Shown here: positions 1 through 64,000 of the stretch, piece after piece | Layout: each line of letters starts with the position of its first letter | Numbering within the stretch: the stretch's first letter is position 1 | From: Candidatus Yonathbacteria bacterium | GTDB lineage: Bacteria; Patescibacteriota; Minisyncoccia; Phycocordibacterales; JACNGX01 | NCBI GenBank assembly: GCA_013334825.1 | Contig: JAAXWR010000003.1 | Coordinates: 101,167-165,166, forward strand | Length of the DNA: 64,000 bases | Direction of reading: 5' to 3' | Notes under the pieces: model-generated | What the model saw: the letters and a program-made list of their open reading frames with translations, nothing else | Databases searched by the model: none | Told to the model about the DNA's origin: nothing | Position numbers and translations under genes: made by a program

Positions 1-80
1 GTCCGCCCCGCCCTTTCTTAAGAAAGGGCGGGGCGGACCCGTGCGCTCCGCCGTAGTGGAGACGTCGCGGGAGAACTATA
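1..80 (+). repeat. Palindrome-plus-motif element, copy A. A 38-bp perfect palindrome gtccgccccgccctttcttaagaaagggcggggcggac is followed by a small hairpin and the conserved tail gagacgtcgcgggaRaact.
   Basis: The palindrome is seen directly. Near-identical copies lie at 44985-45060, and a palindrome-less copy at about 53048-53095 shares the tail motif. The small hairpin stems differ between copies (ctcc/ggag, ctctg/cagag, tccg/cgga). Confidence 0.7.
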
Positions 81-110
81 AACTAAGAATTCGTCTTATC
101 CCCACCCCCA

Positions 111-1364
111 TTGACTGCACAGATGAGCGGTGTATACTCGTACATACGCCTGACATGCCTGTACGAAAGCTCCCCGAGCAAGAAGTCAATGAACCGACCA
201 AAAACGGCCTCGTTGAGCCATCTTGTGAAGGAACCCGCACGTAAGACACTCCCACATCGGCTTATCTTACCCTCTATACAAGAGCCCGAAAGCGTTATTA
301 TTTTGCTTGATCGGGTGAACATATTGTATGCACGTCGTTCCGCTACCATAAAAGCGATTGCGGTAGCATGCTCTCTCTCAGTCCCCTTTTTGACACATGC
401 GGGCGTATTTTCCTTTGTTTCTGGACTTTTTGGACAGCCGGTCATGGCCGAAGAGACGATGTCTGAGGACAATTCTCAGACAATGGACCTGCTGTCTCCT
501 GCGATTCACACTGACCCCAACCCCGCAAAAGGTGGTGGCGATATCACTATTGTAGAAAACGTTGCTCTTTTGCCCGATTCAGGACCTTCGGGAACTCTTG
601 CTGACGTTGAGGAATCAAAACCCAAGTCAGATCATATCAGTTTGTATGTCGTTCGCCCCGGAGATTCATTGTCACAAATTGCGGATATGTTTGGCGTAAC
701 TCCCGATACCGTGAGATGGGCAAATGATATGAAAAAAGGTACATCTATTCAGCCAGGGCAAACACTTGTCATTCTCCCTATTTCGGGTGTCCGTCACATT
801 GTTGGCAAAGGAGAGACCCTTGCATCTATTGCCAAGAAATATGGCGGTGATGCGGATGAAATTATGGATTTCAATGGCATGTCAGGAGCTGTGCTTGCTG
901 TGGGTGATACGGTTATTATTCCAGATGGAGAAATTGCTATTCCCGCGCAGACAAAATCTTCCGTTTCTTCAACGAAAAAGAACACAACGTCTTCTGGTAA
1001 GACAAATACCGCATCTTCTTCTGGATATTATATGCGTCCAGTGAGTGGTGGGTATCGTTCCCAAGGTCTTCATGGATATAATGCCATCGATATTGCGGCA
1101 CCGATTGGTACTCCTGTTATGGCATCTGCCTCAGGAACGGTCATTATTGCAAAAGGTTCAGGATGGAATGGAGGATACGGAAGTTATATTGTTATCAAAC
1201 ATGAAAATGGTACACAAACACTGTACGCGCATGAAAGTTCTGTTATTGTGTCCGTCGGACAATCTGTTGTAAAGGGACAAGTTATCGGGTATATCGGTTC
1301 AACAGGAAAGTCTACGGGACCCCATTTGCACTTCGAAGTCCGTGGCGCGGTGAATCCTTTTTAG
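111..1364 (+). CDS. LysM-repeat / M23 (LytM) family peptidoglycan endopeptidase with an N-terminal membrane anchor.
   Basis: Two LysM-like repeats (YVVRPGDSLSQIAD..., HIVGKGETLASIAKKYG...) precede a C-terminal M23 signature (GYNAIDIAAP...GYGSYIVIKHENG...GSTGKSTGPHLHFEV). The ORF as called starts at TTG 111 and reads through repeat element A. A more plausible start is TTG at about 324, downstream of a gggtga RBS-like run. Confidence 0.85.
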   Translation: MTAQMSGVYSYIRLTCLYESSPSKKSMNRPKTASLSHLVKEPARKTLPHRLILPSIQEPESVIILLDRVNILYARRSATIKAIAVACSLSVPFLTHAGVFSFVSGLFGQPVMAEETMSEDNSQTMDLLSPAIHTDPNPAKGGGDITIVENVALLPDSGPSGTLADVEESKPKSDHISLYVVRPGDSLSQIADMFGVTPDTVRWANDMKKGTSIQPGQTLVILPISGVRHIVGKGETLASIAKKYGGDADEIMDFNGMSGAVLAVGDTVIIPDGEIAIPAQTKSSVSSTKKNTTSSGKTNTASSSGYYMRPVSGGYRSQGLHGYNAIDIAAPIGTPVMASASGTVIIAKGSGWNGGYGSYIVIKHENGTQTLYAHESSVIVSVGQSVVKGQVIGYIGSTGKSTGPHLHFEVRGAVNPF

Positions 1365-1531
1365 GTAATAGGTTATAGGGATGAGAGGTTAGAAAAAATA
1401 CTGAAAAGTGGCGCGGTCATAATATGACCGCGCCACTTTTCAATTGAAAAATAAAACCATATGTTTTGCTCAGTTTTTTTGTTTATCTACAAATACAAAA
1501 TCGTCCGCGTGTTATGCGGACGATGGGTGTA

Positions 1532-2131
1532 TTAATGAGTTGAGTATACTACTCTGTACTCTGCCCTAACATCTTCTTCCATCCCCAGATAGAGAGAGGT
1601 CTCTTGTAAGACAGTTTTCCCTTTTCGTACTTCGAGAGTAAGGGAATCCGTTTCAATTGATTTTCCACGGAGGGTGCTTGCCAGTGTTTCCAAGTTTGCG
1701 GGACTCATTGTTTTCCCTATTGCGATATGAAATATGGGGAAAAGATAATTAAGATATTTTTTGAACGTCCCTCTATGCGCGACATAAGGAAGTATCGCCG
1801 AGGAAAGTCTCTTCCGCAATTGACGTAACACTCTTGCGTCTTCTCTGTTTATGAGGAGACAATTCATTTGTGTAGTACCATGTCCCGCGCATCCATCTAT
1901 GGTGGCGCAAAGAGGAGCAATACGATACGAGAGAAGTGTCTCTGACAGGACAGCTTTTATGACAGAAGGTTCAATATATGAATTGAACCCTAGTATCGTA
2001 ATGTGGGGCTCTTTTGTCCACCGTGAGATTTCTGTCAAGTGGTGTGTGAGGAATGTATATCTCCGCATCAGTGGATTTATGAGAGAAGATGCGGAAATTG
2101 AGAGAAAGAAATGATAGGGTTCATTCTTCAT
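1532..2131 (-). CDS. 2H phosphoesterase superfamily protein (LigT-like 2'-5' RNA ligase / cyclic phosphodiesterase).
   Basis: Two H-x-T/S-x motifs (HITILGF and HIAIGKT) are spaced as in LigT. Length is 199 aa. Confidence 0.7.
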   Translation of the reverse strand: MKNEPYHFFLSISASSLINPLMRRYTFLTHHLTEISRWTKEPHITILGFNSYIEPSVIKAVLSETLLSYRIAPLCATIDGCAGHGTTQMNCLLINREDARVLRQLRKRLSSAILPYVAHRGTFKKYLNYLFPIFHIAIGKTMSPANLETLASTLRGKSIETDSLTLEVRKGKTVLQETSLYLGMEEDVRAEYRVVYSTH

Positions 2132-2426
2132 AATGCCTCTCTTTTGTTAGTATATTGGGGATGTTGTTAGTGAACGCTTTCTGTATCCTATATGTATGGA
2201 GAAGAAAAAGCAAGATACTTGCCCATGTGGAACAAACGCGCCTGCCCTGAACCCTACGTTGTGCAGGGGGACTTCGCGGGTCGTACGTGGATGTTATAGA
2301 ACATGTAGAAAGAAAACTATCTATTGGAAATAAGAAAAGTGATGAGTTCATTTTTTAGATTTAGTGTTGAGATATGTTTTTAAATATGTATTGTTTTTTC
2401 AAACAAAAAGACCCAAAGTGATTGGG

Positions 2427-2954
2427 TCATATATCAGATGTACTGGAAAGGAAGTAATCTCTCATGTGTTCCCATGGAGATTCTTTACAAAATTTTGTCA
2501 TCACATGAAATGCTTTGTAGGGAATAGTCATTCCCGTATACGTATGTATAAGCCGAGGAGGATTCTCTTTGTAGCCGATACTTATGTGTGGTGTATAGTA
2601 ACGGCCTCCGATTTCGTGAAAAGATTTTTCAAAGAAAAAAGGACGTTTATCGAAGGGGGCTAAAGCAGTACAAATATTCATGTGCAGTTCCTGTAGAGCA
2701 CGGGGTTTTGATAATGCTAGTACATGCGTACATGCCCCATCTTTTTCGAACGTTTTTATTCCGATAATTTTTACGGTGAAGTACTCAATACAGATTTTTT
2801 CAAATGCCTTATGTATGAGTGGTATGTGTTCTTCAAGAATATTTGCACGTAGAATGGTCATATGAAGACCTGTCCAAGGAGGAGTTACTTCAGGCTCAGA
2901 GATAAGAAGATTGATAATCTCCGGACTCAGTTTGAGATATACAAGAATATGCAT
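2427..2954 (-). CDS. Second 2H phosphoesterase (LigT-like) paralog.
   Basis: HMTIL and HISIGY motifs. It lies in tandem with the 1532-2131 gene. Confidence 0.65.
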   Translation of the reverse strand: MHILVYLKLSPEIINLLISEPEVTPPWTGLHMTILRANILEEHIPLIHKAFEKICIEYFTVKIIGIKTFEKDGACTHVLALSKPRALQELHMNICTALAPFDKRPFFFEKSFHEIGGRYYTPHISIGYKENPPRLIHTYTGMTIPYKAFHVMTKFCKESPWEHMRDYFLSSTSDI

Positions 2955-3129
2955 GATGATTGACTTTTTCAGTTGAAAGGATTCTTTCGCAATCCTACAA
3001 AATATTGTCTATTTTTGCAACTAGTCCGCTCTGAGAATTGAGAACCTTATTTTTTCTTCCTTCCAAAATTTACCTAAGTTGGATGTGGATAACATGGACA
3101 ATGGAGACATGGAAACCAGAAAAAAATCG

Positions 3130-3155
3130 AGTGCGGGGCAGAATGCCCCGCACTG
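3130..3155 (-). terminator. Rho-independent terminator downstream of the YifB/ComM gene.
   Basis: GC hairpin gtgcggggcagaatgccccgcac followed on the minus strand by a T tract. AACTACGAAC-type low-complexity repeats flank it. Confidence 0.6.
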
Positions 3156-3204
3156 TTTGTTTTCAGTACTACGAACTACGAACTAAGAACTACGAACTTC
3201 GTCC

Positions 3205-4782
3205 TCACATTTCCCACACACGTGGTCTGTAGCGCAATGCTTCAAGGATGTGTGTTTCTTCCACAGAGTCTTTCCCTTCCATATCGGCGATGGTGCGTGC
3301 GACTTTGATGGTCTTGTGATATGCGCGGGCAGAGAGTCCTAGCGCGCGTGCCGAGTCAACAAGTGTCTCACGTGCATGTTCCGAGAGTGTTGCACGTTCG
3401 TCCACATCACGCGCTTTCATATCTGCGTTTTTCGTAACGTGTGCAAGGTCGGTAAAGCGCGCGCGTTGCACGTTACGTGCCAAAGCAACGCGTGCGCGGA
3501 CGGCATCACTTCCCTCTCCTCGTGGCGCGGCAGTGTCGAGTGTCGCGTGATCGACCGCATCTACATGAAGCCATATATCAATACGGTCCATAATGGGACC
3601 GGAAAGTTTTTTGCGGTATCCGATAAGTTGAGATTGTGTGCATGTGCAACGTTTCGCTGAGCCAAAGTTACCACATGGGCAAGGGTTCATCGCGGCGACG
3701 AGAATGACATTCGCGGGAAATGTCTCCGTTCCTTTCACGCGTGAGACGGTAACGATATTGTCTTCGAGCGGTTGACGAAGTGCCTCAATAACACGTTTAT
3801 CAAATTCGGGAAATTCATCCATGAAGAGTACTCCATGGTGCGCGAGGGTAACTTCTCCGGGTTTTGGAATTGTTCCTCCGCCGATAATAGAGGTATGTGA
3901 CGCAGTATGATGTGGCGCGCGAAAAGGCGCAGATATTTGCACAACATCTTCAAGTGTTCCCGCGACAGAATGGATGGCGGTTATTTCAAGTGCTTCTTCC
4001 ATGTCGAGAGGAGGGAGAAGCCCCGCGAATGCGCGTGCAAGCATAGTCTTGCCAGTCCCCGGTGGTCCATACATGCAGACATTGTGCCCACCTGCTGCCG
4101 CGATTTCTAAGCCCCGTTTCGCAGACTCTTGTCCGCGCACATCGGCCATGTCTGTCGCGCTCCGTGAAATGGTGGGTGTAATAGTGCGGTGTGGTTCAGC
4201 GACAAGTTCTGTTCGTGCAATATTCTTTCTCTGCCCATCTTTTTTTGTAGGATCTGTTTCATCAATATGTTCAACGATTTCGCCAAGTGTACGCACGCTA
4301 TACACAGCGATACCTTCAATGAGTGCAGCTTCGGCGGCATTTGCTTCGGGAACAAAAACGTCCGTGAAACCGCGTTTTTTTGCTTCACGCGCAAGAGGAA
4401 GGATGCCTTTTCCTGGACGGAGTCCTCCGTCAAGCGCAAGCTCTCCGAGAAAAAGCATATGCTCTGGGTTGCAAATAATTTGTTCATCTGCCAGTAAAAA
4501 ACCAATTGCCAGAGCGACATCAAAGATAGGTCCTTCTTTGCGAATATCTGCTGGAGCCAGTGAGATGATTGTTTTTTGCTGACTTGATTTGGGTGATGCA
4601 AAACCAATATTTTTTATTGCCGCGGAGACACGGTCGCGCGCTTCTTCAACTGCCTTGTCGGGGAGTCCGACGATAGAGAATGCATGCAATGTGTTTTTTA
4701 CGATATCTGTTTCAACACTGATAATATGCGCGGATAGTCCAACCGTCTGCGCCGCGTACACGCGTGAGAAGTGGTTTGTCAT
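3205..4782 (-). CDS. comM: YifB/ComM family Mg-chelatase-like AAA+ ATPase.
   Basis: Walker A (MYGPPGTGKTML) and a C-terminal ChlI-like domain. The 525-aa length is typical of YifB. Confidence 0.9.
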   Translation of the reverse strand: MTNHFSRVYAAQTVGLSAHIISVETDIVKNTLHAFSIVGLPDKAVEEARDRVSAAIKNIGFASPKSSQQKTIISLAPADIRKEGPIFDVALAIGFLLADEQIICNPEHMLFLGELALDGGLRPGKGILPLAREAKKRGFTDVFVPEANAAEAALIEGIAVYSVRTLGEIVEHIDETDPTKKDGQRKNIARTELVAEPHRTITPTISRSATDMADVRGQESAKRGLEIAAAGGHNVCMYGPPGTGKTMLARAFAGLLPPLDMEEALEITAIHSVAGTLEDVVQISAPFRAPHHTASHTSIIGGGTIPKPGEVTLAHHGVLFMDEFPEFDKRVIEALRQPLEDNIVTVSRVKGTETFPANVILVAAMNPCPCGNFGSAKRCTCTQSQLIGYRKKLSGPIMDRIDIWLHVDAVDHATLDTAAPRGEGSDAVRARVALARNVQRARFTDLAHVTKNADMKARDVDERATLSEHARETLVDSARALGLSARAYHKTIKVARTIADMEGKDSVEETHILEALRYRPRVWEM

Positions 4783-4900
4783 GAAGATAGTATAGCAAAT
4801 AGAAAAGGAGGTGAGAAAGATAGTATGTGAGTATATGGAGACGGTATATAAGTACGTACGTATTTTTGAGAAGAAAAATGGGGGGGATTGACGTTCGAGT

Positions 4901-5827
4901 ATGTTTTGTGTAGTGTGGGTCAGGAAGTTTTTCTATAAACACTATAAAAATAAAAAGATGAGAATTATATCATACAAGGACGCATGCGAGGGAAAGATTC
5001 CCTCGCGCACTGATTTCAGGTATGTTCGAAATCAGGTAAGTACTGCTCTTCAAAAATCCGACTGTATCCTTTGTGCGCTTGAATTTGGTTCAGTCGTTTC
5101 AGTAGAAGTTGAGTACACCAGCGACTATGACGTGCTTGTTATTTGTGAAGACAGATGTTTTTGTAACGGAAAAGTGGCAGAAGTGCTCGGGCCTCTTTCC
5201 GAGCTTGCATATTATCGACATGTTCCCCTTGCATGGATAGTGACTCCCTTGTCTGTTGCAAAGGATGCAACAAAACACACCTGGGAGGAATCTTTTCTGA
5301 AGAGCGTACTGGGTACAAACGAAAAAAAGGGAATCATCAAGGGTGATCCGCATAGTCTTATAGATATGCGTGAAGAAGGAGATATGCGCGTATACGTGCG
5401 AGAGTATATTCGCAGAAAAATGAGCAAATTCAGGAATGCAATTCCTGAACTGTATGCAAATGAGTCATTTCTTTCTGAAGAGAGAAAGCGCACTCTTTTA
5501 GGAGATGTGTTTTCATTTCCTATCCATGTTGCACGGAAGATTCTTCAGTGTCATGGATGGAAATTCCCTCAAGGTGACGGAAAGAATGCTGTATATGAGC
5601 AGTATAAAATGCGTTTTGAAGGACACTCGGTGCTGAATCTTTTCTGTACTCTCATGGAATTACGAGGAATGTATACTCTTGCTGTTGAGAATATGGATTG
5701 GTTCGGTGAAAGTCCGTTGACACAAAAAGTATATGTTGAGATGACGCAACTTACACCCAAGATTCTTCTTCTTGCTCATGATTTTGGAGAAGCGAATCTT
5801 GATATACTGTCACAAATTACAGAGTAA
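4901..5827 (+). CDS. Nucleotidyltransferase-domain protein (pol-beta superfamily, KNTase/MNT-like) with a possible HEPN-like C-terminus.
   Basis: GS-x10-DYD signature (FGSVVSVEVEYTSDYDVLVI) and a C-terminal R-x5-H motif (ARKILQCHG). The true start is probably M at about 4958 (MRIISYK). Confidence 0.5.
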   Translation: MFCVVWVRKFFYKHYKNKKMRIISYKDACEGKIPSRTDFRYVRNQVSTALQKSDCILCALEFGSVVSVEVEYTSDYDVLVICEDRCFCNGKVAEVLGPLSELAYYRHVPLAWIVTPLSVAKDATKHTWEESFLKSVLGTNEKKGIIKGDPHSLIDMREEGDMRVYVREYIRRKMSKFRNAIPELYANESFLSEERKRTLLGDVFSFPIHVARKILQCHGWKFPQGDGKNAVYEQYKMRFEGHSVLNLFCTLMELRGMYTLAVENMDWFGESPLTQKVYVEMTQLTPKILLLAHDFGEANLDILSQITE

Positions 5828-5871
5828 CACTCGCCGCATCATCGGCGGGTTTTTGTTTGGAGATAGATATA

Positions 5872-6270
5872 TTACGCGGCTTCTTTTTTATGAGATGTGT
5901 GCTCTCGGAGAAGGAGCATCGCAAGGGTGCCTGAGTTTTTGTGATTGAGCGTGGCGATATCAAAAGGTAGTGTATATCCTGCCTCAACAAGGGTATGAAG
6001 AGATGTTTCAAATGCGTCATGCGCTTTTGTCTCTTTTTTGTGCCAAGGGGAATCAGGTGCAGTTTCTTCAAAAGAAAGCGTTGTTGCCTCTTCGACACAT
6101 GCGACAAATGTACGCGCCGTATCATATACCATGTCAACCATCCGTGTTCCCTCTTCGCCACCAATGTTTGCGATTGAGTCAAATGCATCAGAAAGATGTG
6201 TTGCGTCTTCCCGAGTAAAGCGGACAACCTGCTCAATAATAATTTCTTCAGGCATGTGTTCTGGTGTCAT
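5872..6270 (-). CDS. Hypothetical acidic protein of about 133 aa.
   Basis: The called ORF 5872-6510 overlaps the DksA-like gene at its 5' end, so it is trimmed to the internal Met (MTPEHMPEE...). No recognisable domain. Confidence 0.4.
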   Translation of the reverse strand: MTPEHMPEEIIIEQVVRFTREDATHLSDAFDSIANIGGEEGTRMVDMVYDTARTFVACVEEATTLSFEETAPDSPWHKKETKAHDAFETSLHTLVEAGYTLPFDIATLNHKNSGTLAMLLLREHTSHKKEAA

Positions 6271-6340
6271 AAGAAAAGAATATGATGAATAACATACTAT
6301 GTAAACGCGCGCGGGCACTATGCCCGCGCGCTTCTTTTGC

Positions 6341-6742
6341 TTATTTACTATTGATATGTTCTTTGCATGTAGTTGCCGCAGGGTTTGCTTCCAATCGGTC
6401 TTCTTCAATTTCTTTTTCGCAAATTCTACATGTGCCATAGGTACCTGCTTCGATACGCTCGAGCGCGTCATTGACTTCAGCGAGACGTTCTTCAAGGGGG
6501 GCTGTGACACCGATGCGTGTAACGAATTCTTCTACAGCATCCGCGCGAACATTGAGATCAGGATCATTGATATCAAGTTCATCATCTGGCATAGGTTGCC
6601 AATCGTCTTTGTTTTCTGGATTGATACGACCGATACCGTGAAGTTCGGACTCGAGTGTTGCCTTCTCTTCGAGAAGTGATTGTTTGTATGTGTCAGTATT
6701 CATGATACGAACACTATAGCATGCTCGTTTGAAGGAGTCCAT
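6341..6742 (-). CDS. DksA/TraR-family C4-type zinc-finger protein.
   Basis: C-terminal CRIC-x18-CKEH zinc ribbon preceded by an RLEANPAA-like motif and a coiled-coil N-terminus. Confidence 0.6.
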   Translation of the reverse strand: MDSFKRACYSVRIMNTDTYKQSLLEEKATLESELHGIGRINPENKDDWQPMPDDELDINDPDLNVRADAVEEFVTRIGVTAPLEERLAEVNDALERIEAGTYGTCRICEKEIEEDRLEANPAATTCKEHINSK

Positions 6743-6749
6743 AAGGGAA

Positions 6750-8267
6750 TTATTTTCTCTTCTCCTGAATGATACGGTTTACGATTTCGTCCATAGTATC
6801 AGGACTTGTGGCGATAATAAGTGTTTCTTTGTCATAAAACGTATAAAGGAGAACGATATTCCCCGACATATCCTTGAGCGAACGGACGTCACGGTTTTTT
6901 ATAATGACATCTTCCCACTGTTTTTCGAATACGCTTTGATCAACAGAAATACCAAACATGGGAATAAGATCTCGGGCCATGGATGGTTCCCATTTGAGCA
7001 TACCAGAAAAAGCATTATCAAAAAGATCATTGGTGGTTGTAAATACCAAAAATCCTTGATTCCCATTCCAGACATGAACACCGAGTTCATATATGGGGCC
7101 AAACGAACGTGCAAGCCATGAAGGCATCGAACTCCCAATGAGAGAAAGAAATCGTTCAGTTTGTACGACCGTCACAGATGACGTCCCATCGAGGCCGACA
7201 CTCTGTTCCGTCACGTATAATTGAGAAATTGAATCAATAAACATGTCAGTATTGAGAATGGTATTTTTTATTGCATTCCGTACAGATGCTTCTTCAAGTC
7301 CGTTTGCTGAAATCTCTTTTTTTCCTTCAGTTGAAAAGAGTGCAGGAACCTCAAGTGTTGTCCTCGATGTTTCTCCGTTAGAGAATGTTTGTGTATACCA
7401 ATACCATCCACCGACGCCGAGTGACGCAGTCCCAAGGATAAGTAATGCGATTGCACCGTAGACGAATGCGTTATTTTTCTTTTTTTCTACAATCGCTACC
7501 TCCGCTTTCTCTTCAGATATGCGATGTTCTGCAAGAACTGATTGGACCATGGATGGCTTTTGAGAACGCATTGCCTCTGCGACATCTGATTCAAATGTAC
7601 GGAGACTTCGGAGTAATGTTTTTTCACCCGCTTCTGTTGCGTGTTTCTCTCCTCGTGCTGTTGCTTCTTTCGTTCGTGCTTCGTCCGCGGCGATTTCCTC
7701 GGGGCTTTTATGTTGGGACGCCATGACGTCTGCTGCAAAAAGTGGGTCACCTGGTTCTGTGGGACGAATAATTTCTTCTGGTTTGAGAAGTTCTTTTTCT
7801 CGGGCAAGACCTTCTTTGATTGCTTGTAGATGTGGTGCTGGTCCGCGCTCTATGGGGGATCGTTCTTGATGTGTACGGAGTTCTCGGGCGATTGATGTAT
7901 CAGGAACCGATAGTGAGGATTCTCCTGAAGGAGAAGAAGATGGTTCTTTTTGAGAAGCAGATGTAGATGGTGTAACGTTTTCACGAAACGGGTCAGAAGA
8001 GGGGGTGGATGAATGTGAATCCGAGGTGGCGAGTGTGTTGTTGAGCACCACTGATGTTTTTTTTGTGTAAGATGATTGTGTGACTGGAAGAGGGTCAGGT
8101 TCTTTTAGAGAGATATTTGTAGGGGCTACCGCTTCTCGATAGGTGTCAGCGGTTTTTGTATTGGTTGTGGATGTTTCTGTCCCTGGCACACTCAACACAC
8201 GTTCTTCTGCGTTGGGAGAAACGGGAGTGATTGTATCCGAGTCAATGGTAAAAATCGGATCAGCCAT
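6750..8267 (-). CDS. Membrane-anchored hypothetical protein with a low-complexity Ser/Thr/Pro-rich N-terminal region, one TM helix and a C-terminal globular domain.
   Basis: TM segment AFVYGAIALLILGTASLGVGGWYWY. No catalytic motif recognised. Confidence 0.6.
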   Translation of the reverse strand: MADPIFTIDSDTITPVSPNAEERVLSVPGTETSTTNTKTADTYREAVAPTNISLKEPDPLPVTQSSYTKKTSVVLNNTLATSDSHSSTPSSDPFRENVTPSTSASQKEPSSSPSGESSLSVPDTSIARELRTHQERSPIERGPAPHLQAIKEGLAREKELLKPEEIIRPTEPGDPLFAADVMASQHKSPEEIAADEARTKEATARGEKHATEAGEKTLLRSLRTFESDVAEAMRSQKPSMVQSVLAEHRISEEKAEVAIVEKKKNNAFVYGAIALLILGTASLGVGGWYWYTQTFSNGETSRTTLEVPALFSTEGKKEISANGLEEASVRNAIKNTILNTDMFIDSISQLYVTEQSVGLDGTSSVTVVQTERFLSLIGSSMPSWLARSFGPIYELGVHVWNGNQGFLVFTTTNDLFDNAFSGMLKWEPSMARDLIPMFGISVDQSVFEKQWEDVIIKNRDVRSLKDMSGNIVLLYTFYDKETLIIATSPDTMDEIVNRIIQEKRK

Positions 8268-8392
8268 AATTGTTTATAGTAGTATATCATACTCCATTAT
8301 TGTTGCGGGAGGTCATGGTATGTTTGCGTATCAAACGATTTTTATATGATGACAATAGAAACTAGTATAAATTCTATCAATTAAAAAGTGAG

Positions 8393-8896
8393 GTGTGTAT
8401 GGCACGTATACCAAGAGGATATAAAAAACATGTCCGCAGGGTGATAGCCGGACTCCAGAGGGAATTCCCGGAGACGAATGTCATGGAGGAATTTGAAAAG
8501 GATCCTGCAGCGCCTGCTTCTCTGAGTGAGAAGGCACATCCAAACATTCCGGGATTTGTGGTTTCAATAAGGAACGAGGAGTATGACATAAAAGTGTATG
8601 TTGATCCAAAGCGGGGTGTTGTAGTGAAGTTCCTTGTCGGAGATAGTCCTTTGGATGAGGAGATATCTCCCGTCATGTGGGCACAAGATGAAAAAGAAGA
8701 GAAAATAATGCCCGATATTGGGCTTATCTGTGAACGAGTCAGAAAAGAATTCCGCGTGCGGAAAGATTTTCAGACCGCTGTGGCGGAAGTCAATGCACAG
8801 CGTTTGGAAGAATACAGATATCCGAGTATGCACCCGCAGCGGTCAATATTTCCTGGGAAGAGACCGCCCAAAAGGTACGGAAGCAAGACCGCGTGA
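8393..8896 (+). CDS. Hypothetical protein.
   Basis: ORF with a downstream terminator (gaccgcgtgaagcggtc plus T tract at about 8886-8915). No domain recognised. Confidence 0.5.
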   Translation: MCMARIPRGYKKHVRRVIAGLQREFPETNVMEEFEKDPAAPASLSEKAHPNIPGFVVSIRNEEYDIKVYVDPKRGVVVKFLVGDSPLDEEISPVMWAQDEKEEKIMPDIGLICERVRKEFRVRKDFQTAVAEVNAQRLEEYRYPSMHPQRSIFPGKRPPKRYGSKTA

Positions 8897-8927
8897 AGCG
8901 GTCTTTTTGTTTTTTAAAATAATATGA

Positions 8928-8972
8928 AACACTGCAATAGGCAGGGCGCAAGCCCCGCCTATTGCAGTGTTA
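8928..8972 (-). terminator. Long GC hairpin downstream of pnp.
   Basis: aacactgcaataggcagggcgcaagccccgcctattgcagtgtt forms a 14-bp stem, followed by AACTAAGAACTACGAAC low-complexity repeats. Confidence 0.5.
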
Positions 8973-9082
8973 ATTTTCAACTAAGAACTACGAACTAAGA
9001 ACTACGAACTCTGGCACAAAGCGTATACCGCCAATGCCCCTATCTTTTCTGACAACTAAGGCCTAATCAATAACAACTCATC

Positions 9083-11302
9083 TTATCGTCCTCCAAACCG
9101 TCGGCGATGTTCTTCGGGGGATAGTCCGCCATAGCGTGGACCGTTACCGCTCGCATGGTCATGTCCTTGTGATGGGCCAGAAGGTTGCACACCTTTTCGT
9201 GTTGCATAATCAGGGTCCGCTTGTTTCAGTGACAGACGGAGTTTATTCGGATCATCAGACTCTTTAACGACGACCGGAATCATATCACCCTCTTTCACGA
9301 CATCAGCGACATTCGCGATACGAAACGGTGCGAGTTCTGATACGTGCACCAATCCTTCCGTGAATGCATTGATTTTTACCAATGCGCCAAATTCAAAGAG
9401 TTTAATCACTGTTCCCTCAAAACGTTCACCAGGAAGATATTCGCGTGTCATGTCGTGGATGATCTGTTGTGCTTTTTCTGCTGTGCCGTTCTTACCAGTG
9501 ATAAAGATCGTGCCATCATCTTCGATGTCGATTTCTTCTACACCACTATCGAGTCGTATTTTCTTTATTGTTTTCCCTGATGGTCCAATAACTTGACCAA
9601 TCTGGTCTTCAAGAACACGCATGCGAATGATACTTGGTGCGGATGCCGGGAGTGTCGCTCGTGGCGCGGGAATTGCATCCGTAATGACCTTGAGAATATG
9701 AAGCCTCGCGTCTTTTGCGCGCGCGAGTGCTTCTGTGAGTATTGCAACAGGGATACCGTCAACCTTTACGTCCATTTGAATCGCGGTAACACCCTCTGTG
9801 GTTCCTGCAACTTTAAAGTCCATATCACCATGATGATCTTCAGGACCTTGAATATCGGTGAGCACTTTATAACGAGACATATCGGACGGGTCAGACATAA
9901 GTCCAATGGCGATGCCCGCGACAGGTCTTTTAATGGGGACACCTGCATCCATGAGCGCAAGCGTTGAACCACAAACTGATGCCATGGAAGTAGAACCATT
10001 GGATGCGAGAGATTCAGAGACGATGCGAATCGTATATGGGAATGTATCTGTGTCGGGAATGACATACGAAAGTGCTTTTTCCGCGAGCGCACCATGACCA
10101 ATCATGCGACGGTTGGTACCACCCATGCGTCCTGTTTCTCCGCTTGAATAGGGAGGAAAATTGTAATGATGCATGAAACGTTTGCTCCCCTCTTGCTCTT
10201 CCATGGTATCTACAAGTTGCGCGTCTTTGGGACCACCCAAGGTAAGCGCGGAAAGCACATGTGTTCCGCCACGATAAAAGATACCTGTGCCGTGAATGGA
10301 AGGAGCAAATCCTCCTGCTTGTGCAAAAAGTGGACGCACTTCATCGAATGCACGGTTATCGGGACGCTTATTATCTTCAAGAGCACCGCGATGAAGTTCT
10401 TTGTCCGTTGCGTCTTCATAGTATGCGTCCGCGAGCGTACGAGGTTCATCGGGGAGATGTTCAGCAACAACTGCCGTCCACTCATCTTTGAGTGTATAAA
10501 TACCATCCTTCCCTGCCTTGCCGGTAAAGACTGCGAGAGAAAGTTTTGGCGCAATACGTTCAGCAAAAAGTGTTTTTCCTGCTTCGGATAATGAGGCAAG
10601 AGAAAGAACTGCTTTTTCTTTGCCGATTGTTGCAATGATATCTGTTTGAAATGCTTGAAGATGTTCGATTTCTTTTGTCGCGCGCGCGAGTGAGGAAGTG
10701 ACAATGTCTTCATGCGCCTCTGCTCCTCCCGCTTCGATCATATTGATATTGCCGTTCTTGCCACATACCGTAAGCTCAAGAAGCGCGCCTGTACGATCGG
10801 TATAGGACGGGTTGACGAGCGTGTCACTCTCGACATTTTTTTGAACAAGACGTACGGCAGATACGGGACCATGCCACGGAATACGTGAAGTCGCGAGAGC
10901 AAGTGACGCGGCGTTTACCGCAAGAATGTCGGGGTCAATGTCACCAAGTGAAAGTGTTGTGATGACAACTTGTACTTCATTGCGGATACGTTGATCAAAA
11001 AGTGGGCGAATGGTGCGATCCACGATACGTCCCGAGAGAATGGCATTGTCAGAAGGTTTTCCTTCACGACGCATGAAACGGCTTCCCAAGATTTCTCCTG
11101 CCGCGTAAAAACGTTCTTCATAATCAACGGTGAGTGGAAAAAAATCACCATCGCGTACGTTACTGGACATGACCGCGGTCGCAAGGACGACAGTGTCGCC
11201 ATAACGCAAGATAACAGAACCATCAGTTTGTTCGGCAAGATCAGAGAACTCAGCAATAAGTTTTTTTCCACCGATCTCTGTTTCAAATGTACGTGTGTGC
11301 AT
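9083..11302 (-). CDS. pnp: Polynucleotide phosphorylase (PNPase).
   Basis: Two RNase PH domains plus KH and S1 domains. Classic N-terminus (TFETEIGGKKL...) and a 739-aa length. Confidence 0.97.
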   Translation of the reverse strand: MHTRTFETEIGGKKLIAEFSDLAEQTDGSVILRYGDTVVLATAVMSSNVRDGDFFPLTVDYEERFYAAGEILGSRFMRREGKPSDNAILSGRIVDRTIRPLFDQRIRNEVQVVITTLSLGDIDPDILAVNAASLALATSRIPWHGPVSAVRLVQKNVESDTLVNPSYTDRTGALLELTVCGKNGNINMIEAGGAEAHEDIVTSSLARATKEIEHLQAFQTDIIATIGKEKAVLSLASLSEAGKTLFAERIAPKLSLAVFTGKAGKDGIYTLKDEWTAVVAEHLPDEPRTLADAYYEDATDKELHRGALEDNKRPDNRAFDEVRPLFAQAGGFAPSIHGTGIFYRGGTHVLSALTLGGPKDAQLVDTMEEQEGSKRFMHHYNFPPYSSGETGRMGGTNRRMIGHGALAEKALSYVIPDTDTFPYTIRIVSESLASNGSTSMASVCGSTLALMDAGVPIKRPVAGIAIGLMSDPSDMSRYKVLTDIQGPEDHHGDMDFKVAGTTEGVTAIQMDVKVDGIPVAILTEALARAKDARLHILKVITDAIPAPRATLPASAPSIIRMRVLEDQIGQVIGPSGKTIKKIRLDSGVEEIDIEDDGTIFITGKNGTAEKAQQIIHDMTREYLPGERFEGTVIKLFEFGALVKINAFTEGLVHVSELAPFRIANVADVVKEGDMIPVVVKESDDPNKLRLSLKQADPDYATRKGVQPSGPSQGHDHASGNGPRYGGLSPEEHRRRFGGR

Positions 11303-11662
11303 AGCATATGTCCCCTTGTCGACACATGACGGCGTTGAAAGATTTCAGTGCCGAGTATGTGGCGACGAGAGAGAAAATAGTAAATGATAAACTAAAAACG
11401 ATATAAACAAAAAACTATAAACGATAAACTTTTTATAATTAACGATATAGGACCGACTTTAAACGAGTAAATATTGATAACGCATGTCGTGGCGCGGCGC
11501 TTCGCGCCGCGCCTCCATATACAACACCCCAAGTATACCCCGCCAAAGCAGTACTATGAAAGCCCTTGATTTTTTTCTATTATCTGCTATAATATACGAG
11601 TAATGTACCTCTTTAACAAATGACCGCTAAAAAAGCGGTCGCAAAAGATAAAAGGAAAAACA

Positions 11663-12325
11663 ATGAAAAAACTTTTTATGATTTTGGTGGCCGTCATCGG
11701 CCTTGGTTTTGCTAACTCCGCCTCGGCTGAACCCGTGTCTGGTAGCCTTGGCTACCAGCATGATTATATCAGTGGCAAAAACAAGGTCTTTGAGGGTGCC
11801 CTTGTTGTGGGTTCTGCCAGCGTCCCTCTCGGCAACGGGTTCTCGGTGAACCATTGGTTCGCCTATGATCCCGACGGGAAAAAGTTTTTCGAGAGGGACT
11901 GGTCCCTCGTGAAAAAACTTTCGGCATTCGACGCGAAGGTTACAGGGTCAGCGTCGCTGAACTTGTACAACTTCGGCGCAGGGTACGGCGACCTTGCAGA
12001 GCAGGGTGACGCCGCCTCAATTGAGGCAAATGCGTCCGTTCCCGTCGCCGAAGGGGTTTCCCTTTTTGGCGGTGCGGAGAGCATCACCATCATCTCGGCT
12101 GACGGAGACTTCACCACCGCATATGCGGGAGTGAAGTTGCAGAAGGGCGGGTTCTACCTGAAACCGCGGTTGCAGGTGCAGACCAACGACAGCCCGTATG
12201 GACGTATTGACGTTGGAGGATCGATCGACGTCGGTAACGGCATTACGTTTGACCCAGCAGCCAAGGTTGTCGTGGCTGAGGACCGCAAGCCGAATTTTCA
12301 GGTTGCGGTTGAAGTTCCTTTTTGA
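11663..12325 (+). CDS. Secreted beta-rich hypothetical protein (signal peptide, Gly/Ser/Ala-rich, C-terminal Phe).
   Basis: Signal peptide MKKLFMILVAVIGLGFANSASA, an upstream TATAAT -10 box at about 11596, and a downstream terminator at 12334-12365. Confidence 0.7.
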   Translation: MKKLFMILVAVIGLGFANSASAEPVSGSLGYQHDYISGKNKVFEGALVVGSASVPLGNGFSVNHWFAYDPDGKKFFERDWSLVKKLSAFDAKVTGSASLNLYNFGAGYGDLAEQGDAASIEANASVPVAEGVSLFGGAESITIISADGDFTTAYAGVKLQKGGFYLKPRLQVQTNDSPYGRIDVGGSIDVGNGITFDPAAKVVVAEDRKPNFQVAVEVPF

Positions 12326-12607
12326 AGGAATCCATGCCGGCGCGTAACAGCGCCGGTTTTTGTTTTCTGATGTTTCTTTTATAGATATATGTTTGTTCTT
12401 TTAAACATCGAGGACATGTCTTTTCCGATTTGAGTTTATGTTCGTTTCTCTTGCATGTTATTCCTTTTTCGTATATTCTCCCCAAGAGGTGTTTTTTGAT
12501 GATAATGATAAATAAAAAGAATACACATGAAAAGATACGCATATATGTATTTGTCCCCTGAGAAACTATTGCCTGATGGAGCAAGTACAGTGAGGGGGTG
12601 TGTAGAT

Positions 12608-12907
12608 ATGAAAAGATACATACGCTTTCGTGACTTCACGGAGTGTTATGTTTATCAGAGAGATGAAAATAGGCAGAGAAACTTTGTCTGCCCGAGCTCG
12701 GAATGTTCCATCAAAAGAAAGACGGATCCGTATTTTCGTAAACGTATCCTTTCCCTCTGGCGTCCGATTACTGGGGGAGAAGGATTCGTTGCGGTGATGT
12801 GTCAAAACTGTGGCATGATTGTTGAATGGAAACGATCCACGGTGTTTGAGACGGTGAAAACATTTATCCCCAAAGGGAAAAAGATGTTTCGCCTTCCGCC
12901 TCTTTGA
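12608..12907 (+). CDS. Small zinc-ribbon protein (CPSSEC...CQNCG).
   Basis: Two Cys pairs. The called ORF runs 12527-12907 and the likely start is the internal Met MKRYIRF. A terminator follows at about 12921-12941. Confidence 0.45.
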   Translation: MKRYIRFRDFTECYVYQRDENRQRNFVCPSSECSIKRKTDPYFRKRILSLWRPITGGEGFVAVMCQNCGMIVEWKRSTVFETVKTFIPKGKKMFRLPPL

Positions 12908-13013
12908 AGGAAATAATATAAACGGCCTCGTGCCGTTTTTTGTTGAGACACAAATATATTTAATTGTTTAGAAAGAAAACTAAAAGCGACCCAGGGGTCG
13001 CTTTAAACGTATC

Positions 13014-13526
13014 TCACTTTTTTCTCGTTCCGATGAGATACTTTTTCGGTTCTTTATCCATGTCGAGAAAATCATCTGCTGCTTCTTTGAGCTTCCCTGA
13101 TGCCGAGCGGCCAAATGCCGCTACTTCTACTTGGCAATTGTTTTTAAGATATTCAACAAGTGGCACAAAGTCACCATCGCCCGAAACGAGAACAATAGCA
13201 TCGAGTTTTGGCGCGAGACGAATAGCGTCTACGGCAATGCCGACATCCCAGTCCCCTTTTTTTGCCCCGCCATAAAAGATTTGTAAATCTTTGGTACGAG
13301 CTTCGATACCGAGTTTAACAAGAGCATCGAGAAATGTTTTTTCTTCGCCCGACTCTGTGGTGATGGCGTACGCGATGGCACGGACGATTTGACGTCCGCC
13401 GACAATTTCGCGCATGAGCGCTTCAAAGTTTACATTTGCTTTATACAAATGCTTGGCGCTGTGATAGAGGTTTTGTGCGTCAATGAAAATACCAACGCGT
13501 TGTTGTCTGTGTTTGATGATAGACAT
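13014..13526 (-). CDS. NYN-domain (LabA/PIN-like) ribonuclease-fold protein.
   Basis: VGIFIDAQNLYHS N-terminal motif and a SGDGDF motif, both typical of NYN/LabA domains. Confidence 0.8.
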   Translation of the reverse strand: MSIIKHRQQRVGIFIDAQNLYHSAKHLYKANVNFEALMREIVGGRQIVRAIAYAITTESGEEKTFLDALVKLGIEARTKDLQIFYGGAKKGDWDVGIAVDAIRLAPKLDAIVLVSGDGDFVPLVEYLKNNCQVEVAAFGRSASGKLKEAADDFLDMDKEPKKYLIGTRKK

Positions 13527-13827
13527 AATGATAGGAGGTTAGTATGTTAGGAGATTAGGAAATTAGTATACGAGAAAGTTATGAGGTTAGTATAGAAAGT
13601 TACAAAGACCTGGCGTGCGACAACTTGCGCACGGTAGAGAAAAAAGAAATCAAGAAAAAAACGTGAAAAAAGTAAAAATAAAAAGTGGGTACCCTTTTAC
13701 AACTATATGTTACTTTCAATGAACGTATATACAGTATACCATCTTTTTGGTGTCTTCTTGTGCACACCCTGAATGCAAATGCAAACAACGCCTTGCGGCG
13801 TCGATGCAGAATTGAGGCGATTATCGC

Positions 13828-14097
13828 CTATTCGGACTTGAGACCGAGTTCTTTGACAACTTTCGCGTACTGTTTCGCGTCACTCTTTTTGAGGTATTTT
13901 AGGTGTACACGACGATCGGCAACCATCTGAAGGAGGCCTCTGCGAGAGTGATTGTCCTTTTGGTTTTTCTTGAGGTGAGTAGCAAGTTCATCAATACGCT
14001 TGCTCAAAATGCCAATTTGGACCCCCGCGGAACCGGTGTCTTTATCATGAATTTGGGTTTTGGCGATAATATTGGCCTTTTTCTTTACTGTTAGCAT
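13828..14097 (-). CDS. rpsO: 30S ribosomal protein S15.
   Basis: MLTVKKKANII...GLLQMVADRRVHLKYLKK matches bS15. The called ORF 13828-14241 carries a spurious N-terminal extension, so the start was moved to the internal Met. Confidence 0.9.
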   Translation of the reverse strand: MLTVKKKANIIAKTQIHDKDTGSAGVQIGILSKRIDELATHLKKNQKDNHSRRGLLQMVADRRVHLKYLKKSDAKQYAKVVKELGLKSE

Positions 14098-14194
14098 GGA
14101 AAGAGCATACCATAGACGGACGATATGTGCAAGCGCTTGAATAAGCTTATAGGGTATAGGAAATAGGTGAGAAGTGAGAGGGGTGAACACTCGA

Positions 14195-14400
14195 ATCAAG
14201 CGTGCCCTGTACCCTACGTGGTGCAGGGAATCACGAAGCACGAATCAAGAATTAAGGGTTACGAAGTACGAACTTATACGAACATACGAAACGGGACGGG
14301 GATTAAGAAATATGAACATATGAATAACGAATATGTACGCCTGCCCCGCACCCTACGTGGCGTGCTGTGCATCCTACGTGGTGCATGGTGCTGGGGAATA
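14195..14400 (+). repeat. Cluster of REP-like palindromes (core ccctgtaccctacgtggtgcaggg) with low-complexity ACGAA/GAAAT repeats extending to about 14520.
   Basis: Imperfect palindromes with a G-T wobble on the + strand at about 14205-14230 and about 14340-14395. Related copies lie at 44955-44980 and 52580-52650. Confidence 0.6.
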
Positions 14401-14540
14401 TACGAAATGGGACGTGAATTATGAAATATGAAATTAGAAATATGAAGAAGAAAACTATAAAATAAAAAAGAAAAGAAATCATATGCGCATGTTCGTATAA
14501 GTTCGTACTTCGTAACCAATCTTCATGTTACAATACTCTT

Positions 14541-15458
14541 ATGTCGCACAATATTGACGAACAGGTTACGCGCTTTCTTGAGTATATAGAGATTGAGCGT
14601 GGACGGAGTTTAAAAACGGTTGCCAACTATGACCGCTATCTTCGTCGCTTTGTCGCATTCTCTGGCATTTCTTCTCCCGCAGATATCACTGATGAAACAG
14701 TGCGTCGTTTTCGTTTATGGCTTAATAAACAAGAAGTGCATGATGGTGGCACGATGAAAAAGAAAACACAAAATTACTATCTCATTGCGCTCCGAAGTTT
14801 TCTCAAGTACTTGGCGAAACAAGGAATTAGTTCTCTTGCGCCTGAACGTATTGAACTTGCGTCTGTTGGGGCACGGGACCTTGATCTTATTTCATCGCAA
14901 GAACTTGAGCGATTGCTCACTGCTCCTGATGGAGATTCTCTCACTGCACTCCGTGACCGAGCGATACTCGAACTTTTTTTCTCGACAGGACTGCGCGTAT
15001 CGGAACTCGCATCTCTTTCGCGAGATATTGATATTGAAAAAGACGAATTTTCCGTGCGTGGTAAAGGTGAAAAAATCCGTGTCGTTTTCGTCTCCCCTTC
15101 TGCCCGTAGTGCGGTAAAGCAATATCTCAAAGCGCGCAAAGATTTGGATGATGCGCTGTTTGTCCAACTTGGTCCACGTGCAAAAACAGCTGAAGAAATG
15201 CGTCTTACATCACGGAGTATTGAGCGCATTGTGAAGCACTACGCTATCAAAGCAGGTATTTCACGTAAGGTTACCCCGCACATTATTCGGCACTCTTTCG
15301 CGACAGATCTTCTTCGTAATGGAGCTGACCTGCGGAGTGTGCAAGCAATGCTTGGTCACGCCAACATTCAAACAACACAAGTATATACGCACGTGACTGA
15401 CAAACAACTGCGCGAGATACATAAAGCATTTCACGGAACTGCGCGGAAGAAACGCTGA
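14541..15458 (+). CDS. Tyrosine site-specific recombinase of the XerC/XerD family.
   Basis: C-terminal catalytic box HIIRHSFATDLLRNGADLRSVQAMLGHANIQTTQVYTHV and an N-terminal SAM-like domain. Confidence 0.9.
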   Translation: MSHNIDEQVTRFLEYIEIERGRSLKTVANYDRYLRRFVAFSGISSPADITDETVRRFRLWLNKQEVHDGGTMKKKTQNYYLIALRSFLKYLAKQGISSLAPERIELASVGARDLDLISSQELERLLTAPDGDSLTALRDRAILELFFSTGLRVSELASLSRDIDIEKDEFSVRGKGEKIRVVFVSPSARSAVKQYLKARKDLDDALFVQLGPRAKTAEEMRLTSRSIERIVKHYAIKAGISRKVTPHIIRHSFATDLLRNGADLRSVQAMLGHANIQTTQVYTHVTDKQLREIHKAFHGTARKKR

Positions 15459-15616
15459 ATAGACGTGGCCATGCGCCATGTAGGGTGCATAGTGAAAACG
15501 TCGCGGAACTTTGGAGATTTATGTTGTTCCTTGTTCACAAGAAATATATGCGTTGACAATAAGTAGTGGTATGTATATGCTGACAAAAAGTTCCTGAAAC
15601 ATTAAAGAGAAAACGT

Positions 15617-15874
15617 ATGCCTATCTTAACATTGGAAAAAGATGGAAGTATCCGGGAACATGGTCTGGGTACAATGGGCGGTATTGTAATGCCTGAAAGA
15701 CCAACTCTTGAGAATGCACAATTTTTCTGTCTTCATCTTGAAAAAGTTCAGTTTGCTGTTTATGTCACGTGCGATACATACCTGCAAACGACGGTCTTAA
15801 AAGGTGGACATGTAACTCCATTTTATATGTATCTCAATGAACATTTTCCCGGTTGGAAACTCAAAGCGACATGA
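15617..15874 (+). CDS. Small hypothetical protein, paralog 1 (ends ...LNEHFPGWKLKAT).
   Basis: A TTGACA-N17-TATGCT promoter-like sequence lies at about 15554-15582. It shares a C-terminal motif with the next small ORF. Confidence 0.4.
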   Translation: MPILTLEKDGSIREHGLGTMGGIVMPERPTLENAQFFCLHLEKVQFAVYVTCDTYLQTTVLKGGHVTPFYMYLNEHFPGWKLKAT

Positions 15875-15959
15875 TGTCGCTTTTTTTATTGACATACAGG
15901 ACATCTCCGTGTATGGTGATATTCGAAATCGTATCCAAAAACCTCAAGACGATATACAT

Positions 15960-16232
15960 ATGCAACTCGTCTTTTATGTCAATGCATCGGAAAGTATCGC
16001 ATATGCTCCATGCGAACTTAAATCTCTGGCTACTGGGAAAATCGCATGTGCTTCTGATATTGTAAATGAGCTGGAAGCATCTCCCAGTATTCTTGTTCTT
16101 TCAGGGTGTATGAATGGAAGAGTTTGCAAAGTGGAGCTTTCAAAGGGAGATGTTTCTCTGTTTAAAGATGTTCTCCAAGAACATTTTCCTGTATGGGCGA
16201 GAATTGTCTTCCCCGAACATATGTGTGTATGA
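15960..16232 (+). CDS. Small hypothetical protein, paralog 2 (ends ...LQEHFPVWARIVFPEH).
   Basis: The called ORF 15837-16232 overlaps paralog 1 in another frame. It is trimmed to the internal Met. The C-terminal EHFP(G/V)W motif is shared with 15617-15874. Confidence 0.35.
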   Translation: MQLVFYVNASESIAYAPCELKSLATGKIACASDIVNELEASPSILVLSGCMNGRVCKVELSKGDVSLFKDVLQEHFPVWARIVFPEHMCV

Positions 16233-16267
16233 GCGACTCCGTCGCTCATTTTTGTTACAATAACTGC

Positions 16268-17044
16268 ATGAAACTCATTTCATGGAATGTGAACGGTATC
16301 CGTGCAGTAGAACGTAAAGGATTATTGCGTCCTTTCTTTGCGACACACAATGCGGATATTGTATGTTTTCAAGAGACCAAAGCGCGACCAGAGCAAATCA
16401 TGGATGAGGTTGGAGTGATTGACGGATATTATGCGTATTTCAATGCACCACGTGAAAAGAATGGATATAGTGGCGTTGCGGTGTATGCAACACGTGAACC
16501 AGTGTCCGTGTGGTACGGTATGGGTGACGAACGATACGATACGGAAGGACGTCTGATTGGTGCGGACTTCGGTGATTTTGTATTGTTTAATGTGTATTTT
16601 CCAAACGGTGGCGGTGGACCAGAACGACTTGCGTATAAACTCGCATTTTATGATGCATTTCTCTCCCACGTGGAAATGTGGCGCAAGAAAAATCCACGCA
16701 TTATCATTTGTGGAGACATAAATACCGCACATGAAGCAATCGATCTCGCACGACCAAAAGAAAATGAAAAGAACACAGGCTTTCTTCCTGAGGAACGCGC
16801 ATGGATTGATGAGCTTATGAGTGCTGGGTATGCAGACACGTTTCGTCATGTACATGCGAGCAAAACAGGAGCGTATACCTATTGGGACATGAAGACACGC
16901 TCCCGTGACCGCAATGTTGGTTGGCGACTGGACTATTTTTTTGTGTCCCTTGCTTTTTTGCCGGCACTTCGTCGGGCATGGATGCTTTCTGATGTGTTTG
17001 GTTCTGACCACTGCCCCATTGCCATTGAGCTTGATATTCGCTAG
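16268..17044 (+). CDS. xth: Exodeoxyribonuclease III / AP endonuclease.
   Basis: MKLISWNVNGIRA...FQETK...SDHCPIAIELD. The called ORF starts at 16193; the canonical start is MKLISWN. Confidence 0.9.
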   Translation: MKLISWNVNGIRAVERKGLLRPFFATHNADIVCFQETKARPEQIMDEVGVIDGYYAYFNAPREKNGYSGVAVYATREPVSVWYGMGDERYDTEGRLIGADFGDFVLFNVYFPNGGGGPERLAYKLAFYDAFLSHVEMWRKKNPRIIICGDINTAHEAIDLARPKENEKNTGFLPEERAWIDELMSAGYADTFRHVHASKTGAYTYWDMKTRSRDRNVGWRLDYFFVSLAFLPALRRAWMLSDVFGSDHCPIAIELDIR

Positions 17045-17141
17045 GATTAAATTATCAGTGTGCGAGTATTTTTTAAACAACATGAACATATAGCATATTG
17101 ATTAGTTACACGATATCTTATTCATATCATTTCATAATGTT

Positions 17142-17894
17142 ATGGAACATTGGAAAGGTCCACATGAATATCCTTCACTCGATACGGCGATTGACGCACG
17201 TACGGAGCGTTTTACATTGTTGTATGGAAAATTGCGCGAACTTCTTTCCGGGCCAGAACTTGGACAGGGAGCAGTATCATTTGGTAGAGATATGGATAGA
17301 TTGGAATGGGAAGCAGACGCGACTATCGAGGACGTGTTGAATGCCGTAGAGGATATGTATAGTCCTAAAGACCCCAAAGGAGTTGCGCTTAAAATTGAGC
17401 TTCTGCGTACTTTTGTGGATGAACTAAAAGTGCGATATGGACATGATCATACTGACGTACGCGCGTATACTCTTTTGGGTAGGGCACGTGCATTTCTTTC
17501 GGGATATATGCCACTTGAATATGAAGGAGAAGACACGCGACAAAGAAAAACAGATGAGCGAGCGGTTTCGCAAGAAGTAAAAGATATCGTGTATGGTTTA
17601 CGAGAAGCGGTAAAAAGTGTACCTGAAGGAGCAGAACTCGGTGAATTGGGTATTTCTCCCGTCGCATTTGAAGCTATGTTGGGAAAGGAATTAGAAGAAA
17701 TGTATGTAAAAGGAACGGTCCATGATTCCACCATGAAGGAAGCGTTGGGAATGTTTATGACTGAAGCAAAAGAACTTGGGAGTGATGAGAACACTGATCC
17801 AGATGGGAGATGGGCAAGCGCTCTTATTGCCGTGGAACATTTTTGTGAGACACATTTCCCAGGAATGATTGTTGATGATGAGGATTTTATATAA
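17142..17894 (+). CDS. Hypothetical protein.
   Basis: 250-aa ORF with typical composition and no recognised domain. Confidence 0.55.
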   Translation: MEHWKGPHEYPSLDTAIDARTERFTLLYGKLRELLSGPELGQGAVSFGRDMDRLEWEADATIEDVLNAVEDMYSPKDPKGVALKIELLRTFVDELKVRYGHDHTDVRAYTLLGRARAFLSGYMPLEYEGEDTRQRKTDERAVSQEVKDIVYGLREAVKSVPEGAELGELGISPVAFEAMLGKELEEMYVKGTVHDSTMKEALGMFMTEAKELGSDENTDPDGRWASALIAVEHFCETHFPGMIVDDEDFI

Positions 17895-17962
17895 GTAAAA
17901 AAGTAAAACAGAACATCTTTCCATTTGTTCTACACAGAGTTATTTTTTTAAGGATAATAAAA

Positions 17963-18622
17963 TTAAAATAGGTTTTCCAAATCTTTAAGTCTCAACTCTT
18001 TAAAATTAGAGAAAATATGATTTGCTTCAGTGAAATCTTCTTTTGGATGGTTTTTTGTTATGAGACCGACAGATTTCATTCCAGCACTGTTTGCAGCTTG
18101 AATTCCATTAACGGCATCTTCAATAACAAGACAATTTTCAGGTGATACTCTGAGTTTTTTTGCGGTTTCTAAAAAAATATCAGGATGTGGTTTTTGATTT
18201 TTTACATCCTCAGACGTAACAAGCACATCTAAAAGTCCTAAAACTCCAATAGATTTCAGAAGTTCCTCAGCCCTGTATCGAACACTTGAAGTGGCTACTG
18301 CTATTTTTATTTTTTTATTCTTTGCTTCATTTATTATATTTAAGATCGTAATATCGGGTATCAATCTTTCTGCTAGTATTTTTAATTGATATTGAAAAGC
18401 CTCTTTACTAAATTCCTCCATGTTTAAATCCCTCGGAATTTTAGGATGTTCTTCTTTTATTATCTCCAGTTGGTCTTTCAAAGAACGACCTAAAAACTTT
18501 TTCTTATATTCAGGTTTAAGACTGACACCATATTTTTTTAATACCATATTAAATGATGTAGAGATTGCACCTTCTGACTTTATTAACACGCCGTCCATAT
18601 CAAAAATAATTGCTTCTAGCAT
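17963..18622 (-). CDS. HAD-superfamily hydrolase (subfamily IA, beta-phosphoglucomutase-like).
   Basis: MLEAIIFDMDGVLI motif I with downstream motifs II-IV. Its local GC of about 33% is lower than the surrounding sequence. Confidence 0.85.
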   Translation of the reverse strand: MLEAIIFDMDGVLIKSEGAISTSFNMVLKKYGVSLKPEYKKKFLGRSLKDQLEIIKEEHPKIPRDLNMEEFSKEAFQYQLKILAERLIPDITILNIINEAKNKKIKIAVATSSVRYRAEELLKSIGVLGLLDVLVTSEDVKNQKPHPDIFLETAKKLRVSPENCLVIEDAVNGIQAANSAGMKSVGLITKNHPKEDFTEANHIFSNFKELRLKDLENLF

Positions 18623-18686
18623 AGTGATTATATTAAAACGGGTATACTTTTTTCCCCGGTTTTAGTGATAAATTATAAGTTAATTT

Positions 18687-20168
18687 CTAACTAACGCCAT
18701 ATTTTTTTCGTATTTGTTTGAGTTCTTTTTCTTCTTCCTCCTCTCTCTTTTCTTTTCCTTGCTCTCCCAGTATACGAAGTTCGTTGTCAGTAAGCCCGGT
18801 AAGTTCATGCGTACGTGCATCAAGATATAGTTCTGTATTTTTGTCTGGGTCATCGAGTACATCCTCCAGAAGCGCGTGAAGTATCCATCCCAGTCGCGGT
18901 CCCGCAGCTTCTTTGGTGAGTGTCATGATGCGATTGCCGTTGGTTTTGAGCATACCGACTGATACAGGTGCGCGCATGGCTTCTTCAACCATTGCCTCGT
19001 ATTTGCGGAGACGATACGGGCGCTCCTTTGGCCGACCCATGCCGATACGATCGCATGTGCGCAAATTCATAAGGTCACGCACCAGTTCAGGTCCGACATT
19101 GTGCACAATACGACGTACTGCCGAAAGTGTAATCTGTTCGATATCGGAAAAGAACATATGATAACGGACAAGCTTACGGACATTTTCTATCGTATCGCGT
19201 GGGTATTTAAGACATTCAAGGACATGTTTTGCTGTACGGGCACCCACAACTTCATGTCCGTAAAAGGTCGCATGTCCTTTAGAAGTATCATCTCGCCGTG
19301 TCGTCGGCTTTGCAACGTCGTGTAACAATGCAGCGAGACGGATATGAAGAGGAAATCCTTTATCTGCAGCATGTTGGAGTGTCCGCAAGCTATGTTCCCA
19401 CACCGGATAGATATGGTCTCCGTTCTGTGTAACGTTTATCCCCTCTTCGAGCTCAGGCATTATATGCTTTAGAAGCCCCGCGTCATGGGCTATTTGTATG
19501 CCAGCCATAGGTTGCGCGGACATAATCAACCGTGAAAACTCATCACGGATACGTTCCTTGGAAACATGAGAGAGAAGCTCTGCATGCTTCATGATAGCTT
19601 CTTGAGTTTTTGGAGCTATCGTGAAACCAAGTTCTGCTGACAATCGTATGGCACGAACCATGCGAAGTGCATCTTCAGTAAAACGCTCAGATGGGTCACC
19701 AACAGTAACGAGACGCATGTCCTTTATGTCCTTTTGTCCGTTATAAAGGTCAATCAAATGTCCTTTAGACGGATCATAAGCAATGGCATTGACCGTGAAG
19801 TCACGACGTTTCAAGTCATCTTCCAAATGTTCACTAAAGTGTACTTCATCCGGACGACGTTTGTCCGAGTACGTACCTTCAAGGCGATACGGCGTTACTT
19901 CAACGACACGAAGCGTTTGATCGTCTGTTTCATTCACTACACCGACGGTACCATATTCATTTTCATAAAATGTTTCAGTAAAGAGTGATTGAATGATATC
20001 GGGCGTGGCGTTCGTGGTAATGTCCCAGTCTTTTGGTTGTGCGCCACGAATAAGATCACGCACACATCCACCGACGAGGTAGGCCTCATGGCCAGCCTTT
20101 TGGAGCGTTTCGGTTACTATAAGAATCTCTTTAGGGATGGGGTAGCGTTTCGTCATGCTGTTAATCAT
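18687..20168 (-). CDS. cca: CCA-adding tRNA nucleotidyltransferase with a C-terminal HD domain.
   Basis: PolyA_pol head domain (GGCVRDLIRGAQPKDWDITT) and an HD-domain C-terminus. Confidence 0.9.
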   Translation of the reverse strand: MINSMTKRYPIPKEILIVTETLQKAGHEAYLVGGCVRDLIRGAQPKDWDITTNATPDIIQSLFTETFYENEYGTVGVVNETDDQTLRVVEVTPYRLEGTYSDKRRPDEVHFSEHLEDDLKRRDFTVNAIAYDPSKGHLIDLYNGQKDIKDMRLVTVGDPSERFTEDALRMVRAIRLSAELGFTIAPKTQEAIMKHAELLSHVSKERIRDEFSRLIMSAQPMAGIQIAHDAGLLKHIMPELEEGINVTQNGDHIYPVWEHSLRTLQHAADKGFPLHIRLAALLHDVAKPTTRRDDTSKGHATFYGHEVVGARTAKHVLECLKYPRDTIENVRKLVRYHMFFSDIEQITLSAVRRIVHNVGPELVRDLMNLRTCDRIGMGRPKERPYRLRKYEAMVEEAMRAPVSVGMLKTNGNRIMTLTKEAAGPRLGWILHALLEDVLDDPDKNTELYLDARTHELTGLTDNELRILGEQGKEKREEEEEKELKQIRKKYGVS

Positions 20169-20206
20169 ACGTCTTTTTTCCTTTTATGTCAGGATGTATT
20201 GGTGCA

Positions 20207-20803
20207 TTATTCTGTAATGACATTAGTATTGAGAAATTCATTTTTTAAAAAATCTGTAAAATCGGACATTTCTTTTCGATATAGTGTTAGTTTTTCATGT
20301 TGTTCTTCTTGAGAGAGAAGAGGTATTATTGTGGCGCCGAAACTCTGAACGCGGAAACTACCGAATGCTCCTATACGATCAAAAGTGAGACGTGCATCGA
20401 AAGGTGTCTCTCTTTGTGAATAAAACACTGACAACAGATTAGTCATGTTCTGCCGTTGTTGTAGATTTTCAATCGTCCACTGGTGTTCTAACTCTTTTCG
20501 CATACCTCCCTCTGAATCATCAAAATGCTCAGGTTCCGGAGCACAGATTTCTACCCAAGGAAATAGTTCACCCTGTGTTCCATCAGTTTCTTCATGTCCC
20601 TCACAGGATTGGCTTGTGGTAAATTCATATGCACGAAAGGCGGTTACTGTGTCTTTGATTCCCGCTTCAACACCAAAACCGAGACGGTCAGTTATCAGTT
20701 GTACCTCGGCTTGAACAGTATCCCATTGGGATTTCCTTTTGTTATTCATAGTGTCGCTTTCGTCTATCGAAGCATGAGATGTTGATGATTCTATGTGAGT
20801 CAT
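20207..20803 (-). CDS. Acidic hypothetical protein.
   Basis: 198-aa ORF with no recognised domain. Confidence 0.5.
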   Translation of the reverse strand: MTHIESSTSHASIDESDTMNNKRKSQWDTVQAEVQLITDRLGFGVEAGIKDTVTAFRAYEFTTSQSCEGHEETDGTQGELFPWVEICAPEPEHFDDSEGGMRKELEHQWTIENLQQRQNMTNLLSVFYSQRETPFDARLTFDRIGAFGSFRVQSFGATIIPLLSQEEQHEKLTLYRKEMSDFTDFLKNEFLNTNVITE

Positions 20804-20962
20804 AATGATATGTTTGATGATATGAGGTGGCTATTAGGATTCGAATACTATCTTCTAGAGCAGTAGACTTGTATGGTTATGATTATTAACATAATGCTAC
20901 GTTAAAAATCTAACACCCGCAACCCTATTTTACTGAAACCTAATTATGACAAGTGAAGTGGA

Positions 20963-20984
20963 CGCGAAGCAAGCAGTTGCTTCG
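20963..20984 (+). repeat. Hairpin gcgaagcaa-gcag-ttgcttcgc. It is the inverted-orientation counterpart of the hairpin gcgatgcaa-ctgc-ttgcatcgc at about 22945 and 33946, with a compensatory A-T to T-A swap.
   Basis: Direct sequence comparison. It lies adjacent to an antisense tRNA-Arg 3'-end fragment (tgtaggggcaccc). Confidence 0.6.
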
Positions 20985-20994
20985 CTGTAGGGGC

Positions 20995-21096
20995 ACCCAG
21001 CCCTACTTTCATGAGAGAGTCAGAATGTAAAATAATTTAAATACACAGAATAACCATAGGCAATCACACATACATACTATATGAAAATAGAGCTGG
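20995..21096 (-). mobile_element. MITE-like element, copy a. Terminal inverted repeats cccagccctactttcat / atgaaaatagagctggg flank an AT-rich core of about 68 bp.
   Basis: It shares its terminal inverted repeats with copies at 21123-21225, 28784-28882, 22836-22934 and 33836-33935. It is flanked by tRNA-Arg 3'-end fragments in opposite orientations (gtaggggcaccc ... gggtgcccctaccagg). Confidence 0.65.
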
Positions 21097-21122
21097 GTGC
21101 CCCTACCAGGAACACTCACTGC

Positions 21123-21225
21123 TCCCCAGCCCTAATTTCATCACGGGCAATCGTACATGTAACAACCGTATACACTGGCAAAAAATTATACATGTATATG
21201 CGTAATACATGAAAGTAGAGCTGGG
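21123..21225 (+). mobile_element. MITE-like element, copy b. It is the near-identical inverted copy of 28784-28882.
   Basis: The reverse complement matches 28784-28882 apart from a few substitutions. Terminal inverted repeats are cccagccctaatttcat / atgaaagtagagctggg. Confidence 0.7.
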
Positions 21226-21320
21226 TGTGCTCGCGAAACCCACGGTTTCGCGGACATCCTCCACGGGGAACCAGCAGGTTCCCCGACCCCCTCCGCGTTC
21301 GAATCCTGGTAGGGGCACAG
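21225..21320 (+). ncRNA. Structured 'X' element, copy 1: hairpin 1 (gcgaaac-ccacg-gtttcgc), a linker (catcctccac), hairpin 2 (ggggaacc-agca-ggttcccc), gaccccctc, then a pseudo T-arm (cgcgttcgaatcc) and a tRNA-Arg acceptor 3' fragment (tggtaggggcacag).
   Basis: Three copies exist: here, about 28693-28786 on the minus strand, and about 28536-28618 on the minus strand. Hairpin 1 stems covary (gcgaaac/gtttcgc versus cttatggaa/ttccataag) while the loop ccCNCgg is kept. It does not fold as a canonical tRNA. Confidence 0.45.
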
Positions 21321-21399
21321 TTTCCACAGCGCTTGCACTGTGACACAAAACACCACTTCTTTTTAAAGTGGTGTTTTGTGAAACTGTGCCCCTACCAGG
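21298..21399 (+). terminator. Inverted repeat gaatcctggtaggggcacagtttc ... gaaactgtgcccctaccaggattc (about 24-26 bp arms made of the tRNA-Arg 3' end) enclosing an inner hairpin caaaacaccact-tctttttaa-agtggtgttttg. This is a bidirectional terminator-like structure.
   Basis: Seen directly. The right arm is the 3' end of the minus-strand tRNA-Arg gene. Confidence 0.55.
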
Positions 21400-21458
21400 A
21401 TTCGAACCCAGAACGACGGTTCCGAAGACCGGCGTGATATCCATTTCACCATAGGGGC
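21387..21458 (-). tRNA. tRNA-Arg (anticodon TCG), no encoded CCA.
   Basis: Cloverleaf traced by hand: acceptor gccccta/taggggc, D stem gtga/tcac, anticodon loop cttcgga, T loop ttcgaat. There is one mismatch at the top of the anticodon stem. Confidence 0.8.
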
Positions 21459-21515
21459 AATGGTTTCATCATACATGGAGCAACGAGAAAAAGCAAAATA
21501 ACCGCCTTTTGGCGG

Positions 21516-21980
21516 TTATGAGTCTTTGATTAACAGAAGATATGAATGACAATCTGTTTTTCGCAATATGAATTCGGATTCTTCTTGTTGTAGCTTATCT
21601 CCGAATGACATATTGCGTATATACCCTACTTCTCTTTTCCACCAGAGGTATACACCGTTGTCATGTTCATGATATCCAAGTGTCATGGAAGTGAAATCAT
21701 ACAGGATCCCCCCTATGATACAGTAGGATTTTTTTGGCTGTTGTGCAGCGCAAGAGCATCGCACAATTTTTGAAAACATTTGGTGTTCGAGAAAGATTTG
21801 CATCTCCGTATGGTTGGCAATACGCCATCCAGACATTGGAGAAACAGCATCGATGATAATAGTCCCCACGGGGATACGATAGAGCATTGCCACACGATCA
21901 GGAATACCAAGTGCTTCGTTGCCGAGAAGAAACGGTGTTCGAGGGACTATCTCTGGAATGTTCGGACGTGTTATAAACAT
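21516..21980 (-). CDS. Hypothetical protein.
   Basis: 154-aa ORF lying between tRNA-Arg and tRNA-Gly. No domain recognised. Confidence 0.45.
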   Translation of the reverse strand: MFITRPNIPEIVPRTPFLLGNEALGIPDRVAMLYRIPVGTIIIDAVSPMSGWRIANHTEMQIFLEHQMFSKIVRCSCAAQQPKKSYCIIGGILYDFTSMTLGYHEHDNGVYLWWKREVGYIRNMSFGDKLQQEESEFILRKTDCHSYLLLIKDS

Positions 21981-22061
21981 ACCTTCTTATTTTTTATATA
22001 GATTGTGAAAAAAGAACTTGAGATGTTGTATCACAAAAAGGGGAAAAACAAAACCCCGGGA

Positions 22062-22427
22062 CTATGCCCGGGATGGTACACGCTTTCGCATTGTCAGTAT
22101 GACGGGATGGAGATGTACAGGGTCACGAATGACCAGCACATTCTTGCCCGCGGGAGATTGTATTGTGAGCATCTCCCCACTCTCCGAGAGATAAATCCAC
22201 TCCCTTGATTTTTTTCTCGCGCAAACACACGTGTGTCCCGTGAGCTTGAAATAGTTCTCAAGGTGTTCACGTCTGGCGATGTGCCAGTGCTTCGTGTAGA
22301 CTCCCTTCCATGTTTTTTCTTTTTCAGAATCGGGAAGAGTGACATTCCCGTTTCTGTCAGCACGACATGTTGTGAAAGGGTATCCCCCTTCCAAACATTG
22401 TCTTGACTCATCCGCGTTTGTTCCCAT
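22062..22427 (-). CDS. Hypothetical small protein, possibly HNH-like (Cx8C ... HWH ... N ... H ... CVC).
   Basis: The called ORF 22062-22628 reads through the antisense of tRNA-Gly (VGRIELPSQPWQGRVLPLNYTR), so it is trimmed to the internal Met at about 22427. The Cys/His spacing is suggestive only. Confidence 0.3.
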   Translation of the reverse strand: MGTNADESRQCLEGGYPFTTCRADRNGNVTLPDSEKEKTWKGVYTKHWHIARREHLENYFKLTGHTCVCARKKSREWIYLSESGEMLTIQSPAGKNVLVIRDPVHLHPVILTMRKRVPSRA

Positions 22428-22500
22428 GAGGATCTCCTCTGAGTTAAATGAAGTTTTTCTTAAAGTACTGCTCTTATCCTTATACCACCATTTCAAAGAA

Positions 22501-22528
22501 TTGCAAACTTTTTGTTTTTGTGTACAAT
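22501..22528 (+). promoter_or_regulatory. Sigma-70-type promoter for tRNA-Gly(GCC): TTGCAA, a 16-17-bp spacer, and an extended -10 TGTGTACAAT.
   Basis: Consensus-like hexamers about 25 bp upstream of the tRNA 5' end. Confidence 0.55.
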
Positions 22529-22553
22529 GTTGAGTACGGTTGAAATGAAATAC

Positions 22554-22627
22554 GCGGGTATAGTTTAGTGGTAGAACGCGACCTTGCCATGGTTGAGACG
22601 GGAGTTCGATTCTCCCTACCCGCACCA
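22554..22627 (+). tRNA. tRNA-Gly (anticodon GCC) with an encoded CCA.
   Basis: gcgggtatagtttagtggtagaac...ttgccat...gggagttcgattctccctacccgcacca. The full cloverleaf was traced. Confidence 0.95.
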
Positions 22628-22629
22628 TA

Positions 22630-22668
22630 CAGCAAAAAGGAGACGGTTTGTCCGTCTCCTTTTTGCTG
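22630..22668 (+). terminator. Rho-independent terminator after tRNA-Gly(GCC).
   Basis: cagcaaaaaggagacggtttgtccgtctcctttttgctg hairpin with a U tract. Confidence 0.7.
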
Positions 22669-22811
22669 TATTATGGTGCGAGGTAGAGAAAGTGCATTTA
22701 TGCACTTTCATGGAGAATCGAAGCGCCGGAATATATCCTGCGCTTGCGCAGGATTTGAGGCGCCGTCCAAGAGTACTTAGCGAAATACAAGCTTTAGCGC
22801 AGTATTTCGGT

Positions 22812-23092
22812 TAGTAACTCTGGGACGATTCTCCCCCAGCCCTACTTTCATAAAAAACGCATGTACAGTACGTGCGTTTTTTATGTGATTATCAGATATA
22901 TATTTTGGGGGTGTTTCATGAAAGTAGGGCTGGGTGCGGGTAGAGCGATGCAACTGCTTGCATCGCGCTTGCCTCGCCGAAACCTGTCTTTTGGAAAGGT
23001 GAAGGCGGGTGGAGAATCGAACCGAGCACCACTTTTGCAATGGCAAAAGTGGTGCTCGGGAAGCGAATTAGTAACCGCGGGACGATTCTCCC
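22812..23092 (+). mobile_element. Composite tRNA-Gly-associated element of about 235 bp bounded by about 25-bp direct repeats (ttagtaacNNNgggacgattctccc at about 22812-22836 and about 23068-23092). It contains a MITE-like hairpin (22836-22934), an anti-tRNA-Gly acceptor (tgcgggtagag), the hairpin gcgatgcaa-ctgc-ttgcatcgc, an antisense T-arm fragment (ggcgggtggagaatcgaacc), and a 13-bp-stem hairpin (gagcaccactttt...aaaagtggtgctc).
   Basis: Direct comparison with the second copy, which is fused directly to the 3' end of tRNA-Gly(TCC) at 33836-34020. The direct repeats resemble a degenerate tRNA-Gly T-arm (gggacgattctccc versus gggagttcgattctccc). Confidence 0.6.
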
Positions 23093-23223
23093 ACAAAAAC
23101 GAACCGACCTTATGGGGCGGCTTTCGCTTTGCGCTGTGTGGGTAGAGCGATGCAACCGAAACGGGCGAACAATCGAACTTGATTTATCTTAAAAAAGATA
23201 TATACTCTGCATATATCCATACG

Positions 23224-23271
23224 AAAAGGGGTCCGAAAGGTGTTGGTGCCTAAGGACCCCTTTTCTTTTTT
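23224..23271 (-). terminator. Bidirectional terminator hairpin aaggggtcc...ggacccctt with flanking T tracts, downstream of the NYN gene.
   Basis: Seen directly. Confidence 0.6.
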
Positions 23272-23806
23272 AAAGAAATTCAATCTTTTTTCGCACATCA
23301 TTGTTTTCCAGATAATCAAAATATTCCGACCCGAGTTTTTTGTATAGGGATGACGCGAATTCCTTATTTGGAAAGAGTATTTTCTCAAACAAATTTCTTC
23401 TGACCAGATAATCAACGACTTTCTTATAATCTCCGTCTCCCGACACCAAGAGTATTTTTGATAATTCTTTATTTTCTGCGACCTGTTTCATTATTTCAAA
23501 TACAATATCAGTGTCTACATTCCCTTTTTTCTTTGCGAGGAGTAATGAATTATGTTCTTTAAAGATGACGATAAAACCTGCTTTCTGAAGATTGTTGTAT
23601 AAATCTTGTTCTTTTTCAGAAACGTATCCGATAAAATAATATGCTTCTTGAACAGCGTATTTGTCACGAAGATACACACGGAATTTTTTAAAATCGACTT
23701 TCCATCCATTTCGTGTTGTTCCGAGATGTAGATTTTGCCCATCAATGAACGCGATATTATATTTTCTCAGGGAAGTCATGTATATATCATAGCAAAAATA
23801 ACTCAC
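23270..23806 (-). CDS. NYN-domain (LabA-like) protein, second paralog.
   Basis: NIAFIDGQNLHLG N-terminal motif and a SGDGDY motif. Its local GC of about 33% is low. Confidence 0.8.
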   Translation of the reverse strand: MSYFCYDIYMTSLRKYNIAFIDGQNLHLGTTRNGWKVDFKKFRVYLRDKYAVQEAYYFIGYVSEKEQDLYNNLQKAGFIVIFKEHNSLLLAKKKGNVDTDIVFEIMKQVAENKELSKILLVSGDGDYKKVVDYLVRRNLFEKILFPNKEFASSLYKKLGSEYFDYLENNDVRKKIEFL

Positions 23807-23830
23807 AAAACAAAAAAGCCCCCGTAGGGG

Positions 23831-24052
23831 CTAGGGTAAAAAGAGCTTCGCGAGATACCCGAGAGTGTCAATGTGGAAATATCTGTAGAGGTCCACAATA
23901 ATTTCCAAGACAATCGCAGTACCTAGCATGCTCCACAGTATAGATGGACACGTATGCATCGCGTGCATGTACCTGTTCCATAAAGATATGGGTTTGCTGT
24001 CAATGATTTCAACATCACCGACATTCCCCGCGTCTCCAGTAATTTTTTTCAT
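23831..24052 (-). CDS. Small hypothetical membrane protein.
   Basis: 73-aa ORF with one hydrophobic helix. Weak call. Confidence 0.3.
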   Translation of the reverse strand: MKKITGDAGNVGDVEIIDSKPISLWNRYMHAMHTCPSILWSMLGTAIVLEIIVDLYRYFHIDTLGYLAKLFLP

Positions 24053-24165
24053 TTTTTTCCTCTTACTTTTTATTATTATATTTCAAAAAAGAACCATCCT
24101 AGAATACATGATAATCATCACATCCTCAAGGATAGAGCCGACGCCTGAATGCACGTCGGCAATAG

Positions 24166-24615
24166 TTAAAAGAAAACCTTTTTCTCCGATCCAGGAAAGG
24201 GATATAGAGAGATACTGGGACGTTGTGCGTCAAAAGGAATTGTTAAATCCTTCGACACACATTCAGGAATCTCAATAAATACCTTCCAAAGACCTTTGAG
24301 AAGCCATTTTGAACATGGCTCAAGGATGATTGCGACATCCCCACTCTTTCCCTTGTAAAGAGAAAGTTTCTCAAAGAATCTTTCCACGGCGATGTCTTCG
24401 GCAGCATCATTAACGGTGATGTTCATCATGTCGATGAAACTTTCCAAGGACTCCATCGCTTCCGAGGAAATGAGAAAAAGCTTTTTCTTTCCATGTATTC
24501 TCTCATGATTTCCGAGAAATACACGAGGCATATTATCAAGACACAATGTGTACTGATTTCTGCCACTCCCGCTTTTTTCGAGAAGTTGTGCGTCTTCAGC
24601 AATCATTTTTGCCAT
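24166..24615 (-). CDS. Hypothetical protein.
   Basis: 149-aa ORF with a good GGAG RBS 8 nt upstream of the ATG. It is preceded on the minus strand by a 780-bp ORF-free leader. Confidence 0.55.
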   Translation of the reverse strand: MAKMIAEDAQLLEKSGSGRNQYTLCLDNMPRVFLGNHERIHGKKKLFLISSEAMESLESFIDMMNITVNDAAEDIAVERFFEKLSLYKGKSGDVAIILEPCSKWLLKGLWKVFIEIPECVSKDLTIPFDAQRPSISLYPFPGSEKKVFF

Positions 24616-25396
24616 ATTATTTTCTCCAATTTATTGAATGAAAAGAACAATCCACATTCAAATGCACGTTTTATAAACCTGCTCTTGAATATGGAGCCGA
24701 CGAAGTGTCGGCTCAAATGATGACCAATAACAGGGACCGCATAGTTCACACTACGGTCTACGACACATAAGGTACGTTACTTTCAGACTCCATGGTCCGC
24801 AGTTCGTTTCCACCGTGTCGCATTTGCTCTGTTACGGGTGTTAGTATTCGGCTGGTGTATAAAAAATGTTGCGATCATTCTTTATACAAAATCCTGCGCC
24901 GATACCCTGTAATGGGAGATTGTAATCTCCTTGTTCGCTTAAAAGATGAGGATTTCTCGGAAGACGTCTAGTGTGGACGCTTCCCCGGTCATTAAAACAT
25001 GAGCTTCAGGCCCACATCCTAATGACACCAACACCAGCACGAACCATCACCCCCTCTAGCAACGAGGGGCAGATACCAATAAGTTGGCATCTGAAAGGGA
25101 GATTGTTTATGAGCCAAAAGTTTGGCCAATAAACGCAGATTATTGGGGGAAGGCATCAAAACAAGCCTAACCCTGACAACAATCCATCAACCCTTAAAAG
25201 AATTTGAAAAGATCATTTCCATTTCGTCCTTTAGGACTCATCGGCACGGATACACATCCATGGATGGAAACGGAAACAAAGGTGTTTCCGGCGGTTTTTA
25301 GCAAGGCCTGCCACCTTGTCGATTCGCTTCGGACGAATCTCCTTCATCCCTCATACAAAGGGTTCTGTTGCCAACGGGTGAAGTCGCCCGTCCGGA

Positions 25397-25792
25397 TCAG
25401 CATAAGAATATCGGTACTTTTCGGAGCGTTCCATCGCGATATAGAACTGTGCGTCCCCTTGTATGGTTTGCACATTCAACATCAACGATGAAATCACCGT
25501 CCTCATCCTTATTCACCGTAATCATATCAACATAGTAGTCCTCAACCAAGTCACCTTCTTCAGGTTCACCCTCGATAATGACAAACTCCCAGTTGATATA
25601 CTTTTCGGTGTATTTGACGAGGCATACAGATATTCCGTCGGAGTCATTCGCTGTAAAAGCGAAGAGCCCGGCGTGATCCCGCGAAAGAAAAAGAGAGCCC
25701 TCGCAATATGCAGAAACAAGGTTTGTTTCTTGCAAAACGCGGTTCATCGTAATCTTCGCGAATACTTCCAGAAATAAAGTTGAATTACTCAT
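25397..25792 (-). CDS. Hypothetical acidic protein.
   Basis: 131-aa ORF with no recognised domain. Confidence 0.45.
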   Translation of the reverse strand: MSNSTLFLEVFAKITMNRVLQETNLVSAYCEGSLFLSRDHAGLFAFTANDSDGISVCLVKYTEKYINWEFVIIEGEPEEGDLVEDYYVDMITVNKDEDGDFIVDVECANHTRGRTVLYRDGTLRKVPIFLC

Positions 25793-26214
25793 AGTATATT
25801 CTCCTTGGAATAGAGTGAATGAATGAAATTGAACTTAATTTCTGTCGCAAGTATATCCCGAAATCATTGACACATCAAAAAATATGTCATATTTTGCTAG
25901 TTTGTAAAAAAATACTTTACAAACCTGCAATTTGAAAAGAACTCCGAACGATAGTCCGGTATTGAAACCGTATCCAAATGTCCAAAGATACGACCTCAAT
26001 ACCAGATCCGACAACCTGTCGGCGACAACTTTTTGTTTTTCACCTCACTTCCCTGCTCCAACGTTCTGTGCATATCATAGCGCACAATTGACTTATTGTC
26101 AAACAGTGTGTTACAGAATATGTCTATACGCGCAAAAAACACATTGAAAATAAAGGCTAAAACCTGTCGGAAAATACTTTACAACAATGACTCTTTTTGT
26201 TATGATATGCATAT

Positions 26215-26976
26215 ATGGTCAAAGATACATTGAAACAAATTGGTCTTTCTGACAAAGAAACAGAGGTGTATTTGTGTGTACTAGAACACACCACCATCAC
26301 CCCCACTCTCATATCAAAAAAGACGGGGATAAGTCGTCCGACGGTATATGCGGCAGGAAAAGCGTTGCAAAATAAGGGTTTTATTGCCGAAGAACCGTCT
26401 TCTGCGGGGATACGTTTTATCGCTCTCCCCCCGCGGGTTATCGTTTCGGACTTAGAAAAACGTCAAGATGCACTGGATATGCAATTTGCCCTTGCGGGAT
26501 CTTTGATTGAAGAATTGAACCTTCTCCCTAAATCACAGGGATACTCAATACCAAAAGTGCAATTTATTGATGACGTACACTTTCTTGAATATGCGTTTAA
26601 AAAGTCAGATGAATGGGATAAAAGTGCTCTTTCACGAGACGCTACATGGTGGGGCATTCAGGACAGTACTCTTGTGGAAAATATGAATGATTGGCTTGTA
26701 TGGTATTGGAAAAGAGCGGATAAGAAGATTCGGACAAAAATCGTGACAAATGAACAAGAAGAAGGATATTCATTTAAAGGACAAGAAAATCCACGCCGAG
26801 AAATGCGCTATTGGCGCGCGGGTGAACATATTCGTGCAACAAACTTGGTTATTGGAGACTATATCCTCATCGTCAATACCTATAAACGGCCATACTCAAT
26901 TTTCGAAATATATGATGCGGTAACCGCAGAAGGTTTACGACAAGTGTTCAAAGGCATCTGGAATGATTTGGGTTAA
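26215..26976 (+). CDS. TrmB-family transcriptional regulator (N-terminal winged HTH).
   Basis: IGLSDKETEVYLCVLEH...ISKKTGISRPTVYAAGKALQNKGFI matches the TrmB HTH. The C-terminal domain is divergent. Confidence 0.75.
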   Translation: MVKDTLKQIGLSDKETEVYLCVLEHTTITPTLISKKTGISRPTVYAAGKALQNKGFIAEEPSSAGIRFIALPPRVIVSDLEKRQDALDMQFALAGSLIEELNLLPKSQGYSIPKVQFIDDVHFLEYAFKKSDEWDKSALSRDATWWGIQDSTLVENMNDWLVWYWKRADKKIRTKIVTNEQEEGYSFKGQENPRREMRYWRAGEHIRATNLVIGDYILIVNTYKRPYSIFEIYDAVTAEGLRQVFKGIWNDLG

Positions 26977-27423
26977 TATTCATGTATAAAGGACATGGGA
27001 ATTGTGGAAACATTGTTGAGATATAAGGATATTTTTGTAGAAAACTGTGGATAAGTTAGTGGATATGTGTATAAAAGACATGAAAAAATATACGTCCTTT
27101 AGAAAAAAGACGGAAAGAGACAAGGTGTTCTACGTTGTTATATAAGGATATTTGACCGTTTTAAGATTATTATGGTGTTGTTTCGGTAACTTTTTGTAAA
27201 TAGTTTCACGTGAAACGTATTTTATGTAGTGTGAGATGTTTCATATGAAACTAAATGCGGACACTACGTAGAAAATCGCGGAGTAAACGCGGAAGATCGC
27301 GGAACGAAACCAGAAAGTCGCAGGTCTTGCGCAAAAACTAGATGAAGTTCTGATTCTCAAGAGTGCAGCTATTCTTGGAACATAAAAACTATTGGAGATC
27401 GATTTTGTTTGCCAATGTTCAGT

Positions 27424-27531
27424 CTGTCATTCTGGCCTTGAAAAAGAATTCACAGAGAAATGTCCCTTTTCTAGATTCCGGGTCACCTACTTCGCTAAGC
27501 TCCGCAGGTTGTAAAGTCCGGAATGACAAGC
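27424..27531 (+). mobile_element. Short element of about 108 bp with 12-bp terminal inverted repeats (tgtcattctgg ... ccggaatgacaag).
   Basis: A second copy with the same terminal inverted repeats (tgtcattccggg ... cccagaatgacag) lies at about 28128-28208. The two copies flank yraN. Confidence 0.5.
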
Positions 27532-27638
27532 TTGTTTCATCGTTTATCGTTCATGTGTTATTCTTACTTCGTGATCCTTGATTCTCTTTCGTCCCATAAT
27601 TCTTAATTCATTATTCATAATTCACGTCTCAGTTACAC

Positions 27639-28055
27639 ATGAAAACAACAAAACGTGCCTTTGGCGATATTGGCGAGGATCTCGCGGAAAAGTTTCTCAT
27701 GAAACACGGTTTTGAGGTTGTGGACCGAAACTATAACAAAAAATGGGGAGAATTGGATATTGTTGCACGTGAAACATTGAAAAAGGGCTTTAAATATAGA
27801 TTTATTGAAGTAAAAAGTGTTTCATGTGAAAACATCGAGATGATTTCACATGAAACACTGCAAAAAGACACGAGACCAGAAGAACAAGTTCATGTATGGA
27901 AACAAAAGCGTCTAGGAAAGGCGATACAAACATATATTGAAGAAAAAAAGATTTCACATGAAACACCGTGGCAGTTTGATATTGTTGCTGTTTTTATTGA
28001 TAAAACTAATAAAAAAGCGAAAATACGGTTTGTAGAGGGGGTAGTGTTAGGTTAG
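27639..28055 (+). CDS. yraN: YraN-family (UPF0102) PD-(D/E)xK endonuclease with an in-frame repeat insertion of about 25 aa.
   Basis: An AFGDIGEDLAEKFL...GELDIVA...FIEVK core, with an inserted segment ...SCENIEMISHETLQKD...KISHETPWQ. The insertion is encoded by three TTTCACATGAAAC palindromes at about 27820-27966. Confidence 0.8.
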   Translation: MKTTKRAFGDIGEDLAEKFLMKHGFEVVDRNYNKKWGELDIVARETLKKGFKYRFIEVKSVSCENIEMISHETLQKDTRPEEQVHVWKQKRLGKAIQTYIEEKKISHETPWQFDIVAVFIDKTNKKAKIRFVEGVVLG

Positions 28056-28410
28056 AGCTTATAGGTGTTAGGTTATAGATACAGGTAGGGAGTAAGAGTG
28101 AATGATAAACCGAGGAGATTAAAAACGCTCTGTCATTCCGGGCTTGACCTGGAATCTATGGAGTGGTGCCTACTCTCTGGATTCTTGGTCAAACCCAGAA
28201 TGACAGACCGAACATTGATAAACGAAACACTTTCTAATGGTTTTTATCTTCTGAGAATAGTTTTACTCTAGGAACTTTGTTTAGTTTCCGCATCAGTTCC
28301 GTGACTTTCCGCGTATATTCTGCATATCTTCCGTGTCTAGTCCGCACCGTGTCCGCGTGTGTTCCGCGTAGGTTTTATAAAGGACACTAAAGGACATCCA
28401 CAGGGTATTT

Positions 28411-28439
28411 GTCTTTTATAATGGACATGTGCTATAATG
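28411..28439 (+). promoter_or_regulatory. Promoter for tRNA-Pro: TTGTCT, a 17-bp spacer, TATAAT.
   Basis: The -10 hexamer lies 7 nt upstream of the tRNA 5' end. Confidence 0.55.
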
Positions 28440-28446
28440 TACGGAA

Positions 28447-28519
28447 CGGGGCATAGTGTAACGGCTAACATGCCTGCTTTGGGAGCAGGTGACTCCCGGT
28501 TCGAATCCGGGTGCCCCGA
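28447..28519 (+). tRNA. tRNA-Pro (anticodon TGG), no encoded CCA.
   Basis: cggggcatagtgtaacggctaac...cctgctttgggagcagg...ggttcgaatccgggtgccccga. Cloverleaf traced. Confidence 0.95.
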
Positions 28520-28535
28520 ACGCAGTGAGGAGTAC

Positions 28536-28618
28536 TCGGATTCGAACCGAGGAGGGGGTCGGGGAACCTGCGGTTCCCCGTGTCGGAAGTCTGCGAAACC
28601 GAGGGTTTCGCAAGCGCA
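28536..28618 (-). ncRNA. Structured 'X' element, copy 3 (hairpin gcgaaac-cctcg-gtttcgc, hairpin ggggaacc-gca-ggttcccc, T-arm-like ctcggttcgaatccgag).
   Basis: It shares its architecture with 21225-21320. It lies immediately downstream of tRNA-Pro on the opposite strand. Confidence 0.45.
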
Positions 28619-28692
28619 GGGAAGGTGAGCGCATCCCGCGAACCTTCCCGAGCAGTAAGGTTCCGGGTGCCCCGAAAGAGCGGAGCGATTTC

Positions 28693-28786
28693 TGGACACC
28701 CGGATTCGAACGCGAAGGGGGTCGGGGAAACTGTAGTTTTCCCGTGGAGGAGGCTTATGGAACCGTGGGTTCCATAAGCGCACCCA
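28693..28786 (-). ncRNA. Structured 'X' element, copy 2 (hairpin cttatggaa-cccacgg-ttccataag, hairpin ggggaaaactacagttttcccc, pseudo T-arm cgcgttcgaatccgggtgtcc).
   Basis: Same order of elements as copy 1. Hairpin 1 stem differs completely while the loop and linker are conserved, which is covariation. Confidence 0.45.
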
Positions 28787-28882
28787 GCTCTACTTTCATG
28801 TATTACGCATATACACGTATAATTTTTTGCCAGTGTATACGGTTGTTATGTGTACGATTGCCCGTGATGAAAGTAGGGCTGG
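28784..28882 (-). mobile_element. MITE-like element, copy c (inverted copy of 21123-21225). It is followed by gagcagtgagtatt and a third copy of the tRNA-Pro 3' end (ccgggtgccccga at about 28898-28910).
   Basis: Near-identity of the reverse complement to copy b. The tRNA-Pro 3'-terminal 13 nt recur at 28506-28519, 28665-28677 and 28898-28910. A direct repeat gcagtgag(g)agta(c)t(c)gg lies at about 28522-28540 and about 28887-28900. Confidence 0.65.
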
Positions 28883-29052
28883 GGAGCAGTGAGTATTCCG
28901 GGTGCCCCGAAAAAACATGTTAGGAAATGCCGAATTTTATATTGCTTTACGGAACGAGGATTATCTTCACCGCCACTCCATCAAAAAACAATTACGGAAT
29001 AACCGTTTTTGAATAAAGATACTATATTCTGAACATGTAATTTTTTTATCTT

Positions 29053-30246
29053 ATGTCTCCTGAATCACTTATCAGACCAACGTTCGATGACCCAGCGTAT
29101 ACTCCTTTGGAAAAAGCCGCTTCTTTATTTGAAGAACATCCTGAAGAGGAAAAAACATATGCTAACCCTTCTCAGTTTGAGAAAAGACAATGGCACGAAC
29201 TGAAAACTGCCGTGGAAATGATGGCACATGATGTGAATGGATACTTGAAAGAAAAAACAGGTTTAGAGAAACCTGTGATTGATGAGTATGGGCGTATTTC
29301 CCCCGATGCGTATGCGGGAACATTTAATTTTCCTCAGAAAAAGATTGACACGGACAATACATACGTAGCAGAAAAAGAAGAAGAGTTTATGTGGCAGGCA
29401 GCATCGCATAAAGCTGGGTCAGCAAGAGAGCCGGTATATAATGCAATGACGGAATCTGACAAAGAAAAAATCGCGTATTATTACGCGACGACATATGGTG
29501 TGTCTACAACAAAAGATATGCTTGATATGTGGAGAGAGGAACGTTCGCAGGGGCTTGCTGAAGGATGGGAGATGCTTTCCACAGCTCTTTTTCATAAAGC
29601 ATTTGGGGATCGAATGATTGTGGCACGTGCGTCGGCATTTGATGATATTGCAAACGGAGTTGATACTGTAATTATTGATAAGGAAAGTGGTGATATCATT
29701 TGCGCATTTGATGAATTGCATGAAGTACAAGGTGCTGTACTGTCAGAAAAACGGAGAGAAATGAAAAGAGTTGCCATGAAGCAAAAAAATAATACAGGTG
29801 GCGTAACTCTTTCATATGGGTTTAAAAAGACACAGGCAGGATTTACTCCCACATCTATGACGCACGTCCCTGTGCTATGTCTTTCTGTTGAGACAGAACC
29901 TTTGAAGCGTATCTTGTATGGATTTTCTGCGGAAGGGAATCTTTCTGATGAGGAGCGAGTGTTTGTGTCTGATATGCTGGAGCAACTTCTTGTTGAGGCA
30001 GAACATGCCGATGATGCACTTGTGGAAGAAGGAGAACGAAGACGCGAAAGACGAAATGTGGTTATTGAAGAACGGAAACGTTTACAGTCTGGATATGGAG
30101 AGCGTAATTTTGCAAAAGAACGCGCGCTTCTTGCAGAAGAGCACACGCTGACTATGCCGATTGACGAAGCTCCTGTTACACAACGCGTGCGAAGAACAAG
30201 ACATATATTACATGCACTACTCGAAGAATTGCATGCACGTGAGTAA
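29053..30246 (+). CDS. Hypothetical protein of 397 aa, with a charged coiled-coil C-terminus.
   Basis: First gene downstream of the tRNA-Pro repeat island. No domain recognised. Confidence 0.6.
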   Translation: MSPESLIRPTFDDPAYTPLEKAASLFEEHPEEEKTYANPSQFEKRQWHELKTAVEMMAHDVNGYLKEKTGLEKPVIDEYGRISPDAYAGTFNFPQKKIDTDNTYVAEKEEEFMWQAASHKAGSAREPVYNAMTESDKEKIAYYYATTYGVSTTKDMLDMWREERSQGLAEGWEMLSTALFHKAFGDRMIVARASAFDDIANGVDTVIIDKESGDIICAFDELHEVQGAVLSEKRREMKRVAMKQKNNTGGVTLSYGFKKTQAGFTPTSMTHVPVLCLSVETEPLKRILYGFSAEGNLSDEERVFVSDMLEQLLVEAEHADDALVEEGERRRERRNVVIEERKRLQSGYGERNFAKERALLAEEHTLTMPIDEAPVTQRVRRTRHILHALLEELHARE

Positions 30247-30310
30247 TCTATGTAGTTTCATATAAAAAACCGCACATATGTCGAATAGTGCGGTTTTTGT
30301 TTTTGCCTTA

Positions 30311-30526
30311 TTACATCTGCGAAGCAGAGTCTTTTTTTGTTGTCGCTGCGATAATCAAGTATATCGCGGCGATGCCGACAACAATATAGACAATACGCGA
30401 AACGGCAGACATATCTCCGAAGAGTGTGGCAACGAGATCAAACTCGAATGCGCCCACAAGTCCCCAATTGAGACCGCCAACGACCGTGAGGACGAGAGCG
30501 ACCCAATCAATGGAAGAAAACTTCAT
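30311..30526 (-). CDS. DUF378-family small membrane protein.
   Basis: VVGGLNWGLVG motif and two TM helices in 71 aa. Confidence 0.7.
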   Translation of the reverse strand: MKFSSIDWVALVLTVVGGLNWGLVGAFEFDLVATLFGDMSAVSRIVYIVVGIAAIYLIIAATTKKDSASQM

Positions 30527-30624
30527 AATGGAGTGTCTAAGAGAGATGGTGGATAAATTCGACCTTCTCTATGTAGTATATCGCGTTAAAAAATTACGAC
30601 CACTCTATCTGGGGATAATAATTA

Positions 30625-31767
30625 TTGTTGCATGCTTTTTGTGAGGGCTGTATGATGATACGTATGATTTCTTTTTCTTCTTTCGTGAGTACTTTTCATG
30701 CATTTTTTGATAAGCCACTTTGGGCACATGAATTTTTTGGTAATACATTAGGAGAATATGCATTCGCGTTTCTTTGGGGTGTTGTGTTTTGGGTGGTACT
30801 TGTGTTTTTGCATTGGACATTAGTGGGTATTGTGCGCTTCTTTTCGAGACGTACGAAGACTGTTGCGGATGAAGCGTTTGTGGGTGTCGCGGGGACACTT
30901 AATAAATGGTTTTATGCGTTTCTTGCACTATATGCCGCGGTCCATATACTTGATATTCCTGAAGCCCAGATGTCTTGGTTTAAAACCACATTGATTATTT
31001 GGACAGGGTATCAGGTTGTCCTCGGTTTTCTTGTTGTTGTTGATAAGATACTTGAAGCGTTTTTTGAAAAAAATATGGATGGTGATGAAGACGGAAAAGG
31101 GGAAAGCACCCGCACGTTTATTGGTATGATTGTTCGGGCTGTTGTATGGGTCGCTGCGTTTTTGTTTGTATTAGAACTTGTCGGAGTGAATGTTGGTGCC
31201 CTTGCCACCGGACTTGGAGTTGGAGGTGTCATTATTGCATTTGCACTTCAGAGTGTACTATCAGATTTGTTTAGCACATTTGTCATTCACGCAGAAAAAC
31301 CGTTTAAACCAGGAGATTTTATTGTTGTAGGTGAACATCGTGGCACCGTAAAGTCTATTGGGATTAAAACGACACGCATTCAAGCGCTCCAAGGTGAAGA
31401 AATTGTTATTTCTAATCAAGAAATGACATCGGCGCGCGTACAGAATTTTAAGATGATGGAGGAGCGACGGGTGCTCGCAACACTCGGTATTGTATACGAT
31501 ACCCCGATTGAAAAAGTTCGCGCCATTCCTGATATGATACGACATATTGTTGAAGAGCGTTCGGATGTACGTTTTGGGCGTGCGCACTTTCGTTCATTTG
31601 GAGATTCTGCGCTTGAGATAGAACTAGTATATTTTATTTTGTCGAATGATTATGATACCTATATGAATGCGCAACAGGCGATTAATTTTGCAATTATGGA
31701 AGCGTTTGCTCGTGAGCGTATTGAATTTGCGTTTCCGACGCAGATGGTGTATGTGAGGAAAGAGTAG
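30625..31767 (+). CDS. MscS-family mechanosensitive ion channel.
   Basis: N-terminal TM helices, a pore-helix region GVNVGALATGLGVGGVIIAFALQSVLSDL, and a beta-domain GDFIVVGEHRGTVKSIGIKTTRI. Confidence 0.85.
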   Translation: MLHAFCEGCMMIRMISFSSFVSTFHAFFDKPLWAHEFFGNTLGEYAFAFLWGVVFWVVLVFLHWTLVGIVRFFSRRTKTVADEAFVGVAGTLNKWFYAFLALYAAVHILDIPEAQMSWFKTTLIIWTGYQVVLGFLVVVDKILEAFFEKNMDGDEDGKGESTRTFIGMIVRAVVWVAAFLFVLELVGVNVGALATGLGVGGVIIAFALQSVLSDLFSTFVIHAEKPFKPGDFIVVGEHRGTVKSIGIKTTRIQALQGEEIVISNQEMTSARVQNFKMMEERRVLATLGIVYDTPIEKVRAIPDMIRHIVEERSDVRFGRAHFRSFGDSALEIELVYFILSNDYDTYMNAQQAINFAIMEAFARERIEFAFPTQMVYVRKE

Positions 31768-31970
31768 AGATAGTATAAAGATTCCAAATCATACATATCA
31801 AATCTTAAGCAAAAATAATCAAACTCCAATGTTTAAAATGAAATGAGAAATACTCTATGCGGGAGTAATCTCTGTGGCGAACATAAATTTTATGAATAAC
31901 ACACATAAGCGCGGGCGGGCTTTGAAAGCCCGCCCGCGCATGTTATTCCATATATGTTTACATATAACCA

Positions 31971-33182
31971 TCAGCGCAATTCCGCAAGAAGCATATCAAG
32001 AAGACGTTCCCATTCTGTTTCTGCGAAATATGTTGCTTGCGTCTCTGGGTCTGCAAGAAATTGCGAAAGGGTGAGTCCAGTATCCTGTATAAGTGTGCTG
32101 TTGATGTGTCCAAAAGTGATTGCGTTTAATTGACGATCGGCAGTGGTTGCTCCATCTGTACTTGTCGCAATAATACCAAGGAGTTTTCCTGTCACACGTT
32201 CAAATACGCCACCTCCTGAGGAACCGTGTTGTGATGCGATGCTTCCTTGTATGGAAATAAGATCAGCTGATCCAGTTTGGAATGTAAATGTTTCAAGAAG
32301 TGAAGAGGGTGCTGTAACAGGCCAGAGATCGCTTTGCACTGTTGCGCCACCAATGTATTCCGCGGGATAACTTGCAACGAGAACATCTGTGTTTGGGGCA
32401 TAGGATTCTCGTGTCGCGTAATTCACAAAAGGAAATGAAGAGGGAAGTGGCGTTGTTGTTTTTGAGGAGGTTATAAAAAGGAGGGCGATGTCGTGTTCTC
32501 CAGTGCCAGTTGGATTGTCTTCTACAATAGTAGCAGCATTTTCTTCAACCCATGATGACGAGACAAAAAGAGGTGTCGCGTCATACGTAATACGTGCTGG
32601 ACCCCCTGTCCGTATCACGCAGTCAATGAGTGAGCCGTGTTTGTAGTGTTCAAGTAGGAAATATTCCCCAATGTGTGCATTTGTAACAATGATGCCACGA
32701 GGATCAATAATCATACCGCTACCAGAAATGGGATTGAGCGCGCCACCTTGTGTGGTGATACACATGATATTGACCAGCGCTGCTCGCGCTGACGCATTGA
32801 GTTCTTCAGCAGAAATGGATGGTGTTTGTGGCGCAGGTTCTTCTGTGGGGAGAGAGGCACTTTGTTCTTGTGGTGCGGAGAGAGAGTTTTTGGGTGAAAA
32901 GAGTTCTTCTGCTGAGGAGAAAAGATTATCGAAAGAGAAAGAGGACGTTGTTGTTGTGGTGTCTGGTGTATAGGATGTTTCTTGCTCACTTTCTTCTTGT
33001 GTGACTGGTTCTGTTGTGAGTGATGCTTCTTGTTGTGGGGCAGGAAATGAAAGATGTTGTTCCGCGGGCATTACAGGAAGGATACCAAGAGTAACCAGAA
33101 ATTGCGTGCATATAAACACGAGCCCCATAAAAAGTGTTGCCAGTCCGTTGAAAAATAGTTCAAACATAAGCATAGTATACAA
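31971..33182 (-). CDS. Membrane-anchored trypsin-like (S1-family) serine protease.
   Basis: N-terminal TM helix, a low-complexity linker, a C-terminal chymotrypsin fold with a DIALLFI (catalytic Asp) region and a GSSGGGVF (catalytic Ser) motif. Confidence 0.8.
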   Translation of the reverse strand: MYTMLMFELFFNGLATLFMGLVFICTQFLVTLGILPVMPAEQHLSFPAPQQEASLTTEPVTQEESEQETSYTPDTTTTTSSFSFDNLFSSAEELFSPKNSLSAPQEQSASLPTEEPAPQTPSISAEELNASARAALVNIMCITTQGGALNPISGSGMIIDPRGIIVTNAHIGEYFLLEHYKHGSLIDCVIRTGGPARITYDATPLFVSSSWVEENAATIVEDNPTGTGEHDIALLFITSSKTTTPLPSSFPFVNYATRESYAPNTDVLVASYPAEYIGGATVQSDLWPVTAPSSLLETFTFQTGSADLISIQGSIASQHGSSGGGVFERVTGKLLGIIATSTDGATTADRQLNAITFGHINSTLIQDTGLTLSQFLADPETQATYFAETEWERLLDMLLAELR

Positions 33183-33402
33183 TGATACGCATACTTGCGG
33201 GACATATTTCGTGGATAGGTGTCATGACACCATGAGGTATTCTGGGACTTTTTATGAGCGCATGATATTGACAGTATGTGAATATGCTTGTGAGATATTG
33301 ACTTTTTTGATCTTTCGTGATATGATTCTCTTGTAGATGACACGCATATGAACGTCCTGTCATTTTCATTAAAGGTCGTTTTCGGGAATTTTCCCGACAA
33401 TT

Positions 33403-33594
33403 TTGGCAGTAATTTCAGGTCTAACTATGAGTGATGACACAATGAATCCGCAGGCGGATGAAGTGCGCGTTGATGCCCCTGTCGCTCCGGCAGAAACACC
33501 GGAGGTTGTTTCGGAAGAAACTCCAGTACAGGAAGGTGGCGATGTTGCCCCTGCTTCGGATATCGAAACCCCTGCTGAAACTGCAACTGCGTAG
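33403..33594 (+). CDS. Small acidic Pro/Glu/Thr/Ala-rich protein.
   Basis: ORF followed by a clean terminator (aaaacccgcctctggcgggtttt plus T tract, about 33605-33637). Low confidence because the sequence is low-complexity. Confidence 0.35.
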   Translation: MAVISGLTMSDDTMNPQADEVRVDAPVAPAETPEVVSEETPVQEGGDVAPASDIETPAETATA

Positions 33595-33764
33595 TTTCCT
33601 CTCCAAAACCCGCCTCTGGCGGGTTTTGTGTTTTTTTGATAGGATAGGGAAGCGAGACGAGAAGTTAGAAATTAGGAATTAGAAATATGAAGAGAATATG
33701 TGATTTGGTCGTTGCGTAGTCCGTTCTACGAACTACGAACCATGAACTAAGAACTAGTAACAAC

Positions 33765-33837
33765 GCGGGTATAGTTTAGTGGTAGAACCTCTGCCTTCCA
33801 AGCAGATGACGGGAGTTCGATTCTCCCTACCCGCACC
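33765..33837 (+). tRNA. tRNA-Gly (anticodon TCC). CC is encoded but the terminal A is not.
   Basis: gcgggtatagtttagtggtagaac...ctgccttccaagcag...gggagttcgattctccctacccgcacc. Same body as tRNA-Gly(GCC) with a different anticodon arm. Confidence 0.95.
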
Positions 33838-34020
33838 CAGCCCTACTTTCATAAAAAACGCATGTACAGTACGTGCGTTTTTTATGTGATTATCAGATAT
33901 ATATTTTGGGGGTGTTTCATGAAAGTAGGGCTGGGTGCGGGTAGAGCGATGCAACTGCTTGCATCGCGCTTGCCTCGCCGAAACCTGTCTTTGAGACAGG
34001 TGAAGGCGGGTGGAGAATCA
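33836..34020 (+). mobile_element. Second copy of the tRNA-Gly-associated element, fused directly to the tRNA 3' end. It is truncated after ggcgggtggagaatc and is followed by a minus-strand terminator.
   Basis: It is more than 98% identical to 22836-23017. The inverted-repeat arms are ctacccgcacccagccctactttcat / atgaaagtagggctgggtgcgggtag (26 bp including the tRNA acceptor). Confidence 0.65.
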
Positions 34021-34057
34021 AATAAAAAACCGGCGCCCATAAGGGCGCCGTGACATT

Positions 34058-34318
34058 TCACTCCCAATACATCTTCATTTTCATTGCGGGGACACTTATT
34101 ATCGTACCCCACAAAAACACAACGAATCCCCCAAGTTCTCCATATGGAAAATCTTTTGCGTATCCAAACGCAAAGATAATCATAACGGAAACAAACGTAA
34201 TTCCTCCAACTATCCCAAGAAGGATAGTGGGGATGTTTTTTTCGCTCGAGCGTACCTTCCACACAGCAAGCGCGAGGGACATTGCCAAATATAGGCACAG
34301 GATGATTATTTTTAACAT
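34058..34318 (-). CDS. Small hypothetical membrane protein (3 TM helices).
   Basis: 86-aa hydrophobic ORF with a downstream terminator at about 34025-34050. Confidence 0.45.
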   Translation of the reverse strand: MLKIIILCLYLAMSLALAVWKVRSSEKNIPTILLGIVGGITFVSVMIIFAFGYAKDFPYGELGGFVVFLWGTIISVPAMKMKMYWE

Positions 34319-34448
34319 AATATTCTCCTTGGGTGAATGGTTGAATTGAACTTTCTAAGAGTATAATAGCAGAAAATTGACATACTTGCGAAAAAGTTGT
34401 ACAAAATAGGTATATTTTCAACTAATAGTTGAAAAATGGTACAAAAAA

Positions 34449-35303
34449 ATGTATGATTGGAACATGCTTTCATTCTATAAAGGCATTGAAAACGATATTA
34501 TCAAACGTCTTGCGAATGGTCCTTTGTCTGCGAAGGCTCTGGTGAAAGAGATTGCACGAGAACGCAAGGTGACAGATCAGGGTGTATATAAAGCGCTTAA
34601 GTATCTCGTGGACGAAGAGGTAATCACGAAACAGAAACGGTCTGTTGGATTGTCACATGCTTGGGTGGAACGATTATCTGAATTCGCTGATGATGTTGTG
34701 CAGGCATATGAAGTGAGTGAAATGAACGACTTTCTCCATCTTGAAGACGGAGGAAAGGTTTCGTATACATTTACCGAATATATCAAAGCAGATGTACATT
34801 GGGCACATATCTTTTTTATGCTTGCGAAACGGACCGATGCGCCGATTTTCTTTCTTTCACCGCATGACTGGTTTATCGTCGCCCGTCCGGATACGGAATC
34901 GGTGCTCTACTCATGGGCAGAGCGTGCACAGAGACATATTTATACAATGATGAAACGTAATACCCCTTTGGATAAAGCGACAGAGAAACTTCTCAGTGGT
35001 GATTTTGTGCACCTATATTGTGATAGTGATGTGAATGCTCCCATGAATCACTTTACGACATCTATCGGTGATTTTATTTTTGATTTTATTATCCCTGAGC
35101 ATGTCGCGGATGAAATGGAGGAATTGTACCGGGCGCACACCGAAATCAATGAGGAAACAACAATAGCATTTCGGGCCCTTACCAATAAGAAGTGGCCGGT
35201 GCGTTTCACAGTGGAGCACAACGCAAAAAAATCCCTCAAATTCCGTCGTCGTCTCGCAAAAGACTTTTTTATCCCCGCGGACGTACGAGAGGGGTGGTTG
35301 TAG
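34449..35303 (+). CDS. Putative winged-HTH transcriptional regulator (TrmB/MarR-like N-terminus).
   Basis: N-terminal LSAKALVKEIARERKVTDQGVYKALKYLVDEEVI wHTH-like segment. Weak call. Confidence 0.45.
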   Translation: MYDWNMLSFYKGIENDIIKRLANGPLSAKALVKEIARERKVTDQGVYKALKYLVDEEVITKQKRSVGLSHAWVERLSEFADDVVQAYEVSEMNDFLHLEDGGKVSYTFTEYIKADVHWAHIFFMLAKRTDAPIFFLSPHDWFIVARPDTESVLYSWAERAQRHIYTMMKRNTPLDKATEKLLSGDFVHLYCDSDVNAPMNHFTTSIGDFIFDFIIPEHVADEMEELYRAHTEINEETTIAFRALTNKKWPVRFTVEHNAKKSLKFRRRLAKDFFIPADVREGWL

Positions 35304-35402
35304 TGTGACTTCTTTTGTTGCCTTGCATATTTGGGCTGTATATGCTTAAATAGCATGCATACGCGATAGGGACTCCCCGAGCACGCGTTACCTATCATAC
35401 CT

Positions 35403-35491
35403 ATGGGAACATCACTTAAAAACAAACGCAAAAGCGTGAAGCGTCGTCGTCGCAAGAAAATGCGTCGTGAGAATCGCTTTAAGAACAAATA
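35403..35491 (+). CDS. 29-aa highly basic peptide (MGTSLKNKRKSVKRRRRKKMRRENRFKNK). It may be a ribosome-associated small protein of the bS22-like class.
   Basis: Not in the ORF track because it is shorter than 60 aa. It has its own terminator (aaaaagagtcgcttcatgcgactcttttt at about 35494-35525) and an upstream promoter-like TTGCAT...TTAAAT. Identity is by composition only. Confidence 0.35.
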
Positions 35492-35653
35492 ACAAAAAGA
35501 GTCGCTTCATGCGACTCTTTTTGTTATTTGTTTAGGAATATGAAAAACGAAATATGAAATATGTGGAAGCAAAACTATCCAGAGATACTATTGAATACAG
35601 TATGATACATATTGGTATATGCCAGTAACCAGCGACCAGTTACTAGTGACTAA

Positions 35654-35710
35654 CTTCACCCACTTACGAAAAAACTCCGCAATGCGGAGTTTTTTCGTAA
35701 GTGGGTGAAG
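35654..35710 (-). terminator. Perfect palindrome with 25-bp arms (cacccacttacgaaaaaactccgca / tgcggagttttttcgtaagtgggtg), a bidirectional terminator downstream of hup.
   Basis: Seen directly. Confidence 0.65.
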
Positions 35711-35711
35711 T

Positions 35712-35984
35712 TTATTTGACTGCGTCCTTGAGCGCTTTTGCTGCGCGGAATTTCGGGACACGGACTGCGGCGACCTTTACGGTCTCTCCGGTGCGCGGGT
35801 TGCGCGCGGTGCGCGCTGCGCGCATTTTGGCGGAGAAGATACCGAGACCGGCAATCGATACTTCGTCACCCTTCTTCAAGGTGTTGACGATGGATTCGAT
35901 CATCGTGTCGACGGCTCGTTCTGCGTCGGCTTTGGTGCCGCCGAGTTTTTCATACACGGCGTCAACGATGGCTGCTTTGTTCAT
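35712..35984 (-). CDS. hup: HU-family DNA-binding protein.
   Basis: MNKAAIVDAVYEKLGGTKADAERAVD...GLGIFSAKMRAARTARNPRTGETVKV matches HU/IHF closely. Confidence 0.92.
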   Translation of the reverse strand: MNKAAIVDAVYEKLGGTKADAERAVDTMIESIVNTLKKGDEVSIAGLGIFSAKMRAARTARNPRTGETVKVAAVRVPKFRAAKALKDAVK

Positions 35985-36225
35985 AGTGGTGTGTGCGAAT
36001 ATATCGCACGATAGTCGTTGTCGGATAACATTCGACCTGCATGGCCCCCGAAACGGGTGTTATTGCCTCAAACCATTATAGAATAAGCCTTTTTACATGG
36101 ACAATCTTGACGTGTGGATAACGCGTGGTATGTTTTTTTGCGTATGATGTGTGATATGTGAAAAACTATGCGGAACGCCATCAGGCGCGCCGCATAGTTT
36201 CCTTAAAATATGTTGCTATATATGG

Positions 36226-37773
36226 TTATCTGGCGTATTCAATAACGCGTGTTTCTCTGATGACATGCACTTTTATTTCGCCAGGATAGCTCAAATCTGA
36301 TTCGATACGACGGGCGATATCTCGAGCTAATTCTTTTGCTTGTATGTCTGACATTGCTTCTGGAGAGACAAATACTCGGATTTCTCGCCCTGCTTGAAGT
36401 GCAAACACTTTCTCTACTCCAGGGAATGAGAGCGCTGTTTTTTCTAAGTCTTCTAGGCGTTTGAGATATTGTTCAATAGAATCACGACGTGCTCCAGGGC
36501 GTCCGCCAGAGATTGCATCTGCTGTTTGTACGATAATTGATTCGGGTGTTTCATACGGATATTCTTCATGATGTGATTGCATTGCTTTGATGATACGTTC
36601 ATCCGCGCCGAATTTTTGCAAAATACGACGACCGATTTCTACATGCGTTCCTTGGATTTCATGGTCAACTGCTTTGCCGATATCGTGGAGAAGCGCGCCT
36701 GTTTTGGCGATACGCACGTCAGCACCAAGTTCTTCGGCGAGCATGCCCGCGATATGCGCCATCTCAATAGAGTGTTGTAAGACATTTTGTCCATAACTGG
36801 TGCGGAAGTGGAGTCGTCCAAGAATGGTCAAAATGCGTGGATCGAGATTCATGACACCGCATTCATAAGCAGCTTGTTCTCCTTTCGTCTTGATAATCTT
36901 ACTAATTTCTTCTTTCGCCTTATCAATGAATTCCTCAATCTTTGCTGGTTGGATACGTCCATCCATAATCAGATTTTCAAGGGCGACACGAGCGATTTGT
37001 CTACGTACAGGATCAAATGATGAAATGGTGATAGTTCCGGGTGTGTCATCGACAATGACGTCTACTCCCGCAGCTTGTTCAAATGCGCGGATATTACGTC
37101 CTTCTTTGCCGATAATCTTTCCTTTGATATCTTCAGAAGGAATAGTGATGCTTGTCGAAAGATAATCATTGTTTTGCGCATTTGCATAGCGCTGAACGGC
37201 AGTGGTGAGTATTTCTTGGGCGCGACGTTCGAGTTTTTCTTCATTGGTATGCTCAAGTTTTTGCATACGCACAAGCAAGTCTTCGCCGTATTCTTCCTCG
37301 GCTTTTTTGAAGAGTTCTTCACGTGCGTCCTCTGCACTGAGACTCGCGACGCGTTCGAGCTCGGTTTTTCTTTTTTCTTCAAGTGCTTCGGCACTTGCGC
37401 GAATGTTTTTGATTTCCTCGATACGCTTTTTCACATCTTCAATCTGTTTGTCGATATCTGTTTGACGGGAATCGAGCAAATCTTCTTTTTTGATAAGACG
37501 TTCCTCTGTCTTTTTGAGGTCAATACGTTTCTCTTTTGCCTCATGTTCAGCTTCTACGACAAACTTCTCGGCTTTTTTTGTTGCCTCTGTGGTAATTGTT
37601 TTGGCTTCTTCTTCTGCCGCGAGACGCATGCGTTTGATTTCTATTTCCATGCTTCCTCGTTTACCCATCGAAATAATGAGACGCAAATAATAGCCGACAG
37701 CAAGACCGATGCCTGCCGCGGCGATGATACTAATGATTGCAGTAAGCAAATCCATACGCGAAATGTTGTCCAC
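36226..37773 (-). CDS. rny: Ribonuclease Y.
   Basis: N-terminal TM helix, coiled coil, KH domain and HD domain (HSIEMAHIAGMLA...LLHDIGKA). Confidence 0.95.
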   Translation of the reverse strand: MDNISRMDLLTAIISIIAAAGIGLAVGYYLRLIISMGKRGSMEIEIKRMRLAAEEEAKTITTEATKKAEKFVVEAEHEAKEKRIDLKKTEERLIKKEDLLDSRQTDIDKQIEDVKKRIEEIKNIRASAEALEEKRKTELERVASLSAEDAREELFKKAEEEYGEDLLVRMQKLEHTNEEKLERRAQEILTTAVQRYANAQNNDYLSTSITIPSEDIKGKIIGKEGRNIRAFEQAAGVDVIVDDTPGTITISSFDPVRRQIARVALENLIMDGRIQPAKIEEFIDKAKEEISKIIKTKGEQAAYECGVMNLDPRILTILGRLHFRTSYGQNVLQHSIEMAHIAGMLAEELGADVRIAKTGALLHDIGKAVDHEIQGTHVEIGRRILQKFGADERIIKAMQSHHEEYPYETPESIIVQTADAISGGRPGARRDSIEQYLKRLEDLEKTALSFPGVEKVFALQAGREIRVFVSPEAMSDIQAKELARDIARRIESDLSYPGEIKVHVIRETRVIEYAR

Positions 37774-38183
37774 GTACGAAAGACGAGTATGTGAATATGC
37801 GCCGTCTAGCGCGAGTATTCAGTGCACAAATGGCGCCGGTGTCAGAATCCGGAAAGGAAATAAAGACGGAAAAGAGCGATCAAAAGACATCATGTATGCG
37901 TTCGTCAGCCGTACGCGGAGAATCGGATAAAGGTTCTGCCGCCAATACCATGTCAATCAAAAAGGGCGGATTACAATTGAATGTACGGTTTTAGTGTACT
38001 ACCGTTTTGTCTCATTGGCAAATACACGCACTTTGGGAAGTGTCATGTAAACAGAGAAATTCCTTTTTAAATCATATATTTAGCAGAACACATGGCAGAG
38101 AGTGCGGCACATGGAGCGTCTTTCTTAAGTCAAAACAGTAAAGAATAGACGATAAGAAGCTCATGGTATGAGGTATGAAATGA

Positions 38184-38738
38184 TTACGTACGATTATATA
38201 GTTTCTTTAATTTTTCAAGACCTCGGTGTATTTGCACAGCGGTGGCATTTTTTGATTGTTTTGTGATGAGAGAAATCTCTTCAAGTGATAGATCTTGTAT
38301 ATAGCGCATACGAAGTACTCGTTGATATTTTTCTGGAAGCTCTTTGATAAGAAGGAGCGCTATCTTTCCGTCAAAGATATCAAAGATACGTTCCGAGGTA
38401 GTGATACTTGGTTCAAAGCCTTTTTCAATAAGTTCATCAAGAGACGCGGTTTTGTGTTTGCGATACTCATCAATAATAAGCTGGTTTAAGACATGATACA
38501 GAAAAGCACGCATCAAATTGATTTTCCCACCTTTTACCAGATATTTCCATGTTTTTATAAATGTATCCTGAACAAGGTCATCACCCGTTGCCGAGTCACT
38601 TGTTTTGAAAGAGGAATAAGAACGCATGCCTTTCGCATAGTCGTGATAGGCTTTGGTTAGGACGACCCCTTTTTCTTTCTTTTGGTTCTTATCAGTCATA
38701 CTGTGATGCCGAACACAAACCGATGTTATTACACGCAC
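38184..38738 (-). CDS. ECF-type RNA polymerase sigma factor (sigma-70 regions 2 and 4).
   Basis: Region 2 (DLVQDTFIKTWKYL) and region 4 HTH (LPEKYQRVLRMRYIQDLSLEEISLITKQSKNATAVQIHRGLEKLKK). Confidence 0.8.
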   Translation of the reverse strand: MRVITSVCVRHHSMTDKNQKKEKGVVLTKAYHDYAKGMRSYSSFKTSDSATGDDLVQDTFIKTWKYLVKGGKINLMRAFLYHVLNQLIIDEYRKHKTASLDELIEKGFEPSITTSERIFDIFDGKIALLLIKELPEKYQRVLRMRYIQDLSLEEISLITKQSKNATAVQIHRGLEKLKKLYNRT

Positions 38739-38928
38739 ATTACAAAGCGTTCTGTAAAAGAAGCGATATGTCAGAAGTAAACGTGTTTTTGCGAGTGATG
38801 AAGTGGTGTGTCATTACATGTCCATGACAACCGCTAACATAATAAGGAGAATGTTCTTACTTCTTACCTTAGCATGGTATGCATTGAGAAGCGAGTGGTT
38901 GTAATAAAAGAGTTTTTTCATCGGCACC

Positions 38929-39510
38929 GTGTGCATGAAACAAAAACACAATACAATAAAAGAAAGTGATATTCCTGTCGGAGCGGATTTCGTTGAACAC
39001 TTTTGGGAGAAGAGCTGGGTGTATATCAAGACTGTCGTTGATGTTGTACGTGAACCGATACTTATTCTTGATAAAGATTTGCATGTGATGGCGGCAAATG
39101 AATCTTTTTATCGGATGTTTCAGGTTACTCGACATGATACCGAGAAAAAGCTTGTATATGAATTAGGGAACGGTCAGTGGAACATCCCTTCGTTACGAAA
39201 ACTTCTTGAAGATATATTGCCGCAAAATGCATTTTTTAACGGATTTGAGGTTTCTCATAATTTTCCTATTATTGGTCAAAAGGTCATTATATTAAACGCA
39301 CGTCAGATTCATGTGGAAGGAGACGCTACGTTTCCGCCTATTATTCTTCTTGCAATGGAGGATGTTACCGATATGATGGCAGTCGCCGAAACCCTCGCAG
39401 GACATACAAGACAGGTAAAAACATTATTGACCGAACGAACACATAAACTTGAAATACGGTTAGAGAAATTAGAAAAAGAGGTACGTGGTACAAAGAAGAG
39501 ACGGGCATGA
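38929..39510 (+). CDS. PAS-domain protein.
   Basis: PAS-like segment REPILILDKDLHVMAANESFYRMFQV...VIILNARQI. It lies divergent from the ECF sigma gene. Confidence 0.55.
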   Translation: MCMKQKHNTIKESDIPVGADFVEHFWEKSWVYIKTVVDVVREPILILDKDLHVMAANESFYRMFQVTRHDTEKKLVYELGNGQWNIPSLRKLLEDILPQNAFFNGFEVSHNFPIIGQKVIILNARQIHVEGDATFPPIILLAMEDVTDMMAVAETLAGHTRQVKTLLTERTHKLEIRLEKLEKEVRGTKKRRA

Positions 39511-39657
39511 CCCTTTTTATATCCTTGTACATGTAATAGTCACGCCGTGGGTTCGGCATCATATAGAGAGACGCTCCATGACGAGTCGACATGGAGATAT
39601 GTCAAAAAATCTCTTATTTATTCGGAATATTAATTTTTTTTAACGATACATACTTTT

Positions 39658-40359
39658 ATGAATACATTACATACTCAAACACAGAAGAAATCCTCAAAAA
39701 CGATGTTTATTGCGTGGATGACCATGTTGTCAGTTGTTTTTTCTTTCGTCGGACTACCAAATGCGTATGCCGCGATAACAGGACAATTGGATCTTGGAGA
39801 CCGTGGCGCAGAAGTCTCTGAACTTCAGACATATTTGGCAACAGACACAGCAATCTATCCCTCGGGTCTTGTTACGGGATATTTTGGACAACTGACACAA
39901 ACTGGTGTACAAAGATTTCAAACAGCGCAGAGTATTGTTTCTTCGGGAACACCAGCGACGACAGGATATGGAAGGGTTGGGCCAGCAACACGTGCTGCAA
40001 TCAATGCGAAGTTGGGTGGAGATGATGTCTCTGCGCCGCGTATCAATAGTGTTGATATAACAGCAGGGGAGACAAATGCTGTAATCAGTTGGACAGCAAG
40101 CGAAGCATCTTTTGGTAAGGTGTATTACGATACATCACCGCTGCGACTCAGTAACATGTTTGATATTACAGGGGTCTTCTCTGGAGAGCCGGTAGTAACG
40201 GGGACATTGGCTGAATATGATGACAATGCACGTGTTACACACACCGTAAACATCAACAATCTTACTTCTGATACGACATATTATTATATAGTTGTGGTCT
40301 TTGATGCTTCAAAGAATATAAGCATTACGTTACCCGCACATTTCCGCACCACGAAATAA
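39658..40359 (+). CDS. Secreted protein with a peptidoglycan-binding (PG_binding_1-like) domain and a fibronectin-III-like domain.
   Basis: Signal peptide, then LDLGDRGAEVSELQTYLATDTAIYPSGLVTGYFGQLTQTGVQRFQ (PGBD), then a C-terminal beta-sandwich-like region. Confidence 0.6.
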   Translation: MNTLHTQTQKKSSKTMFIAWMTMLSVVFSFVGLPNAYAAITGQLDLGDRGAEVSELQTYLATDTAIYPSGLVTGYFGQLTQTGVQRFQTAQSIVSSGTPATTGYGRVGPATRAAINAKLGGDDVSAPRINSVDITAGETNAVISWTASEASFGKVYYDTSPLRLSNMFDITGVFSGEPVVTGTLAEYDDNARVTHTVNINNLTSDTTYYYIVVVFDASKNISITLPAHFRTTK

Positions 40360-40553
40360 AAAATCTCTAAGGGATAAAAATAACATACAACACATCACCA
40401 AACTCTGTTTGGTGATGTGTTGTATGGAGCTTACGAAATAGAGAAATGAGTAAATATATGAAATATTTTTTACTATGTACTTTTTGACACAGCTTGGAGA
40501 ATGTGTAAAATTATGAGCAGTTTTGCTTGTAAACAATATAAACGATTAAGAAT

Positions 40554-41225
40554 ATGAAGAAATATTTTTTTTCACGGCTCCATATATTTATGGAAAGAGT
40601 CCGGGCATTAGATATTATCTGGATGTACGGTGTAGCATGCTTAGCAGTGTTTTTTTTGATGCTAGGAAATGAAGTACGAAAAGGTGGTATTACTGTCTCG
40701 CAATATCTTGTTGTGGTAGATGTGTTTATCTTATTTGTGTGTATCCTTGTATTATTTTCCTATCGGGCGAATGTACGATGGGCTATCAGGCGTCTTACAG
40801 AAACAGAGAAGTTTTGTATGTGTATGATCGAGTATGCAAATTATCTGGATGAAATACAAGGAGTGTTTACGAAAGATAGTACACATGTACTTGAAAAAGT
40901 GAGCCTTTTAAAGGCACTTCAAGAGGATATTTATACGTATTGTATGAATTTCCCCCAAACATTCATACATGATTTCTATGGAACGGAGAATTATGATTCT
41001 GTTACTTTTTTCATGCAGGGAAAATCAGAAGCATTTACCGATCCGTATTTGTTTGCTGACATGAAGAACATTTCTCTTGAACAAGCACTTTTTGAGATTC
41101 ATGACGTACTTCTTCAAAAGAAAAAAGATGCAGTTTGCATATTGCGTGAACATTATGAGAGGCGCAAGGGTGAATGTGTAAAAAAAAGACTAGAAGCTGA
41201 AAAGGTCTTATCAAGAGGGAAGTAA
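40554..41225 (+). CDS. Hypothetical membrane protein.
   Basis: 223-aa ORF with two N-terminal TM helices and a terminator at about 41227-41253. Confidence 0.5.
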   Translation: MKKYFFSRLHIFMERVRALDIIWMYGVACLAVFFLMLGNEVRKGGITVSQYLVVVDVFILFVCILVLFSYRANVRWAIRRLTETEKFCMCMIEYANYLDEIQGVFTKDSTHVLEKVSLLKALQEDIYTYCMNFPQTFIHDFYGTENYDSVTFFMQGKSEAFTDPYLFADMKNISLEQALFEIHDVLLQKKKDAVCILREHYERRKGECVKKRLEAEKVLSRGK

Positions 41226-41329
41226 GAAACGCCGAGGCATCCCCTCGGCGTTTATTGACAATAATATGTTATTAATGTATTCTATTTATGGTGTTTCTAA
41301 CTATAAAATAAGAATTAGGTATCGGTATA

Positions 41330-41653
41330 TATGATGAAAGGTCTCTTGCGGAAAATTTAAAGAGAATTCGAAAAGAGAAAGGACTATCTCCTGAGCAACT
41401 GTTAAGGAGATCAGGTCTTTCCGTTAAGGATATTCTTTCAATAGAAGATGGGAGTCGATTTCCAGGCATTATGGGCATCGTATCTCTAGCCGAAGGGCTT
41501 GGGGTAGCTCCGCTAGATTTATTAGAGGGAGATCCTTTTTTAGATGATGTTGCGGCATCTGCTGAGAAATCAGGAGATCCCAGTGTGTTAATTTCTTTTT
41601 TTGTGAGAATAGCAAAAAAAGAAGGACCAGGGTTTCGTTTAACGCGCAATTGA
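41330..41653 (+). CDS. XRE-family HTH transcriptional regulator (start unresolved, possible frameshift or non-canonical start).
   Basis: Strong HTH_3 match in-frame upstream of the called ORF 41471-41653: LKRIRKEKGLSPEQLLRRSGLSVKDILSIEDGSRFPGIMGIVSLAEGLGVAPLDLL. No in-frame ATG/GTG/TTG was found between the upstream stop and the HTH. The ATG-ATG at about 41330 is out of frame. Confidence 0.5.
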   Translation, partial: YDERSLAENLKRIRKEKGLSPEQLLRRSGLSVKDILSIEDGSRFPGIMGIVSLAEGLGVAPLDLLEGDPFLDDVAASAEKSGDPSVLISFFVRIAKKEGPGFRLTRN

Positions 41654-41809
41654 ATATCGTCCGGGTATATCCCGGACTTTTTGTATACTTTCATTTTTTT
41701 GATCATTCATATATACTATCAAAATGGATAAGGAATGATGCGTTTAATATAGTATATTAAACTTTTTTATACTAACTTTGTCACTTCCTAATGTTCTCAC
41801 ATACTCACT

Positions 41810-42394
41810 ATGTTAATCCCTACCGTCATAGAAAAATCACAGTTTGGTGAACGCGCATATGATATTTATTCACGGCTATTACGTGAACGCATTGTGTTTC
41901 TTGCGGGACCAATCGATGATACCGTTGCCAATATTGTTATTGCGCAACTTCTCTTCCTTGAGTCAGAAGACCCAAAGAAAGATATCAACTTGTATATCAA
42001 TTCGCCAGGTGGATATATTCACGCCGGTCTTGCCATTTATGACACAATGAAGCACGTGAAGCCAGATGTTTCCACGATTTGTGTGGGGATTGCAGCATCC
42101 ATGGCGTCGGTCCTTCTGTCGGGAGGCGCGAAAGGGAAACGGTTTATCTTACCGCGTGCGGAAGTGATGATTCACCAACCCCTCGGTGGTGCCGAAGGCC
42201 AAGCGACGGATATTGAGATTTCGGCACGACACATCTTGAAACAGCGTGAACTCTTGAACAAGGAGTTGTCAAAAAATACCGGTCAACCAGTTGCCAAGAT
42301 TGAAAAAGATGTAGAACGTGACTTCTTTATGGATGCGGATGAGGCAAAGAAGTACGGTATTGTAGATGCTATTTTGAAAGAGAAAAGTAAGTAA
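41810..42394 (+). CDS. clpP: ATP-dependent Clp protease proteolytic subunit.
   Basis: Catalytic triad context [11 protein letters not shown] (Ser), MIHQPLGG (His) and a conserved Asp. Length is 194 aa. Confidence 0.97.
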
Positions 42395-42553
42395 CAACAC
42401 AAATATGATGCGGACACGTGTAAAAGGATAATAGTTGTGTCGGTAATATGTTCTTTTGTACGTAAGCGTTGAGAATGATAATGAGAACTACACGAGGCGG
42501 ACTTATGCCCGCCTCGTGTATAAAAATAAAATCCCCACAGAATGCGGGGATAA

Positions 42554-42868
42554 TCAGTTGTCTTGTTTTCCGTAATGCATCAGGGAAATAAATGATCCTC
42601 TGATGAGAGCAGAAAACATTCGTCCTGCAAGAATGCCTATCGCAAGAGCGATGCTCCACGCAATGAGGCAAAAAAGGACGTGTGTGCCACATGCTTCAGC
42701 GTGCCATCCTGTGGTAGCTGAAGTGACGAGAAGAAGTGTCCACACAAGAAATGTACGAATAACTTTCCAATATATCAGTGCCTCTCCACGGCTGATATAT
42801 GTGCATCCGAGTGGTAGAGATATACCCAAAAGACAGGATGCTATCAATGAGATAATGAACAGTGTCAT
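42554..42868 (-). CDS. Small hypothetical membrane protein.
   Basis: 104-aa ORF with three predicted TM helices. Confidence 0.4.
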   Translation of the reverse strand: MTLFIISLIASCLLGISLPLGCTYISRGEALIYWKVIRTFLVWTLLLVTSATTGWHAEACGTHVLFCLIAWSIALAIGILAGRMFSALIRGSFISLMHYGKQDN

Positions 42869-43193
42869 ATCGCTATTATTTTTTCTTTTGAAAATCTATG
42901 CTATCGCTCAGAATAGCGCATGTGAGAAAAAATGCAAGAGAAATAAAAAAAAGACCGTTGTTACGGTCTTTCATGTTCATCATCTCCGCCATTTGTTTGG
43001 TGGGGATACTCTGTGCCGGTGACAGATGCTGATACAAGCATGGAGATTGCCATAACGATATGAAATGACATACACAGGAACTGCTTTATTGAGTTCATCG
43101 GTACAAGATTATTGATTGATGAAATGATGTCTCTCAGCACTATATACATATGAGCATGAAAAAGCAATAACAAAATGACCAGCGCGATGCTGG

Positions 43194-43589
43194 TCAATTA
43201 AGGATATAAGGATGCTTGTCGCACTCTATTTTTTTTGCAGATTCTTTTTCATGCTCTTTTTGGATTCGTGCAGTATGGCGTGCTCCAATAATAATGAGGG
43301 CTGCACCAAAAAGCGCCATCCACATAATAAGTTCCGTCAACATTTTCTTTGCAAAAAATGGTACCGGGAGGCATACGCCTATCAGGCAAATGAGCGAACA
43401 TGCAGTTGCTCCCATGCCGACAATAAAGAACGGACGTTCTGCCTTGAGGAAATATGAATGTTTATCAACAAGCATAATTTTTTCTCCCATAAGATATTCG
43501 TCTCCTTGGCGGACACGAGAATCATAGAGCTCATATTCGAGAAGTTCTTCCGCGTCTTCCCCGAAGCCAGTTTTGAATGTTCGTGACAT
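43194..43589 (-). CDS. Hypothetical membrane protein.
   Basis: 131-aa ORF with two TM helices in its C-terminal half. Confidence 0.45.
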   Translation of the reverse strand: MSRTFKTGFGEDAEELLEYELYDSRVRQGDEYLMGEKIMLVDKHSYFLKAERPFFIVGMGATACSLICLIGVCLPVPFFAKKMLTELIMWMALFGAALIIIGARHTARIQKEHEKESAKKIECDKHPYILN

Positions 43590-43735
43590 GGCTAATATGT
43601 TTAAGGTTACAAAGATACTGTTTCAGAGCATAGCGTATTTGTCGATGTTTTACAATAGATACAGAGGCGGCACCGAAGGTGCCGCCTCTGTATCTATTGT
43701 CTCGTGTTCGTTTTTCTTTTTTTATTTGTATATGT

Positions 43736-44842
43736 TTATGTTATCTGTTCTAAAAATGTAAGTGCTGCGTCATTGCCGAGAACCATTTCTACGTAATCTC
43801 GAATGTGTTGTTCGGACGTGTTCGGGTGTTGTTCTTTGAGTAGTGTTGTTTCTGCATTAAGTCGTTCTGTATCGGGAGAAAGATGCTCTGCTTTAGCGAT
43901 TGCCGTGAGTGCCAATTGTGTTTTGGCACTTTTTTCACCATCAGGTCGCCATTCTGCGCGCAAATCGTCTCGTGTTTTCTTGATATGTTCTAGATAGGCA
44001 TCAAATTTAAGACCCATATGTGAAATATTATCTTCGAATTGTGACATCATGCGGTCGATTTCTCCTTCGATAATGATATCAGGCACGTCTGTTTTCATTT
44101 CAGCAACAATTGCGTCCATAATTGCGCCACGGTGTGCTTGCATGGCACGATGCTCTTTTTCCGTACGCATATTTTCTTTGACTTTCGCACGTAGATCAGC
44201 TGCGTCGGTAAAATCACCAAGTGAACGAGCGATATCGTCAGTGAGTTCGATGGGAGTTTTGGTTTCTTCTTCCGCATGGTCATGATTGCACGTTTCATCA
44301 TGCACATGATCGTCGTGACGATGTGCCAGAACGTCGCCGATTGTTTTTTCTACTTCCTCGTCCGTTACGGTAACAGTTTCTTTTTTTGCATTTACTGTTT
44401 TTGCGAGTGCTGCATAATCGGGAAGTGTGATTTCTGGCATGACGGCAGTTGTGATAGAAAATCCAAGAGGAGAACCGCTGGCAAGTTTGGTGATGGTGAT
44501 TTCGGGATGTCCGATAGCATCAATGGCGTTACTGGTAACAATAGAAGGATATGCCTTACTTATCGCCATGCGCGCCATTTCTTCAAGGATGACCATATCA
44601 CCAACTTGTTTGATGACAAGCGCTTCAGGAATATGTCCGGGACGGAAACCGTCAAGTTGTACATGTTCTGATACGCGCGCGACAGCAGTGGCACGATGCT
44701 TTTCAAGTTCGGTAAAAGGAAGTTCCCCTGTTATTTCAACGGTTGAACGTTCTTTTTTGGTAATAGTTACTGATGGTGTGAAAGAAGTGTGTTCTGTGGT
44801 CATAATGAAAGGAAGTGTACCGTATTCGTCTTGCAAGAGCAA
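43736..44842 (-). CDS. tig: Trigger factor, short form.
   Basis: N-terminal ribosome-binding domain with GFRPGHIP (the TF signature is GFRxGxxP) and a PPIase-like middle region. The likely start is M at MTTEHTSF. Confidence 0.8.
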   Translation of the reverse strand: MLLQDEYGTLPFIMTTEHTSFTPSVTITKKERSTVEITGELPFTELEKHRATAVARVSEHVQLDGFRPGHIPEALVIKQVGDMVILEEMARMAISKAYPSIVTSNAIDAIGHPEITITKLASGSPLGFSITTAVMPEITLPDYAALAKTVNAKKETVTVTDEEVEKTIGDVLAHRHDDHVHDETCNHDHAEEETKTPIELTDDIARSLGDFTDAADLRAKVKENMRTEKEHRAMQAHRGAIMDAIVAEMKTDVPDIIIEGEIDRMMSQFEDNISHMGLKFDAYLEHIKKTRDDLRAEWRPDGEKSAKTQLALTAIAKAEHLSPDTERLNAETTLLKEQHPNTSEQHIRDYVEMVLGNDAALTFLEQIT

Positions 44843-44954
44843 GACGAATACGAAGTTGTCAGTTGTTATTTGTAAGTTTCAAGTTCATTATCGTTTCTTG
44901 ACAATATATTTTGTGAACAGCTCTTGGTCTGTTCTTGAAACCTGAAACCATGTA

Positions 44955-45060
44955 CCACGTAGGGTACATGGCAGGCTAACAACTTGTCCGCCCCGCCCTT
45001 TCTTAAGAAAGGACGGGGCGGACCCGCGCGCTCTGCGTGGCAGAGACGTCGCGGGAAACT
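44955..45060 (+). repeat. REP-like palindrome (ccatgtaccacgtagggtacatgg) followed by element copy B (the 38-bp palindrome plus the ...gagacgtcgcgggaaact tail).
   Basis: Copy B is about 90% identical to positions 1-80 over the palindrome and the tail. It lies immediately upstream of the tRNA-Arg(CCG) promoter. Confidence 0.7.
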
Positions 45061-45116
45061 TGTGTTAGCACATACGTTGCACGTTCCACATAACGCCCAT
45101 ATACTGTTTACACAAA

Positions 45117-45189
45117 GTCCCTATAGTCTAATGGATAGAATGCGACCCTCCGAAGGTCGAGATCCAGGTTCGATTCCTGGTAGGGGCAC
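45117..45189 (+). tRNA. tRNA-Arg (anticodon CCG), no clean CCA.
   Basis: gtccctatagtctaatggatagaatgcgaccctccgaaggtcgagatccaggttcgattcctggtaggggcacc. Promoter-like TTGCAC, a 17-bp spacer, TATACT lies upstream. Confidence 0.9.
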
Positions 45190-45272
45190 CCCATTGAGTT
45201 TTAAGTTTTCAGTTGCTAGTTGCCAGTTTCAAGTATACACAAAAAAGCCGCGCGAAGCGCGGCATTGGAGAT

Positions 45273-45479
45273 TTAGAGCTTTATAAAAGCTCTCACCCAC
45301 CATAGAATGGTGAGCATTTGAGGCACCAAACCAAATGGGGTCTTTAAAAAATAAACTCCCATCACAATGATGATTGTTATCAACGTTGTGGCGATGAAAC
45401 ATAAAACATTTTTCATAGCAGTTTTGTCTGAGTTTTTGGATGAACTATCTTGACCATAGTATAGCAGATTGTCAATCAT
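45273..45479 (-). CDS. Small hypothetical membrane protein.
   Basis: 68-aa ORF with one TM helix and a terminator hairpin at about 45241-45264. Confidence 0.35.
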   Translation of the reverse strand: MIDNLLYYGQDSSSKNSDKTAMKNVLCFIATTLITIIIVMGVYFLKTPFGLVPQMLTILWWVRAFIKL

Positions 45480-45580
45480 ATGTCAAGTAGTTTCGTCTAA
45501 TGTATCTTTTATATACAAGGTATAAATAGAAAGTGTGGGATAGGTTTGACACAATATTTTCCACCTGATACACTTACTGT

Positions 45581-46363
45581 ATGAAAAAAGAACTCTCCAC
45601 ACTTCAAAAACAGTTACAAATCATAGGATTATCAGATAATGAAGTATCAGCATATATGGCCCTTCTTGAGTTGGGTAAGGGCACGGTCTCTCAAATATCA
45701 AGAAAAGCACAGTTAAACCGTACCACAGGGTATGATGTGCTCGACAGATTGGTTGCAAAAGAATTGGTCAGCATCTCCGGAAAGGAGCCAAAACAGGAAT
45801 ATCTTGCCGAGTCTCCAGATAGACTGGAATCGTTGATTGTGAATGAATTAGAAAAAAAACAAAAGGAACTTGATCAGGCACGAAAGATTATTCCGGAATT
45901 GAAATCAATGCATAATGTCGCCGGTCGCCCCCAGATACGCTTTTATGAAGGGACATCAGGACTTAAAGAAGTATATGAAGATACGCTTTCCTCACATGAA
46001 GCTATTCGAGCGTATGCATCAGTGGATGATGTGCACGCAGCGCTTCCGGGATATTTTCCTCTCTATTACAAACGAAGAACCGAAAAGGGTATACCCATTC
46101 GGGCAATTTTTACTGACAATCCGGAAGGGCGAGAACTTTCAAAACACGATGCGGAAGAAATACGCGAATCCGCATTTGTCCCCGCAGAAACATATGGGTT
46201 TCACCCCGAGATAAACATCTACGACAACAAAGTGATGATCGCCTCATGGCGTGAACAGTTGGGCATCATCATCGAGAGTGTTGAAATCGCCGATGCGATG
46301 AAAAAGATATATGAGCTGGCATGGGCAGAGGCGAAACGTCTCGGTGGTGAACATGCAAAGTAA
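45581..46363 (+). CDS. TrmB-family transcriptional regulator.
   Basis: N-terminal IGLSDNEVSAYMALLELGKGTVSQISRKAQLNRTTGYDVLDRLVAKELV matches the TrmB wHTH. Confidence 0.75.
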   Translation: MKKELSTLQKQLQIIGLSDNEVSAYMALLELGKGTVSQISRKAQLNRTTGYDVLDRLVAKELVSISGKEPKQEYLAESPDRLESLIVNELEKKQKELDQARKIIPELKSMHNVAGRPQIRFYEGTSGLKEVYEDTLSSHEAIRAYASVDDVHAALPGYFPLYYKRRTEKGIPIRAIFTDNPEGRELSKHDAEEIRESAFVPAETYGFHPEINIYDNKVMIASWREQLGIIIESVEIADAMKKIYELAWAEAKRLGGEHAK

Positions 46364-46414
46364 CCATACGAATTTTTATAAAACAAAAAACGGACACGAA
46401 TGTCCGTTTGGATT

Positions 46415-46957
46415 TTAACATGCCTGCATCGGGATTATGACTTCCATGTTGTAGGGGATGACCATCATGTCATCGTCCATTTTCGGTGATCCTACCCACG
46501 GGTCTTTCTGGTCCAAGTTTATTTGAACGATGGGAACACGATTATTCTGTGCTTCTCCAATAACGATGTACGCAGGAGCTTTTTCCATGTCCATCAGTTC
46601 TTCCACGGACACCGACGGTTTGTCGTTTTCGGGTGCGAGTCGTACGATGGTCCTCAGAACTGCATCTCGAAGATGTATCTTTTTCATCTGCGGCTGTTTG
46701 GGGCGTATCTCACCCGGGTAAGAGATGATCCGTCTCGTGTCTTTTCTTTTGAGAATACCACCTTTGGCATCGAGAGGGAGGACATATGTCTCGTCTGTAC
46801 TTGCTTTTCCTATGATGAGATATAGATTAGGTGCATCTGCTGATGCCTCTATGAAAATGGAAGAAGTATCGGCAAAGCGAAACATTGTTCCAGGTTTTTT
46901 GTCACCAAGGGTTGCTTTCTGCTCGTCCCGTACGGTCTCTCTGAGAAGAAGTGTCAT
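46415..46957 (-). CDS. Hypothetical protein.
   Basis: 180-aa ORF driven by a consensus promoter copy at about 46985-47030. Confidence 0.55.
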   Translation of the reverse strand: MTLLLRETVRDEQKATLGDKKPGTMFRFADTSSIFIEASADAPNLYLIIGKASTDETYVLPLDAKGGILKRKDTRRIISYPGEIRPKQPQMKKIHLRDAVLRTIVRLAPENDKPSVSVEELMDMEKAPAYIVIGEAQNNRVPIVQINLDQKDPWVGSPKMDDDMMVIPYNMEVIIPMQAC

Positions 46958-46984
46958 TGCTTTTGAGTGCTAAGTTGTATGAAA

Positions 46985-47030
46985 AATAAATGTTACCGCT
47001 TGTCATCATACGGGTATTAGGAGAAATGTC
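46985..47030 (-). promoter_or_regulatory. Consensus sigma-70 promoter (minus strand: TTGACA-tttctcctaatacccg-TATGAT) with the conserved leader gacaagcggtaacat. This is copy 1.
   Basis: A near-identical promoter and leader (TTGACA-caacctctaatacccg-TATGAT-gacaaatagtaacat) lies at about 47845-47885, upstream of the next minus-strand gene. Confidence 0.6.
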
Positions 47031-47082
47031 AAGAAGAACAAAAAACGACATTTCCTTTTCAAGAGATGTCGTTAATGAGAAA

Positions 47083-47820
47083 TTAAGTTAGGATTTTTTC
47101 TGCTAAAACTTTTATTTTTTCACTGCTCAGAATGTCAAATCCTTTAACATTCTTCTCTATGAGAGAAGTTGCTACTAAAAAATCAGTAACTCCTATCTCT
47201 AAAAAAGTCTTAACATTTTCTTCTGTGATACCACTTGCAATACCAAGTCTTTGATCAATACTCAGATAAGTTTTTATTTCCTTTATCTTTTCGTAATCAG
47301 CAGGTTTGCCAGTAGCTATTCCTGAAGTTGTAGGTATGACATAGTTAAACTTAGGAATATTATCACAGAGTCTTTTAAGGTCATCGCCAGAAGCAGATGA
47401 ATGCCTTGAATATTTAAATGCTAATCCAGTGAAAAAATCAGTTCGAGACACTTCAGCAACAAGAGGAATTATTTTCGCAAAAGAACCATCTGATTGAATC
47501 ATATTAAAATCTTTTTCTTTAATAGCATCAATCAAATCTGATTCCATTGTTTCAAACCTTTTTAAAAAATTAACCCCAACTGGAAAATTGGGAAAAAGTT
47601 TTTTTATCTCGGAATAATAAAAGAATAAATCTTCTGACGTTGCTCTTTTTGAGTGTCCATTTGATTCATTTTCATAGTCAGGGATTAAAAATATACCACT
47701 TGCCCCTGCTTTAAAAATCTTTGTTGCCTCTTCAATCACATGTTTGGAAGCTTCGTTGTCATTTGTTTTATGCTGAACATGAATGACAACAAAAAAGCGA
47801 GGAAATAATTTTTTATTCAC
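47083..47820 (-). CDS. Phosphate-binding TIM-barrel protein (BtpA/SgcQ or PcrB/GGGP-synthase-like).
   Basis: C-terminal LGIASGITEENVKTFLEIGVTDFLVATS resembles the Gly-rich phosphate-binding segment of BtpA/PcrB. It has a GTG start and a local GC of about 32%. Confidence 0.45.
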   Translation of the reverse strand: MNKKLFPRFFVVIHVQHKTNDNEASKHVIEEATKIFKAGASGIFLIPDYENESNGHSKRATSEDLFFYYSEIKKLFPNFPVGVNFLKRFETMESDLIDAIKEKDFNMIQSDGSFAKIIPLVAEVSRTDFFTGLAFKYSRHSSASGDDLKRLCDNIPKFNYVIPTTSGIATGKPADYEKIKEIKTYLSIDQRLGIASGITEENVKTFLEIGVTDFLVATSLIEKNVKGFDILSSEKIKVLAEKILT

Positions 47821-47844
47821 GGTCTTTAAATTTAAAATATTTGA

Positions 47845-47885
47845 AGGACATGTTACTATTTGTCATCATACGGGTATTAGAGGTT
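47845..47885 (-). promoter_or_regulatory. Consensus sigma-70 promoter, copy 2 (duplicate of the 46985-47030 promoter and leader).
   Basis: Direct sequence comparison: both copies share ttgtcatcatacgggtattag. Confidence 0.6.
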
Positions 47886-48010
47886 GTGTCAAGATACCGT
47901 AAAACACACGGAGGGCTTAGAGCCCGCCGTGTGTTTTGTTGTTTTTTATTTTTCACTTTTTAGTTTTTCGTTTATTGTTGATTTATTTTTTGATATCTTA
48001 ATCTCCTTGT

Positions 48011-48373
48011 TTATCTGCTCAACTCCGCGTCAATGTTTTCAAGCTCGGTATCAAGTCCTGAAAGGTCAGTTGCCGAGAGGTCTGCTTCGATGGAGGAAAT
48101 ATCATCTGATGTTCCTTGTTCTTTAAGCGCTTCAGTCACTGGGTCAGGGCGGTTTAAGATGTCTTCTCCGGTAACGTTTTCTTCGACAGGAGGAAGTGTC
48201 CCCGATTCATCAAGTTCTTTACCCCAGAAATAGAATGTTCCAATGATAAGAATTGCGACAACAATAACGATGCCGACGATAGCCCCCCATGATGTTTCTT
48301 GAGTTGGCATGACGGCACGTGTTTCTTTAGGCATTCCCGAAGGAGATGTGGGGGAAGAGGGTATGGTATCCAT
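48011..48373 (-). CDS. Membrane-anchored hypothetical protein with an acidic C-terminus.
   Basis: 120-aa ORF with TM helix WGAIVGIVIVVAILIIGTFYFW. Confidence 0.5.
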   Translation of the reverse strand: MDTIPSSPTSPSGMPKETRAVMPTQETSWGAIVGIVIVVAILIIGTFYFWGKELDESGTLPPVEENVTGEDILNRPDPVTEALKEQGTSDDISSIEADLSATDLSGLDTELENIDAELSR

Positions 48374-48398
48374 AGAAATATGTGATGATAATAAAAAC

Positions 48399-49493
48399 TT
48401 AAAGCGTATTGTCTGATGATGTATCTACAGGCGTGACAGATTTGAGTGAAGCAAGTGCGGAAGTAAGTTTTTCACGTGCTGTGCGCACTGAGTCAGCGGC
48501 ACTTTTCATTGCTTCTCGTACAATATCTGTGGCACTGCGTGCGTCATTGGTCACGAGTGAATCCGAAAGAAGTGTTGATGCGTCTGTTAGTGATTCTTTT
48601 GCAGCAGCAAGATGAATGCGTGCATCAGATACGAGAGACGTTGCTTCTGATGTATCTGCAGAAGAAGATGCGCTCTCAGTCTTTGCTATACGTGAATCAA
48701 TACGGTCGGCGAGTTTCTCAAGACGTTCAATCGCGGCGGTTACTCGTTCGATAACCCGTATTGCATATGCTTTGATACGTTCTTTTGCTTGCTCGGCAAG
48801 TGCTTCCTTTTTCTCGGCGAATTGTTCTTTGCGTGTCTCAAGTTTCTCCGCGACGGCAGTGCTTTTTTCTGCAATGCGGGCTTTTACTTCTTCAAGTTTC
48901 ACATCGCGATTTTCGATTGCTTGTTTTGCTTTGGCACATGCATTGGTGATATCAGCGCAGGTCATAGAGTCAATGCTTGTGCAGCCATCTTTTATTGCTG
49001 AACCGTCCGCGACGTTTGTGAGATTTCCTGCCACTGTTTCACATGTTGTCTTGATGGTGGCGCGAGTTACTTCACACGATGTTTCGGTAGCGGTAGAGCA
49101 TGCATTTGTAATCCACGCGGGCATGTTCGCAAGAAGTGGAGTTGCATTTGTACGGAGAGCATTTACCGTCTCTGTCATATGGGTGACATCAGGAGTCATT
49201 CCCGCACGCAGTGAACCGAGAGCATGTTCAATTTCTTTTTGCATTGTTCCCGTGGGGTCTGATTGTTCTTTGGAAATATTTTTTGCACGCTCAAGTTCTT
49301 TGCGTTTGATTTGTGCTTGCTCTTGTATAGAGACAGAGGTTGCGCTTGTTGTGCTCGGCGCGGGTGACTCTAGAGATGTAGCTCCAGTTTGTGCGGATAC
49401 CCCTTGTCCCATAAAAACGAGTGCAAGAAGTGAAGTGATGAGAATATGATGCATAGATGTGAATAATGAATAATGAGATGACGGTGTATACAC
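48399..49493 (-). CDS. Secreted Ala/Thr/Ser-rich coiled-coil protein.
   Basis: Signal peptide (MHHILITSLLALVFMGQGVSA) and long alpha-helical repeats. No catalytic motif. Confidence 0.55.
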   Translation of the reverse strand: MYTPSSHYSLFTSMHHILITSLLALVFMGQGVSAQTGATSLESPAPSTTSATSVSIQEQAQIKRKELERAKNISKEQSDPTGTMQKEIEHALGSLRAGMTPDVTHMTETVNALRTNATPLLANMPAWITNACSTATETSCEVTRATIKTTCETVAGNLTNVADGSAIKDGCTSIDSMTCADITNACAKAKQAIENRDVKLEEVKARIAEKSTAVAEKLETRKEQFAEKKEALAEQAKERIKAYAIRVIERVTAAIERLEKLADRIDSRIAKTESASSSADTSEATSLVSDARIHLAAAKESLTDASTLLSDSLVTNDARSATDIVREAMKSAADSVRTAREKLTSALASLKSVTPVDTSSDNTL

Positions 49494-49579
49494 TGTGTGT
49501 ATCTGTTCCGTATGTATTTAGTATAGCAAAACAACGCACAAGTGAGTGTGCGTTGTTTTCCACAGGTCTTTGTTCATTA

Positions 49580-50110
49580 TTATTCGCCGTATGCTTCGCG
49601 GTAGAGGTCGAAAGAACGTTTCACGACTTCGAGCGCGGCATCACGCCCTTCCCATTCTCCGACTGTCACTTCTTTTTCTTGAAGTTGTTTGTATACCGCA
49701 AAAAAGTGACGAGATTCAGCAAGAAGGTGTGGCTCAAGATCAGAGATATCTTTGGTATTTTTGAAACGTGGGTCGGTGACGGGAACAGCAAGGACTTTTG
49801 CGTCATCATCGCCACTATCATTCATTGCGAGTACTCCAATGACGCGTGCTTCTACAAGTGCGCCGGGGACAATTTCTTCATGCGCGAGGACGAGTACATC
49901 AAGTGGGTCGCCATCTTCCCAGAGTGTACGAGGAACAAATCCATAATTGGCAGGGTAGTGCATTGGGGAGTATAGTACACGGTCAAACTGAATAAGCCCT
50001 GTTTCTTTGTCGAGTTCGTATTTGACGCGAGACCCTTTGGGGATCTCAATAATAACGTTTACTTGTTCGGGGGTGTGTTTCCCTGCGGATACATCGTGCC
50101 AGAGGTTCAT
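49580..50110 (-). CDS. ppa: Inorganic pyrophosphatase (family I).
   Basis: IEIPKGSRVKYELDKETG...DGDPLDVLVL...DDAKVLAV matches soluble PPase. Confidence 0.95.
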   Translation of the reverse strand: MNLWHDVSAGKHTPEQVNVIIEIPKGSRVKYELDKETGLIQFDRVLYSPMHYPANYGFVPRTLWEDGDPLDVLVLAHEEIVPGALVEARVIGVLAMNDSGDDDAKVLAVPVTDPRFKNTKDISDLEPHLLAESRHFFAVYKQLQEKEVTVGEWEGRDAALEVVKRSFDLYREAYGE

Positions 50111-50148
50111 AGATATATGTTAAGAATTAAGAATTTAAGAATAAGGAA

Positions 50149-50193
50149 TTAGAAATTAGAAATTAGAAATTAGAAATTAGAAATTAGAAATTT
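50149..50193 (+). repeat. Tandem repeat (AGAAATT) x6, preceded by degenerate GAATTAAGAAT units.
   Basis: Seen directly. It lies in the ppa upstream region. Confidence 0.8.
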
Positions 50194-50387
50194 CCTACAC
50201 TATACAGCATAACGCGGAGGGGTGGTGTGTGCAAGGGGAGGAATAAAAATCTTCATATGACAGAAAATGTCCAGAATATAATAGAAAATAAAAATGTTGA
50301 AATTTCAGCGTTCAAAAGATATCATATATAATATTTTCTCTCAACATGGTAATATCATGTATGTATAAAAAGCGCCACATTGGCGCT

Positions 50388-50747
50388 TTAGAGAGTATAT
50401 CCTTTTTTTAACATACGCATTTCCTCAGGAAAAAATATCTCTAGTGCGATAAAGATCTCTCTTCCTGTGTAATCTTTAAGAATGTTTCGTACTTCCTCAA
50501 ATATGGGAGGCTCATTGAGAAAATAGGAAAGCTCTTTATTGAATGCGAATGCGATACGGGCAAGGAGATTAATAGAAGGTGTAGCGCATCCTTTCTCGAT
50601 GTTGACGAGATGATTTTGTGATACCCCTATTTTTTTTGCAAAATCTCGTTGACGTACCTTCGCCACTTTTCGAAGAAATCGTATATTTCTTCCGATAAGT
50701 GCAGGGTCTAATAGAAATTGATTCCCGATGACAACTTCCGAAGACAT
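50388..50747 (-). CDS. XRE-family HTH transcriptional regulator.
   Basis: IRFLRKVAKVRQRDFAKKIGVSQNHLVNIEKGCATPSINLLARIAFAFN matches HTH_3. Confidence 0.8.
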   Translation of the reverse strand: MSSEVVIGNQFLLDPALIGRNIRFLRKVAKVRQRDFAKKIGVSQNHLVNIEKGCATPSINLLARIAFAFNKELSYFLNEPPIFEEVRNILKDYTGREIFIALEIFFPEEMRMLKKGYTL

Positions 50748-50894
50748 GTTTTTAAGTTTTTTTTGTTAATCTAATTAAATATCGTGAGAAAAATCAACTT
50801 CATGGTGGCATCAGTTTTTTTATGATGCGACGTAGTGTTTTGTTTGTATAGCCAACCTTCTTTCAAGAGAATAATATATATATTATATATTGTC

Positions 50895-50935
50895 AACACA
50901 ACACACGGTGAGCATTCAGCTCACCGTGTGTTGTG
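50895..50935 (-). terminator. Long hairpin terminator downstream of nusA.
   Basis: acacaacacacggtgagc-attc-agctcaccgtgtgttgtgt. Confidence 0.6.
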
Positions 50936-50955
50936 TATGATTGAGAGATTCGTCG

Positions 50956-52359
50956 TTATTTTGTTTTTTCGTCGTCCGATGGTTCTTGTGTTTCGATGGC
51001 TTCTTCTGTTTTGTCCGCGTCGGTTGCTTGATCATCCTCGGTTTCATGGAGTCCAGGAGCAACATCTGATTCTTGTTCTTCGGTGACGTCTTCAATGACA
51101 GCACCGAGACTGATATACCCTTCCTCATCTTCATCTTCTGTAAATGAGTGTTTGTGATGGAGGGCTTCTTCGGAGAACATTTCTTCGGTTGTACCATCAT
51201 CGCCTGCGATGTCGATATTCCATCCGGTGAGTTTGACAGCGAGACGTGCGTTTTGCCCACCTTTACCGATAGCAAGAGAGAGTTGCTCAGAAGGAACAGT
51301 CACTTTCGCCGCGCGACGTGTTTCGTCGATTTCAATACCAAGAACACGTGCAGGTGAGAGTGCGGCAGCAACGAAGCGATCGGGTTTTTCATCCCAGAGA
51401 ATGATGTCAATTTTTTCTCCCGCGAGTTCATTCATGATTGTGGAGACACGCATACCGCGCTGACCAACACATGCACCAATAGGGTCGACATGGGCGTCAT
51501 TTGAGTATACGGCGACTTTTGAGCGAGAGCCGGGTTCGCGAGCGATTGACTTGAGTTCGACAACACCACTTGCTACTTCAGGTGCTTCCATTTCAAAAAG
51601 TCTGCGCAAGAATTCAGGATGCGAACGTGAAAGACGGATTGATACGCCACGGGGAGTCTCGGCGACATCAAACATATATGCGCGGATGCGCATGCCTTGA
51701 CGATAGTGCTCAGTGGGGATTTGTTCTTCGTAGGGAATGATACCCGTCGCACGATCAAGGTCAACAAACACCGTACCGCGTTCTACACGCTGAATAGTGC
51801 CCGATACAATATCGCCTTTTCGATCCGCGTATTCGCCCATAACAGATTCTTTTTCTGCTTCACGGATTTTTTGGATAATTACTTGCTTTGCTGTTTGTGC
51901 GGCAATACGTCCATAATCATCCTTGCTTTCAAGTGGGAAAATCATTTCATCACCAACGGCGATATCTTTTTTCATACGCTTGGCATCTTCAACAAGAATA
52001 TGTCGTTCGGGGTTGAAGAGTGGCAGTATTTCTTCTTCGTCCGACTGTGTCTCCCCGTGATGTTCATGTGAAAGTGATGCACGAGAAACGTTTCCCGATG
52101 TTTCCTCCGCGGTTTCCTCGTCTTCTTCGGATGGCATGCGGACCGTTGTTTCGTCGGCAACAATTTTTATTTGTTCAAACGATACGGTGCCTGTTTCAGC
52201 ATCAAAAAATGCACGGACGATTTGATCTTTTTTGCCGTAGTCTTTTTTGTACGCAGCAGCGATTGCTTGTTCAATAGCCTCCATGATTTTTTCACGAGGA
52301 ATACCGCGCTCTTCTTCGAGCTGTGCGAGGGCGGAATTAAATACTTTGATGTCAAACAT
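50956..52359 (-). CDS. nusA: Transcription termination/antitermination factor NusA with an acidic C-terminal tail.
   Basis: N-terminal domain, S1 and two KH domains (FIGKGGQNARLAVKLTGWNIDI...). Confidence 0.95.
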   Translation of the reverse strand: MFDIKVFNSALAQLEEERGIPREKIMEAIEQAIAAAYKKDYGKKDQIVRAFFDAETGTVSFEQIKIVADETTVRMPSEEDEETAEETSGNVSRASLSHEHHGETQSDEEEILPLFNPERHILVEDAKRMKKDIAVGDEMIFPLESKDDYGRIAAQTAKQVIIQKIREAEKESVMGEYADRKGDIVSGTIQRVERGTVFVDLDRATGIIPYEEQIPTEHYRQGMRIRAYMFDVAETPRGVSIRLSRSHPEFLRRLFEMEAPEVASGVVELKSIAREPGSRSKVAVYSNDAHVDPIGACVGQRGMRVSTIMNELAGEKIDIILWDEKPDRFVAAALSPARVLGIEIDETRRAAKVTVPSEQLSLAIGKGGQNARLAVKLTGWNIDIAGDDGTTEEMFSEEALHHKHSFTEDEDEEGYISLGAVIEDVTEEQESDVAPGLHETEDDQATDADKTEEAIETQEPSDDEKTK

Positions 52360-52549
52360 AATAGTATGTTAGTAAGTTAGTAATTAGTATATGAGGAGAT
52401 TAAATATTAGGAGATTAAACGTGTATTTGATAGTTAATTTCCTAATTCTTAAGCTCCCTTTTGTAAAAAAGACCGGTGCTTTCGCAACGGACCTCCACGT
52501 GAGTAGTATATCAGATGTTCGAGATAAGTCAATGCGCTGTAGGAAATAG

Positions 52550-53040
52550 GTTAGAGGAGATAGGGACAGATATTCGAATCAAGCGTGCCCTGCCCCCTAC
52601 ATGGCGTGCTGTGCATCCCACGTGGTGCACAGTGCAGGGAATCACGAAGCACGAATCAAGAAGAAAAACGATAGACGATGAAATAAGAAATATGAAGTTA
52701 GAAATATGGGGTTACGAAGTACGAATGAGTATGAACATACGAAACGGGACGGGAATTAAGAATACAAGACGAGAATTAAGAATAAGGAATTAAGAATCAA
52801 GAATACGGACGGACTGGAAATGAGGAGTAGGAATATGAAGAGGAAACTATAAAAAATTAAAGGTTAAAAAGAAAAAACTATAGACAATGAAATAAGAAAT
52901 ATGAAGACGAAAACTATAAACGAGAGACAATGAAATAAGAAAATAGAAATAAGGAATATGGGAAGAGAAAACTATAAACGATAAAAAAGAAGTCGTATTC
53001 GTATATTGTACACATTCGTTATTCGTAATCTTCGTAAGTG
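52550..53040 (+). repeat. Intergenic repeat cluster of about 490 bp: REP-like palindromes (gtgccctgccccctacatggcgtgctgtgcatcccacgtggtgcacagtgcaggg) followed by degenerate GAAATA/AAGAAT/ACTATAAAC low-complexity repeats.
   Basis: It is related to the 14195-14520 cluster (shared cgaatcaagcgtgccctg...gggaatcacgaagcacgaatcaagaa). Confidence 0.65.
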
Positions 53041-53047
53041 TTCTTGA

Positions 53048-53095
53048 AATGGGTCCGCTTCGCTCTTCCGTAACGGAGACGTCACGGGAAACTCG
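53048..53095 (+). repeat. Element copy C (ggtccgcttcgctcttccgtaacggagacgtcacgggaaactcgtg), lacking the large palindrome.
   Basis: It shares the small hairpin and the gagacgtc(g/a)cgggaaact tail with copies A and B. It lies about 190 bp upstream of pilB. Confidence 0.55.
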
Positions 53096-53238
53096 TGAAC
53101 TCGTTTTTTTTGACACTCGACAATCATCAATCTGTTTCTTACATTCATTTCACTATTTTTTATGTGCCCTGTTATGTTTCGCGTTTGTTTATGCACAGAA
53201 TATAGTTCCGCACAGTAGACGGGTATCTGATATACTAT

Positions 53239-55008
53239 ATGTATATAATTTATATGCGCGTAGACGAAGGACAACTGAAAACATTTATTGCGGATTCTGG
53301 GCTTGTTTCTGCGAAAGAAATTGATGCTGCGGCAGAGAAAGCACGAAAAGCAAAAAAGACATTTAAAGAAACTCTCCTCGCTGACGGAATATTGTCCGAG
53401 GATGATTTTCGTCGTATGGAAGCACACGTTCTTGGTATTCCGTTTGTTAGTTTGAAAAATCTCAAAATTGAATATGAACTTCTCTCTCTTATTCCAGAAC
53501 CAATTGCTCGGCGACATAATATTATTGGATTTAAAAAAGGAGATGGGGTACTTGAGGTGGCAATGCTTGATACGGATGATCTTACGGCAATTGATTTTGT
53601 AAAGAAAAAAGTAGGACTTAAGATTCTTCCTCGTTTGACAGACAAAGCATCTATTAAAAGTGCTCTTTTGCAGTATCAAAAAAATCTTAAAGCAGAATTT
53701 GGAGATATTATAAAAGAAGAGGCGGAATCATTAAAAACCATTGCGGAAAGTAAAGAGGGAGAACATCTTTCCGAAGGGGATTTAAAGAAGTTGGCGGAAG
53801 ATTTGCCTGTTGTAAAGATTGTGGATTCGCTCCTTCGTCATGCTATTGTACAAAATGCATCTGATATTCATATTGAACCACAGGAAAAAGAGCTTATTGT
53901 TCGCTATCGAATTGACGGAATTTTGCACGACGCAATGGTACTTCCAAAAGCCGCCGGACCTGGCGTTACTGCGCGTATCAAAGTATTATCAAACCTTAAG
54001 CTTGATGAAAAACGATTACCTCAAGATGGTCGTTTCAAAATTGAAGAAAATGAGGAGAAGGTTTCATTTCGTGTCTCGACAATTCCCACAGCATTTGGTG
54101 AAAAGACTGTGATGAGACTTCTCAGGGAGCGTACATCTGGGTTTACACTTGAGACTCTTGGTTTTCATGGTCAGGGGCTTGAATATATTCGTGAATCAAC
54201 GCGTCAAAAAACGGGTATGATTCTCGTGACGGGACCTACCGGTTCAGGGAAAACGACGACACTGTATACTGTTCTTGATATCTTGAATACCCCTGAGGTA
54301 AATATTTCGACAATAGAGGATCCGATCGAGTATCAAGTTGCACGCGTTAATCAAACACAAGTAAAACCTGATATCGGATTTACTTTTTCCAATGGTCTTC
54401 GTGCTCTTGTGCGCCAAGACCCAGACGTTATTCTTGTGGGTGAAATTCGTGATACTGAAACAGCAAGCCTTGCAGTAAACGCATCGTTGACAGGGCATGT
54501 TGTACTTTCAACACTGCACACTAATTCTGCGGGAGGTACGATTCCACGATTACTTGATATGGGTATTGAACCGTTTCTTCTTGTTTCGACAGTCAATGTT
54601 GTCATCGCACAACGTCTTGTTCGTAAATTGTGTTCTGGAAAAGAAAAATATTTTTTGACAAAAGCTGAAATATCTCAACTTGAGAAACATGCAAATCTCG
54701 ATCTAGTTCTCGGAGAACTCAAAGAAGAAGGTGTTGTCGAAGCAAAAGCAACATGGGAAAAGATTCCATTTTATAAACCGAAAAAAACCCCTCAATGTGA
54801 AAGTGGCTATACTGGACGTGTGGGTATCCATGAAATTATGCATATGTCATCTCCACTACGTGAATTAGTTATGCGCGGAACAACATCCCAAGAAATCGAG
54901 ACACAAGCAAAGAAAGAAGGCATGATGACGATGCTTGAAGACGGTATATTTAAAGCGGCACAGGGGGTGACAACGATAGAGGAAGTATTGCGCGTAGTAT
55001 CAGAGTAG
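53239..55008 (+). CDS. pilB: Type IV pilus assembly ATPase PilB (GspE family).
   Basis: N-terminal T2SSE_N domain, Walker A GPTGSGKTTTLY, Asp/His boxes and a tetra-Cys-like region. Confidence 0.93.
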   Translation: MYIIYMRVDEGQLKTFIADSGLVSAKEIDAAAEKARKAKKTFKETLLADGILSEDDFRRMEAHVLGIPFVSLKNLKIEYELLSLIPEPIARRHNIIGFKKGDGVLEVAMLDTDDLTAIDFVKKKVGLKILPRLTDKASIKSALLQYQKNLKAEFGDIIKEEAESLKTIAESKEGEHLSEGDLKKLAEDLPVVKIVDSLLRHAIVQNASDIHIEPQEKELIVRYRIDGILHDAMVLPKAAGPGVTARIKVLSNLKLDEKRLPQDGRFKIEENEEKVSFRVSTIPTAFGEKTVMRLLRERTSGFTLETLGFHGQGLEYIRESTRQKTGMILVTGPTGSGKTTTLYTVLDILNTPEVNISTIEDPIEYQVARVNQTQVKPDIGFTFSNGLRALVRQDPDVILVGEIRDTETASLAVNASLTGHVVLSTLHTNSAGGTIPRLLDMGIEPFLLVSTVNVVIAQRLVRKLCSGKEKYFLTKAEISQLEKHANLDLVLGELKEEGVVEAKATWEKIPFYKPKKTPQCESGYTGRVGIHEIMHMSSPLRELVMRGTTSQEIETQAKKEGMMTMLEDGIFKAAQGVTTIEEVLRVVSE

Positions 55009-55201
55009 AACATAACAAAAGACAAATTTTACATAACATATATAGTGTCAATATAGTAATGTTGTTCTATTTTTTCGTACCCAATAGTCTGTTTGTTGTT
55101 TGGTGCTTGTGATTTGGAACTTTGCTACTCGTATTTGTTATTATGTAGAGAAGTGTTTCGTGAAATAATATTTTTAGTATATCATTGAGTACATACATAC
55201 T

Positions 55202-56419
55202 ATGCGTTTTTCTTATATTATTATTACAAAAGATGGCGAACGAAAAAAAGGAAATGCTGTTGCAACAGATAAATATGATCTCGCACACCGCTTTAAAGAA
55301 GAAGGGTCGACACTAGTTGCAGCAAAGGAGGAGCGGGTCAATTTCTTTCATGCAATTGCGCGTCTTCAGTTATTTTCAAATGTATCTGTTGAAGAGCGTA
55401 TTAATTTTGCACACAATCTTTCTTCTATGATACGTGCGGGGTTACCATTATCACGCGCACTTTCTATTATGGAAAGGCAGACAAAAAATGAAACATTCAA
55501 ACGAGTACTTGAATCACTTATGTCTCGTATCAAAGAGGGAGGAGATTTGTCAGGAGGACTCGCTATGTTTCCAGGAGTATTTTCTCCGCTTTTTGTATCT
55601 ATGGTTCATGCCGGTGAAGAATCGGGCAATCTTGCATCTGCACTTGAAATTGTTGGTATGCAAATAAAAAAGAATAATGATATCGTCAAAAAAGTAAAGG
55701 GTGCCATGATTTATCCGTCCATTGTTATATCTGTCATGGTTGTGGTTGGTATCGTTATGATTATGAAAGTTGTTCCAACGCTGACTTCTACATTTGTTGA
55801 ACTTAATGTCGAGCTTCCTTTTGCAACACAAGTTCTCATTGGTCTTTCGAACGGGCTGAGAGCATATGCACTAATTATTTTTCCAGTCATCGCACTTCTT
55901 GTTGGACTTGTTGTTGCGTATACGAAGACAGACAACGGACGATATGTAAAAGACGCTATAGTATTACATGTCCCTATTGTGTCTAGTATTGTAAAACAAC
56001 TGAACACAGCGCGCACAGCGAGGACGCTCTCTTCACTTCTTTCCGCAGGTGTAGATATAGTTGAAGCAATGAACATTACGCGTGATGTGGTACAAAATGT
56101 ACACTTTAAAAAAATCATTGCGCACACTGGAGAGAGTATTCAAAAAGGAGTGCCATTATCAAAGACGTTTTCGACAGAAGATGCACTTGCTTGTTATCCG
56201 CTTCTTTTTTCTGAGATGATTGCAGTGGGTGAGGAAACAGGCAAGCTTGCGGATATGCTTGAAGAGAATGCGCTTTTTTTTGAAGGTGAAGTCGAAGAAG
56301 CGACAAAAAATATGTCGACCATTGTTGAACCAGTGCTCATGCTCATTGTTGGTGTTGCTGTTGGATTTTTTGCTATGGCCATGATTGCTCCGATGTATAG
56401 TGTTATGAGCGGGGTATAA
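55202..56419 (+). CDS. pilC: Type IV pilus inner-membrane platform protein PilC (GspF family).
   Basis: Two T2SSF repeats with 3 TM helices, 405 aa. Confidence 0.9.
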   Translation: MRFSYIIITKDGERKKGNAVATDKYDLAHRFKEEGSTLVAAKEERVNFFHAIARLQLFSNVSVEERINFAHNLSSMIRAGLPLSRALSIMERQTKNETFKRVLESLMSRIKEGGDLSGGLAMFPGVFSPLFVSMVHAGEESGNLASALEIVGMQIKKNNDIVKKVKGAMIYPSIVISVMVVVGIVMIMKVVPTLTSTFVELNVELPFATQVLIGLSNGLRAYALIIFPVIALLVGLVVAYTKTDNGRYVKDAIVLHVPIVSSIVKQLNTARTARTLSSLLSAGVDIVEAMNITRDVVQNVHFKKIIAHTGESIQKGVPLSKTFSTEDALACYPLLFSEMIAVGEETGKLADMLEENALFFEGEVEEATKNMSTIVEPVLMLIVGVAVGFFAMAMIAPMYSVMSGV

Positions 56420-56481
56420 TATATCCACTATTCGCAATAAATATCGTTGAAATAGCTGTTACGATAGTCATATACGGTAGT

Positions 56482-58251
56482 ATGTCCATTTTCTTTTTGC
56501 AACAACATATATATGTTAACCGTGTCGCATCACATCGACGTGGTTTCTCTCTTATTGATATCGTTGTTGGTACTGCACTTTTTTTACTTGTATTTGTATC
56601 AATTGCGGGTGTATTTCGTTTAAGTGTTGCATTGGTTGCAGAAAGTAAGGCGCGTATCGGAGCTCTTTCACTTGCACAAGAAACAGTGGAATTTGTTCGT
56701 AGTATGTCATATGGCGATGTTGGTGTTGTGGGAGGTATCCCTGCAGGGGAATTACCCCAATCAGAAACAATTACGATGAATGGTGTTTCGTATACGCGGA
56801 GAATACTCGTTCTTTATGATGATAATCCTGCAGACGGAGTTGGTGATGATGATGAAAATGGTATTACGACTGATAATAAACGTTTTTCCGTGAGTGTTTC
56901 ATGGGAATCACGGGGAATGTCTCGTTCTGTGCGTTTAGTGTCCACTATTGTTCCTCAGGGAATTGAAACAAGTGCAGGAGGAGGGACTCTTATTGTGAAT
57001 GTTGCAGATGCTTCCCTTTATCCTCTTGCAGACGTGACAGTGCATATAGAGAATGCATCAGTATCTCCTTCTGTTTCAATGGATGTTTTTACGAATAGTC
57101 AGGGAAGAGTTATGGTAGATGGTGCACCATCTGCTGGAGAATATGAAATAGTTGTTTCAAAAGATGGTTATTCTACTGTTCGTACATATGATGTCTCAGA
57201 AGAACTTTCTGCTCCATCTCCTGGACATGCATCAATCCTTGAAGGACAAAGCACTGTGGTGAGTTTTCAAACTGATCGTGTTTCTTCTCTGAATATATAT
57301 ACACGTAAACCACTTGAACCATGGAGTCTTGAAGATATGCTTGAGGATAGTAATCTTCTTGCTGCTACAACAGGTGTCACTGTTTCTGGGGGACATGCCA
57401 CGCTTGCCAGTAATGGTATGGGCGGACATGTCCTTACCGGGACGGTTCTTTCAAACACTATTGCTCCTTCATATTTATCATCATGGGAATCTTTTGATTG
57501 GGATGCGTTAGAACCGGTGGGTACATCAATCGTGTGGCATGTGTATGAAGAAAACGGAGGAAATCCCGTATTGTTATCCGAAGAAGTATTACCTGGAAAC
57601 ACAGAAGGATTTACGTCTGGACCGATTAATATCTCGAGTGTTTCTGCTAGTTTGTATCCAAAACTTCGTATTGGGGCTGAGTTCTCTACAAATAATGAGG
57701 TTTATACTCCCACTCTTTATGATTGGTCGCTCTCAACAATTGTTGGACCTGTTCCTTTAGGGGATGTTCCTTTTACGATAGTGGGAAGAAAAACAAAAGG
57801 AACAGATGACGGTATTCCTGTTTCGATTATTGAACGTAATGAGATAACAAATAGTGCAGGATTTTTCTCTGTTGGGGATTTATTGTGGGATATGTATGAT
57901 ATTGTTACAGGGGGGGCATATGATATTGCTGATTCATGTGTCCCTGATCCTTATAATCTTGCTCCCGACGAACATCCAGACGTGTCACTTATTGTAGTAC
58001 CGCATACAGCTCACTCTTTACGTATTTCTGTGTTTGGAAATGGTGATGTCCCGCTTGAGGGTGCGTCAGTACGAGTGAATGGTGTCGGATATGATGAGAC
58101 CATAGTTTCTTCTTCGTGCGGGCAAGTATTTTTTGTGCTTCCAGGGAGCGGAACATATACCTATACTATTTCAGCAACCGGATATGAGGTATTGTCAGAG
58201 ACTGTATCAGTTTCTGGGACGGTGACTCTTTCAAAATCGTTGGACCATTGA
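56482..58251 (+). CDS. Large prepilin-like (class III signal) minor pilin with carboxypeptidase-regulatory-like beta-sandwich domains.
   Basis: N-terminal RRGFSLIDIVVGTALFLLVFVSIAG prepilin cleavage/methylation motif. It is followed by TLIVNVADASLYPLADVTVHI...EYEIVVSKDGYSTV repeats. Confidence 0.7.
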   Translation: MSIFFLQQHIYVNRVASHRRGFSLIDIVVGTALFLLVFVSIAGVFRLSVALVAESKARIGALSLAQETVEFVRSMSYGDVGVVGGIPAGELPQSETITMNGVSYTRRILVLYDDNPADGVGDDDENGITTDNKRFSVSVSWESRGMSRSVRLVSTIVPQGIETSAGGGTLIVNVADASLYPLADVTVHIENASVSPSVSMDVFTNSQGRVMVDGAPSAGEYEIVVSKDGYSTVRTYDVSEELSAPSPGHASILEGQSTVVSFQTDRVSSLNIYTRKPLEPWSLEDMLEDSNLLAATTGVTVSGGHATLASNGMGGHVLTGTVLSNTIAPSYLSSWESFDWDALEPVGTSIVWHVYEENGGNPVLLSEEVLPGNTEGFTSGPINISSVSASLYPKLRIGAEFSTNNEVYTPTLYDWSLSTIVGPVPLGDVPFTIVGRKTKGTDDGIPVSIIERNEITNSAGFFSVGDLLWDMYDIVTGGAYDIADSCVPDPYNLAPDEHPDVSLIVVPHTAHSLRISVFGNGDVPLEGASVRVNGVGYDETIVSSSCGQVFFVLPGSGTYTYTISATGYEVLSETVSVSGTVTLSKSLDH

Positions 58252-58892
58252 TGACTTTTGTATTTATGACACTATTTTTTTTGTATTCTATGCGAGCCAT
58301 GCATCATTCAAGAGGGTTAAGTATTGTAGAAACTATTGTTACTGTTGCGGCAGCGACAGTTGTGCTTATTGGGTTGATATCGTTCGTTCTCTCATTGTAT
58401 AGGACAAATATATATGCAGTTGAACAATCTTTTGCTATTAACAGTGCTCGGCGTGGCATCGAACGTATGGTACGTGACATGCGTGAAGCGACGTATTCTG
58501 ATGAAGGAGCTTTTCCTATTATTTTTGCAAGTCCGTATGAATTTTATTTTTACAGTGATGTTGATAGAGATGATAATGTAGAACGTGTTAGATTTTATAT
58601 TGAAAATGGGTTACTGAAACGCGCGCAAACAAAAGCAGTAGGTATACCGCCCACTTATCCAGGAAACGCGGATACAACATCTCTTGTTTCTGATCATGTG
58701 CGCAATGTTGTGAACACCATACCTATGTTTCGATATTATGATACGGCGGGAAATGAAGTAAGTAATCTTTCTCATGTTACTGACATTGCTTTTGTTGTTG
58801 TACATATGATTGTGGATATTAATCCATACCGTCTCCCAAATGATTTTGTATTGCAATCGAGTGCGTCACTACGAAATCTTTCTGAAAATTAA
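58248..58892 (+). CDS. Prepilin-type minor pilin / pseudopilin.
   Basis: SRGLSIVETIVTVAAATVVLIGLISFVL N-terminal motif. Its ATGA overlaps the upstream gene, which implies an operon. Confidence 0.7.
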   Translation: MMTFVFMTLFFLYSMRAMHHSRGLSIVETIVTVAAATVVLIGLISFVLSLYRTNIYAVEQSFAINSARRGIERMVRDMREATYSDEGAFPIIFASPYEFYFYSDVDRDDNVERVRFYIENGLLKRAQTKAVGIPPTYPGNADTTSLVSDHVRNVVNTIPMFRYYDTAGNEVSNLSHVTDIAFVVVHMIVDINPYRLPNDFVLQSSASLRNLSEN

Positions 58893-58895
58893 AAA

Positions 58896-60362
58896 ATGCT
58901 TTCGTTGCATGTTGGTTTCACGGTATACTTATATATATTATTTATGAAATTTATTTTTTCGTATGCAAAAAGAAACATAGGATATGTCTCAATGTTTGTT
59001 GTTGTGTTTGGAGGTGTATTTTTGACTATAATGTCAGGAATGGTTGGTTTTATTTCTTTACAAAAAAAAGCAACAGAGAGCAAAGAAGCAGGTGAGAGTG
59101 CAATTCAAATTGCTGAAGCAGGGCTTGATTATTATCGGTGGCACTTGGCACATTATCCCAATGATATGCAAGATGGCACAGGAGTTTCTGGCCCGTATAC
59201 ACATGAGTATTATGATCCTGAAGGAGGTCTTATGGGAAGTTACACGCTTGATATATCGGGGAACGTTGCTTGTGGTACGTTGACGTCTGTTGAGGTGCGT
59301 TCAACTGGAAGAACGGTCACCTATCCTCATATTGAAAGAACAACATATGGGAAATATGCACGTCCGTCTGTTGCTGAATATGCATATATTGTAAATGACA
59401 ATGTGTGGGCAGGAGATGATCGTGTGATTCTTGGGCGTTACCATGCAAATGGCGGTATTCGTATGGATGGAACAAATCAATCTCTTGTTACATCGGGTGT
59501 TTCTACATGGTCATGCACAGCTTCATTTGGCTGTAATCCAACACGGACAAAAGCAGGTATTTTTGGTGACGGATCAGGAAGTGCCTTATGGGAATATCCA
59601 GCAGAAACAGTTGATTTTACAGGGTTAGCGCTTAATCTTGGAAATTTGAAAACATCAGTTCAGAATGGAGGAGGATTGTATTTTAGTGTGCAGTCGACAC
59701 AGTGGAATACGCTTGGATACCATTTACTTTTTAATGCAAATGGTACAGTGACAGTGTATCGAGTGACACGAACAGATGATATACAAAGTTATACAACAGA
59801 AGAAGGATGGGAATATTTAGATGAGACAATTGATAGACAAAGTTTAGTAGGGACATACACAATTCCTTCGGGGTGTTCAGTTATCTACGTAGAAGATAAT
59901 GTGTGGATAGAAGGGACTGTACGAGGGAAAGTTACTCTTATTGCTGCTAATACTGTAATATCAAATATTGATGCGAACGTATATCTCATTGATGATATAC
60001 TGTATACGACACCTGATGGTTCAGACGGACTTACGATTGTGGGTGAAAATGATGTACTTATTCCCTATGATGTCCCGTATAACATGGACTTACATGGAGT
60101 ATTTATTGCGCAAAAGGGGAGGTTTGGACGTAATCATTATGACCATGGTTCAAGAGATATACGGGGAATTTTGACGATGCATGGAAGCACTGTATCGTTT
60201 AAGCGTGTGGGGACAAAATGGATGAGTGGAAACACACATATATCTGGTTTTGTTGAGCGCTATGATTCATATGATAGAAAACTTGCAACCGATGCGCCAC
60301 CATTTACTCCCTATGTCGATGACGAATATCGGTTTGTTGAATGGCGTGAAATGGACAAATGA
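58896..60362 (+). CDS. PilX-like pilus-associated protein (N-terminal hydrophobic anchor).
   Basis: N-terminal NIGYVSMFVVVFGGVFLTIMSGMVGF resembles PilX N-terminal domains. It is followed by a large extracellular region. Confidence 0.5.
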   Translation: MLSLHVGFTVYLYILFMKFIFSYAKRNIGYVSMFVVVFGGVFLTIMSGMVGFISLQKKATESKEAGESAIQIAEAGLDYYRWHLAHYPNDMQDGTGVSGPYTHEYYDPEGGLMGSYTLDISGNVACGTLTSVEVRSTGRTVTYPHIERTTYGKYARPSVAEYAYIVNDNVWAGDDRVILGRYHANGGIRMDGTNQSLVTSGVSTWSCTASFGCNPTRTKAGIFGDGSGSALWEYPAETVDFTGLALNLGNLKTSVQNGGGLYFSVQSTQWNTLGYHLLFNANGTVTVYRVTRTDDIQSYTTEEGWEYLDETIDRQSLVGTYTIPSGCSVIYVEDNVWIEGTVRGKVTLIAANTVISNIDANVYLIDDILYTTPDGSDGLTIVGENDVLIPYDVPYNMDLHGVFIAQKGRFGRNHYDHGSRDIRGILTMHGSTVSFKRVGTKWMSGNTHISGFVERYDSYDRKLATDAPPFTPYVDDEYRFVEWREMDK

Positions 60363-60413
60363 CACCTCTCTGTGGATGGCGTGATATGAAAAAATGAGTC
60401 ATACTTATGGTGT

Positions 60414-61505
60414 ATGCACATGCGAATACTGAGTATGTTTCGAAATATATATACAATCGTCATTGTGATGACGATTATATTGTGGTCAGGAGGAGTTTTT
60501 GCAAAAGAAACGGGGAGTATTCCTCTTAAGTCTGACACTCCATCTTCATCCTCTTCATCATACGAACTTCTTGAGCCTTCGCTTATTGGTGGAACAGAAA
60601 CGACTAACGCTTCAAACTATTTTGAAACAATATATGTATATGCTATTGGTGCCGCAGGTGTCCTCGCTGTTCTCATGTTTGCAATCGGTGGCATTCAGTA
60701 TATGTTCGGTGGCGCAAACCCCGCATCAAAGTCAAAAGGTGTCGCGCATATGTCCAATGCCGTATGGGGTATTATTCTTGCTCTCTCCGCGTATCTTATT
60801 TTGAATACTATCAATCCTGATTTGGTAGATTTACAAGTGACACTTCCTGAGGCGAGTATTGATGCGGAATATGCTCCTCCGCCTGCTGGAGATGTAGGAG
60901 AAAGTACTTCTGATATTCCTTCTACTGTTCCCACCGCCCTTCCTTCAGGGTGTAAAAATTATGTTGCCACGTTCAAGTCAATTGCGTCATCGACGGGCGT
61001 AAGCGGGTGTTTGCTATATGGTATTGCTTCTCAAGAATCTGGATGCAATCCAAATGCACAGAGTTCTTCAGGAGCGTGTGGTATGATGCAATTTTTACCA
61101 AAAACAGCAGGACAGAGTTGTGATTGGCTCAAAACACATCCAGAAGGAAGTATTTCACTTGCGGCACAGTATCTTTCGAGAAGTCGAAATGCTCTTGCGC
61201 GATATACAATGTTTAATATTGGAAGTAGATATACACAATCGAATACATCTGTTACTGTCGGTTCATATATTTACGATGCGGGAAACGACGATCTTATTGC
61301 TTCGTATAATGCAGGATATGGTACCAAATCAAGTAATGGAGGAAAGGGACCGTTTGCAGTTTCTGATTCATGTGCGTCCCGTAATGGAACGATTCCCGTG
61401 TGGCAATGTGATATAAACACTGCAGGATATGCACAAACACGCAATTATGTTCGTCGCGTTCAAACATATCAAGATCAGTGTGAATCATCAGGGGTACTGA
61501 AATAA
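60414..61505 (+). CDS. Secreted two-TM (VirB2/TrbC-like hairpin) module fused to a lytic transglycosylase (SLT) domain.
   Basis: Signal peptide. The module ...FETIYVYAIGAAGVLAVLMFAIGGIQYMFGGANPASKSKG...AVWGIILALSAYLILNTINP can be compared with VirB2 AIGISWMFGRASLG. The C-terminal SLT motifs are QESGCNPNAQSSSGACGMMQF and YNAG. Confidence 0.7.
   Translation: MHMRILSMFRNIYTIVIVMTIILWSGGVFAKETGSIPLKSDTPSSSSSSYELLEPSLIGGTETTNASNYFETIYVYAIGAAGVLAVLMFAIGGIQYMFGGANPASKSKGVAHMSNAVWGIILALSAYLILNTINPDLVDLQVTLPEASIDAEYAPPPAGDVGESTSDIPSTVPTALPSGCKNYVATFKSIASSTGVSGCLLYGIASQESGCNPNAQSSSGACGMMQFLPKTAGQSCDWLKTHPEGSISLAAQYLSRSRNALARYTMFNIGSRYTQSNTSVTVGSYIYDAGNDDLIASYNAGYGTKSSNGGKGPFAVSDSCASRNGTIPVWQCDINTAGYAQTRNYVRRVQTYQDQCESSGVLK
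60528..60869 (+). repeat. 342-bp segment duplicated at about 61890-62231 (about 99.7% identical, 1 mismatch seen). It encodes the shared N-terminal module of the two hydrolase paralogs.
   Basis: Direct comparison of the two DNA segments gave a single C/T difference. Confidence 0.85.
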
Positions 61506-61553
61506 GATATGATTTGTATTTAGATATTTTATTATTTAATTATAGTTACTTTT

Positions 61554-62750
61554 ATGTTGCGAACCCATCTTTCTGTTTTTTTCTCCGGGCTGATTGCATG
61601 TTTGTTTTTTTTACCCGGTATTCTTTCTGCCGCAATTGTTTGGGAATTATATGACGTGTCTTCGAAGGCAACACTTGGAACGTATGATTCGTATACACAA
61701 TGTGATATTGCGCGTTCTTCTCGAAATATGGCTGGAGGAAATACCTCTTGTCGTTCTGTCAATACGCCAATTACTCCTGGTGAATCGTCATTATCGAATA
61801 TGCAAACAGAATTAGAAGACGCATTAGGTGAAAGCGCGAGAGTCAATTTGATATCTGAGCAACAGAAGACAAGTGGAGATACCGATCTCAAGTCTGACAC
61901 TCCATCTTCATCCTCTTCATCATATGAACTTCTTGAGCCTTCGCTTATTGGTGGAACAGAAACGACTAACGCTTCAAACTATTTTGAAACAATATATGTA
62001 TATGCTATTGGTGCCGCAGGTGTCCTCGCTGTTCTCATGTTTGCAATCGGTGGCATTCAGTATATGTTCGGTGGCGCAAACCCCGCATCAAAGTCAAAAG
62101 GTGTCGCGCATATGTCCAATGCCGTATGGGGTATTATTCTTGCTCTCTCCGCGTATCTTATTTTGAATACTATCAATCCTGATTTGGTAGATTTACAAGT
62201 GACACTTCCTGAGGCGAGTATTGATGCGGAAGAAGGAGAAGATTATGACGCAGAAGCGCCTACGGAAGCGGCTGGGTATTCTCCCACAGAAACAAACTCT
62301 TCAGGAGGTGGGTCATGTGGAGGTATGGTTGTTACTTCTGCAGTTCAGACGCAGTGTTCTTTGGCATCATCCGCGCTTTCAAGCATGCTTTCATGTATGC
62401 ATGCACGAGGTGTGACAGCGACTGTTACATCACTTACGTCAAGTAGAGTAGGGTCTGATCTTAGTGCATCACGTGCATGCTGTGGAAATGCAAGTTGTGT
62501 GCATGCGACGAACAGTTGTCATTACGGATGTGAGTACGGCTCATTTGCAGGAGAGCCAGGGTATTCTCATGCGGTGGATATTGCTATCAATGGTATGTCA
62601 CAAACAGAGTGGTGTGCTATCGCGAGTGCGGCGAAAAGTTGTGGGTCAGGAACAATATGGGGACCTGCGGATGCGTGTTCTGGTGCGGTCAAATATTGGG
62701 AAGGACATGGGACGCATTTACATGTAAGTACACGAAGTTGTAATCACTAG
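61554..62750 (+). CDS. Paralog carrying the same two-TM module fused to a Cys-rich M15-like (Hedgehog/DD-peptidase fold) zinc peptidase domain.
   Basis: The N-terminal 114 aa are identical to those of 60414-61505. The C-terminal ...SHAVDIAING...EGHGTHLHV is consistent with the H-x6-D / H-x-H zinc site of M15 peptidases. It has many Cys residues. Confidence 0.6.
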   Translation: MLRTHLSVFFSGLIACLFFLPGILSAAIVWELYDVSSKATLGTYDSYTQCDIARSSRNMAGGNTSCRSVNTPITPGESSLSNMQTELEDALGESARVNLISEQQKTSGDTDLKSDTPSSSSSSYELLEPSLIGGTETTNASNYFETIYVYAIGAAGVLAVLMFAIGGIQYMFGGANPASKSKGVAHMSNAVWGIILALSAYLILNTINPDLVDLQVTLPEASIDAEEGEDYDAEAPTEAAGYSPTETNSSGGGSCGGMVVTSAVQTQCSLASSALSSMLSCMHARGVTATVTSLTSSRVGSDLSASRACCGNASCVHATNSCHYGCEYGSFAGEPGYSHAVDIAINGMSQTEWCAIASAAKSCGSGTIWGPADACSGAVKYWEGHGTHLHVSTRSCNH

Positions 62751-62782
62751 ATTTTTTACACAGCACCAAGCACTCACCGTAG

Positions 62783-63643
62783 GTGGGTGCTTTTGTATTG
62801 AGAAAGAAATTTTTGCGCAGAGAAGTCTTGGAGTGGTATACTACAGACATGCAGACACCCACTTCTCCACAAGTAAAACGTCTTGTCGTCGCGAATTGGA
62901 AAATGAATCCAGAGACAAAAAAAGAAGCAGAAATGCTCGCGCGCATGTCTGTTAAGATTGGTACAGGATTGAAACGTTCAGAATTGGTGATATGTCCGCC
63001 GTTTCCTTTTCTTGGGCTCTCCGCGTATATGCGTATGCCAAAAAGTATTTCACTTGGTGTGCAAGATGTATACCCTGAGCGCGCGGGTGCGCGCACGGGA
63101 GAAGTATCACTTTCCATGGTCAAAGACATGAAAGCACGGTACGTTATTGTGGGACATTCGGAGCGTCGCGCGGGAGGAGAGACTGATGCATTGGTATCCA
63201 AGAAAGCGCGCGCGGTTATTGCTGCTGGTATGCGTCCGATTGTATGTGTTGGCGAAACATCACGCGATGGCGATGCGAAGTATTTACGCATACTTCGTGA
63301 ACAGCTTCTTGAATCTCTTGCGGGCATTTCAAAAAACAATGCAAGTACGCTTATCGTTGCATATGAACCAGTATGGGCAGTGGGAGCATCTGTCGCCGAT
63401 GACCCGCATGAAACAGCGGAAACGATACTTTTTATACGAAAGACGCTTGCCGATATGTTTTCTGAGCGTATTGCGCTTACCATTCCTATTCTCTATGGAG
63501 GAGCGGTATCTGATAAAAACGCCGCGGCATTTCTCGCCCATGCTGGTGTACAAGGGCTTCTCCTTGGTCGTTCAGGACGTGACAGCAAACAGCTCGCAGG
63601 TATTATAAAAGCTTCTGAACTCACACCGTTTCCTCAGATATGA
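62783..63643 (+). CDS. tpiA: Triosephosphate isomerase.
   Basis: VVANWKMN, catalytic IVGHSERR and a AYEPVWAVG motif. The likely start is M at about 62849. Confidence 0.93.
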   Translation: MGAFVLRKKFLRREVLEWYTTDMQTPTSPQVKRLVVANWKMNPETKKEAEMLARMSVKIGTGLKRSELVICPPFPFLGLSAYMRMPKSISLGVQDVYPERAGARTGEVSLSMVKDMKARYVIVGHSERRAGGETDALVSKKARAVIAAGMRPIVCVGETSRDGDAKYLRILREQLLESLAGISKNNASTLIVAYEPVWAVGASVADDPHETAETILFIRKTLADMFSERIALTIPILYGGAVSDKNAAAFLAHAGVQGLLLGRSGRDSKQLAGIIKASELTPFPQI

Positions 63644-63652
63644 CACATACCA

Positions 63653-64000
63653 TGTCTACACTTCCTTCCATCGCACGAGTGAAACAATTAAAAGGCAAAC
63701 GTGTACTTGTGCGTGCCGAGCTCAACGTCCCCCTCACACATGGGAAGGTGTCCGATCCGTATCGTATTATCCAGACTATACCGACCATAACATTTTTGAA
63801 ACGCGCTGGCGCAAAGGTCATTGTTATCGCGCATATTGGACGTGACCCACAAGGGACACTTAAACCAGTTGCGCGGTATATGAATAGAAAGACAGCGATT
63901 GGGTTTGTGCCAGAACTCTTTGGTCCTCGCGTGGACAAGATTATTGCTGATATGAAAAATGGATCGGCGGTATTACTGGAGAACCTTCGGGGTACACAAG
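63653..64000 (+). CDS. pgk: Phosphoglycerate kinase (5' partial, running off the window).
   Basis: MSTLPSIARVKQLKGKRVLVRAELNVPL...IQTIPTITFL...AKVIVIAHIGRD matches the PGK N-terminus. There is no stop codon in the window, so it is absent from the ORF track. Confidence 0.9.

Follow-up and report, generated by a model that had tools for sequence, protein, structure and literature searches.

The window, that is, the whole 64,000-nucleotide stretch of the Candidatus Yonathbacteria contig analysed here, contains tRNA genes for Arg(tcg), Gly(gcc), Pro(tgg), Gly(tcc) and Arg(ccg). In Rfam 15 only these five tRNAs reach the gathering score, the sub-threshold matches being to generic hairpin (miRNA-precursor) models. 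Behind most of the tRNA genes that we examined lie stacks of non-coding hairpin modules, which carry direct and mirror copies of that tRNA's own tail (Table 1). Exact matches to tRNA ends in the 64-kb window are confined to the tRNA loci, and the tRNAs at the junctions of the modules are intact according to ARAGORN and Rfam. In what follows, the repeated tRNA segment is called the 3' block, its reverse complement the antisense block, and a module bounded by direct copies a unit.

Table 1. Positions of tRNA genes, units and hairpin elements in the window (window coordinates; a dot marks features without strand)
Feature	Position	Strand	Description
Second antisense Arg acceptor and CTGC-loop hairpin	20964..20996	-	antisense acceptor (gtgcccctac, minus strand), then conserved 9-bp CTGC-loop hairpin
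Hairpin element copy 1	20996-21097	.	centre of second sense/antisense Arg palindrome (fold z -4.8)
tRNA-Arg 3' block direct copy and linker	21097..21125	-	direct copy cctggtaggggcac and conserved linker ggagcagtgagtgtt, in tRNA orientation
Hairpin element copy 2	21125-21225	.	position of the 31-nt hairpin in relatives and in Pro unit 1
Arg unit-internal hairpins	hpB 21233-21251, hpA 21265-21284	-	about 88% shared with Pro units
Arg fold-back palindrome	21292..21412	.	tRNA-Arg 3' block / pair of terminator-type hairpins / antisense block
tRNA-Arg(tcg)	21386..21458	-	ARAGORN, Rfam; 3' block (T-loop to discriminator) is the sequence repeated there
tRNA-Gly(gcc)	22554..22627	+	ARAGORN, Rfam
Unit X, Gly-gcc	22603..22834	+	3' block / terminator / antisense acceptor (22674-22687) / bulged hairpin (22688-22709) / antisense T block (22710-22722) / hairpins / R hairpin (22771-22820) / truncated direct copy (22822-22834)
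Hairpin element copy 4	22835-22934	.	Gly-gcc locus
Unit Y remainder	22934..23093	+	antisense acceptor, CTGC hairpin (22945-22966), antisense T block (23007-23026), hairpin; right end gaagcgaattagtaaccgc, then direct copy gggacgattctccca (23079-23093)
tRNA-Pro(tgg)	28447..28519	+	ARAGORN, Rfam
Pro unit 1	28520..28675	+	antisense T block, hpA, hpB, 31-nt hairpin (28619-28649), linker, direct copy ccgggtgccccga
Pro unit 2	28676..28910	+	antisense T block, hpA', hpB', element copy 3, linker, direct copy
Hairpin element copy 3	28783-28883		within Pro unit 2
tRNA-Gly(tcc)	33765..33837	+	ARAGORN, Rfam
Gly-tcc array	33836..34050	+	copy 5, antisense acceptor and CTGC hairpin (33935-33967), antisense T remnant (34008-34019), terminator (34024-34050)
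Hairpin element copy 5	33836-33935		immediately 3' of tRNA-Gly(tcc)
tRNA-Arg(ccg)	45117..45190	+	empty site in the window

A common scaffold behind tRNA genes

Behind Gly, Arg, Pro, Val and Glu tRNA genes the parts follow one order: the tRNA 3' block, a hairpin, the reverse complement of the block, further hairpins and a direct copy of the block. The repeated block spans the first T-loop base to the discriminator, and the central hairpin of a unit is either a terminator or an element of about 100 nt. Units are non-coding and 150-400 nt long; the direct repeats of the tRNA 3' segment that bound them measure 13-29 nt, and their junction lies consistently in the T-loop, between GGGA and CGA. The antisense block of Gly, Arg and Ser units is interrupted, where its acceptor and T parts meet, by a conserved hairpin of 9 bp with a CTGC loop. 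Ten copies of this hairpin were counted, all at that junction of Gly, Arg or Ser blocks, and its stem shows compensatory changes.

The copies are cognate to the tRNA that they follow. Within 700 nt downstream of 21 tRNAs, cognate acceptor probes matched in sense for 10 and in antisense for 10, and cognate T probes in sense for seven and in antisense for 13; upstream matches numbered at most one, and non-cognate probes gave 2-9%. The antisense copy also follows species-specific changes in the tRNA, namely the discriminator G of Arg in L113 and a G at the T-stem/acceptor junction of Gly in L114, and it follows the tRNA type in L108 (Arg CG). In five loci (Gly, Arg and Val, from genomes 66-100% related), the fold-back stem begins exactly at the first T-loop base, with free energies of -41 to -59 kcal/mol in DNA folds (z -12 to -18). 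In such folding models, the antisense arm of one folded unit strand can rebuild a duplex replica of the 3' terminus of the tRNA gene. Antisense blocks often have no downstream partner.

Two other origins for the copies were considered and rejected. Priming of reverse transcription by a tRNA does not agree with the junction, which reads A-CCC-AGC and not the mature CCA end, or with antisense copies that match genomic sequence. The antisense acceptor could also be read as a sense copy of the tRNA 5' strand. This was rejected as a general reading because the antisense T block reverse-complements a non-palindromic Gly T-loop (aatcgaa) and, in T stems with wobble pairs, their 3' strand. A single case, gtGTCCCTA in L102, is compatible with both the antisense-acceptor and the 5'-strand readings.

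Very long perfect palindromic terminators, many of 20-30 bp, are abundant in this genome. The palindromes that lie 3' of protein genes do not extend into the coding 3' ends.

The arrays of the window

At tRNA-Arg(tcg), the original prediction of an inverted repeat of the tRNA 3' end around terminator hairpins held and could be extended, as the arms are 33 nt long (21292-21324 and 21380-21412), are 94% identical and give a DNA fold of -54 kcal/mol (z -13.7). A truncated second Arg unit terminates within 20964..20996. The Arg and Pro units share an interior that is 88% identical and carry different cognate ends, and the Arg-tcg unit of the window is 94% identical to a unit at the Arg-ccg locus of L102. 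The tRNA-Arg(tcg) of the window has acceptor pairs of the Arg-ccg type, unlike the relatives for which the Arg-tcg 3' block was read. A Logan contig stops inside element copy 2.

The tRNA-Pro 3' end does occur three times, as first reported (28507, 28663 and 28898), and two Pro units are present in the window versus one in relatives. In Pro unit 1 the 31-nt hairpin occupies the position that the element has in other units. A UPF0102 (YraN-like) nuclease is encoded beside tRNA-Pro. Between the window and L097, the segment made of element, linker and direct copy shows 98.5% identity, and the next ORF 88.8%. At the Gly loci, Unit X folds with -54.5 (z -18.2) and the Gly-tcc array with -42.8 (z -9.5). 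Unit X follows tRNA-Gly(tcc) in L098 and is absent from that place in the window, the endpoints being the direct repeat cgattctccctacccgcac.

A polar family of 100-nt hairpin elements

Five inverted-repeat elements of 98-102 nt, all non-coding, lie in the window; across the copies compared, the length is 98-103 nt. The 16-mer CCAGCCCTACTTTCAT, searched with up to three mismatches, gives 10 matches that form five inverted pairs, against 0.32 in shuffled sequence, which bears out the five elements first noted. The complete terminal repeat is 17-18 bp long, (A/C)CCCAGCYCTAMTTTCAT, and in the alignment of copies the termini read CCCAGCYC...GRGCTGGG. Over 16 distinct copies the terminal repeats are 94.5% paired, with compensatory changes in four pairs. 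As read from the alignment, the arms contain CTAC/GTAG and have no internal palindromes. The cores had been described as variable and AT-rich; instead, all copies align as one polar family, cores included, and polarity relative to the tRNA is the same in 25 of 26 copies. The flanks of these 26 copies are inverted or unrelated and show no direct target-site duplications. The five elements are members of a family of palindromic repeats of about 100 nt, non-coding and similar to REPINs and MITEs.

Each element was originally described as having a tRNA end on its left and the exact reverse complement on its right. This arrangement is found only at copies 1 (Arg) and 5 (Gly-tcc). Copy 4 has an antisense Gly end at its right and a truncated sense fragment, gggacgattctcc, at its left, and the flanks of copies 2 and 3 read gcRcac and ggagcagtgag, with a tRNA fragment about 15 nt away on one side only. 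Nor are the elements at every Arg, Pro and Gly locus, since tRNA-Arg(ccg), one of the five loci, has none.

Gain, loss and transfer in relatives

Orthologous loci of Candidatus Yonathbacteria-like relatives carry the scaffold too, the most distant of them sharing 66% protein identity; populations of this kind are represented in metagenomes (JGI Ga0194xxx, SRR11449211/2, ERZ272xxxxx). L107, a 95% relative, lacks the element at its Arg-tcg and Gly-gcc loci, and the regions sampled from the 80-81% and 66% relatives contain none. At those two loci of L107 and at the sampled loci of L108, L111 and L114, the same sense/hairpin/antisense scaffold surrounds an ordinary terminator hairpin. The counterpart of the element in relatives is a 47-nt terminator, a 31-nt hairpin or the 50-nt R hairpin. 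The 100-nt hairpin holds the exact place of a shorter hairpin at the centre of the palindrome in relatives. In L113, a sister subfamily of the element is found at non-tRNA sites as well, with non-tRNA arms; the copies of the species cluster studied here occur only in tRNA arrays.

It had been proposed that the small elements integrate into tRNA 3' ends or copy them by way of their hairpins. Repeated duplication of tRNA 3' ends downstream, direct copies that bound polymorphic units and a central role of hairpins are all borne out. The 100-nt element is, however, not the carrier or generator of the tRNA ends, because relatives without it have the same scaffold with an ordinary terminator hairpin instead. 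Comparison of orthologous loci likewise revealed presence and absence of units with boundaries at direct copies; the 100-nt element occupies the site of a shorter hairpin. An occurrence of copies away from tRNAs, which would mark an ordinary REP or MITE, is seen in part, for the hairpin itself, in the sister subfamily of L113. The tRNA-matched flanks are part of an older scaffold and not of the hairpin, and the 100-nt elements are the youngest interchangeable hairpins inside the tRNA-linked stacks.

Between direct copies, units come and go, and they also pass from one isoacceptor locus or lineage to another. A segment of terminator plus antisense block is near-identical in the window and in L113 (a 74% relative) and different in closer relatives, and the Gly-gcc unit of L107 is similar to the Gly-tcc unit of L113. 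In L107 and L113 the displaced copy retains its native CCA and terminator. The Arg-ccg site, empty in the window, is occupied in L103/L138 (93-94% relative) by a copy-1-type element and a 2.7-kb island bracketed by two inverted element copies that are 100% identical. The tRNA loci of these genomes are hot spots for islands.

Search for an enzyme or an autonomous partner

The original prediction had suggested that a XerC/D-like recombinase encoded at 14541-15458 could act in trans. In all relatives this gene belongs to the core and keeps its synteny with rpsO/pnp, and to judge by sequence it is without specific link to the elements. When the window Xer was compared by phmmer with all ORFs of the fetched loci, it matched only itself, and no second tyrosine recombinase emerged. 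No transposase, HUH protein or integrase was found with Pfam/NCBIfam in 40 window ORFs and 10 island ORFs, and the 2.7-kb island has no recognisable recombinase gene. Neither units nor island encode a recognisable recombinase.

Searching one terminal repeat against the GTDB representative genomes, which do not include the source species, returned 95 single chance-level matches and no genome with several copies. The viral and metagenome partner scans used a pattern of two repeats spaced by 50-80 nt, which detects small elements only, so that a full-length autonomous partner is not detectable by them; this pattern had no match on viral contigs. The right end of a unit, TTAGTRACNNNGGGACGA, had 23 chance matches on viral contigs, none tRNA-like, and a phage-borne attP was not found. 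In the promoter and terminator scan, counts were not above those of shuffled sequence, with no promoter inside the elements and no above-chance promoter-like site in the arrays. Literature searches likewise yielded no description of such a tRNA-tail hairpin layout, and together with the Rfam result this agrees with the original remark that no annotated family of this architecture was recognised.

Discussion

We tentatively favour the view that the elements are interchangeable hairpin cassettes in older units lying 3' of tRNA genes, and that the units are selfish DNA whose spread depends on folding. The units would behave as non-autonomous selfish DNA, and their anatomy suggests a propagation by recombination or template switching that needs the DNA to be folded into a hairpin or cruciform, has its anchor in the near-palindromic T-arm and involves a host enzyme acting in trans. 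Such movement may be closer to that of folded single-strand CTX-phi attP or integron attC sites than to cut-and-paste transposition, and homogenisation of the palindrome could keep the antisense arm cognate. However, several points weigh against this view. The loci yielded no enzyme and no circular junction or single-stranded intermediate. The presence of the scaffold at orthologous loci down to 66% protein identity would be expected as well if it had a conserved function, or if it were inherited vertically and subject to local gene conversion, in place of ongoing mobility. Fold-back pairing extends just 2-3 nt past the inferred crossover point, which does not obviously yield a canonical two-monomer site for a tyrosine recombinase across that point. 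A new tRNA identity requires coordinated replacement of the sense and antisense arms, for which we see an indirect route only. Finally, as the genome is rich in long perfect palindromic terminators, palindrome growth free of any mobile element may explain part of the pattern.

A further proposal, which we consider rather doubtful, is that the fold-back is a three-way junction that copies the acceptor/T-arm helix and serves as the recognition structure of an undescribed structure-directed recombination or copying system. In this structure the tRNA 3' block would pair with its antisense copy, with the bulged CTGC hairpin at the acceptor/T junction. As an analogue of integron attC or CTX-phi attP directed at tRNAs, the system would target tRNA genes in reduced CPR genomes by way of a folded single strand and without an element-encoded enzyme. 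It could also rewrite tRNA 3' ends, as the Arg-ccg-type acceptor stem of the window tRNA-Arg(tcg) suggests.

Four other explanations have to be weighed against the favoured one. It is possible but unlikely that the units are miniature integrative elements, cis-mobilisable remnants flanked by att sites and moved as double-stranded circles by a tyrosine recombinase (the host Xer or an integrase with its gene elsewhere), with crossover in the T-loop and with the antisense copy as an accessory binding site or an accident. Units bounded by direct repeats of the tRNA 3' block with a restored proximal tRNA, a junction between GGGA and CGA, displaced copies with native CCA and terminator, and the status of tRNA loci as island hot spots are all consistent with this, and the T-loop is reportedly a known class of tRNA integration site. 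Yet no integrase was found in or near any unit or island, the sole recombinase in reach is the syntenic core Xer, and the unit end is on no viral contig; the always-cognate antisense block, its end in the T-loop and the conserved bulged hairpin would all be left unexplained. That block would be cognate by construction if no mobile element existed at all and replication switched template at a strong terminator hairpin (fold-back synthesis), with switch points in the T-arm and with gene conversion swapping hairpin cassettes between loci. Such an origin would also account for antisense and direct-copy boundaries that both lie in the T-loop, for the many perfect palindromic terminators of 20-30 bp in the genome, for the failure to find an enzyme in the loci and ORFs scanned, and for a 100-nt hairpin sitting in place at the site of shorter ones. 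We regard it as quite unlikely, however, as it leaves unexplained the identical 9-bp CTGC hairpin at one junction in Gly, Arg and Ser units, the homologous interiors with differing tRNA ends and the patchy sharing of unit variants across lineages; moreover, the palindromes of protein genes leave coding 3' ends uninvaded.

The units might instead be functional RNAs co-transcribed with the tRNA, either a cognate tRNA-like mimic or a 3' extension that refolds to control maturation. The strand order does mimic a tRNA (antisense acceptor, hairpin and antisense T, followed by the T 3' strand and the acceptor 3' strand with or without CCA), the hairpin replacing the D/anticodon domain. Compensatory changes that maintain the hairpins, the conserved CTGC loop, CCA at the end of some distal copies, the fixed polarity relative to the tRNA and the deep conservation of the scaffold point the same way, and the minus-strand Arg array folds 29 kcal/mol better in tRNA sense, opposite to the local strand trend. 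The tRNA sense folds better in 15 of 16 arrays; we do not take this as a sign of selection at the RNA level, because ordinary 400-nt windows share the plus-strand bias (mean -11, sd 15.6). The minus-strand Arg array is the single anomaly in this test, and folding asymmetry elsewhere does not exceed the genome background. A role as RNA also meets units without HP, in which a terminator-shaped hairpin with a T tract stands between tRNA and antisense block (the consensus scan called none), arrays free of above-chance promoter-like sites, antisense blocks that are frequently partnerless downstream, unit numbers that vary among close relatives, and the absence of an Rfam match, and we find it very unlikely. 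Highly improbable, in our opinion, is that the 100-nt elements are classical MITEs that prefer tRNA 3' ends and are mobilised by a transposase encoded elsewhere in the genome, a view near to that of the original prediction. Terminal inverted repeats of 17-18 bp, small size, several near-identical copies, differences in occupancy between close relatives and the L113 sister subfamily at non-tRNA sites would suit such elements. Against this, direct target-site duplications are lacking, the elements occupy sites that hold a shorter hairpin in relatives and are not simple insertions, the window ORFs scanned contain no transposase, and no autonomous partner with these termini was found (chance-level singles in GTDB; a viral and metagenome pattern that detects small elements only).

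From a biological perspective, the genomes of CPR/Patescibacteria are small and generally considered poor in mobile DNA. Here, structured and evolving non-coding modules fill up to about 600 nt behind individual tRNA genes. If the modules did travel as a folded strand resembling the tRNA gene, this would be the third natural system of this kind after integron attC and CTX-phi, and the first aimed at tRNA genes. Such a system could explain homogenisation or replacement of tRNA 3' halves. The arrays also break assemblies and mark island hot spots, and they could confuse the annotation of tRNAs and att sites in CPR genomes.

Comparison with known systems

The elements resemble MITEs such as Correia, RUP and Nezha in size, terminal inverted repeats, lack of coding capacity and copy-number polymorphism. 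Unlike MITEs, they have no target-site duplication, they occupy the site of an existing hairpin and do not simply insert, and no cognate transposase was found among the ORFs scanned. With IS200/IS605 single-strand elements and their non-autonomous PATE derivatives they may share dependence on hairpins, absence of duplications and a position beside a short fixed sequence. PATEs have subterminal hairpins without terminal inverted repeats and insert 3' of a fixed tetranucleotide, using the Y1 transposase TnpA. Here 19 nt separate the T-loop junction and the first hairpin, and about 10 nt lie between R hairpin and right junction, a spacing that we take to be roughly similar to the IS200/IS605 geometry. 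Long perfect inverted arms set the elements apart from IS200/IS605 and PATEs, and the ORFs scanned include no TnpA.

Like REP, BIME and REPIN sequences, which are mobilised in proteobacteria by RAYT, a Y1 HUH transposase, the arrays consist of short non-coding palindromic units in mosaics with conserved linkers, are extragenic at gene 3' ends and lack target duplications, and REPIN doublets also fold into hairpins of about 100 nt. In contrast to them, with arms that are each a short imperfect palindrome with a GTAG-type foot, the arms of the 100-nt elements are not small palindromes, the copies lie in tRNA arrays that contain cognate tRNA fragments, and no RAYT/Y1 transposase is among the 40 window ORFs scanned. 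The likeness to tRNA-targeted integrative elements and their integrase-less derivatives, among them genomic islands and cis-mobilisable elements, lies in the direct repeats of the tRNA 3' end, the restored proximal tRNA, tandem accretion, occupied and empty sites among relatives (Gly-tcc, Pro and Arg-ccg) and larger islands at the same loci. The units differ from these in being 150-400 nt long without an integrase and in always holding an inverted cognate att copy with a conserved bulged hairpin.

To our knowledge, neither an ssDNA replicon nor an integron integrase occurs in these genomes. The integron attC consensus of R and L boxes (RYYYAAC ... GTTRRRY) is not seen here and the target is not attI; the repeated target is a block from T-loop to discriminator and not dif, with XerC/XerD binding arms about a 6-bp centre, as in CTX-phi and IMEX, and the pairing barely crosses the inferred crossover point. 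The attP(+) of CTX-phi is made of two inverted dif-like sites used by XerCD, and folded inverted att copies and tandem arrays are known from this system (PMC4246890). As in CTX-phi attP and integron attC, two inverted target-like copies are predicted here to fold into a replica of the chromosomal site, with an asymmetric extra-helical feature on one strand, a variable terminal loop and tandem arrays. The integration product predicted from such a site (site, loop, full inverted copy, body, site) has the order observed behind these tRNA genes.

Results

Within the window, CCAGCCCTACTTTCAT has ten matches at up to three mismatches, arranged as five inverted pairs, against 0.32 in shuffles, and the five inverted-repeat elements of about 100 nt put forward in the original prediction are real. 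Their cores (66–68 nt), previously described as variable and AT-rich, are not unrelated: 16 distinct copies align as one polar family, with a left repeat, about 35 AT-rich nt, an A-run, small hairpin, and T-run, and a right repeat. Across these copies, the terminal repeats are 94.5% paired, four pairs show compensatory change, and a recurrent C.A mismatch at pair 7 on one strand is G.T on the other. Of 26 copies, 25 have the same polarity with respect to the tRNA. A public short-read Logan contig (L001, SRR11449211), 100% identical to window positions 21189–16687, terminates inside copy 2, so these 100-nt repeats break assemblies.

Features of the window (positions in nt)
Feature	Position	Remark
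tRNA-Arg-tcg	21386-21458	minus strand
tRNA-Gly-gcc	22554-22627	
tRNA-Pro-tgg	28447-28519	
tRNA-Gly-tcc	33765-33837	
tRNA-Arg-ccg	45117-45190	
tRNA-Pro 3′ end	28507, 28663, 28898	
Element copy 1	20996-21097	
Element copy 2	21125-21225	
Element copy 3	28783-28883	
Element copy 4	22835-22934	
Element copy 5	33836-33935	
Xer-like gene	14541-15458	
CCA-adding enzyme gene	18687-20168	beside Arg-tcg array
198-aa ORF	20207-20803	no family match
NYN-domain nuclease gene	23270-23806	beside Gly-gcc array
UPF0102 (YraN-like) nuclease gene	27639-28055	beside Pro array
Second palindromic family	28126-28210, 27403-27485	GTCATTCCGG...CCAGAATGAC
Long intergenic palindromes	35652-35712, 43652-43700, 35484-35532, 1402-1442, 40384-40426, 1-38, 44986-45023	arms 19-30 nt
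Tandem 7-nt repeat tracts	3163-3212, 8961-9010, 14253-14520, 33662-33769, 35532-35580, 50132-50190, 52681-52990	GAAATTA, ACGAACT, CACGAAG, variants
Repeat block, ~250 nt	14141-14395, 52524-52762	first upstream of Xer-like gene
300-nt duplicates	60524-60823, 61886-62185	99% identity
Pilin-like genes	60414-61505, 61554-62750	

An unbiased two-repeat pattern found no matches in viral sequence and ten loci in metagenomes (L097–L106), all from relatives. Loci matching the window over long stretches are 79–94% identical to it and syntenic. Further relatives, retrieved through homologs of the CCA enzyme and trigger factor, have protein identities to the window of 95% (L107), 93% (L138), 81% (L108–L110), 80% (L111), 74% (L113), and 66% (L114). 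The association with tRNAs holds in the ten metagenome loci, where each copy either occurs in the stretch downstream of a tRNA gene or adjoins a tRNA fragment (Pro, Gly-tcc, Val, Glu, Arg-ccg). In L113, at least two copies of a sister subfamily (..AGCCCCACTTTCAC / GTGAAAGT..) have no tRNA beside them, and their extended arms are non-tRNA sequence. This makes the hairpin family a general palindromic repeat, and the predicted covariation with tRNA identity, which does exist, is a property of the scaffold around it. Nor does every tRNA-Arg, tRNA-Pro, and tRNA-Gly locus carry the element, as the Arg-ccg site of the window is empty. A tRNA end and its reverse complement, said to flank every copy, do so at copies 1 and 5 alone; the flanks of copies 2 and 3 read gcRcac and ggagcagtgag, and copy 4 adjoins a truncated sense fragment.

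Read in tRNA orientation, all loci show a single recurring unit: the tRNA 3′ block, a central hairpin, the antisense acceptor strand, a 9-bp hairpin with a CTGC loop, the antisense T block, whose last base is exactly the complement of the first T-loop base, one to three more hairpins (hpA/hpB in Arg and Pro units; the R hairpin, GAGTACTTAG...CTTAGTAACTC, in Gly, Val, Glu, and Arg units), a short linker, and a direct copy of the 3′ block that begins within the T-loop or immediately past it (GGGA|CGA... or ...tt|CCNGG...). Units are stacked in pairs behind tRNA-Pro and tRNA-Gly-gcc in the window and behind tRNA-Glu in L100, there with four 100-nt hairpins. The tRNA-Arg-tcg region has one full unit, with the terminator as central hairpin and copy 2 at the inner hairpin position, followed by a truncated second unit with copy 1 as central hairpin. 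The threefold tRNA-Pro 3′ end and the tRNA-Arg 3′-end palindrome, as predicted, are both present, the latter with 33-nt arms.

We searched 700 nt downstream of 21 tRNAs with cognate probes (at most one mismatch). Sense and antisense acceptor probes each matched at 10 of the 21 loci, the sense T probe at 7, and the antisense T probe at 13, with at most one match upstream and a rate of 2–9% for control probes from other tRNA identities. Exact matches across the whole window fall at tRNA loci only. The antisense arm also tracks species-specific tRNA changes: a G discriminator in L113 Arg is met by Cgcccccgc, ..cGtacccgca in L114 Gly by tgcgggtaC, and the CG type of L108 Arg by ttgCGggggcac.

At five loci (the Gly-gcc loci of L107 and the window, L113 Arg, L099 Val, and L114 Gly-tcc), single-strand DNA folding predicts one shared shape (−41 to −59 kcal/mol; z −12 to −18), in which a fold-back stem runs from the first T-loop base through the T stem, acceptor strand, and trailer into the terminator. 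In the four Gly and Arg loci, the acceptor/T junction is exactly where the 9-bp hairpin bulges out of the returning strand; the Val fold-back is without this bulge. The CTGC hairpin occurs ten times (Gly, Arg, Ser), always at this junction, with compensatory changes between its stem variants (gcgatgcaa, gcgaagcaa, gcaagacaa, gcaaggcaa, gcaagacgc). Past the inferred crossover, pairing extends only 2–3 nt.

Units are gained and lost, and move between loci. Unit X (about 210 nt), the first behind tRNA-Gly-gcc in the window, lies behind tRNA-Gly-tcc in L098 with a 19-nt direct repeat as endpoints, and is missing there in the window. The window has two Pro units whereas L097, L106, L107, and L111 have one, that of L097 being a chimera of the window's two. 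In L107 and L113, the distal copy retains the native CCA and terminator and the proximal junction lacks CCA. The terminator-plus-antisense segment behind tRNA-Gly-gcc is almost identical in the window and L113 but different in L107, L108, and L111, and the Gly-gcc unit of L107 is similar to the Gly-tcc unit of L113. A 206-nt stretch is 88% identical between Arg and Pro units, whose ends are nonetheless cognate to each tRNA, and another hairpin pair is common to Asn (3′ side) and Ser (5′ side, with a 73-nt direct repeat including the promoter). At this tRNA-Ser-cga (L100 5358–5660), the promoter and first 20 nt are directly duplicated, and the two GC-rich hairpins between the duplicates recur in the unit behind tRNA-Asn (L104 7260–7345); this looks like a 5′-side counterpart of the 3′ units.

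The window Arg-tcg unit is 94% identical to that at the L102 Arg-ccg locus. Acceptor pairs 6:67 and 7:66 of the window tRNA-Arg-tcg are T:A and A:T, as in Arg-ccg, versus C:G and G:C in L107 (9759–9831), L108 (3096–3168), L111 (9131–9203), and L113 (9445–9517). These two compensatory pairs make its 3′ block identical to that of tRNA-Arg-ccg, which suggests that a unit may have brought in a foreign 3′ block and that the 5′ strand of the stem was then re-matched. In the 81% relatives (L108 3096–3168, L110 12–86), tRNA-Arg-tcg is inverted relative to the CCA-enzyme gene compared with the window, L107, and L111, suggesting inversion across the palindromic region.

L107 lacks the 100-nt element at Arg-tcg and Gly-gcc, and no copy occurs in the sampled 11–21 kb of L108, L110, L111, and L114. 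The site of the element is exactly that of another hairpin in relatives: it corresponds in position to a 47-nt terminator between ..cccgcac and gtgcggg.. (L107 versus unit Y, the second Gly-gcc unit), a 31-nt hairpin with aagcgca and gagcagtgag on either side (Pro unit 2 compared with Pro unit 1 and L111), and the R hairpin flanked by gtccag..gtac and taac (L100 compared with L099). Since the R hairpin base (gtaCTTAGC...GCTTAGtaac) resembles the element ends (gtaCCCAGC...GCTGGAtaac), the element may derive from it. Between the window and L097, element, linker, and direct copy are 98.5% identical, the next ORF 88.8%, and the upstream spacer about 70%. Two inverted element copies, 100% identical to each other, enclose a 2.7-kb island in L103/L102 (whole in L138). 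The island lies between the end of tRNA-Arg-ccg and the antisense copy of that end; among its six small ORFs (HTH, TPR, DUF6804, others), no recombinase gene was recognizable.

The window comes from the chromosome of a CPR/Patescibacteria bacterium and contains five tRNA genes and the housekeeping genes pnp, rny, nusA, tig, clpP, and pilB; the best named relatives of its CCA-adding enzyme belong to Candidatus Yonathbacteria (80% identity to GCA_013335575.1). The Xer-like gene adjoins rpsO/pnp in all relatives and is therefore a core gene. No other tyrosine recombinase was present in the loci covered by the search, a scan of 40 window ORFs gave neither a transposase nor an HUH protein, and Rfam matched only tRNAs. 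Gene content beside the arrays varies between the window and L107: the 198-aa ORF between the Arg array and the CCA gene is missing from L107, and a 5.5-kb restriction/defence island (EcoRI-type methylase, GmrSD, RhuM, Bro-N) adjoins its tRNA-Gly-gcc array (2766–8265). The UPF0102 and CCA gene positions are kept in most relatives sampled, and L111 has an NYN gene by its Gly-gcc array; this adjacency may be coincidence.

Other repeats are present. Motifs related to the second palindromic family form the extended arms of the L113 sister subfamily (6560–6700, 11540–11690). The intergenic palindromes are unusually long and perfect (95–100% complementary), one of 38 nt occurring twice (1–38 and 44986–45023), 7-nt repeat tracts lie upstream of genes and tRNAs, and the 300-nt duplicates fall within two neighboring genes that encode type IV secretion pilin-like domains.

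Discussion

The observations of the original prediction were partly confirmed and its interpretation partly supported. The best-supported reading is that the units would be non-autonomous selfish DNA, maintained and spread via their folded form and anchored on the near-palindromic T-arm, with the 100-nt hairpin as the youngest cassette. In such a folded single strand, two inverted att copies would pair, mimic the chromosomal site, and integrate; the observed succession of site, loop, full inverted copy, body, and site matches the product this would leave. No intermediate or enzyme for this route was seen in the loci examined. The deep conservation of the scaffold also fits a function or palindrome-driven gene conversion. 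For a function at the RNA level, strand asymmetry of folding was uninformative after background control.

The 100-nt hairpins form a new family of the known REPIN/MITE-like kind. We found no described system that matches the scaffold of cognate sense and antisense tRNA blocks and its conserved three-way junction; that the scaffold represents a new mode of tRNA-gene targeting directed by structure strikes us as rather unlikely, if worth entertaining. Folded single-strand integration is known for integron attC sites. CTX-phi likewise uses a folded strand with two inverted att copies and, in addition, forms tandem arrays (PMC4246890). The units resemble CTX-phi in both respects, their order being the expected product of folded-strand integration and tandem arrays being common to both.

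Follow-up and report, generated by a model that had tools for sequence, protein, structure and literature searches.

Genomic islands and prophages that occupy tRNA genes or the 3' ends of protein genes integrate by Campbell-type recombination between att sites, bring a replacement gene end with them, and in tRNA genes use the T-loop as a sublocation. The CTXphi attP(+) hairpin, which is recombined by XerCD, and the integron attC site, which is recombined by IntI, are att sites made of folded single-stranded DNA. Here we describe X, a family of small elements with three copies in the window, that is, in the whole 64-kb stretch of DNA that was analysed.

X shares with the tRNA-targeting islands a direct repeat that runs from a fixed T-loop/T-stem crossover to the gene's 3' terminus, tandem accretion at one tRNA, and conserved genes as targets; like them it brings a gene end with it, so that the target gene is left intact. 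It differs from the islands in its length of 100-300 bp, in having neither integrase nor cargo, in the range of unrelated targets that share one conserved core, in the added inverted copy of the target segment, and in one target that is the 5' end of a gene, for which a new RBS and start are supplied. The likeness to CTXphi attP and attC is that two inverted segments of one strand would pair in X and so restore the recombination site as a duplex, that the stems keep structure rather than sequence, and that tandem arrays have the newest member beside the fixed site; integrons also have ORF-less cassettes. However, the targets of X are not dif or attI, no link to IntI or Xer was found, the RYYYAAC...GTTRRRY boxes of attC are absent outside the tRNA subclass, which alone has GTTCGAW / ATCGAAC-like boxes, and the paired segment of X copies the target itself and differs by locus.

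Like MITEs, PATEs, and CIMEs, X is small, ORF-less, multi-copy, hairpin-rich, and presumably mobilised in trans. Unlike them it has no terminal inverted repeats of its own, no fixed-length target duplication, and no detected autonomous parent, and it precisely targets conserved gene ends and replaces the gene end. The guide elements (IS110/IS1111 with bridge/seek RNAs, IS200/IS605, and omega RNAs) also combine a constant scaffold with variable target-matching segments, but X has no recombinase, TnpA, TnpB, or IscB ORF, the window units have no promoter-like site, and the arms of X are complementary and represent one segment, with a long direct repeat that includes the gene end. Finally, in the tRNA subclass the closing stem and TTCGAAU of X imitate an acceptor/T minihelix as do tRNA-like RNAs (tmRNA TLD, YrlA/Y RNA, viral TLS, and RNase P minihelix substrates), whereas X goes undetected by ARAGORN and Rfam and most of the family has no T-loop. 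No published description of X was found in full-text literature searches, and it is apparently a large family in the ultra-small (CPR/Patescibacteria) bacteria that has not been described before.

Three X units in the window

An earlier note on this DNA had placed three copies of a structured element at 21225-21320 (+), about 28693-28786 (-), and about 28536-28618 (-), and these positions and strands are confirmed both by the sequence and by a covariance model built on 98 homologues and run with filters off. The model scored 83.2 bits at 21222-21312 (+), 82.5 bits at 28532-28622 (-), and 78.9 bits at 28696-28786 (-); there is no fourth copy in the 64 kb, the next score being 17.7 bits. The copies, which we call units 1, B, and A, respectively, are at most 88% identical to one another. 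The order of parts is as had been described, namely, hairpin 1, a linker ending in CCTCCAC or CCGACAC, hairpin 2, GACCCCCTYC, TTCGAATCC, and a tRNA 3' fragment. The stem of hairpin 1 is cgcgaaacc/ggtttcgcg in unit 1 and tgcgaaacc/ggtttcgca in unit B as against cttatggaacc/ggttccataag in unit A, which is a full compensatory replacement, as the earlier note had recognised. Other details had to be changed. The supposed conserved 7-nt loop, ccCNCgg, is really a 3-nt loop with two C-G pairs closing it. The stem ggggaacc given for hairpin 2 does not hold for unit A, and the T-arm is self-contained in unit B (CTCGG-TTCGAAT-CCGAG) and not in the other two. The units had been thought to be about 95 nt long and to have no pairing 5' strand; each has in fact a complementary 5' arm 110-210 nt upstream, that of unit 1 being perfect over 14 bp, and the window units measure about 150-230 nt. 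Fold z-scores of the whole units range from -4.2 to -8.4. Their features are given in Table 1.

Table 1. Features of the X units in the window and of their target tRNA genes
Feature	Position	Strand	Sequence or content	Basis
Unit 1, 5' arm	21098..21111	+	TGCCCCTACCAGGA; antisense to last 14 nt of tRNA-Arg(TCG)	exact-match scan
Unit 1, left-end linker	21112..21124	+	ACACTCACTGCTC	sequence
Unit 1, hairpin 0 (long palindromic Y module)	21125..21225	+	ends CCCAGCCCTAATTTCAT / ATGAAAGTAGAGCTGGG	
Unit 1, hairpin 1	21232..21252	+	cgcgaaacc-cac-ggtttcgcg	fold, pair counts
Unit 1, conserved pyrimidine linker	21253..21264	+	GACATCCTCCAC	
Unit 1, hairpin 2	21265..21284	+	ggggaacc-agca-ggttcccc	fold, pair counts
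Unit 1, conserved tract	21285..21297	+	GACCCCCTCCGCG	covaries with hairpin 2
Unit 1, 3' arm	21298..21324	+		inverted repeat I12, 33 nt at 94%
Unit 1, loop region L between inverted copy and tRNA	21325..21379	.		sequence
Bidirectional terminator-like hairpin inside region L	~21345-21379			
tRNA-Arg(TCG), target gene	21386..21458	-		ARAGORN, Rfam
Gene-proximal att copy at tRNA-Arg	21387-21400		3' end of the gene	
Unit A, 5' arm	28897..28911	-	TTCGGGGCACCCGGA	direct repeat of tRNA-Pro 3' end
Unit A, left-end linker and hairpin 0 (Y module)	28783..28896	-	linker ATACTCACTGCTC 28884-28896; hairpin 0 28783-28883	
Unit A, core	28711..28778	-	hairpin 1 28754-28778; linker CCTCCTCCAC	
Unit A, hairpin 2	28724-28743	-	gggaaaac-taca-gtttcccc	
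Unit A, tract	28711-28723	-	GACCCCCTTCGCG	
Unit A, 3' arm and spacer	28677..28710	-	TTCGAATCCGGGTGTCCAGA 28691-28710, then 14-nt spacer	
Unit B, 5' arm	28662..28676	-	TTCGGGGCACCCGGA	direct repeat of tRNA-Pro 3' end
Unit B, body	28547..28661	-	left-end linker ACCTTACTGCTC; short hairpin 0 28619-28649; hairpin 1 28592-28612; linker GACTTCCGACAC; hairpin 2 28561-28579; tract GACCCCCTCCTCGG	
Unit B, 3' arm and spacer	28521..28546	-	TTCGAATCCGAGTACTCC 28529-28546, then 8-nt spacer	
tRNA-Pro(TGG), target of units B (proximal) and A (distal)	28447..28519	+		ARAGORN, Rfam
Gene-proximal att copy at tRNA-Pro	28506-28520			

The 3' arm of unit 1 holds the T-loop, the 3' strand of the T-stem, the 3' strand of the acceptor, and 7 nt of the trailer of tRNA-Arg in inverted orientation, and with the trailer included it is identical to the tRNA-Arg end over 27 nt. 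Its pairing partner can be the 5' arm (14 bp) or the end of the tRNA gene. Read on the tRNA-sense strand, the 5' arm repeats the tRNA 3' end in direct orientation, and by its sequence it would be the displaced att copy. Direct repeats were found at both targets: TCCTGGTAGGGGCA at tRNA-Arg on the tRNA-sense strand and TCCGGGTGCCCCG, in direct orientation on the + strand, three times at tRNA-Pro, namely, at the end of the tRNA and at the outer edges of the two units. Units A and B are separated by just 8-14 nt. The 3' arm of unit A is a slightly diverged inverted copy of the tRNA-Pro end that is closer to the tRNA-Pro tail at an orthologous locus (L113) than to that of the window, and the 3' arm of unit B is a diverged inverted copy that forms the local T-arm with the preceding CTCGG. 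At L113 unit A is present, unit B is absent, and a different element occupies the proximal slot; the comparison of the two sequences points to turnover of elements. Hairpin 0 is the variable position of the family and is short in unit B. The left-end linker of unit 1 has a likeness to a degenerate antisense T-loop and is the counterpart of the RTCGCTCGCC-type left end in other subfamilies. The ends of X (RTCGCTCGCC... and ...GACCCCCT) are not inverted repeats.

The tRNA-like part is a copy of the target

In the earlier note the element was likened to the 3' two-thirds of a class II tRNA, with hairpin 2 as the variable arm. This reading does not stand because the T-loop and acceptor fragment are the inverted 3' end of the neighbouring tRNA gene and hairpin 2 belongs to the constant core. 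X has no equivalents of the D-arm or anticodon arm, and ARAGORN and Rfam RF00005 called only the 5 real tRNAs in the window, X being passed over even at E<=10. The Rfam search that had been suggested for these intervals matched no family (Rfam 15, at gathering and at E<=10), and on 15 related loci Rfam found tRNAs only. Across the family the 3' arms have a mean contiguous match of 7.0 nt with their own tRNA and 3.6 nt with other tRNAs; the identity starts at the shared T-loop and varies in length from 3 to 23 nt. In a metagenome sample collected without requiring a T-loop, 47/116 units (about 40%) among the matches listed have one, and in the units without it an inverted copy of another target gene occupies the same position. 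Thus, the tRNA mimicry of the tRNA subclass is there because the target gene is copied. Among the options that had been offered, a recombination site or part of a mobile element comes near the evidence and a tRNA-derived ncRNA does not.

Selection on the structure of the core

It had been argued from the stem of hairpin 1 that secondary structure is under selection, and this holds family-wide, compensatory changes being found in hairpins 1 and 2 among the 98 homologues. The hairpins pair in 91.2% of cells compared to 79.6% in shuffles (0/500), cells with a double change number 203 compared to 68.8 in shuffles, and in slid controls pairing drops to 23-65%. Pairs were counted on the explicit structure in place of RNAalifold, which on the raw MAFFT alignment gave only 4 pairs because of gap placement. 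The single-stranded motifs CCUCCAC and GACCCCCU are highly conserved. The sequence of the tract covaries with hairpin 2, and this covariation is real; a simple triple-helix rule for the tract was tried and rejected because no one register suits all subtypes.

Structured RNAs usually tolerate G·U far more than A·C at paired positions of the transcribed strand. No such bias was found in helices 1 and 2 (37 GU and 41 AC in 1633 cells) or in the closing stems (2 GT and 5 AC). The wobble test was limited to verified helices, and a comparison of sense and antisense folds over the whole region is confounded by the purine-rich antisense linkers.

Distribution, targets, and neighbours

X is found at hundreds of Patescibacteria loci in several CPR classes; the family was sampled by exact sequence patterns, so that the counts below hold among the matches listed and the proportions are rough. 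A convergent tRNA lies within 150 nt of 90/122 units, and in 62/87 the 5' arm is antisense to the final 15 nt of that tRNA, with no more than 1 mismatch. The tRNA targets include all isotypes, and where the gene encodes CCA the arm includes it. On its inner side the repeat has a fixed limit, the T-loop|TCC junction, which is hit exactly in 35/69 and missed by at most 3 nt in most others. The outer edge lies 0-3 nt from the tRNA 3' end in 57/69 units and 4-8 nt from it in 4 more; the remaining 8/69 repeats extend 14-25+ nt further, but 3 of these 8 are duplicate tRNA copies and not true extensions into the trailer. By sequence the direct repeat is att-like and unlike a fixed-length duplication. 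A 15-bp target-site duplication of the transposase or casposase type was rejected because the outer edge varies and because two copies of a gene end differ almost only synonymously at one protein-gene locus (L229).

The three-copy architecture is not limited to tRNAs. It is also found at the 3' ends of genes for Mur ligase, L11, and L28 and at the 5' end of a LepA-like GTPase gene, as identified by Pfam. In an unbiased metagenome sample the inverted arm was present at >=11/12 in 15 cases and the third copy at >=11/12 in 23 cases, compared to 0 and 0 in controls, and among the matches listed clear arms can be detected in only about 26-43% of the units of this sample. In 5/5 protein 3'-end targets an alternative C-terminus, stop codon included, can be read in frame from the displaced copy. 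At L229, 6/7 differences between the two gene ends are synonymous; the argument from gene ends rests on few loci, of which L229 alone is strong. Two loci, one with an L11 target (L135) and one with a Mur ligase target (L222), have one core subtype from end to end and unrelated arms.

The units of the family are 95-293 nt long (range about 100-300 bp) and have no ORF. No ORF-bearing autonomous version was found in the family, and distant 5' arms that might have marked an autonomous parent proved to be contig-edge indexing artefacts, T-loops of other tRNAs, or AT-rich strings. When the ORFs within 3.5 kb of 116 loci were clustered, the best family occurred in only 9 loci, and no integrase, recombinase, TnpA, or TnpB ORF recurred in or near the units. 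There were 0 matches on viral contigs. These results point to a non-autonomous element. Since no neighbouring protein family recurs there is no consistently linked reverse transcriptase, and two retroelement readings were discarded. For a tRNA-primed or PBS-type element, the repeat follows the gene (...CCCCGAA) and not the CCA of the mature tRNA, and no reverse transcriptase recurs; for a retron or DGR, none is linked and the gene-end differences are of the synonymous type and not A-specific. No two copies of X are near-identical, which gives no hint of recent bursts. Strain polymorphism was looked for by exact-protein look-ups, which returned only identical same-strain contigs, and no empty site or excised circle was observed directly.

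X as a proposed ORF-less integrative element

The most likely explanation, to which we give a probability of roughly 0.6, is that X is a Patescibacteria-restricted, ORF-less DNA element that integrates site-specifically at conserved gene ends and is mobilised in trans. That X integrates is well supported: the inner edge of the repeat is fixed, unrelated targets share the architecture, a single scaffold is found with unrelated arms at different targets, the displaced gene ends are ORF-compatible, and there is real covariation within hairpins 1 and 2. How it integrates we infer as follows. The element would have a constant core, made of the left end, the variable hairpin 0, hairpin 1, the CCUCCAC-type linker, hairpin 2, and the GACCCCCU tract, and a target-specific module, made of IR, which repeats a short target segment (S1) in inverted orientation, and L, a replacement for the terminal portion of the gene. 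At tRNAs L would be the trailer and terminator, and at protein genes it would be the last codons and stop, or the RBS and start. Campbell-type recombination inside S1 would then give the order gene body, S1, L, IR, core, and displaced S1 together with the gene end that was there before. In the window S1 would be the T-stem/acceptor 3' segment of tRNA-Arg(TCG) for one unit and of tRNA-Pro(TGG) for two tandem units, the newer of which would adjoin the tRNA. Thus, what had been described as a T-arm and acceptor fragment would be IR and the complementary 5' arm would be the displaced S1.

The excised form would probably be a small single-stranded circle in which S1 pairs with IR, so that a duplex att site would lie beside the folded core as a dumbbell. 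By analogy with CTXphi attP and integron attC, a folded single-stranded att site may be the substrate of this step. The potential for S1/IR pairing is present in X units, and the lack of wobble bias speaks neither for nor against a folded att. A putative recombinase encoded elsewhere would recognise the core and supply the chemistry. Retargeting would need an inverted copy of the new target, and the integrative-element reading gives no route to one. A further and more tentative proposal is that X represents mobile elements of a new class, whose choice of target is wholly encoded in nucleic acid, with a constant folded scaffold of about 90 nt, a generic enzyme that acts in trans and recognises it, and swappable arms that copy the target. 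If so, any conserved gene end (tRNAs of all isotypes, rplK, rpmB, Mur ligase, lepA-like) could become a target of the one scaffold, X would be a natural programmable integration cassette with no protein gene that brings a replacement gene end each time, and a single-stranded or triplex-containing intermediate would be possible.

Alternative explanations

X could instead be a functional structured ncRNA, mimicking tRNA or acting as an antisense or guide, whose arrangement reflects gene function and not mobility; in the guide version the neighbouring tRNA or mRNA would be bound at its 3' end by the 5' arm, which the 3' arm would keep masked until it is needed. The strongly conserved structure with its compensatory changes, the conserved CCUCCAC and GACCCCCU motifs, the good fold z-scores, the terminator-like hairpin that many family units precede, and a 5' arm perfectly antisense to the tRNA 3' end are what such an RNA would show. 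We nevertheless consider it unlikely. No sigma-70-like promoter was found upstream of any window unit on the sense strand, while tRNA-Pro has one, the tandem units lie only 8-14 nt apart, neither Rfam nor ARAGORN has a match, and the lack of G·U bias in helices and closing stems is atypical for a structured RNA. Moreover, the exact direct repeats, which take in gene-encoded CCA and sometimes the trailer, and the displaced ORF-compatible gene ends require a DNA insertion whatever the RNA does.

A second alternative keeps integration but makes it RNA- or DNA-guided and programmable: arm pairing, by a transcript or by folded ssDNA, would select the site, and a generic recombinase or nuclease encoded in trans would bind only the core, much as with a bridge RNA or an IS608 guide but in an element that has no ORF. 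Since the targets are unrelated in sequence (all tRNA isotypes, L11, L28, Mur ligase, and GTPase) a protein cannot read S1, which favours guidance, as do the single core subtype with unrelated arms at two targets and the 3' arm that matches its own target outward from the core-proximal side. Against this, no associated protein emerged from the ORFs near the 116 loci, and the window units have no promoter-like site on the sense strand. Both arms cover one segment and are mutually complementary, whereas bridge RNAs bind the two halves of a site, and a direct repeat that is long and includes a gene end with an evolutionary history of its own is the signature of recombination within a homologous segment and not of guide-directed cut-and-paste. 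In our judgement guided integration is improbable.

Passive spread is a still weaker explanation. Here X would be an insertion allele that is neutral or of slight benefit, as a terminator or insulator might be, and that passes between CPR genomes by DNA uptake and RecA homologous recombination, with the duplicated gene end as homology on both sides and the inverted arm arising secondarily by quasi-palindrome (template-switch) correction at shared short repeats such as the T-loop. A template-switch would predict the variable identity of the 3' arm from the shared T-loop (3-23 nt), the identity in unit 1 reaches into the non-functional trailer, the conserved gene-end repeats can serve as both homology arms, and no dedicated enzyme was found. 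Passive spread leaves unexplained, however, the sharp inner edge at T-loop|TCC across isotypes and phyla, the inverted arm at non-tRNA targets with no prior shared repeat, and the conservation and covariation of the core, and it is very unlikely. Lastly, a functionless decayed tRNA pseudogene or class II tRNA fragment, which the T-loop sequence, the acceptor 3' strand, and the complete T-arm of unit B might suggest, is effectively refuted by a core conserved with covariation over hundreds of loci in several CPR classes, by the other gene fragments that replace the tRNA-like part in about 60% of units among the matches listed, by the absence of D- and anticodon-arm equivalents, and by the silence of ARAGORN and the Rfam tRNA model.

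Conclusions

Same-strain contigs end inside X units; the units break short-read assemblies, and their pseudo gene ends and tRNA fragments can mislead annotation. The constant scaffold with swappable arms suggests retargetable integration, and its enzyme, once found, could bring new recombination chemistry to light and yield a compact tool for genome engineering. Mobile elements are believed to be few in the tiny genomes of the CPR/Patescibacteria. Yet throughout the CPR radiation one non-coding family lies beside many tRNA genes and beside several protein genes that are essential, and if X integrates as we propose, a gene-less element of about 200 bp can colonise essential genes harmlessly by carrying a spare gene end.

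Structure and position of the X units

A covariance model based on 98 homologues, applied to the whole window with filters off, found exactly three strong hits to X, the structured element with a folded core and two arms; the next best hit scored 17.7 bits. All three whole units fold much better than their shuffles (z-scores of -7.9, -4.2 and -8.4). The positions of the copies and the order of their parts were correctly described in the earlier note, and the complete replacement of the hairpin 1 stem that it reported is borne out at 28754-28778. The loop of hairpin 1, however, is 3 nt long and not 7 nt, and hairpin 2, said to be the same in all copies, has a different, compensated version in unit A.

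X had been likened to the 3' two-thirds of a class II tRNA that has no complementary 5' strand, but every unit has such a strand 110-210 nt upstream. What was taken for a tRNA fragment is the 3' arm, an inverted copy of the T-loop and 3' end of the adjoining tRNA gene, and the self-contained T-arm holds for unit B but not for the other copies. In unit 1 this arm is identical to the tRNA-Arg end over 27 nt, 7 nt of trailer included (repeat I12). The 5' arm of each unit is a direct repeat of the neighbouring tRNA's end: on the + strand TCCGGGTGCCCCG stands at the tRNA-Pro end and at the outer edges of units B and A, and TCCTGGTAGGGGCA likewise at the tRNA-Arg end and the outer edge of its unit. 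In tRNA sense, the tRNA is followed by a short spacer or terminator, then by the inverted tRNA end, the reverse complement of the core and a direct tRNA-end copy. At tRNA-Pro the part after the tRNA occurs twice in tandem, which shows that X units accrete.

Features of the window
Feature	Position	Strand	Remarks
X unit 1	21222-21312	+	83.2 bits, covariance model
X unit B	28532-28622	-	82.5 bits, covariance model
X unit A	28696-28786	-	78.9 bits, covariance model
Pyrimidine tracts of X	21285-21297, 28711-28723, 28547-28560		
tRNA-Arg(TCG)	21386-21458	-	real gene, convergent with unit 1; no CCA encoded
tRNA-Pro(TGG)	28447-28519	+	real gene, convergent with units A and B; no CCA encoded
tRNA-Gly(TCC)	33765		no CCA encoded
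tRNA-Gly(GCC)	22554		CCA encoded
CCA-adding enzyme gene	18687-20168	-	PolyA_pol head and HD domains; ~1 kb from unit 1
T-loop-like fragment	20829-20845	-	ttcgaatcctaatagcc, isolated; preceded by ACTGCTC at 20858-20864
Y modules	20996-21097, 21125-21225, 22835-22934, 28783-28883, 33836-33935		~100 nt, palindromic
Z repeat	22835-23021, 33836-34022		187 nt, 98% identical
Tandem heptamers	3163-3212, 8961-9010, 14253-14288, 33720-33769, 50132-50190, 52681-52978		ACGAACT, GAAATTA and variants
Palindrome GTCCGCCCCGCCCTTTCTTAAGAAAGGGCGGGGCGGAC	1-38, 44986-45023		GC-rich, perfect; second copy about 100 nt upstream of tRNA-Arg(CCG)
Direct repeat	60524-60823, 61886-62185		300 nt, 99% identity, 1362 nt apart

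X is a family inserted at tRNA ends

Scanning one genome per species for the core motif gave at least 118 loci; sampling was by sequence patterns, with incomplete match lists and MAGs of uneven quality, and all matches listed, save two chance hits, came from Patescibacteria/CPR MAGs. The window belongs to a Parcubacteria-group genome with MAG NIOZ-UU136 as a relative. A convergent tRNA lies within 150 nt in 90/122 units, and all isotypes occur as targets. The 5' arm is antisense to the last 15 nt of the tRNA with at most one mismatch in 62 of 87 units, and the match takes in the CCA where the gene encodes it. The inner edge of the direct repeat falls exactly at the junction of T-loop and TCC in 35/69 units and within 3 nt of it in most others. 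The outer edge lies 0-3 nt from the tRNA 3' end in 57 of these 69 units and 4-8 nt from it in 4, and in the other 8 identity runs 14-25 nt or more beyond the tRNA. Three of these 8 (L028, one of two L060 entries and L071) were rejected as true trailer extensions because their near-complete identity on both sides marks duplicate tRNA copies. The 3' arm match, of variable length, averages 7.0 nt against a unit's own tRNA and 3.6 nt against other tRNAs; matches of 7 nt or longer make up 46% and 2%, respectively. Insertion of X at gene ends is site-specific, and the inner edge of the repeat is fixed.

The core at protein genes

Because the first pattern had demanded a T-loop, metagenomes were scanned with hairpin 2 and the tract only. 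Among the 116 units sampled, the T-loop is canonical in 33, T-loop-like in 14 and absent from 69; of the 105 units that could be evaluated, 44 lie within 200 nt of a convergent tRNA. Hence the core is not tRNA-specific. At protein genes the order is S1 (a short target-gene segment), left end, core, inverted S1, replacement stretch and S1 joined to the gene body. At 3'-end targets the replacement stretch carries the final codons of the gene with their stop; at the LepA-like gene it carries a new RBS and start codon. In this sample an inverted arm matching at 11/12 or better occurs in 15 units and a third S1 copy of the same quality in 23, each versus 0 in controls; the three-copy pattern is significantly enriched, yet clear in just 26-43% of units. 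L135 and L222 share one core subtype from left end through tract, with an extra hairpin nested within hairpin 1, whereas their arms are unrelated and each set matches its own target. This shows a constant structured core with swappable arms.

Protein-gene targets of X (Pfam) and their ends (asterisk, stop)
Locus	Target	Functional end	Displaced end
L229	Mur ligase, 3' end	KLVDKF*	RLVDKF*
L222	Mur ligase, 3' end	KLAGEF*	KLVDRF*
L135	ribosomal protein L11, 3' end	MGIEIKN*	MGIEVRG*
L140	ribosomal protein L11, 3' end		
L181	ribosomal protein L11, 3' end	MGIDVS*	MGIDVN*
L160	ribosomal protein L28, 3' end	KCIKSFAKV*	KCIKAMAKV*
L166	LepA-like GTPase, 5' end		

At 3'-end targets the displaced copy is, in 5/5 cases, an in-frame alternative C-terminus with a stop codon. 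The two ends at L229 differ at 7 nucleotides, 6 of them synonymous. A gene end carried in by the element after evolving elsewhere as coding sequence should show this pattern; duplication of the target with neutral decay of one copy would not give such differences and was rejected. Although the loci in this argument are few, they show that X supplies a replacement gene end.

Turnover at an orthologous locus

Unit A is common to the window and to L113, an orthologous tRNA-Pro locus in a related genome. The slot nearest the tRNA, however, is occupied by unit B in the window and in L113 by an unrelated element of ~190 bp (about 2930-3130, with 22-nt terminal inverted repeats, AGAACCTGACCAGAAATCTCA). 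This fits new insertions landing beside the gene. Hairpin 2 of unit A (28724-28743) is swapped wholesale for a different, perfectly paired stem in L113 (3150-3170), and the other parts (hairpin 1, the linker, the tract and the 3' arm) are nearly identical, which suggests that copies exchange modules.

Other repeats

The Y modules have the ends CCCAGCCCTACTTTCAT and ATGAAAGTAGGGCTGGG and variable interiors; two of the five are hairpin 0 of X units, and the two beside tRNA-Gly genes, which contain a bidirectional terminator-like hairpin, separate the tRNA end from its inverted copy. Y-like ends also occur in L114 and L150. Z, a second family with another core, lies beside both tRNA-Gly genes and in L114, begins with the inverted tRNA-Gly 3' end and was not detected by the X model; its hairpin GCGAWGCAACTGCTTGCWTCGC (20964, 22945, 33946) carries a compensatory A-T/T-A change. 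The isolated T-loop-like fragment, which lies past the X/Y/Z stack at tRNA-Arg, may be left over from an older unit there. The heptamers occupy many intergenic regions, often directly upstream of tRNA genes. Same-strain Logan short-read contigs L119 and L121, 100% identical to the window, stop exactly within the repeated hairpin-0 module (21198 and 28810); thus X elements fragment assemblies.

Nature of the element

Hairpins 1 and 2 covary: 91.2% of cells are paired, compared with 79.6% in shuffles, with 203 double-change cells versus 68.8, and slid controls collapse. In 207 unique cores from all loci, the tract mirrors hairpin 2's purine strand in parallel fashion (AAA with TTC or TTT, AAC with TCC in 64/68, AGA with TCT in 4/4). 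An intramolecular triplex or alternative pairing may account for this, but no single register suits all subtypes.

Such helices could belong to an ncRNA or guide RNA, but there is no wobble bias in the helices (GU 37, AC 41) or closing stems (GT 2, AC 5), so RNA is not specifically supported and Watson-Crick intrastrand pairing in DNA fits equally. Neither in the window nor at related loci does X match a known RNA family or draw a tRNA call, and no promoter-like site lies upstream of the window units on the sense strand; we consider this reading unlikely. Nucleic-acid-guided programmable integration, to which arms matching their own target might point, is about equally improbable; no protein recurs near X (best family, 9/116 loci). 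Passive spread by homologous recombination, with the inverted arm made by template-switch, is less likely still.

We favour an integrative element. No ORF-bearing version was found, units with well-defined arms being 95-293 nt, and 2.9 million viral contigs contained 0 copies; the loci sampled revealed neither an excision product nor an enzyme. The putative intermediate would be a small and probably single-stranded circle. Pairing of S1 with its own inverted copy would rebuild a duplex att site there beside the folded core, for a recombinase presumably supplied in trans. The CTXphi attP hairpin and integron attC are folded att sites, and by analogy folding would likewise create the duplex site in X.

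Full-text searching found no description of X. That an integrative element restores the end of its target gene is known; what appears to be new in X is the ORF-less size of 100-300 bp, a structured core that unrelated targets have in common, the inverted copy of the target and the spread across CPR.

Follow-up and report, generated by a model that had tools for sequence, protein, structure and literature searches.

Hairpin-module arrays containing copies of tRNA 3' ends downstream of tRNA genes in a Candidatus Yonathbacteria genome

A 235-bp block downstream of tRNA-Gly(GCC), initially annotated as one element associated with this tRNA gene, proved to be the second of three homologous tandem units. 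We tentatively regard it, with a confidence somewhat short of even, as unit 2 of a tandem array of non-coding, recombination-active DNA modules that form a lineage-wide family. The window, i.e. the whole stretch of 64,000 nucleotides analysed here, contains five tRNA genes according to ARAGORN and Rfam (Arg-TCG, Gly-GCC, Pro-TGG, Gly-TCC and Arg-CCG), four of which are followed by arrays, tRNA-Arg(CCG) being bare. Such arrays are found throughout the Ca. Yonathbacteria lineage and probably also in other Patescibacteria. Their units share a common plan: an apical hairpin, an inverted copy of the tRNA 3' end, body hairpins (either hp and J, or S), and a conserved adapter joined to a direct copy of the tRNA 3' end that starts in the T-loop. 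The features of the window are as follows, with the basis of the assignment in brackets.

20964-21458, minus strand: tRNA-Arg(TCG) array (inverted and direct repeats, M-end and H motif matches, fragment map)
21386-21458, minus strand: tRNA-Arg(TCG) (ARAGORN/Rfam)
22554-22627, plus strand: tRNA-Gly(GCC), anchor of the array (ARAGORN/Rfam)
22628-22835, plus strand: unit 1, made of terminator hairpin, anti-acceptor, H', anti-T, hp, J and sense T-arm copy
22628-22670, plus strand: apical hairpin of unit 1, bidirectional intrinsic-terminator type (inverted repeat, 36-nt arms at 81%)
22674-22722, plus strand: antisense tRNA 3' end of unit 1 (sequence and fragment map)
22674-22688, plus strand: anti-(acceptor+CCA) of unit 1
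22689-22708, plus strand: hairpin H', between anti-acceptor and anti-T of unit 1
22709-22722, plus strand: anti-T-stem/loop of unit 1
22723-22763, plus strand: 'hp' hairpin of unit 1 (fold; homologous slot in related loci L130 and L120)
22764-22827, plus strand: hairpin J, 25 bp, its 3' arm being the left 17 nt of direct repeat 1 (RNAalifold, six homologues)
22811-22835, plus strand: direct repeat 1, i.e. J 3' arm and sense T-arm 3' copy CGATTCTCCC (C56-C65), acceptor part deleted
22836-23092, plus strand: unit 2, the block of the initial annotation, made of M, anti-acceptor, H, x, anti-T, K, orphan J 3' arm and sense T-arm copy
22835-22934, no strand assigned: element M of unit 2, 100 bp, with 17-bp inverted ends CCCAGCCCTACTTTCAT and ATGAAAGTAGGGCTGGG and a terminator-like hairpin inside
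22935-23022, plus strand: antisense tRNA 3' end of unit 2 (sequence, fragment map, H covariation)
22935-22945, plus strand: anti-acceptor of unit 2
22945-22966, plus strand: hairpin H of unit 2
22967-23007, plus strand: insert x of unit 2
23008-23022, plus strand: anti-T of unit 2
23021-23059, no strand assigned: hairpin K, 17-bp perfect palindrome (second occurrence behind tRNA-Glu in L122)
23068-23092, plus strand: direct repeat 2, i.e. orphan J 3' arm and sense T-arm 3' copy
23093-23178, plus strand: unit 3, truncated (direct repeat analysis in the window, comparison with L130 and L133)
28447-28519, plus strand: tRNA-Pro(TGG) (ARAGORN/Rfam)
28447-28910, plus strand: tRNA-Pro array with two S-type units (repeat comparison and fragment map)
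33765-33837, plus strand: tRNA-Gly(TCC) (ARAGORN/Rfam)
33765-34022, plus strand: tRNA-Gly(TCC) fused to M (33836-33935), then anti-acceptor, H, x and anti-T (33936-34022) (98% match to unit 2)
45117-45190, strand not given: tRNA-Arg(CCG) (ARAGORN/Rfam)
20996-21097, 21125-21225, 22835-22934, 28783-28883 and 33836-33935: the five copies of element M (paired 17-bp ends)

The stem of the apical hairpin in unit 1 reaches into the 3' end of the tRNA gene and into its inverted copy (DNA fold of 22597-22700: z = -12.2). More generally, the long palindrome around an apical hairpin consists of the tRNA 3' end, or the copy belonging to the previous unit, and the next inverted copy. This inverted copy is often split by hairpin H, whose position is exactly the T-stem/acceptor boundary of the antisense copy. 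The DNA fold of M in unit 2 has a z-score of -9.5, and the truncated unit 3 comprises a degenerate terminator hairpin, an anti-acceptor (23136-23146), half of H and an anti-T-loop (23167-23178), after which the sequence becomes unique. As a whole, the region downstream of tRNA-Gly(GCC) folds as a chain of hairpins (z = -11.8 vs. shuffles). Between the array and the NYN gene, a promoter-like TTGATT/TATACT pair is followed about 20 nt further on by a strong terminator hairpin (23179-23270, kept in L130 at 10530-10610); this could be a tiny transcript or merely the terminator of the NYN gene.

The inverted repeat arms of the tRNA-Gly(TCC) array are 38 nt long (fold z = -10.4). Read in the direction of the tRNA, the Arg(TCG) array consists of the tRNA, a terminator, an antisense 3' end (21292-21324), module S, a first M (21125-21225), an adapter with a sense 3' end (21098-21124), a second M (20996-21097), an anti-acceptor (20987-20995) and hairpin H (20964-20985). 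In the Pro array, a 31-nt hairpin fills the slot of unit 1 that M (28783-28883) fills in unit 2, and both units end in GAGCAGTGAGTrT followed by TCCGGGTGCCCCGA. A 206-nt unit is common to the Arg and Pro loci at 88%, with the differences confined to the tRNA-specific ends.

The hairpins of the arrays covary strongly. Among six homologues of hairpin J aligned with RNAalifold, 13 of the 25 pairs changed on both sides, with one G-U; for hairpin H, five of nine pairs changed on both sides and none on one side alone. The covariation of H and J is strictly Watson-Crick: G-U is nearly absent from the 34 covarying pairs, which is what DNA palindromes would show.

Concerning the 25-bp direct repeats that bound the block, TTAGTAACnnnGGGACGATTCTCCC occurs at 22811-22835 and 23068-23092 with 22 of 25 positions identical (the three n positions differ) and no match expected in shuffles, so that they are real and chance similarity can be set aside. 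They lie 257 bp apart from start to start, with 232 bp in between, where no plausible gene was found; the neighbouring ORFs are NYN and unknowns. The repeats had been described as a degenerate tRNA-Gly T-arm fused to tRNA-upstream sequence. The first half of this description holds, since they contain CGATTCTCCC, which equals tRNA positions C56-C65 and is the kind of tRNA-3' duplication that characterises tRNA-targeting integrative elements. The second half is not borne out: the left half, TTAGTAACnnnGGGAC, is the 3' arm of the conserved 25-bp hairpin J, and a tRNA-upstream origin is not demonstrable. The earlier remark stems from a 7-nt resemblance, TAGTAAC, which is found 3 nt upstream of tRNA-Gly(TCC) (33745-33764) and also 3 nt before GGGAC in the direct repeats; chance and common origin are both possible. 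Also, direct repeat 1 is devoid of TACCCGCA, which its counterpart in the relative L120 retains.

Several other observations of the initial annotation were confirmed. The copy of the block fused to tRNA-Gly(TCC) extends over 187 nt at 98% (33836-34022 vs. 22835-23021) and begins directly 3' of the discriminator base. The hairpin GCGAWGCAA-loop-TTGCWTCGC occurs at 20964, 22945 and 33946 (three sites vs. 0.01 expected); read along its own tRNA, the Arg-locus copy has an unchanged CTGC loop and the compensatory A-T to T-A swap. At all three loci, the hairpin directly follows a complement of the acceptor 3' strand, 9 to 11 nt long.

Three relatives were identified through protein look-ups: L130 is a syntenic second Yonathbacteria genome, L133 a closer contig and L136 a 20-kb contig across tRNA-Arg(CCG). 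About a dozen related loci were available, several of them mutually orthologous, hence few independent events. Behind tRNA-Gly(GCC), L130 has one copy of the direct repeat and has nonetheless kept H, x and anti-T; two separate pieces of the window are absent there, namely a 109-bp piece made of M and the anti-acceptor, and the 154 bp of 23023-23176, which are flanked by AATCGAAC. In L133, hairpin J is 97.6% identical to that of the window, and the position of M in the window is taken there by a terminator hairpin of 46 bp; unit 3 of the window likewise has a terminator hairpin in this slot. None of the relatives examined offered a clean empty site for the 235-bp block. The two separate indels of L130 and the terminator in the M slot of L133 point to a composite with several histories, not to one insertion.

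The model of the initial annotation, in which the block is one small integrative element inserted in a tRNA-Gly 3' copy with 25 bp duplicated as attL/attR, thus appears largely refuted by the L130 and L133 sequences, and we consider it very unlikely. It draws support from the tRNA origin of the repeats, from the recurrence of the block at the other Gly locus and from the presence or absence of other units between tRNA-3' repeats. In addition to L130 and L133, however, the Gly-TCC copy shares just the 187 nt and has no second repeat, and the left 17 nt of the repeat are the hairpin arm of every J-type unit. What stands of the att-type reading is the bounding of units by tRNA-3' copies, between which units were gained or lost among relatives; the single insertion does not stand, and no integrase was found in or beside the block.

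Such gains and losses are seen at three other tRNA genes. At tRNA-Gly(TCC), L120 carries a 218-bp unit between 19-bp repeats cgattctccctacccgcac, while the window lacks this unit and has M fused to the tRNA instead. At the Pro locus, there is one unit in L119 vs. two in the window. As for tRNA-Arg(CCG), bare in the window, it is followed in L136 by an insertion composed of M, a 2.7-kb island of six small genes, an inverted second M (113 bp at 99%), an S-type unit and a 14-bp tRNA-3' copy, after which comes the native trailer. The island encodes an HTH regulator, a TPR protein, a DUF6804 protein and unknowns, and no recombinase was found in it. Recombination between tRNA-3' copies seems evident from these sequence comparisons. 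In L130 and L121, T-arm copies without the acceptor core were found. The region 3' of tRNA-Arg(CCG) is hypervariable (45190-47840 vs. 2600-7560 of L136, reverse complement): the window has a TrmB-like gene and two unknowns, and L136 has the M-bounded island followed by different genes.

An artefact of the metagenome-assembled genome has next to no probability. Arrays do break assemblies, as seen in many short contigs ending in arrays and in 100 consecutive N in the L130 array behind tRNA-Gly(TCC) (461-560), a gap attributed to near-identical tandem units. The architecture recurs, however, in independent assemblies from NCBI (a MAG), JGI, ENA and Logan, which agree on it with identical or near-identical sequences.

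The map of pieces copied from tRNAs covers about 50 fragments behind 15 tRNAs. The first tRNA position in the sense copies is C56 (Gly, Val, Glu, Ile), G57 (Asn) or T60 (Arg, Pro), and antisense copies extend to G53; the 5' two-thirds of the tRNAs were the source of no mapped downstream fragment except three far-off 9-mers. The adapter TTAGTAACnnnGGGA|C adjoins Gly, Glu and Val sequence and precedes the C56-start copies, and GAGCAGTGAGTrT adjoins Pro and Arg sequence and precedes the T60-start copies. The anti-acceptor follows the species-specific acceptor of tRNA-Arg (tgcccctac in the window vs. cgcccccgc in L130), and some direct repeats, 22 to 30 bp long, run beyond the tRNA end into the trailer. 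On the upstream side of tRNA-Ser(CGA) in L122, a duplication at 94.5% (5427-5515 and 5564-5654) covers the first ~20 nt of the tRNA and the promoter region, which indicates that tRNA 5' fragments are copied too, on that side; the hairpins that follow it are also present downstream of tRNA-Asn in L126.

Of the 20 tRNAs in related loci, 13 have an antisense 3' copy no more than 400 nt away (11 of 18 when duplicate loci are left out) vs. one of ten control tRNAs, that one belonging to a Patescibacterium. Arrays lie behind at least seven tRNA species (Gly, Arg, Pro, Val, Glu, Ser and Ile), with shared adapters and hairpins and locus-specific tRNA segments. The unit plan was also encountered behind Gly-TCC in L120 and L130, Val in L121, and Glu and Ser in L122; the Pro and Arg arrays have body S in place of hp and J, and a tRNA-Ile array is present in the unrelated Patescibacterium L072. 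There (40-130, minus strand), ATGAAAATAGAGCTGGG and the anti-T-arm of tRNA-Ile are fused, the CTGGG of the former also serving as T-stem complement, and a 29-bp direct repeat of the tRNA-Ile end and trailer comes next. Judging by this junction, the M end may itself descend from a tRNA 3' end.

The 17-bp motif ATGAAAGTAGGGCTGGG has ten matches in the window vs. 0.1 expected, all in inverted pairs 100 to 102 bp apart, and all five resulting M copies adjoin tRNA 3' ends or copies of them. M ranges from 100 to 103 bp, folds as a long hairpin and has conserved ends around interiors of at least seven unrelated groups. It is thus small, non-coding, multi-copy and bounded by inverted ends, as MITEs are. 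It replaces older hairpins in four kinds of slot (terminator, hp, J tip and S hairpin), in close relatives of the window only; it is absent from the more distant L130, and is therefore seen as a recent coloniser. The T·G mispairs of its ends lie mostly on the tRNA-sense strand. No direct target-site duplication was found at any copy, the flanks being unrelated or mutually inverted (e.g. ctacccgca|M|tgcgggtag).

Ten loci came from a metagenome search with paired M ends, and most of them contain segments that match the window at 79-97% identity; further copies of M, in 20 entries, are spread across them, several of these loci being duplicates of each other. Searching 596 Gb of genome contigs with the bare 17-mer gave 118 loci and, on re-scan, no genuine paired-end copy; almost all of these matches are taken as chance since a 17-mer is too short for 596 Gb, L072 being the relevant exception. 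The window, the related loci and the viral collection yielded no autonomous insertion sequence with M ends, and in the viral collection paired M ends, J arms and the S module had no match. Promoters in M or in the units show no excess over shuffles (five found vs. 5.0 expected). A small peptide starting at the M-end ATG was rejected, the outward ATG being identical at both ends with no consistent ribosome-binding site or frame.

The genes around the arrays are housekeeping ones (CCA-adding enzyme, PNPase, RNase Y, NusA, trigger factor and type IV pilus genes). The NYN protein beside the array behind tRNA-Gly(GCC) and its counterpart in a Candidatus Yonathbacteria MAG are 100% identical. The sole recombinase in view is an Xer-type gene at 14541-15458, 8 kb from the block and syntenic in L130. 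It scores 128.7 bits on the integron-integrase model vs. a cut-off of 265, Xer models fit better, and it looks like a housekeeping gene. A search of the window and of the 2.7-kb L136 island yielded no transposase, HUH enzyme or element-borne integrase, and no Y1_Tnp match was obtained among the 40 window ORFs scanned. Readings of the arrays as bridge-RNA/IS110, IS200/605, IS91, group II intron or casposon were rejected, with no matching protein and an unfit anatomy.

Other repeats and paralogues were noted in the window. A second, intergenic repeat family lies beside the Xer-type gene (14160-14520) and beside nusA (52560-53010); in this family, low-complexity runs of acgaa/aagaat/gaaatatgaa words come after short palindromes gtgccctg..acgtggtgcaggg, and pieces of it are present in L121, L122, L126 and L127. 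Around a small UPF0102-like gene upstream of tRNA-Pro (27190-27970), the palindrome GTTTCAyrTGAAAC occurs at least five times (27194, 27691, 27753, 27842 and 27950) and may form an operator array. Two pairs of paralogues are also present: 2'-5' RNA-ligase-like proteins side by side (1532-2131 and 2427-2954), and TrmB-type regulators, each beside a tRNA locus (26215-26976 and 45581-46363).

Within the limits of our searches, the arrays match no known RNA family, phage or viral sequence, or paper. In Rfam, tRNAs alone pass and the permissive-threshold matches are generic hairpins; in a phage BLAST search, tRNA-Arg was the sole match; and limited literature searches found no publication on the M end sequences, nor one specific to tRNA-linked MITEs or palindromes in the candidate phyla radiation.

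Several known systems offer partial parallels. Tyrosine integrases of tRNA-targeting integrative elements use the T-loop sublocation, and the CIMEs of Streptococcus are integrase-less, att-flanked remnants accreted in tandem. The arrays share with these a directly repeated tRNA 3' end whose start lies in the T-loop and which in some cases enters the trailer, the tandem units behind an intact tRNA, and the presence or absence of units between relatives. They differ in that their units are 85-260 bp long, non-coding and without integrase, that each unit holds an inverted tRNA-3' copy, and that one adapter set serves at least five tRNA species. The E. coli rtT repeats are tyrT-distal 178-bp repeats, each with the last 19 nt of tRNA-Tyr, and here too, units repeated in tandem follow a tRNA gene and close with a tRNA-3' copy; they are not known to have inverted copies, modules shared across tRNA species or a nested inverted-end element.

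Folded single-strand recombination sites are known from integron attC and from the hairpin attP of the CTX phage, which is used by the host Xer. The arrays resemble these sites in their imperfect palindromes, conserved outer box, variable apical part, asymmetric feature on one arm (H) and occurrence as site arrays, with an Xer-type enzyme as the sole recombinase in view. Compared by eye with the attC core consensus, GTTRRRY/RYYYAAC, the T-loop box GTTCGAT/ATCGAAC matches at six of seven positions. Unlike in integrons, there is no IntI integrase, the units of the window arrays hold no ORF cassettes and the box polarity differs; the likeness is a pure analogy.

M was compared with bacterial MITEs and with REPINs, in which REP sequences are paired in inverted orientation and mobilised by RAYT (PMC3116915, PMC10969869). 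The similarities are a length of about 100 bp, conserved inverted ends, a poorly conserved spacer of about 67 bp, a long hairpin, and an extragenic, multi-copy distribution; a GTAG inside the end sequence, as in REPINs, is also present in ATGAAAGTAGGGCTGGG. In contrast to REPINs and MITEs, no RAYT or transposase was found among the window ORFs, the 17-bp end is not self-complementary, no target is duplicated, and all copies seen lie in hairpin slots of tRNA-derived arrays, with flanks that are often inverted tRNA-end copies. Casposons target tRNA 3' ends (PMC4046053). Like them, the insertion that follows tRNA-Arg(CCG) in L136 combines long inverted ends with a direct tRNA-3' copy, here of 14 bp; unlike casposons (PMC4046053), it has no Cas1 or polymerase, the direct copy is not next to the inverted end, and the flanks at the ends are inverted, not direct. 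Judged on sequence features, the arrays thus resemble att-site accretion and M resembles REPINs or MITEs, but the defining features (integrase, target duplication, RAYT) were not found.

How the arrays arise can be read in several ways. In the reading that we prefer, the modules would act and spread as DNA, not as RNA. They would pass from one tRNA locus to another through recombination within the conserved T-loop sequence GTTCGAwTC, and their units would multiply or shrink by recombination between direct copies, probably through folded single-strand hairpins as intermediates and with an enzyme acting in trans; M would be a MITE/REPIN-like hairpin element colonising hairpin tips. Recombination in the T-loop is indicated by the fixed T-loop junctions, the adapters common to many tRNAs and the repeats running into the trailer. 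Against this reading, no candidate enzyme other than the apparently housekeeping Xer-type gene is in view, M has no definable target-site duplication, no circular or excised form was seen, and the junctions vary (G53, C56, T60, 65|66), which does not define a single crossover point; the match to the local tRNA and the strong hairpin covariation also fit a functional RNA, and the related loci represent few events. A process that needs no dedicated enzyme is rather unlikely: replication template switching at hairpins would lengthen the palindromes, from the bidirectional terminator outwards into the 3' end of the tRNA, until halted by the T-arm hairpin, unequal homologous recombination would alter the number of units, and M would be an ordinary MITE landing there. 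The palindromes are indeed near-perfect and centred on terminator hairpins, their arms covary as if copying each other, deletions lie at palindrome centres (direct repeat 1 and the T-arm copies of L130 and L121), and truncated units and an assembly gap occur inside arrays. Template switching may account for part or all of the pattern; it does not readily explain why the H, J, S and K modules and the adapters recur behind at least five unrelated tRNA species, joined at fixed T-loop positions with 3-9 nt of shared sequence, nor why direct repeats of 22-30 bp continue into the trailer as att sites do.

A reading of the units as RNA genes, whose structured products would be complementary to the 3' half of the adjacent tRNA (acting e.g. 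as an anti-tRNA regulator, a sponge or a processing signal), is distinctly improbable. The folding of the region far beyond shuffles, the covarying hairpins, the antisense segment that tracks the local tRNA including its species-specific changes, and the strand bias of the T·G mispairs in M would all suit such genes. Yet, in the direction of the tRNA, a hairpin of the intrinsic-terminator type precedes every antisense segment, promoters are no more frequent than expected, copy number, truncations and module content differ between close relatives, and no Rfam family matches. It is the Watson-Crick-only stems, the antisense segments behind terminators, the absence of a promoter excess and the fast change in content that favour DNA modules over RNA genes. 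The idea that the units are tRNA-like or represent split tRNAs was discarded, as 5' T-stem and acceptor partners are missing on both strands.

A broader proposal, which we consider quite unlikely, is that Patescibacteria may carry a hairpin-recognising recombination platform at their tRNA genes. Folded palindromes of a tRNA 3' end and its inverted copy would be the sites, in the manner of integron attC or the CTX-phage attP hairpin, with the T-loop box at the base, H as asymmetric mark and M or a terminator at the tip, and a trans-acting, possibly host Xer-type recombinase would stack, swap and move modules and cargo between tRNA genes. The six-gene, 2.7-kb island of L136, bounded by inverted M copies at tRNA-Arg(CCG), is a candidate cargo.

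The genomes of Patescibacteria are very small and leave little space for repeats, and yet four of the five tRNA genes of the window and most tRNAs of the related loci trail several hundred bases of hairpin modules that track the local tRNA. In practice, contig breaks are accounted for by the arrays, which can also lead predictors of tRNAs and att sites astray. Should the modules be selfish DNA, they would represent an undescribed way to parasitise tRNA genes through the T-loop, the one sequence common to all tRNAs, and the arrays, besides breaking metagenome assemblies, would also mark hot spots of cargo-gene exchange. If they are folded recombination sites, they would constitute a cassette system in a phylum whose mobile-element biology is almost unknown.
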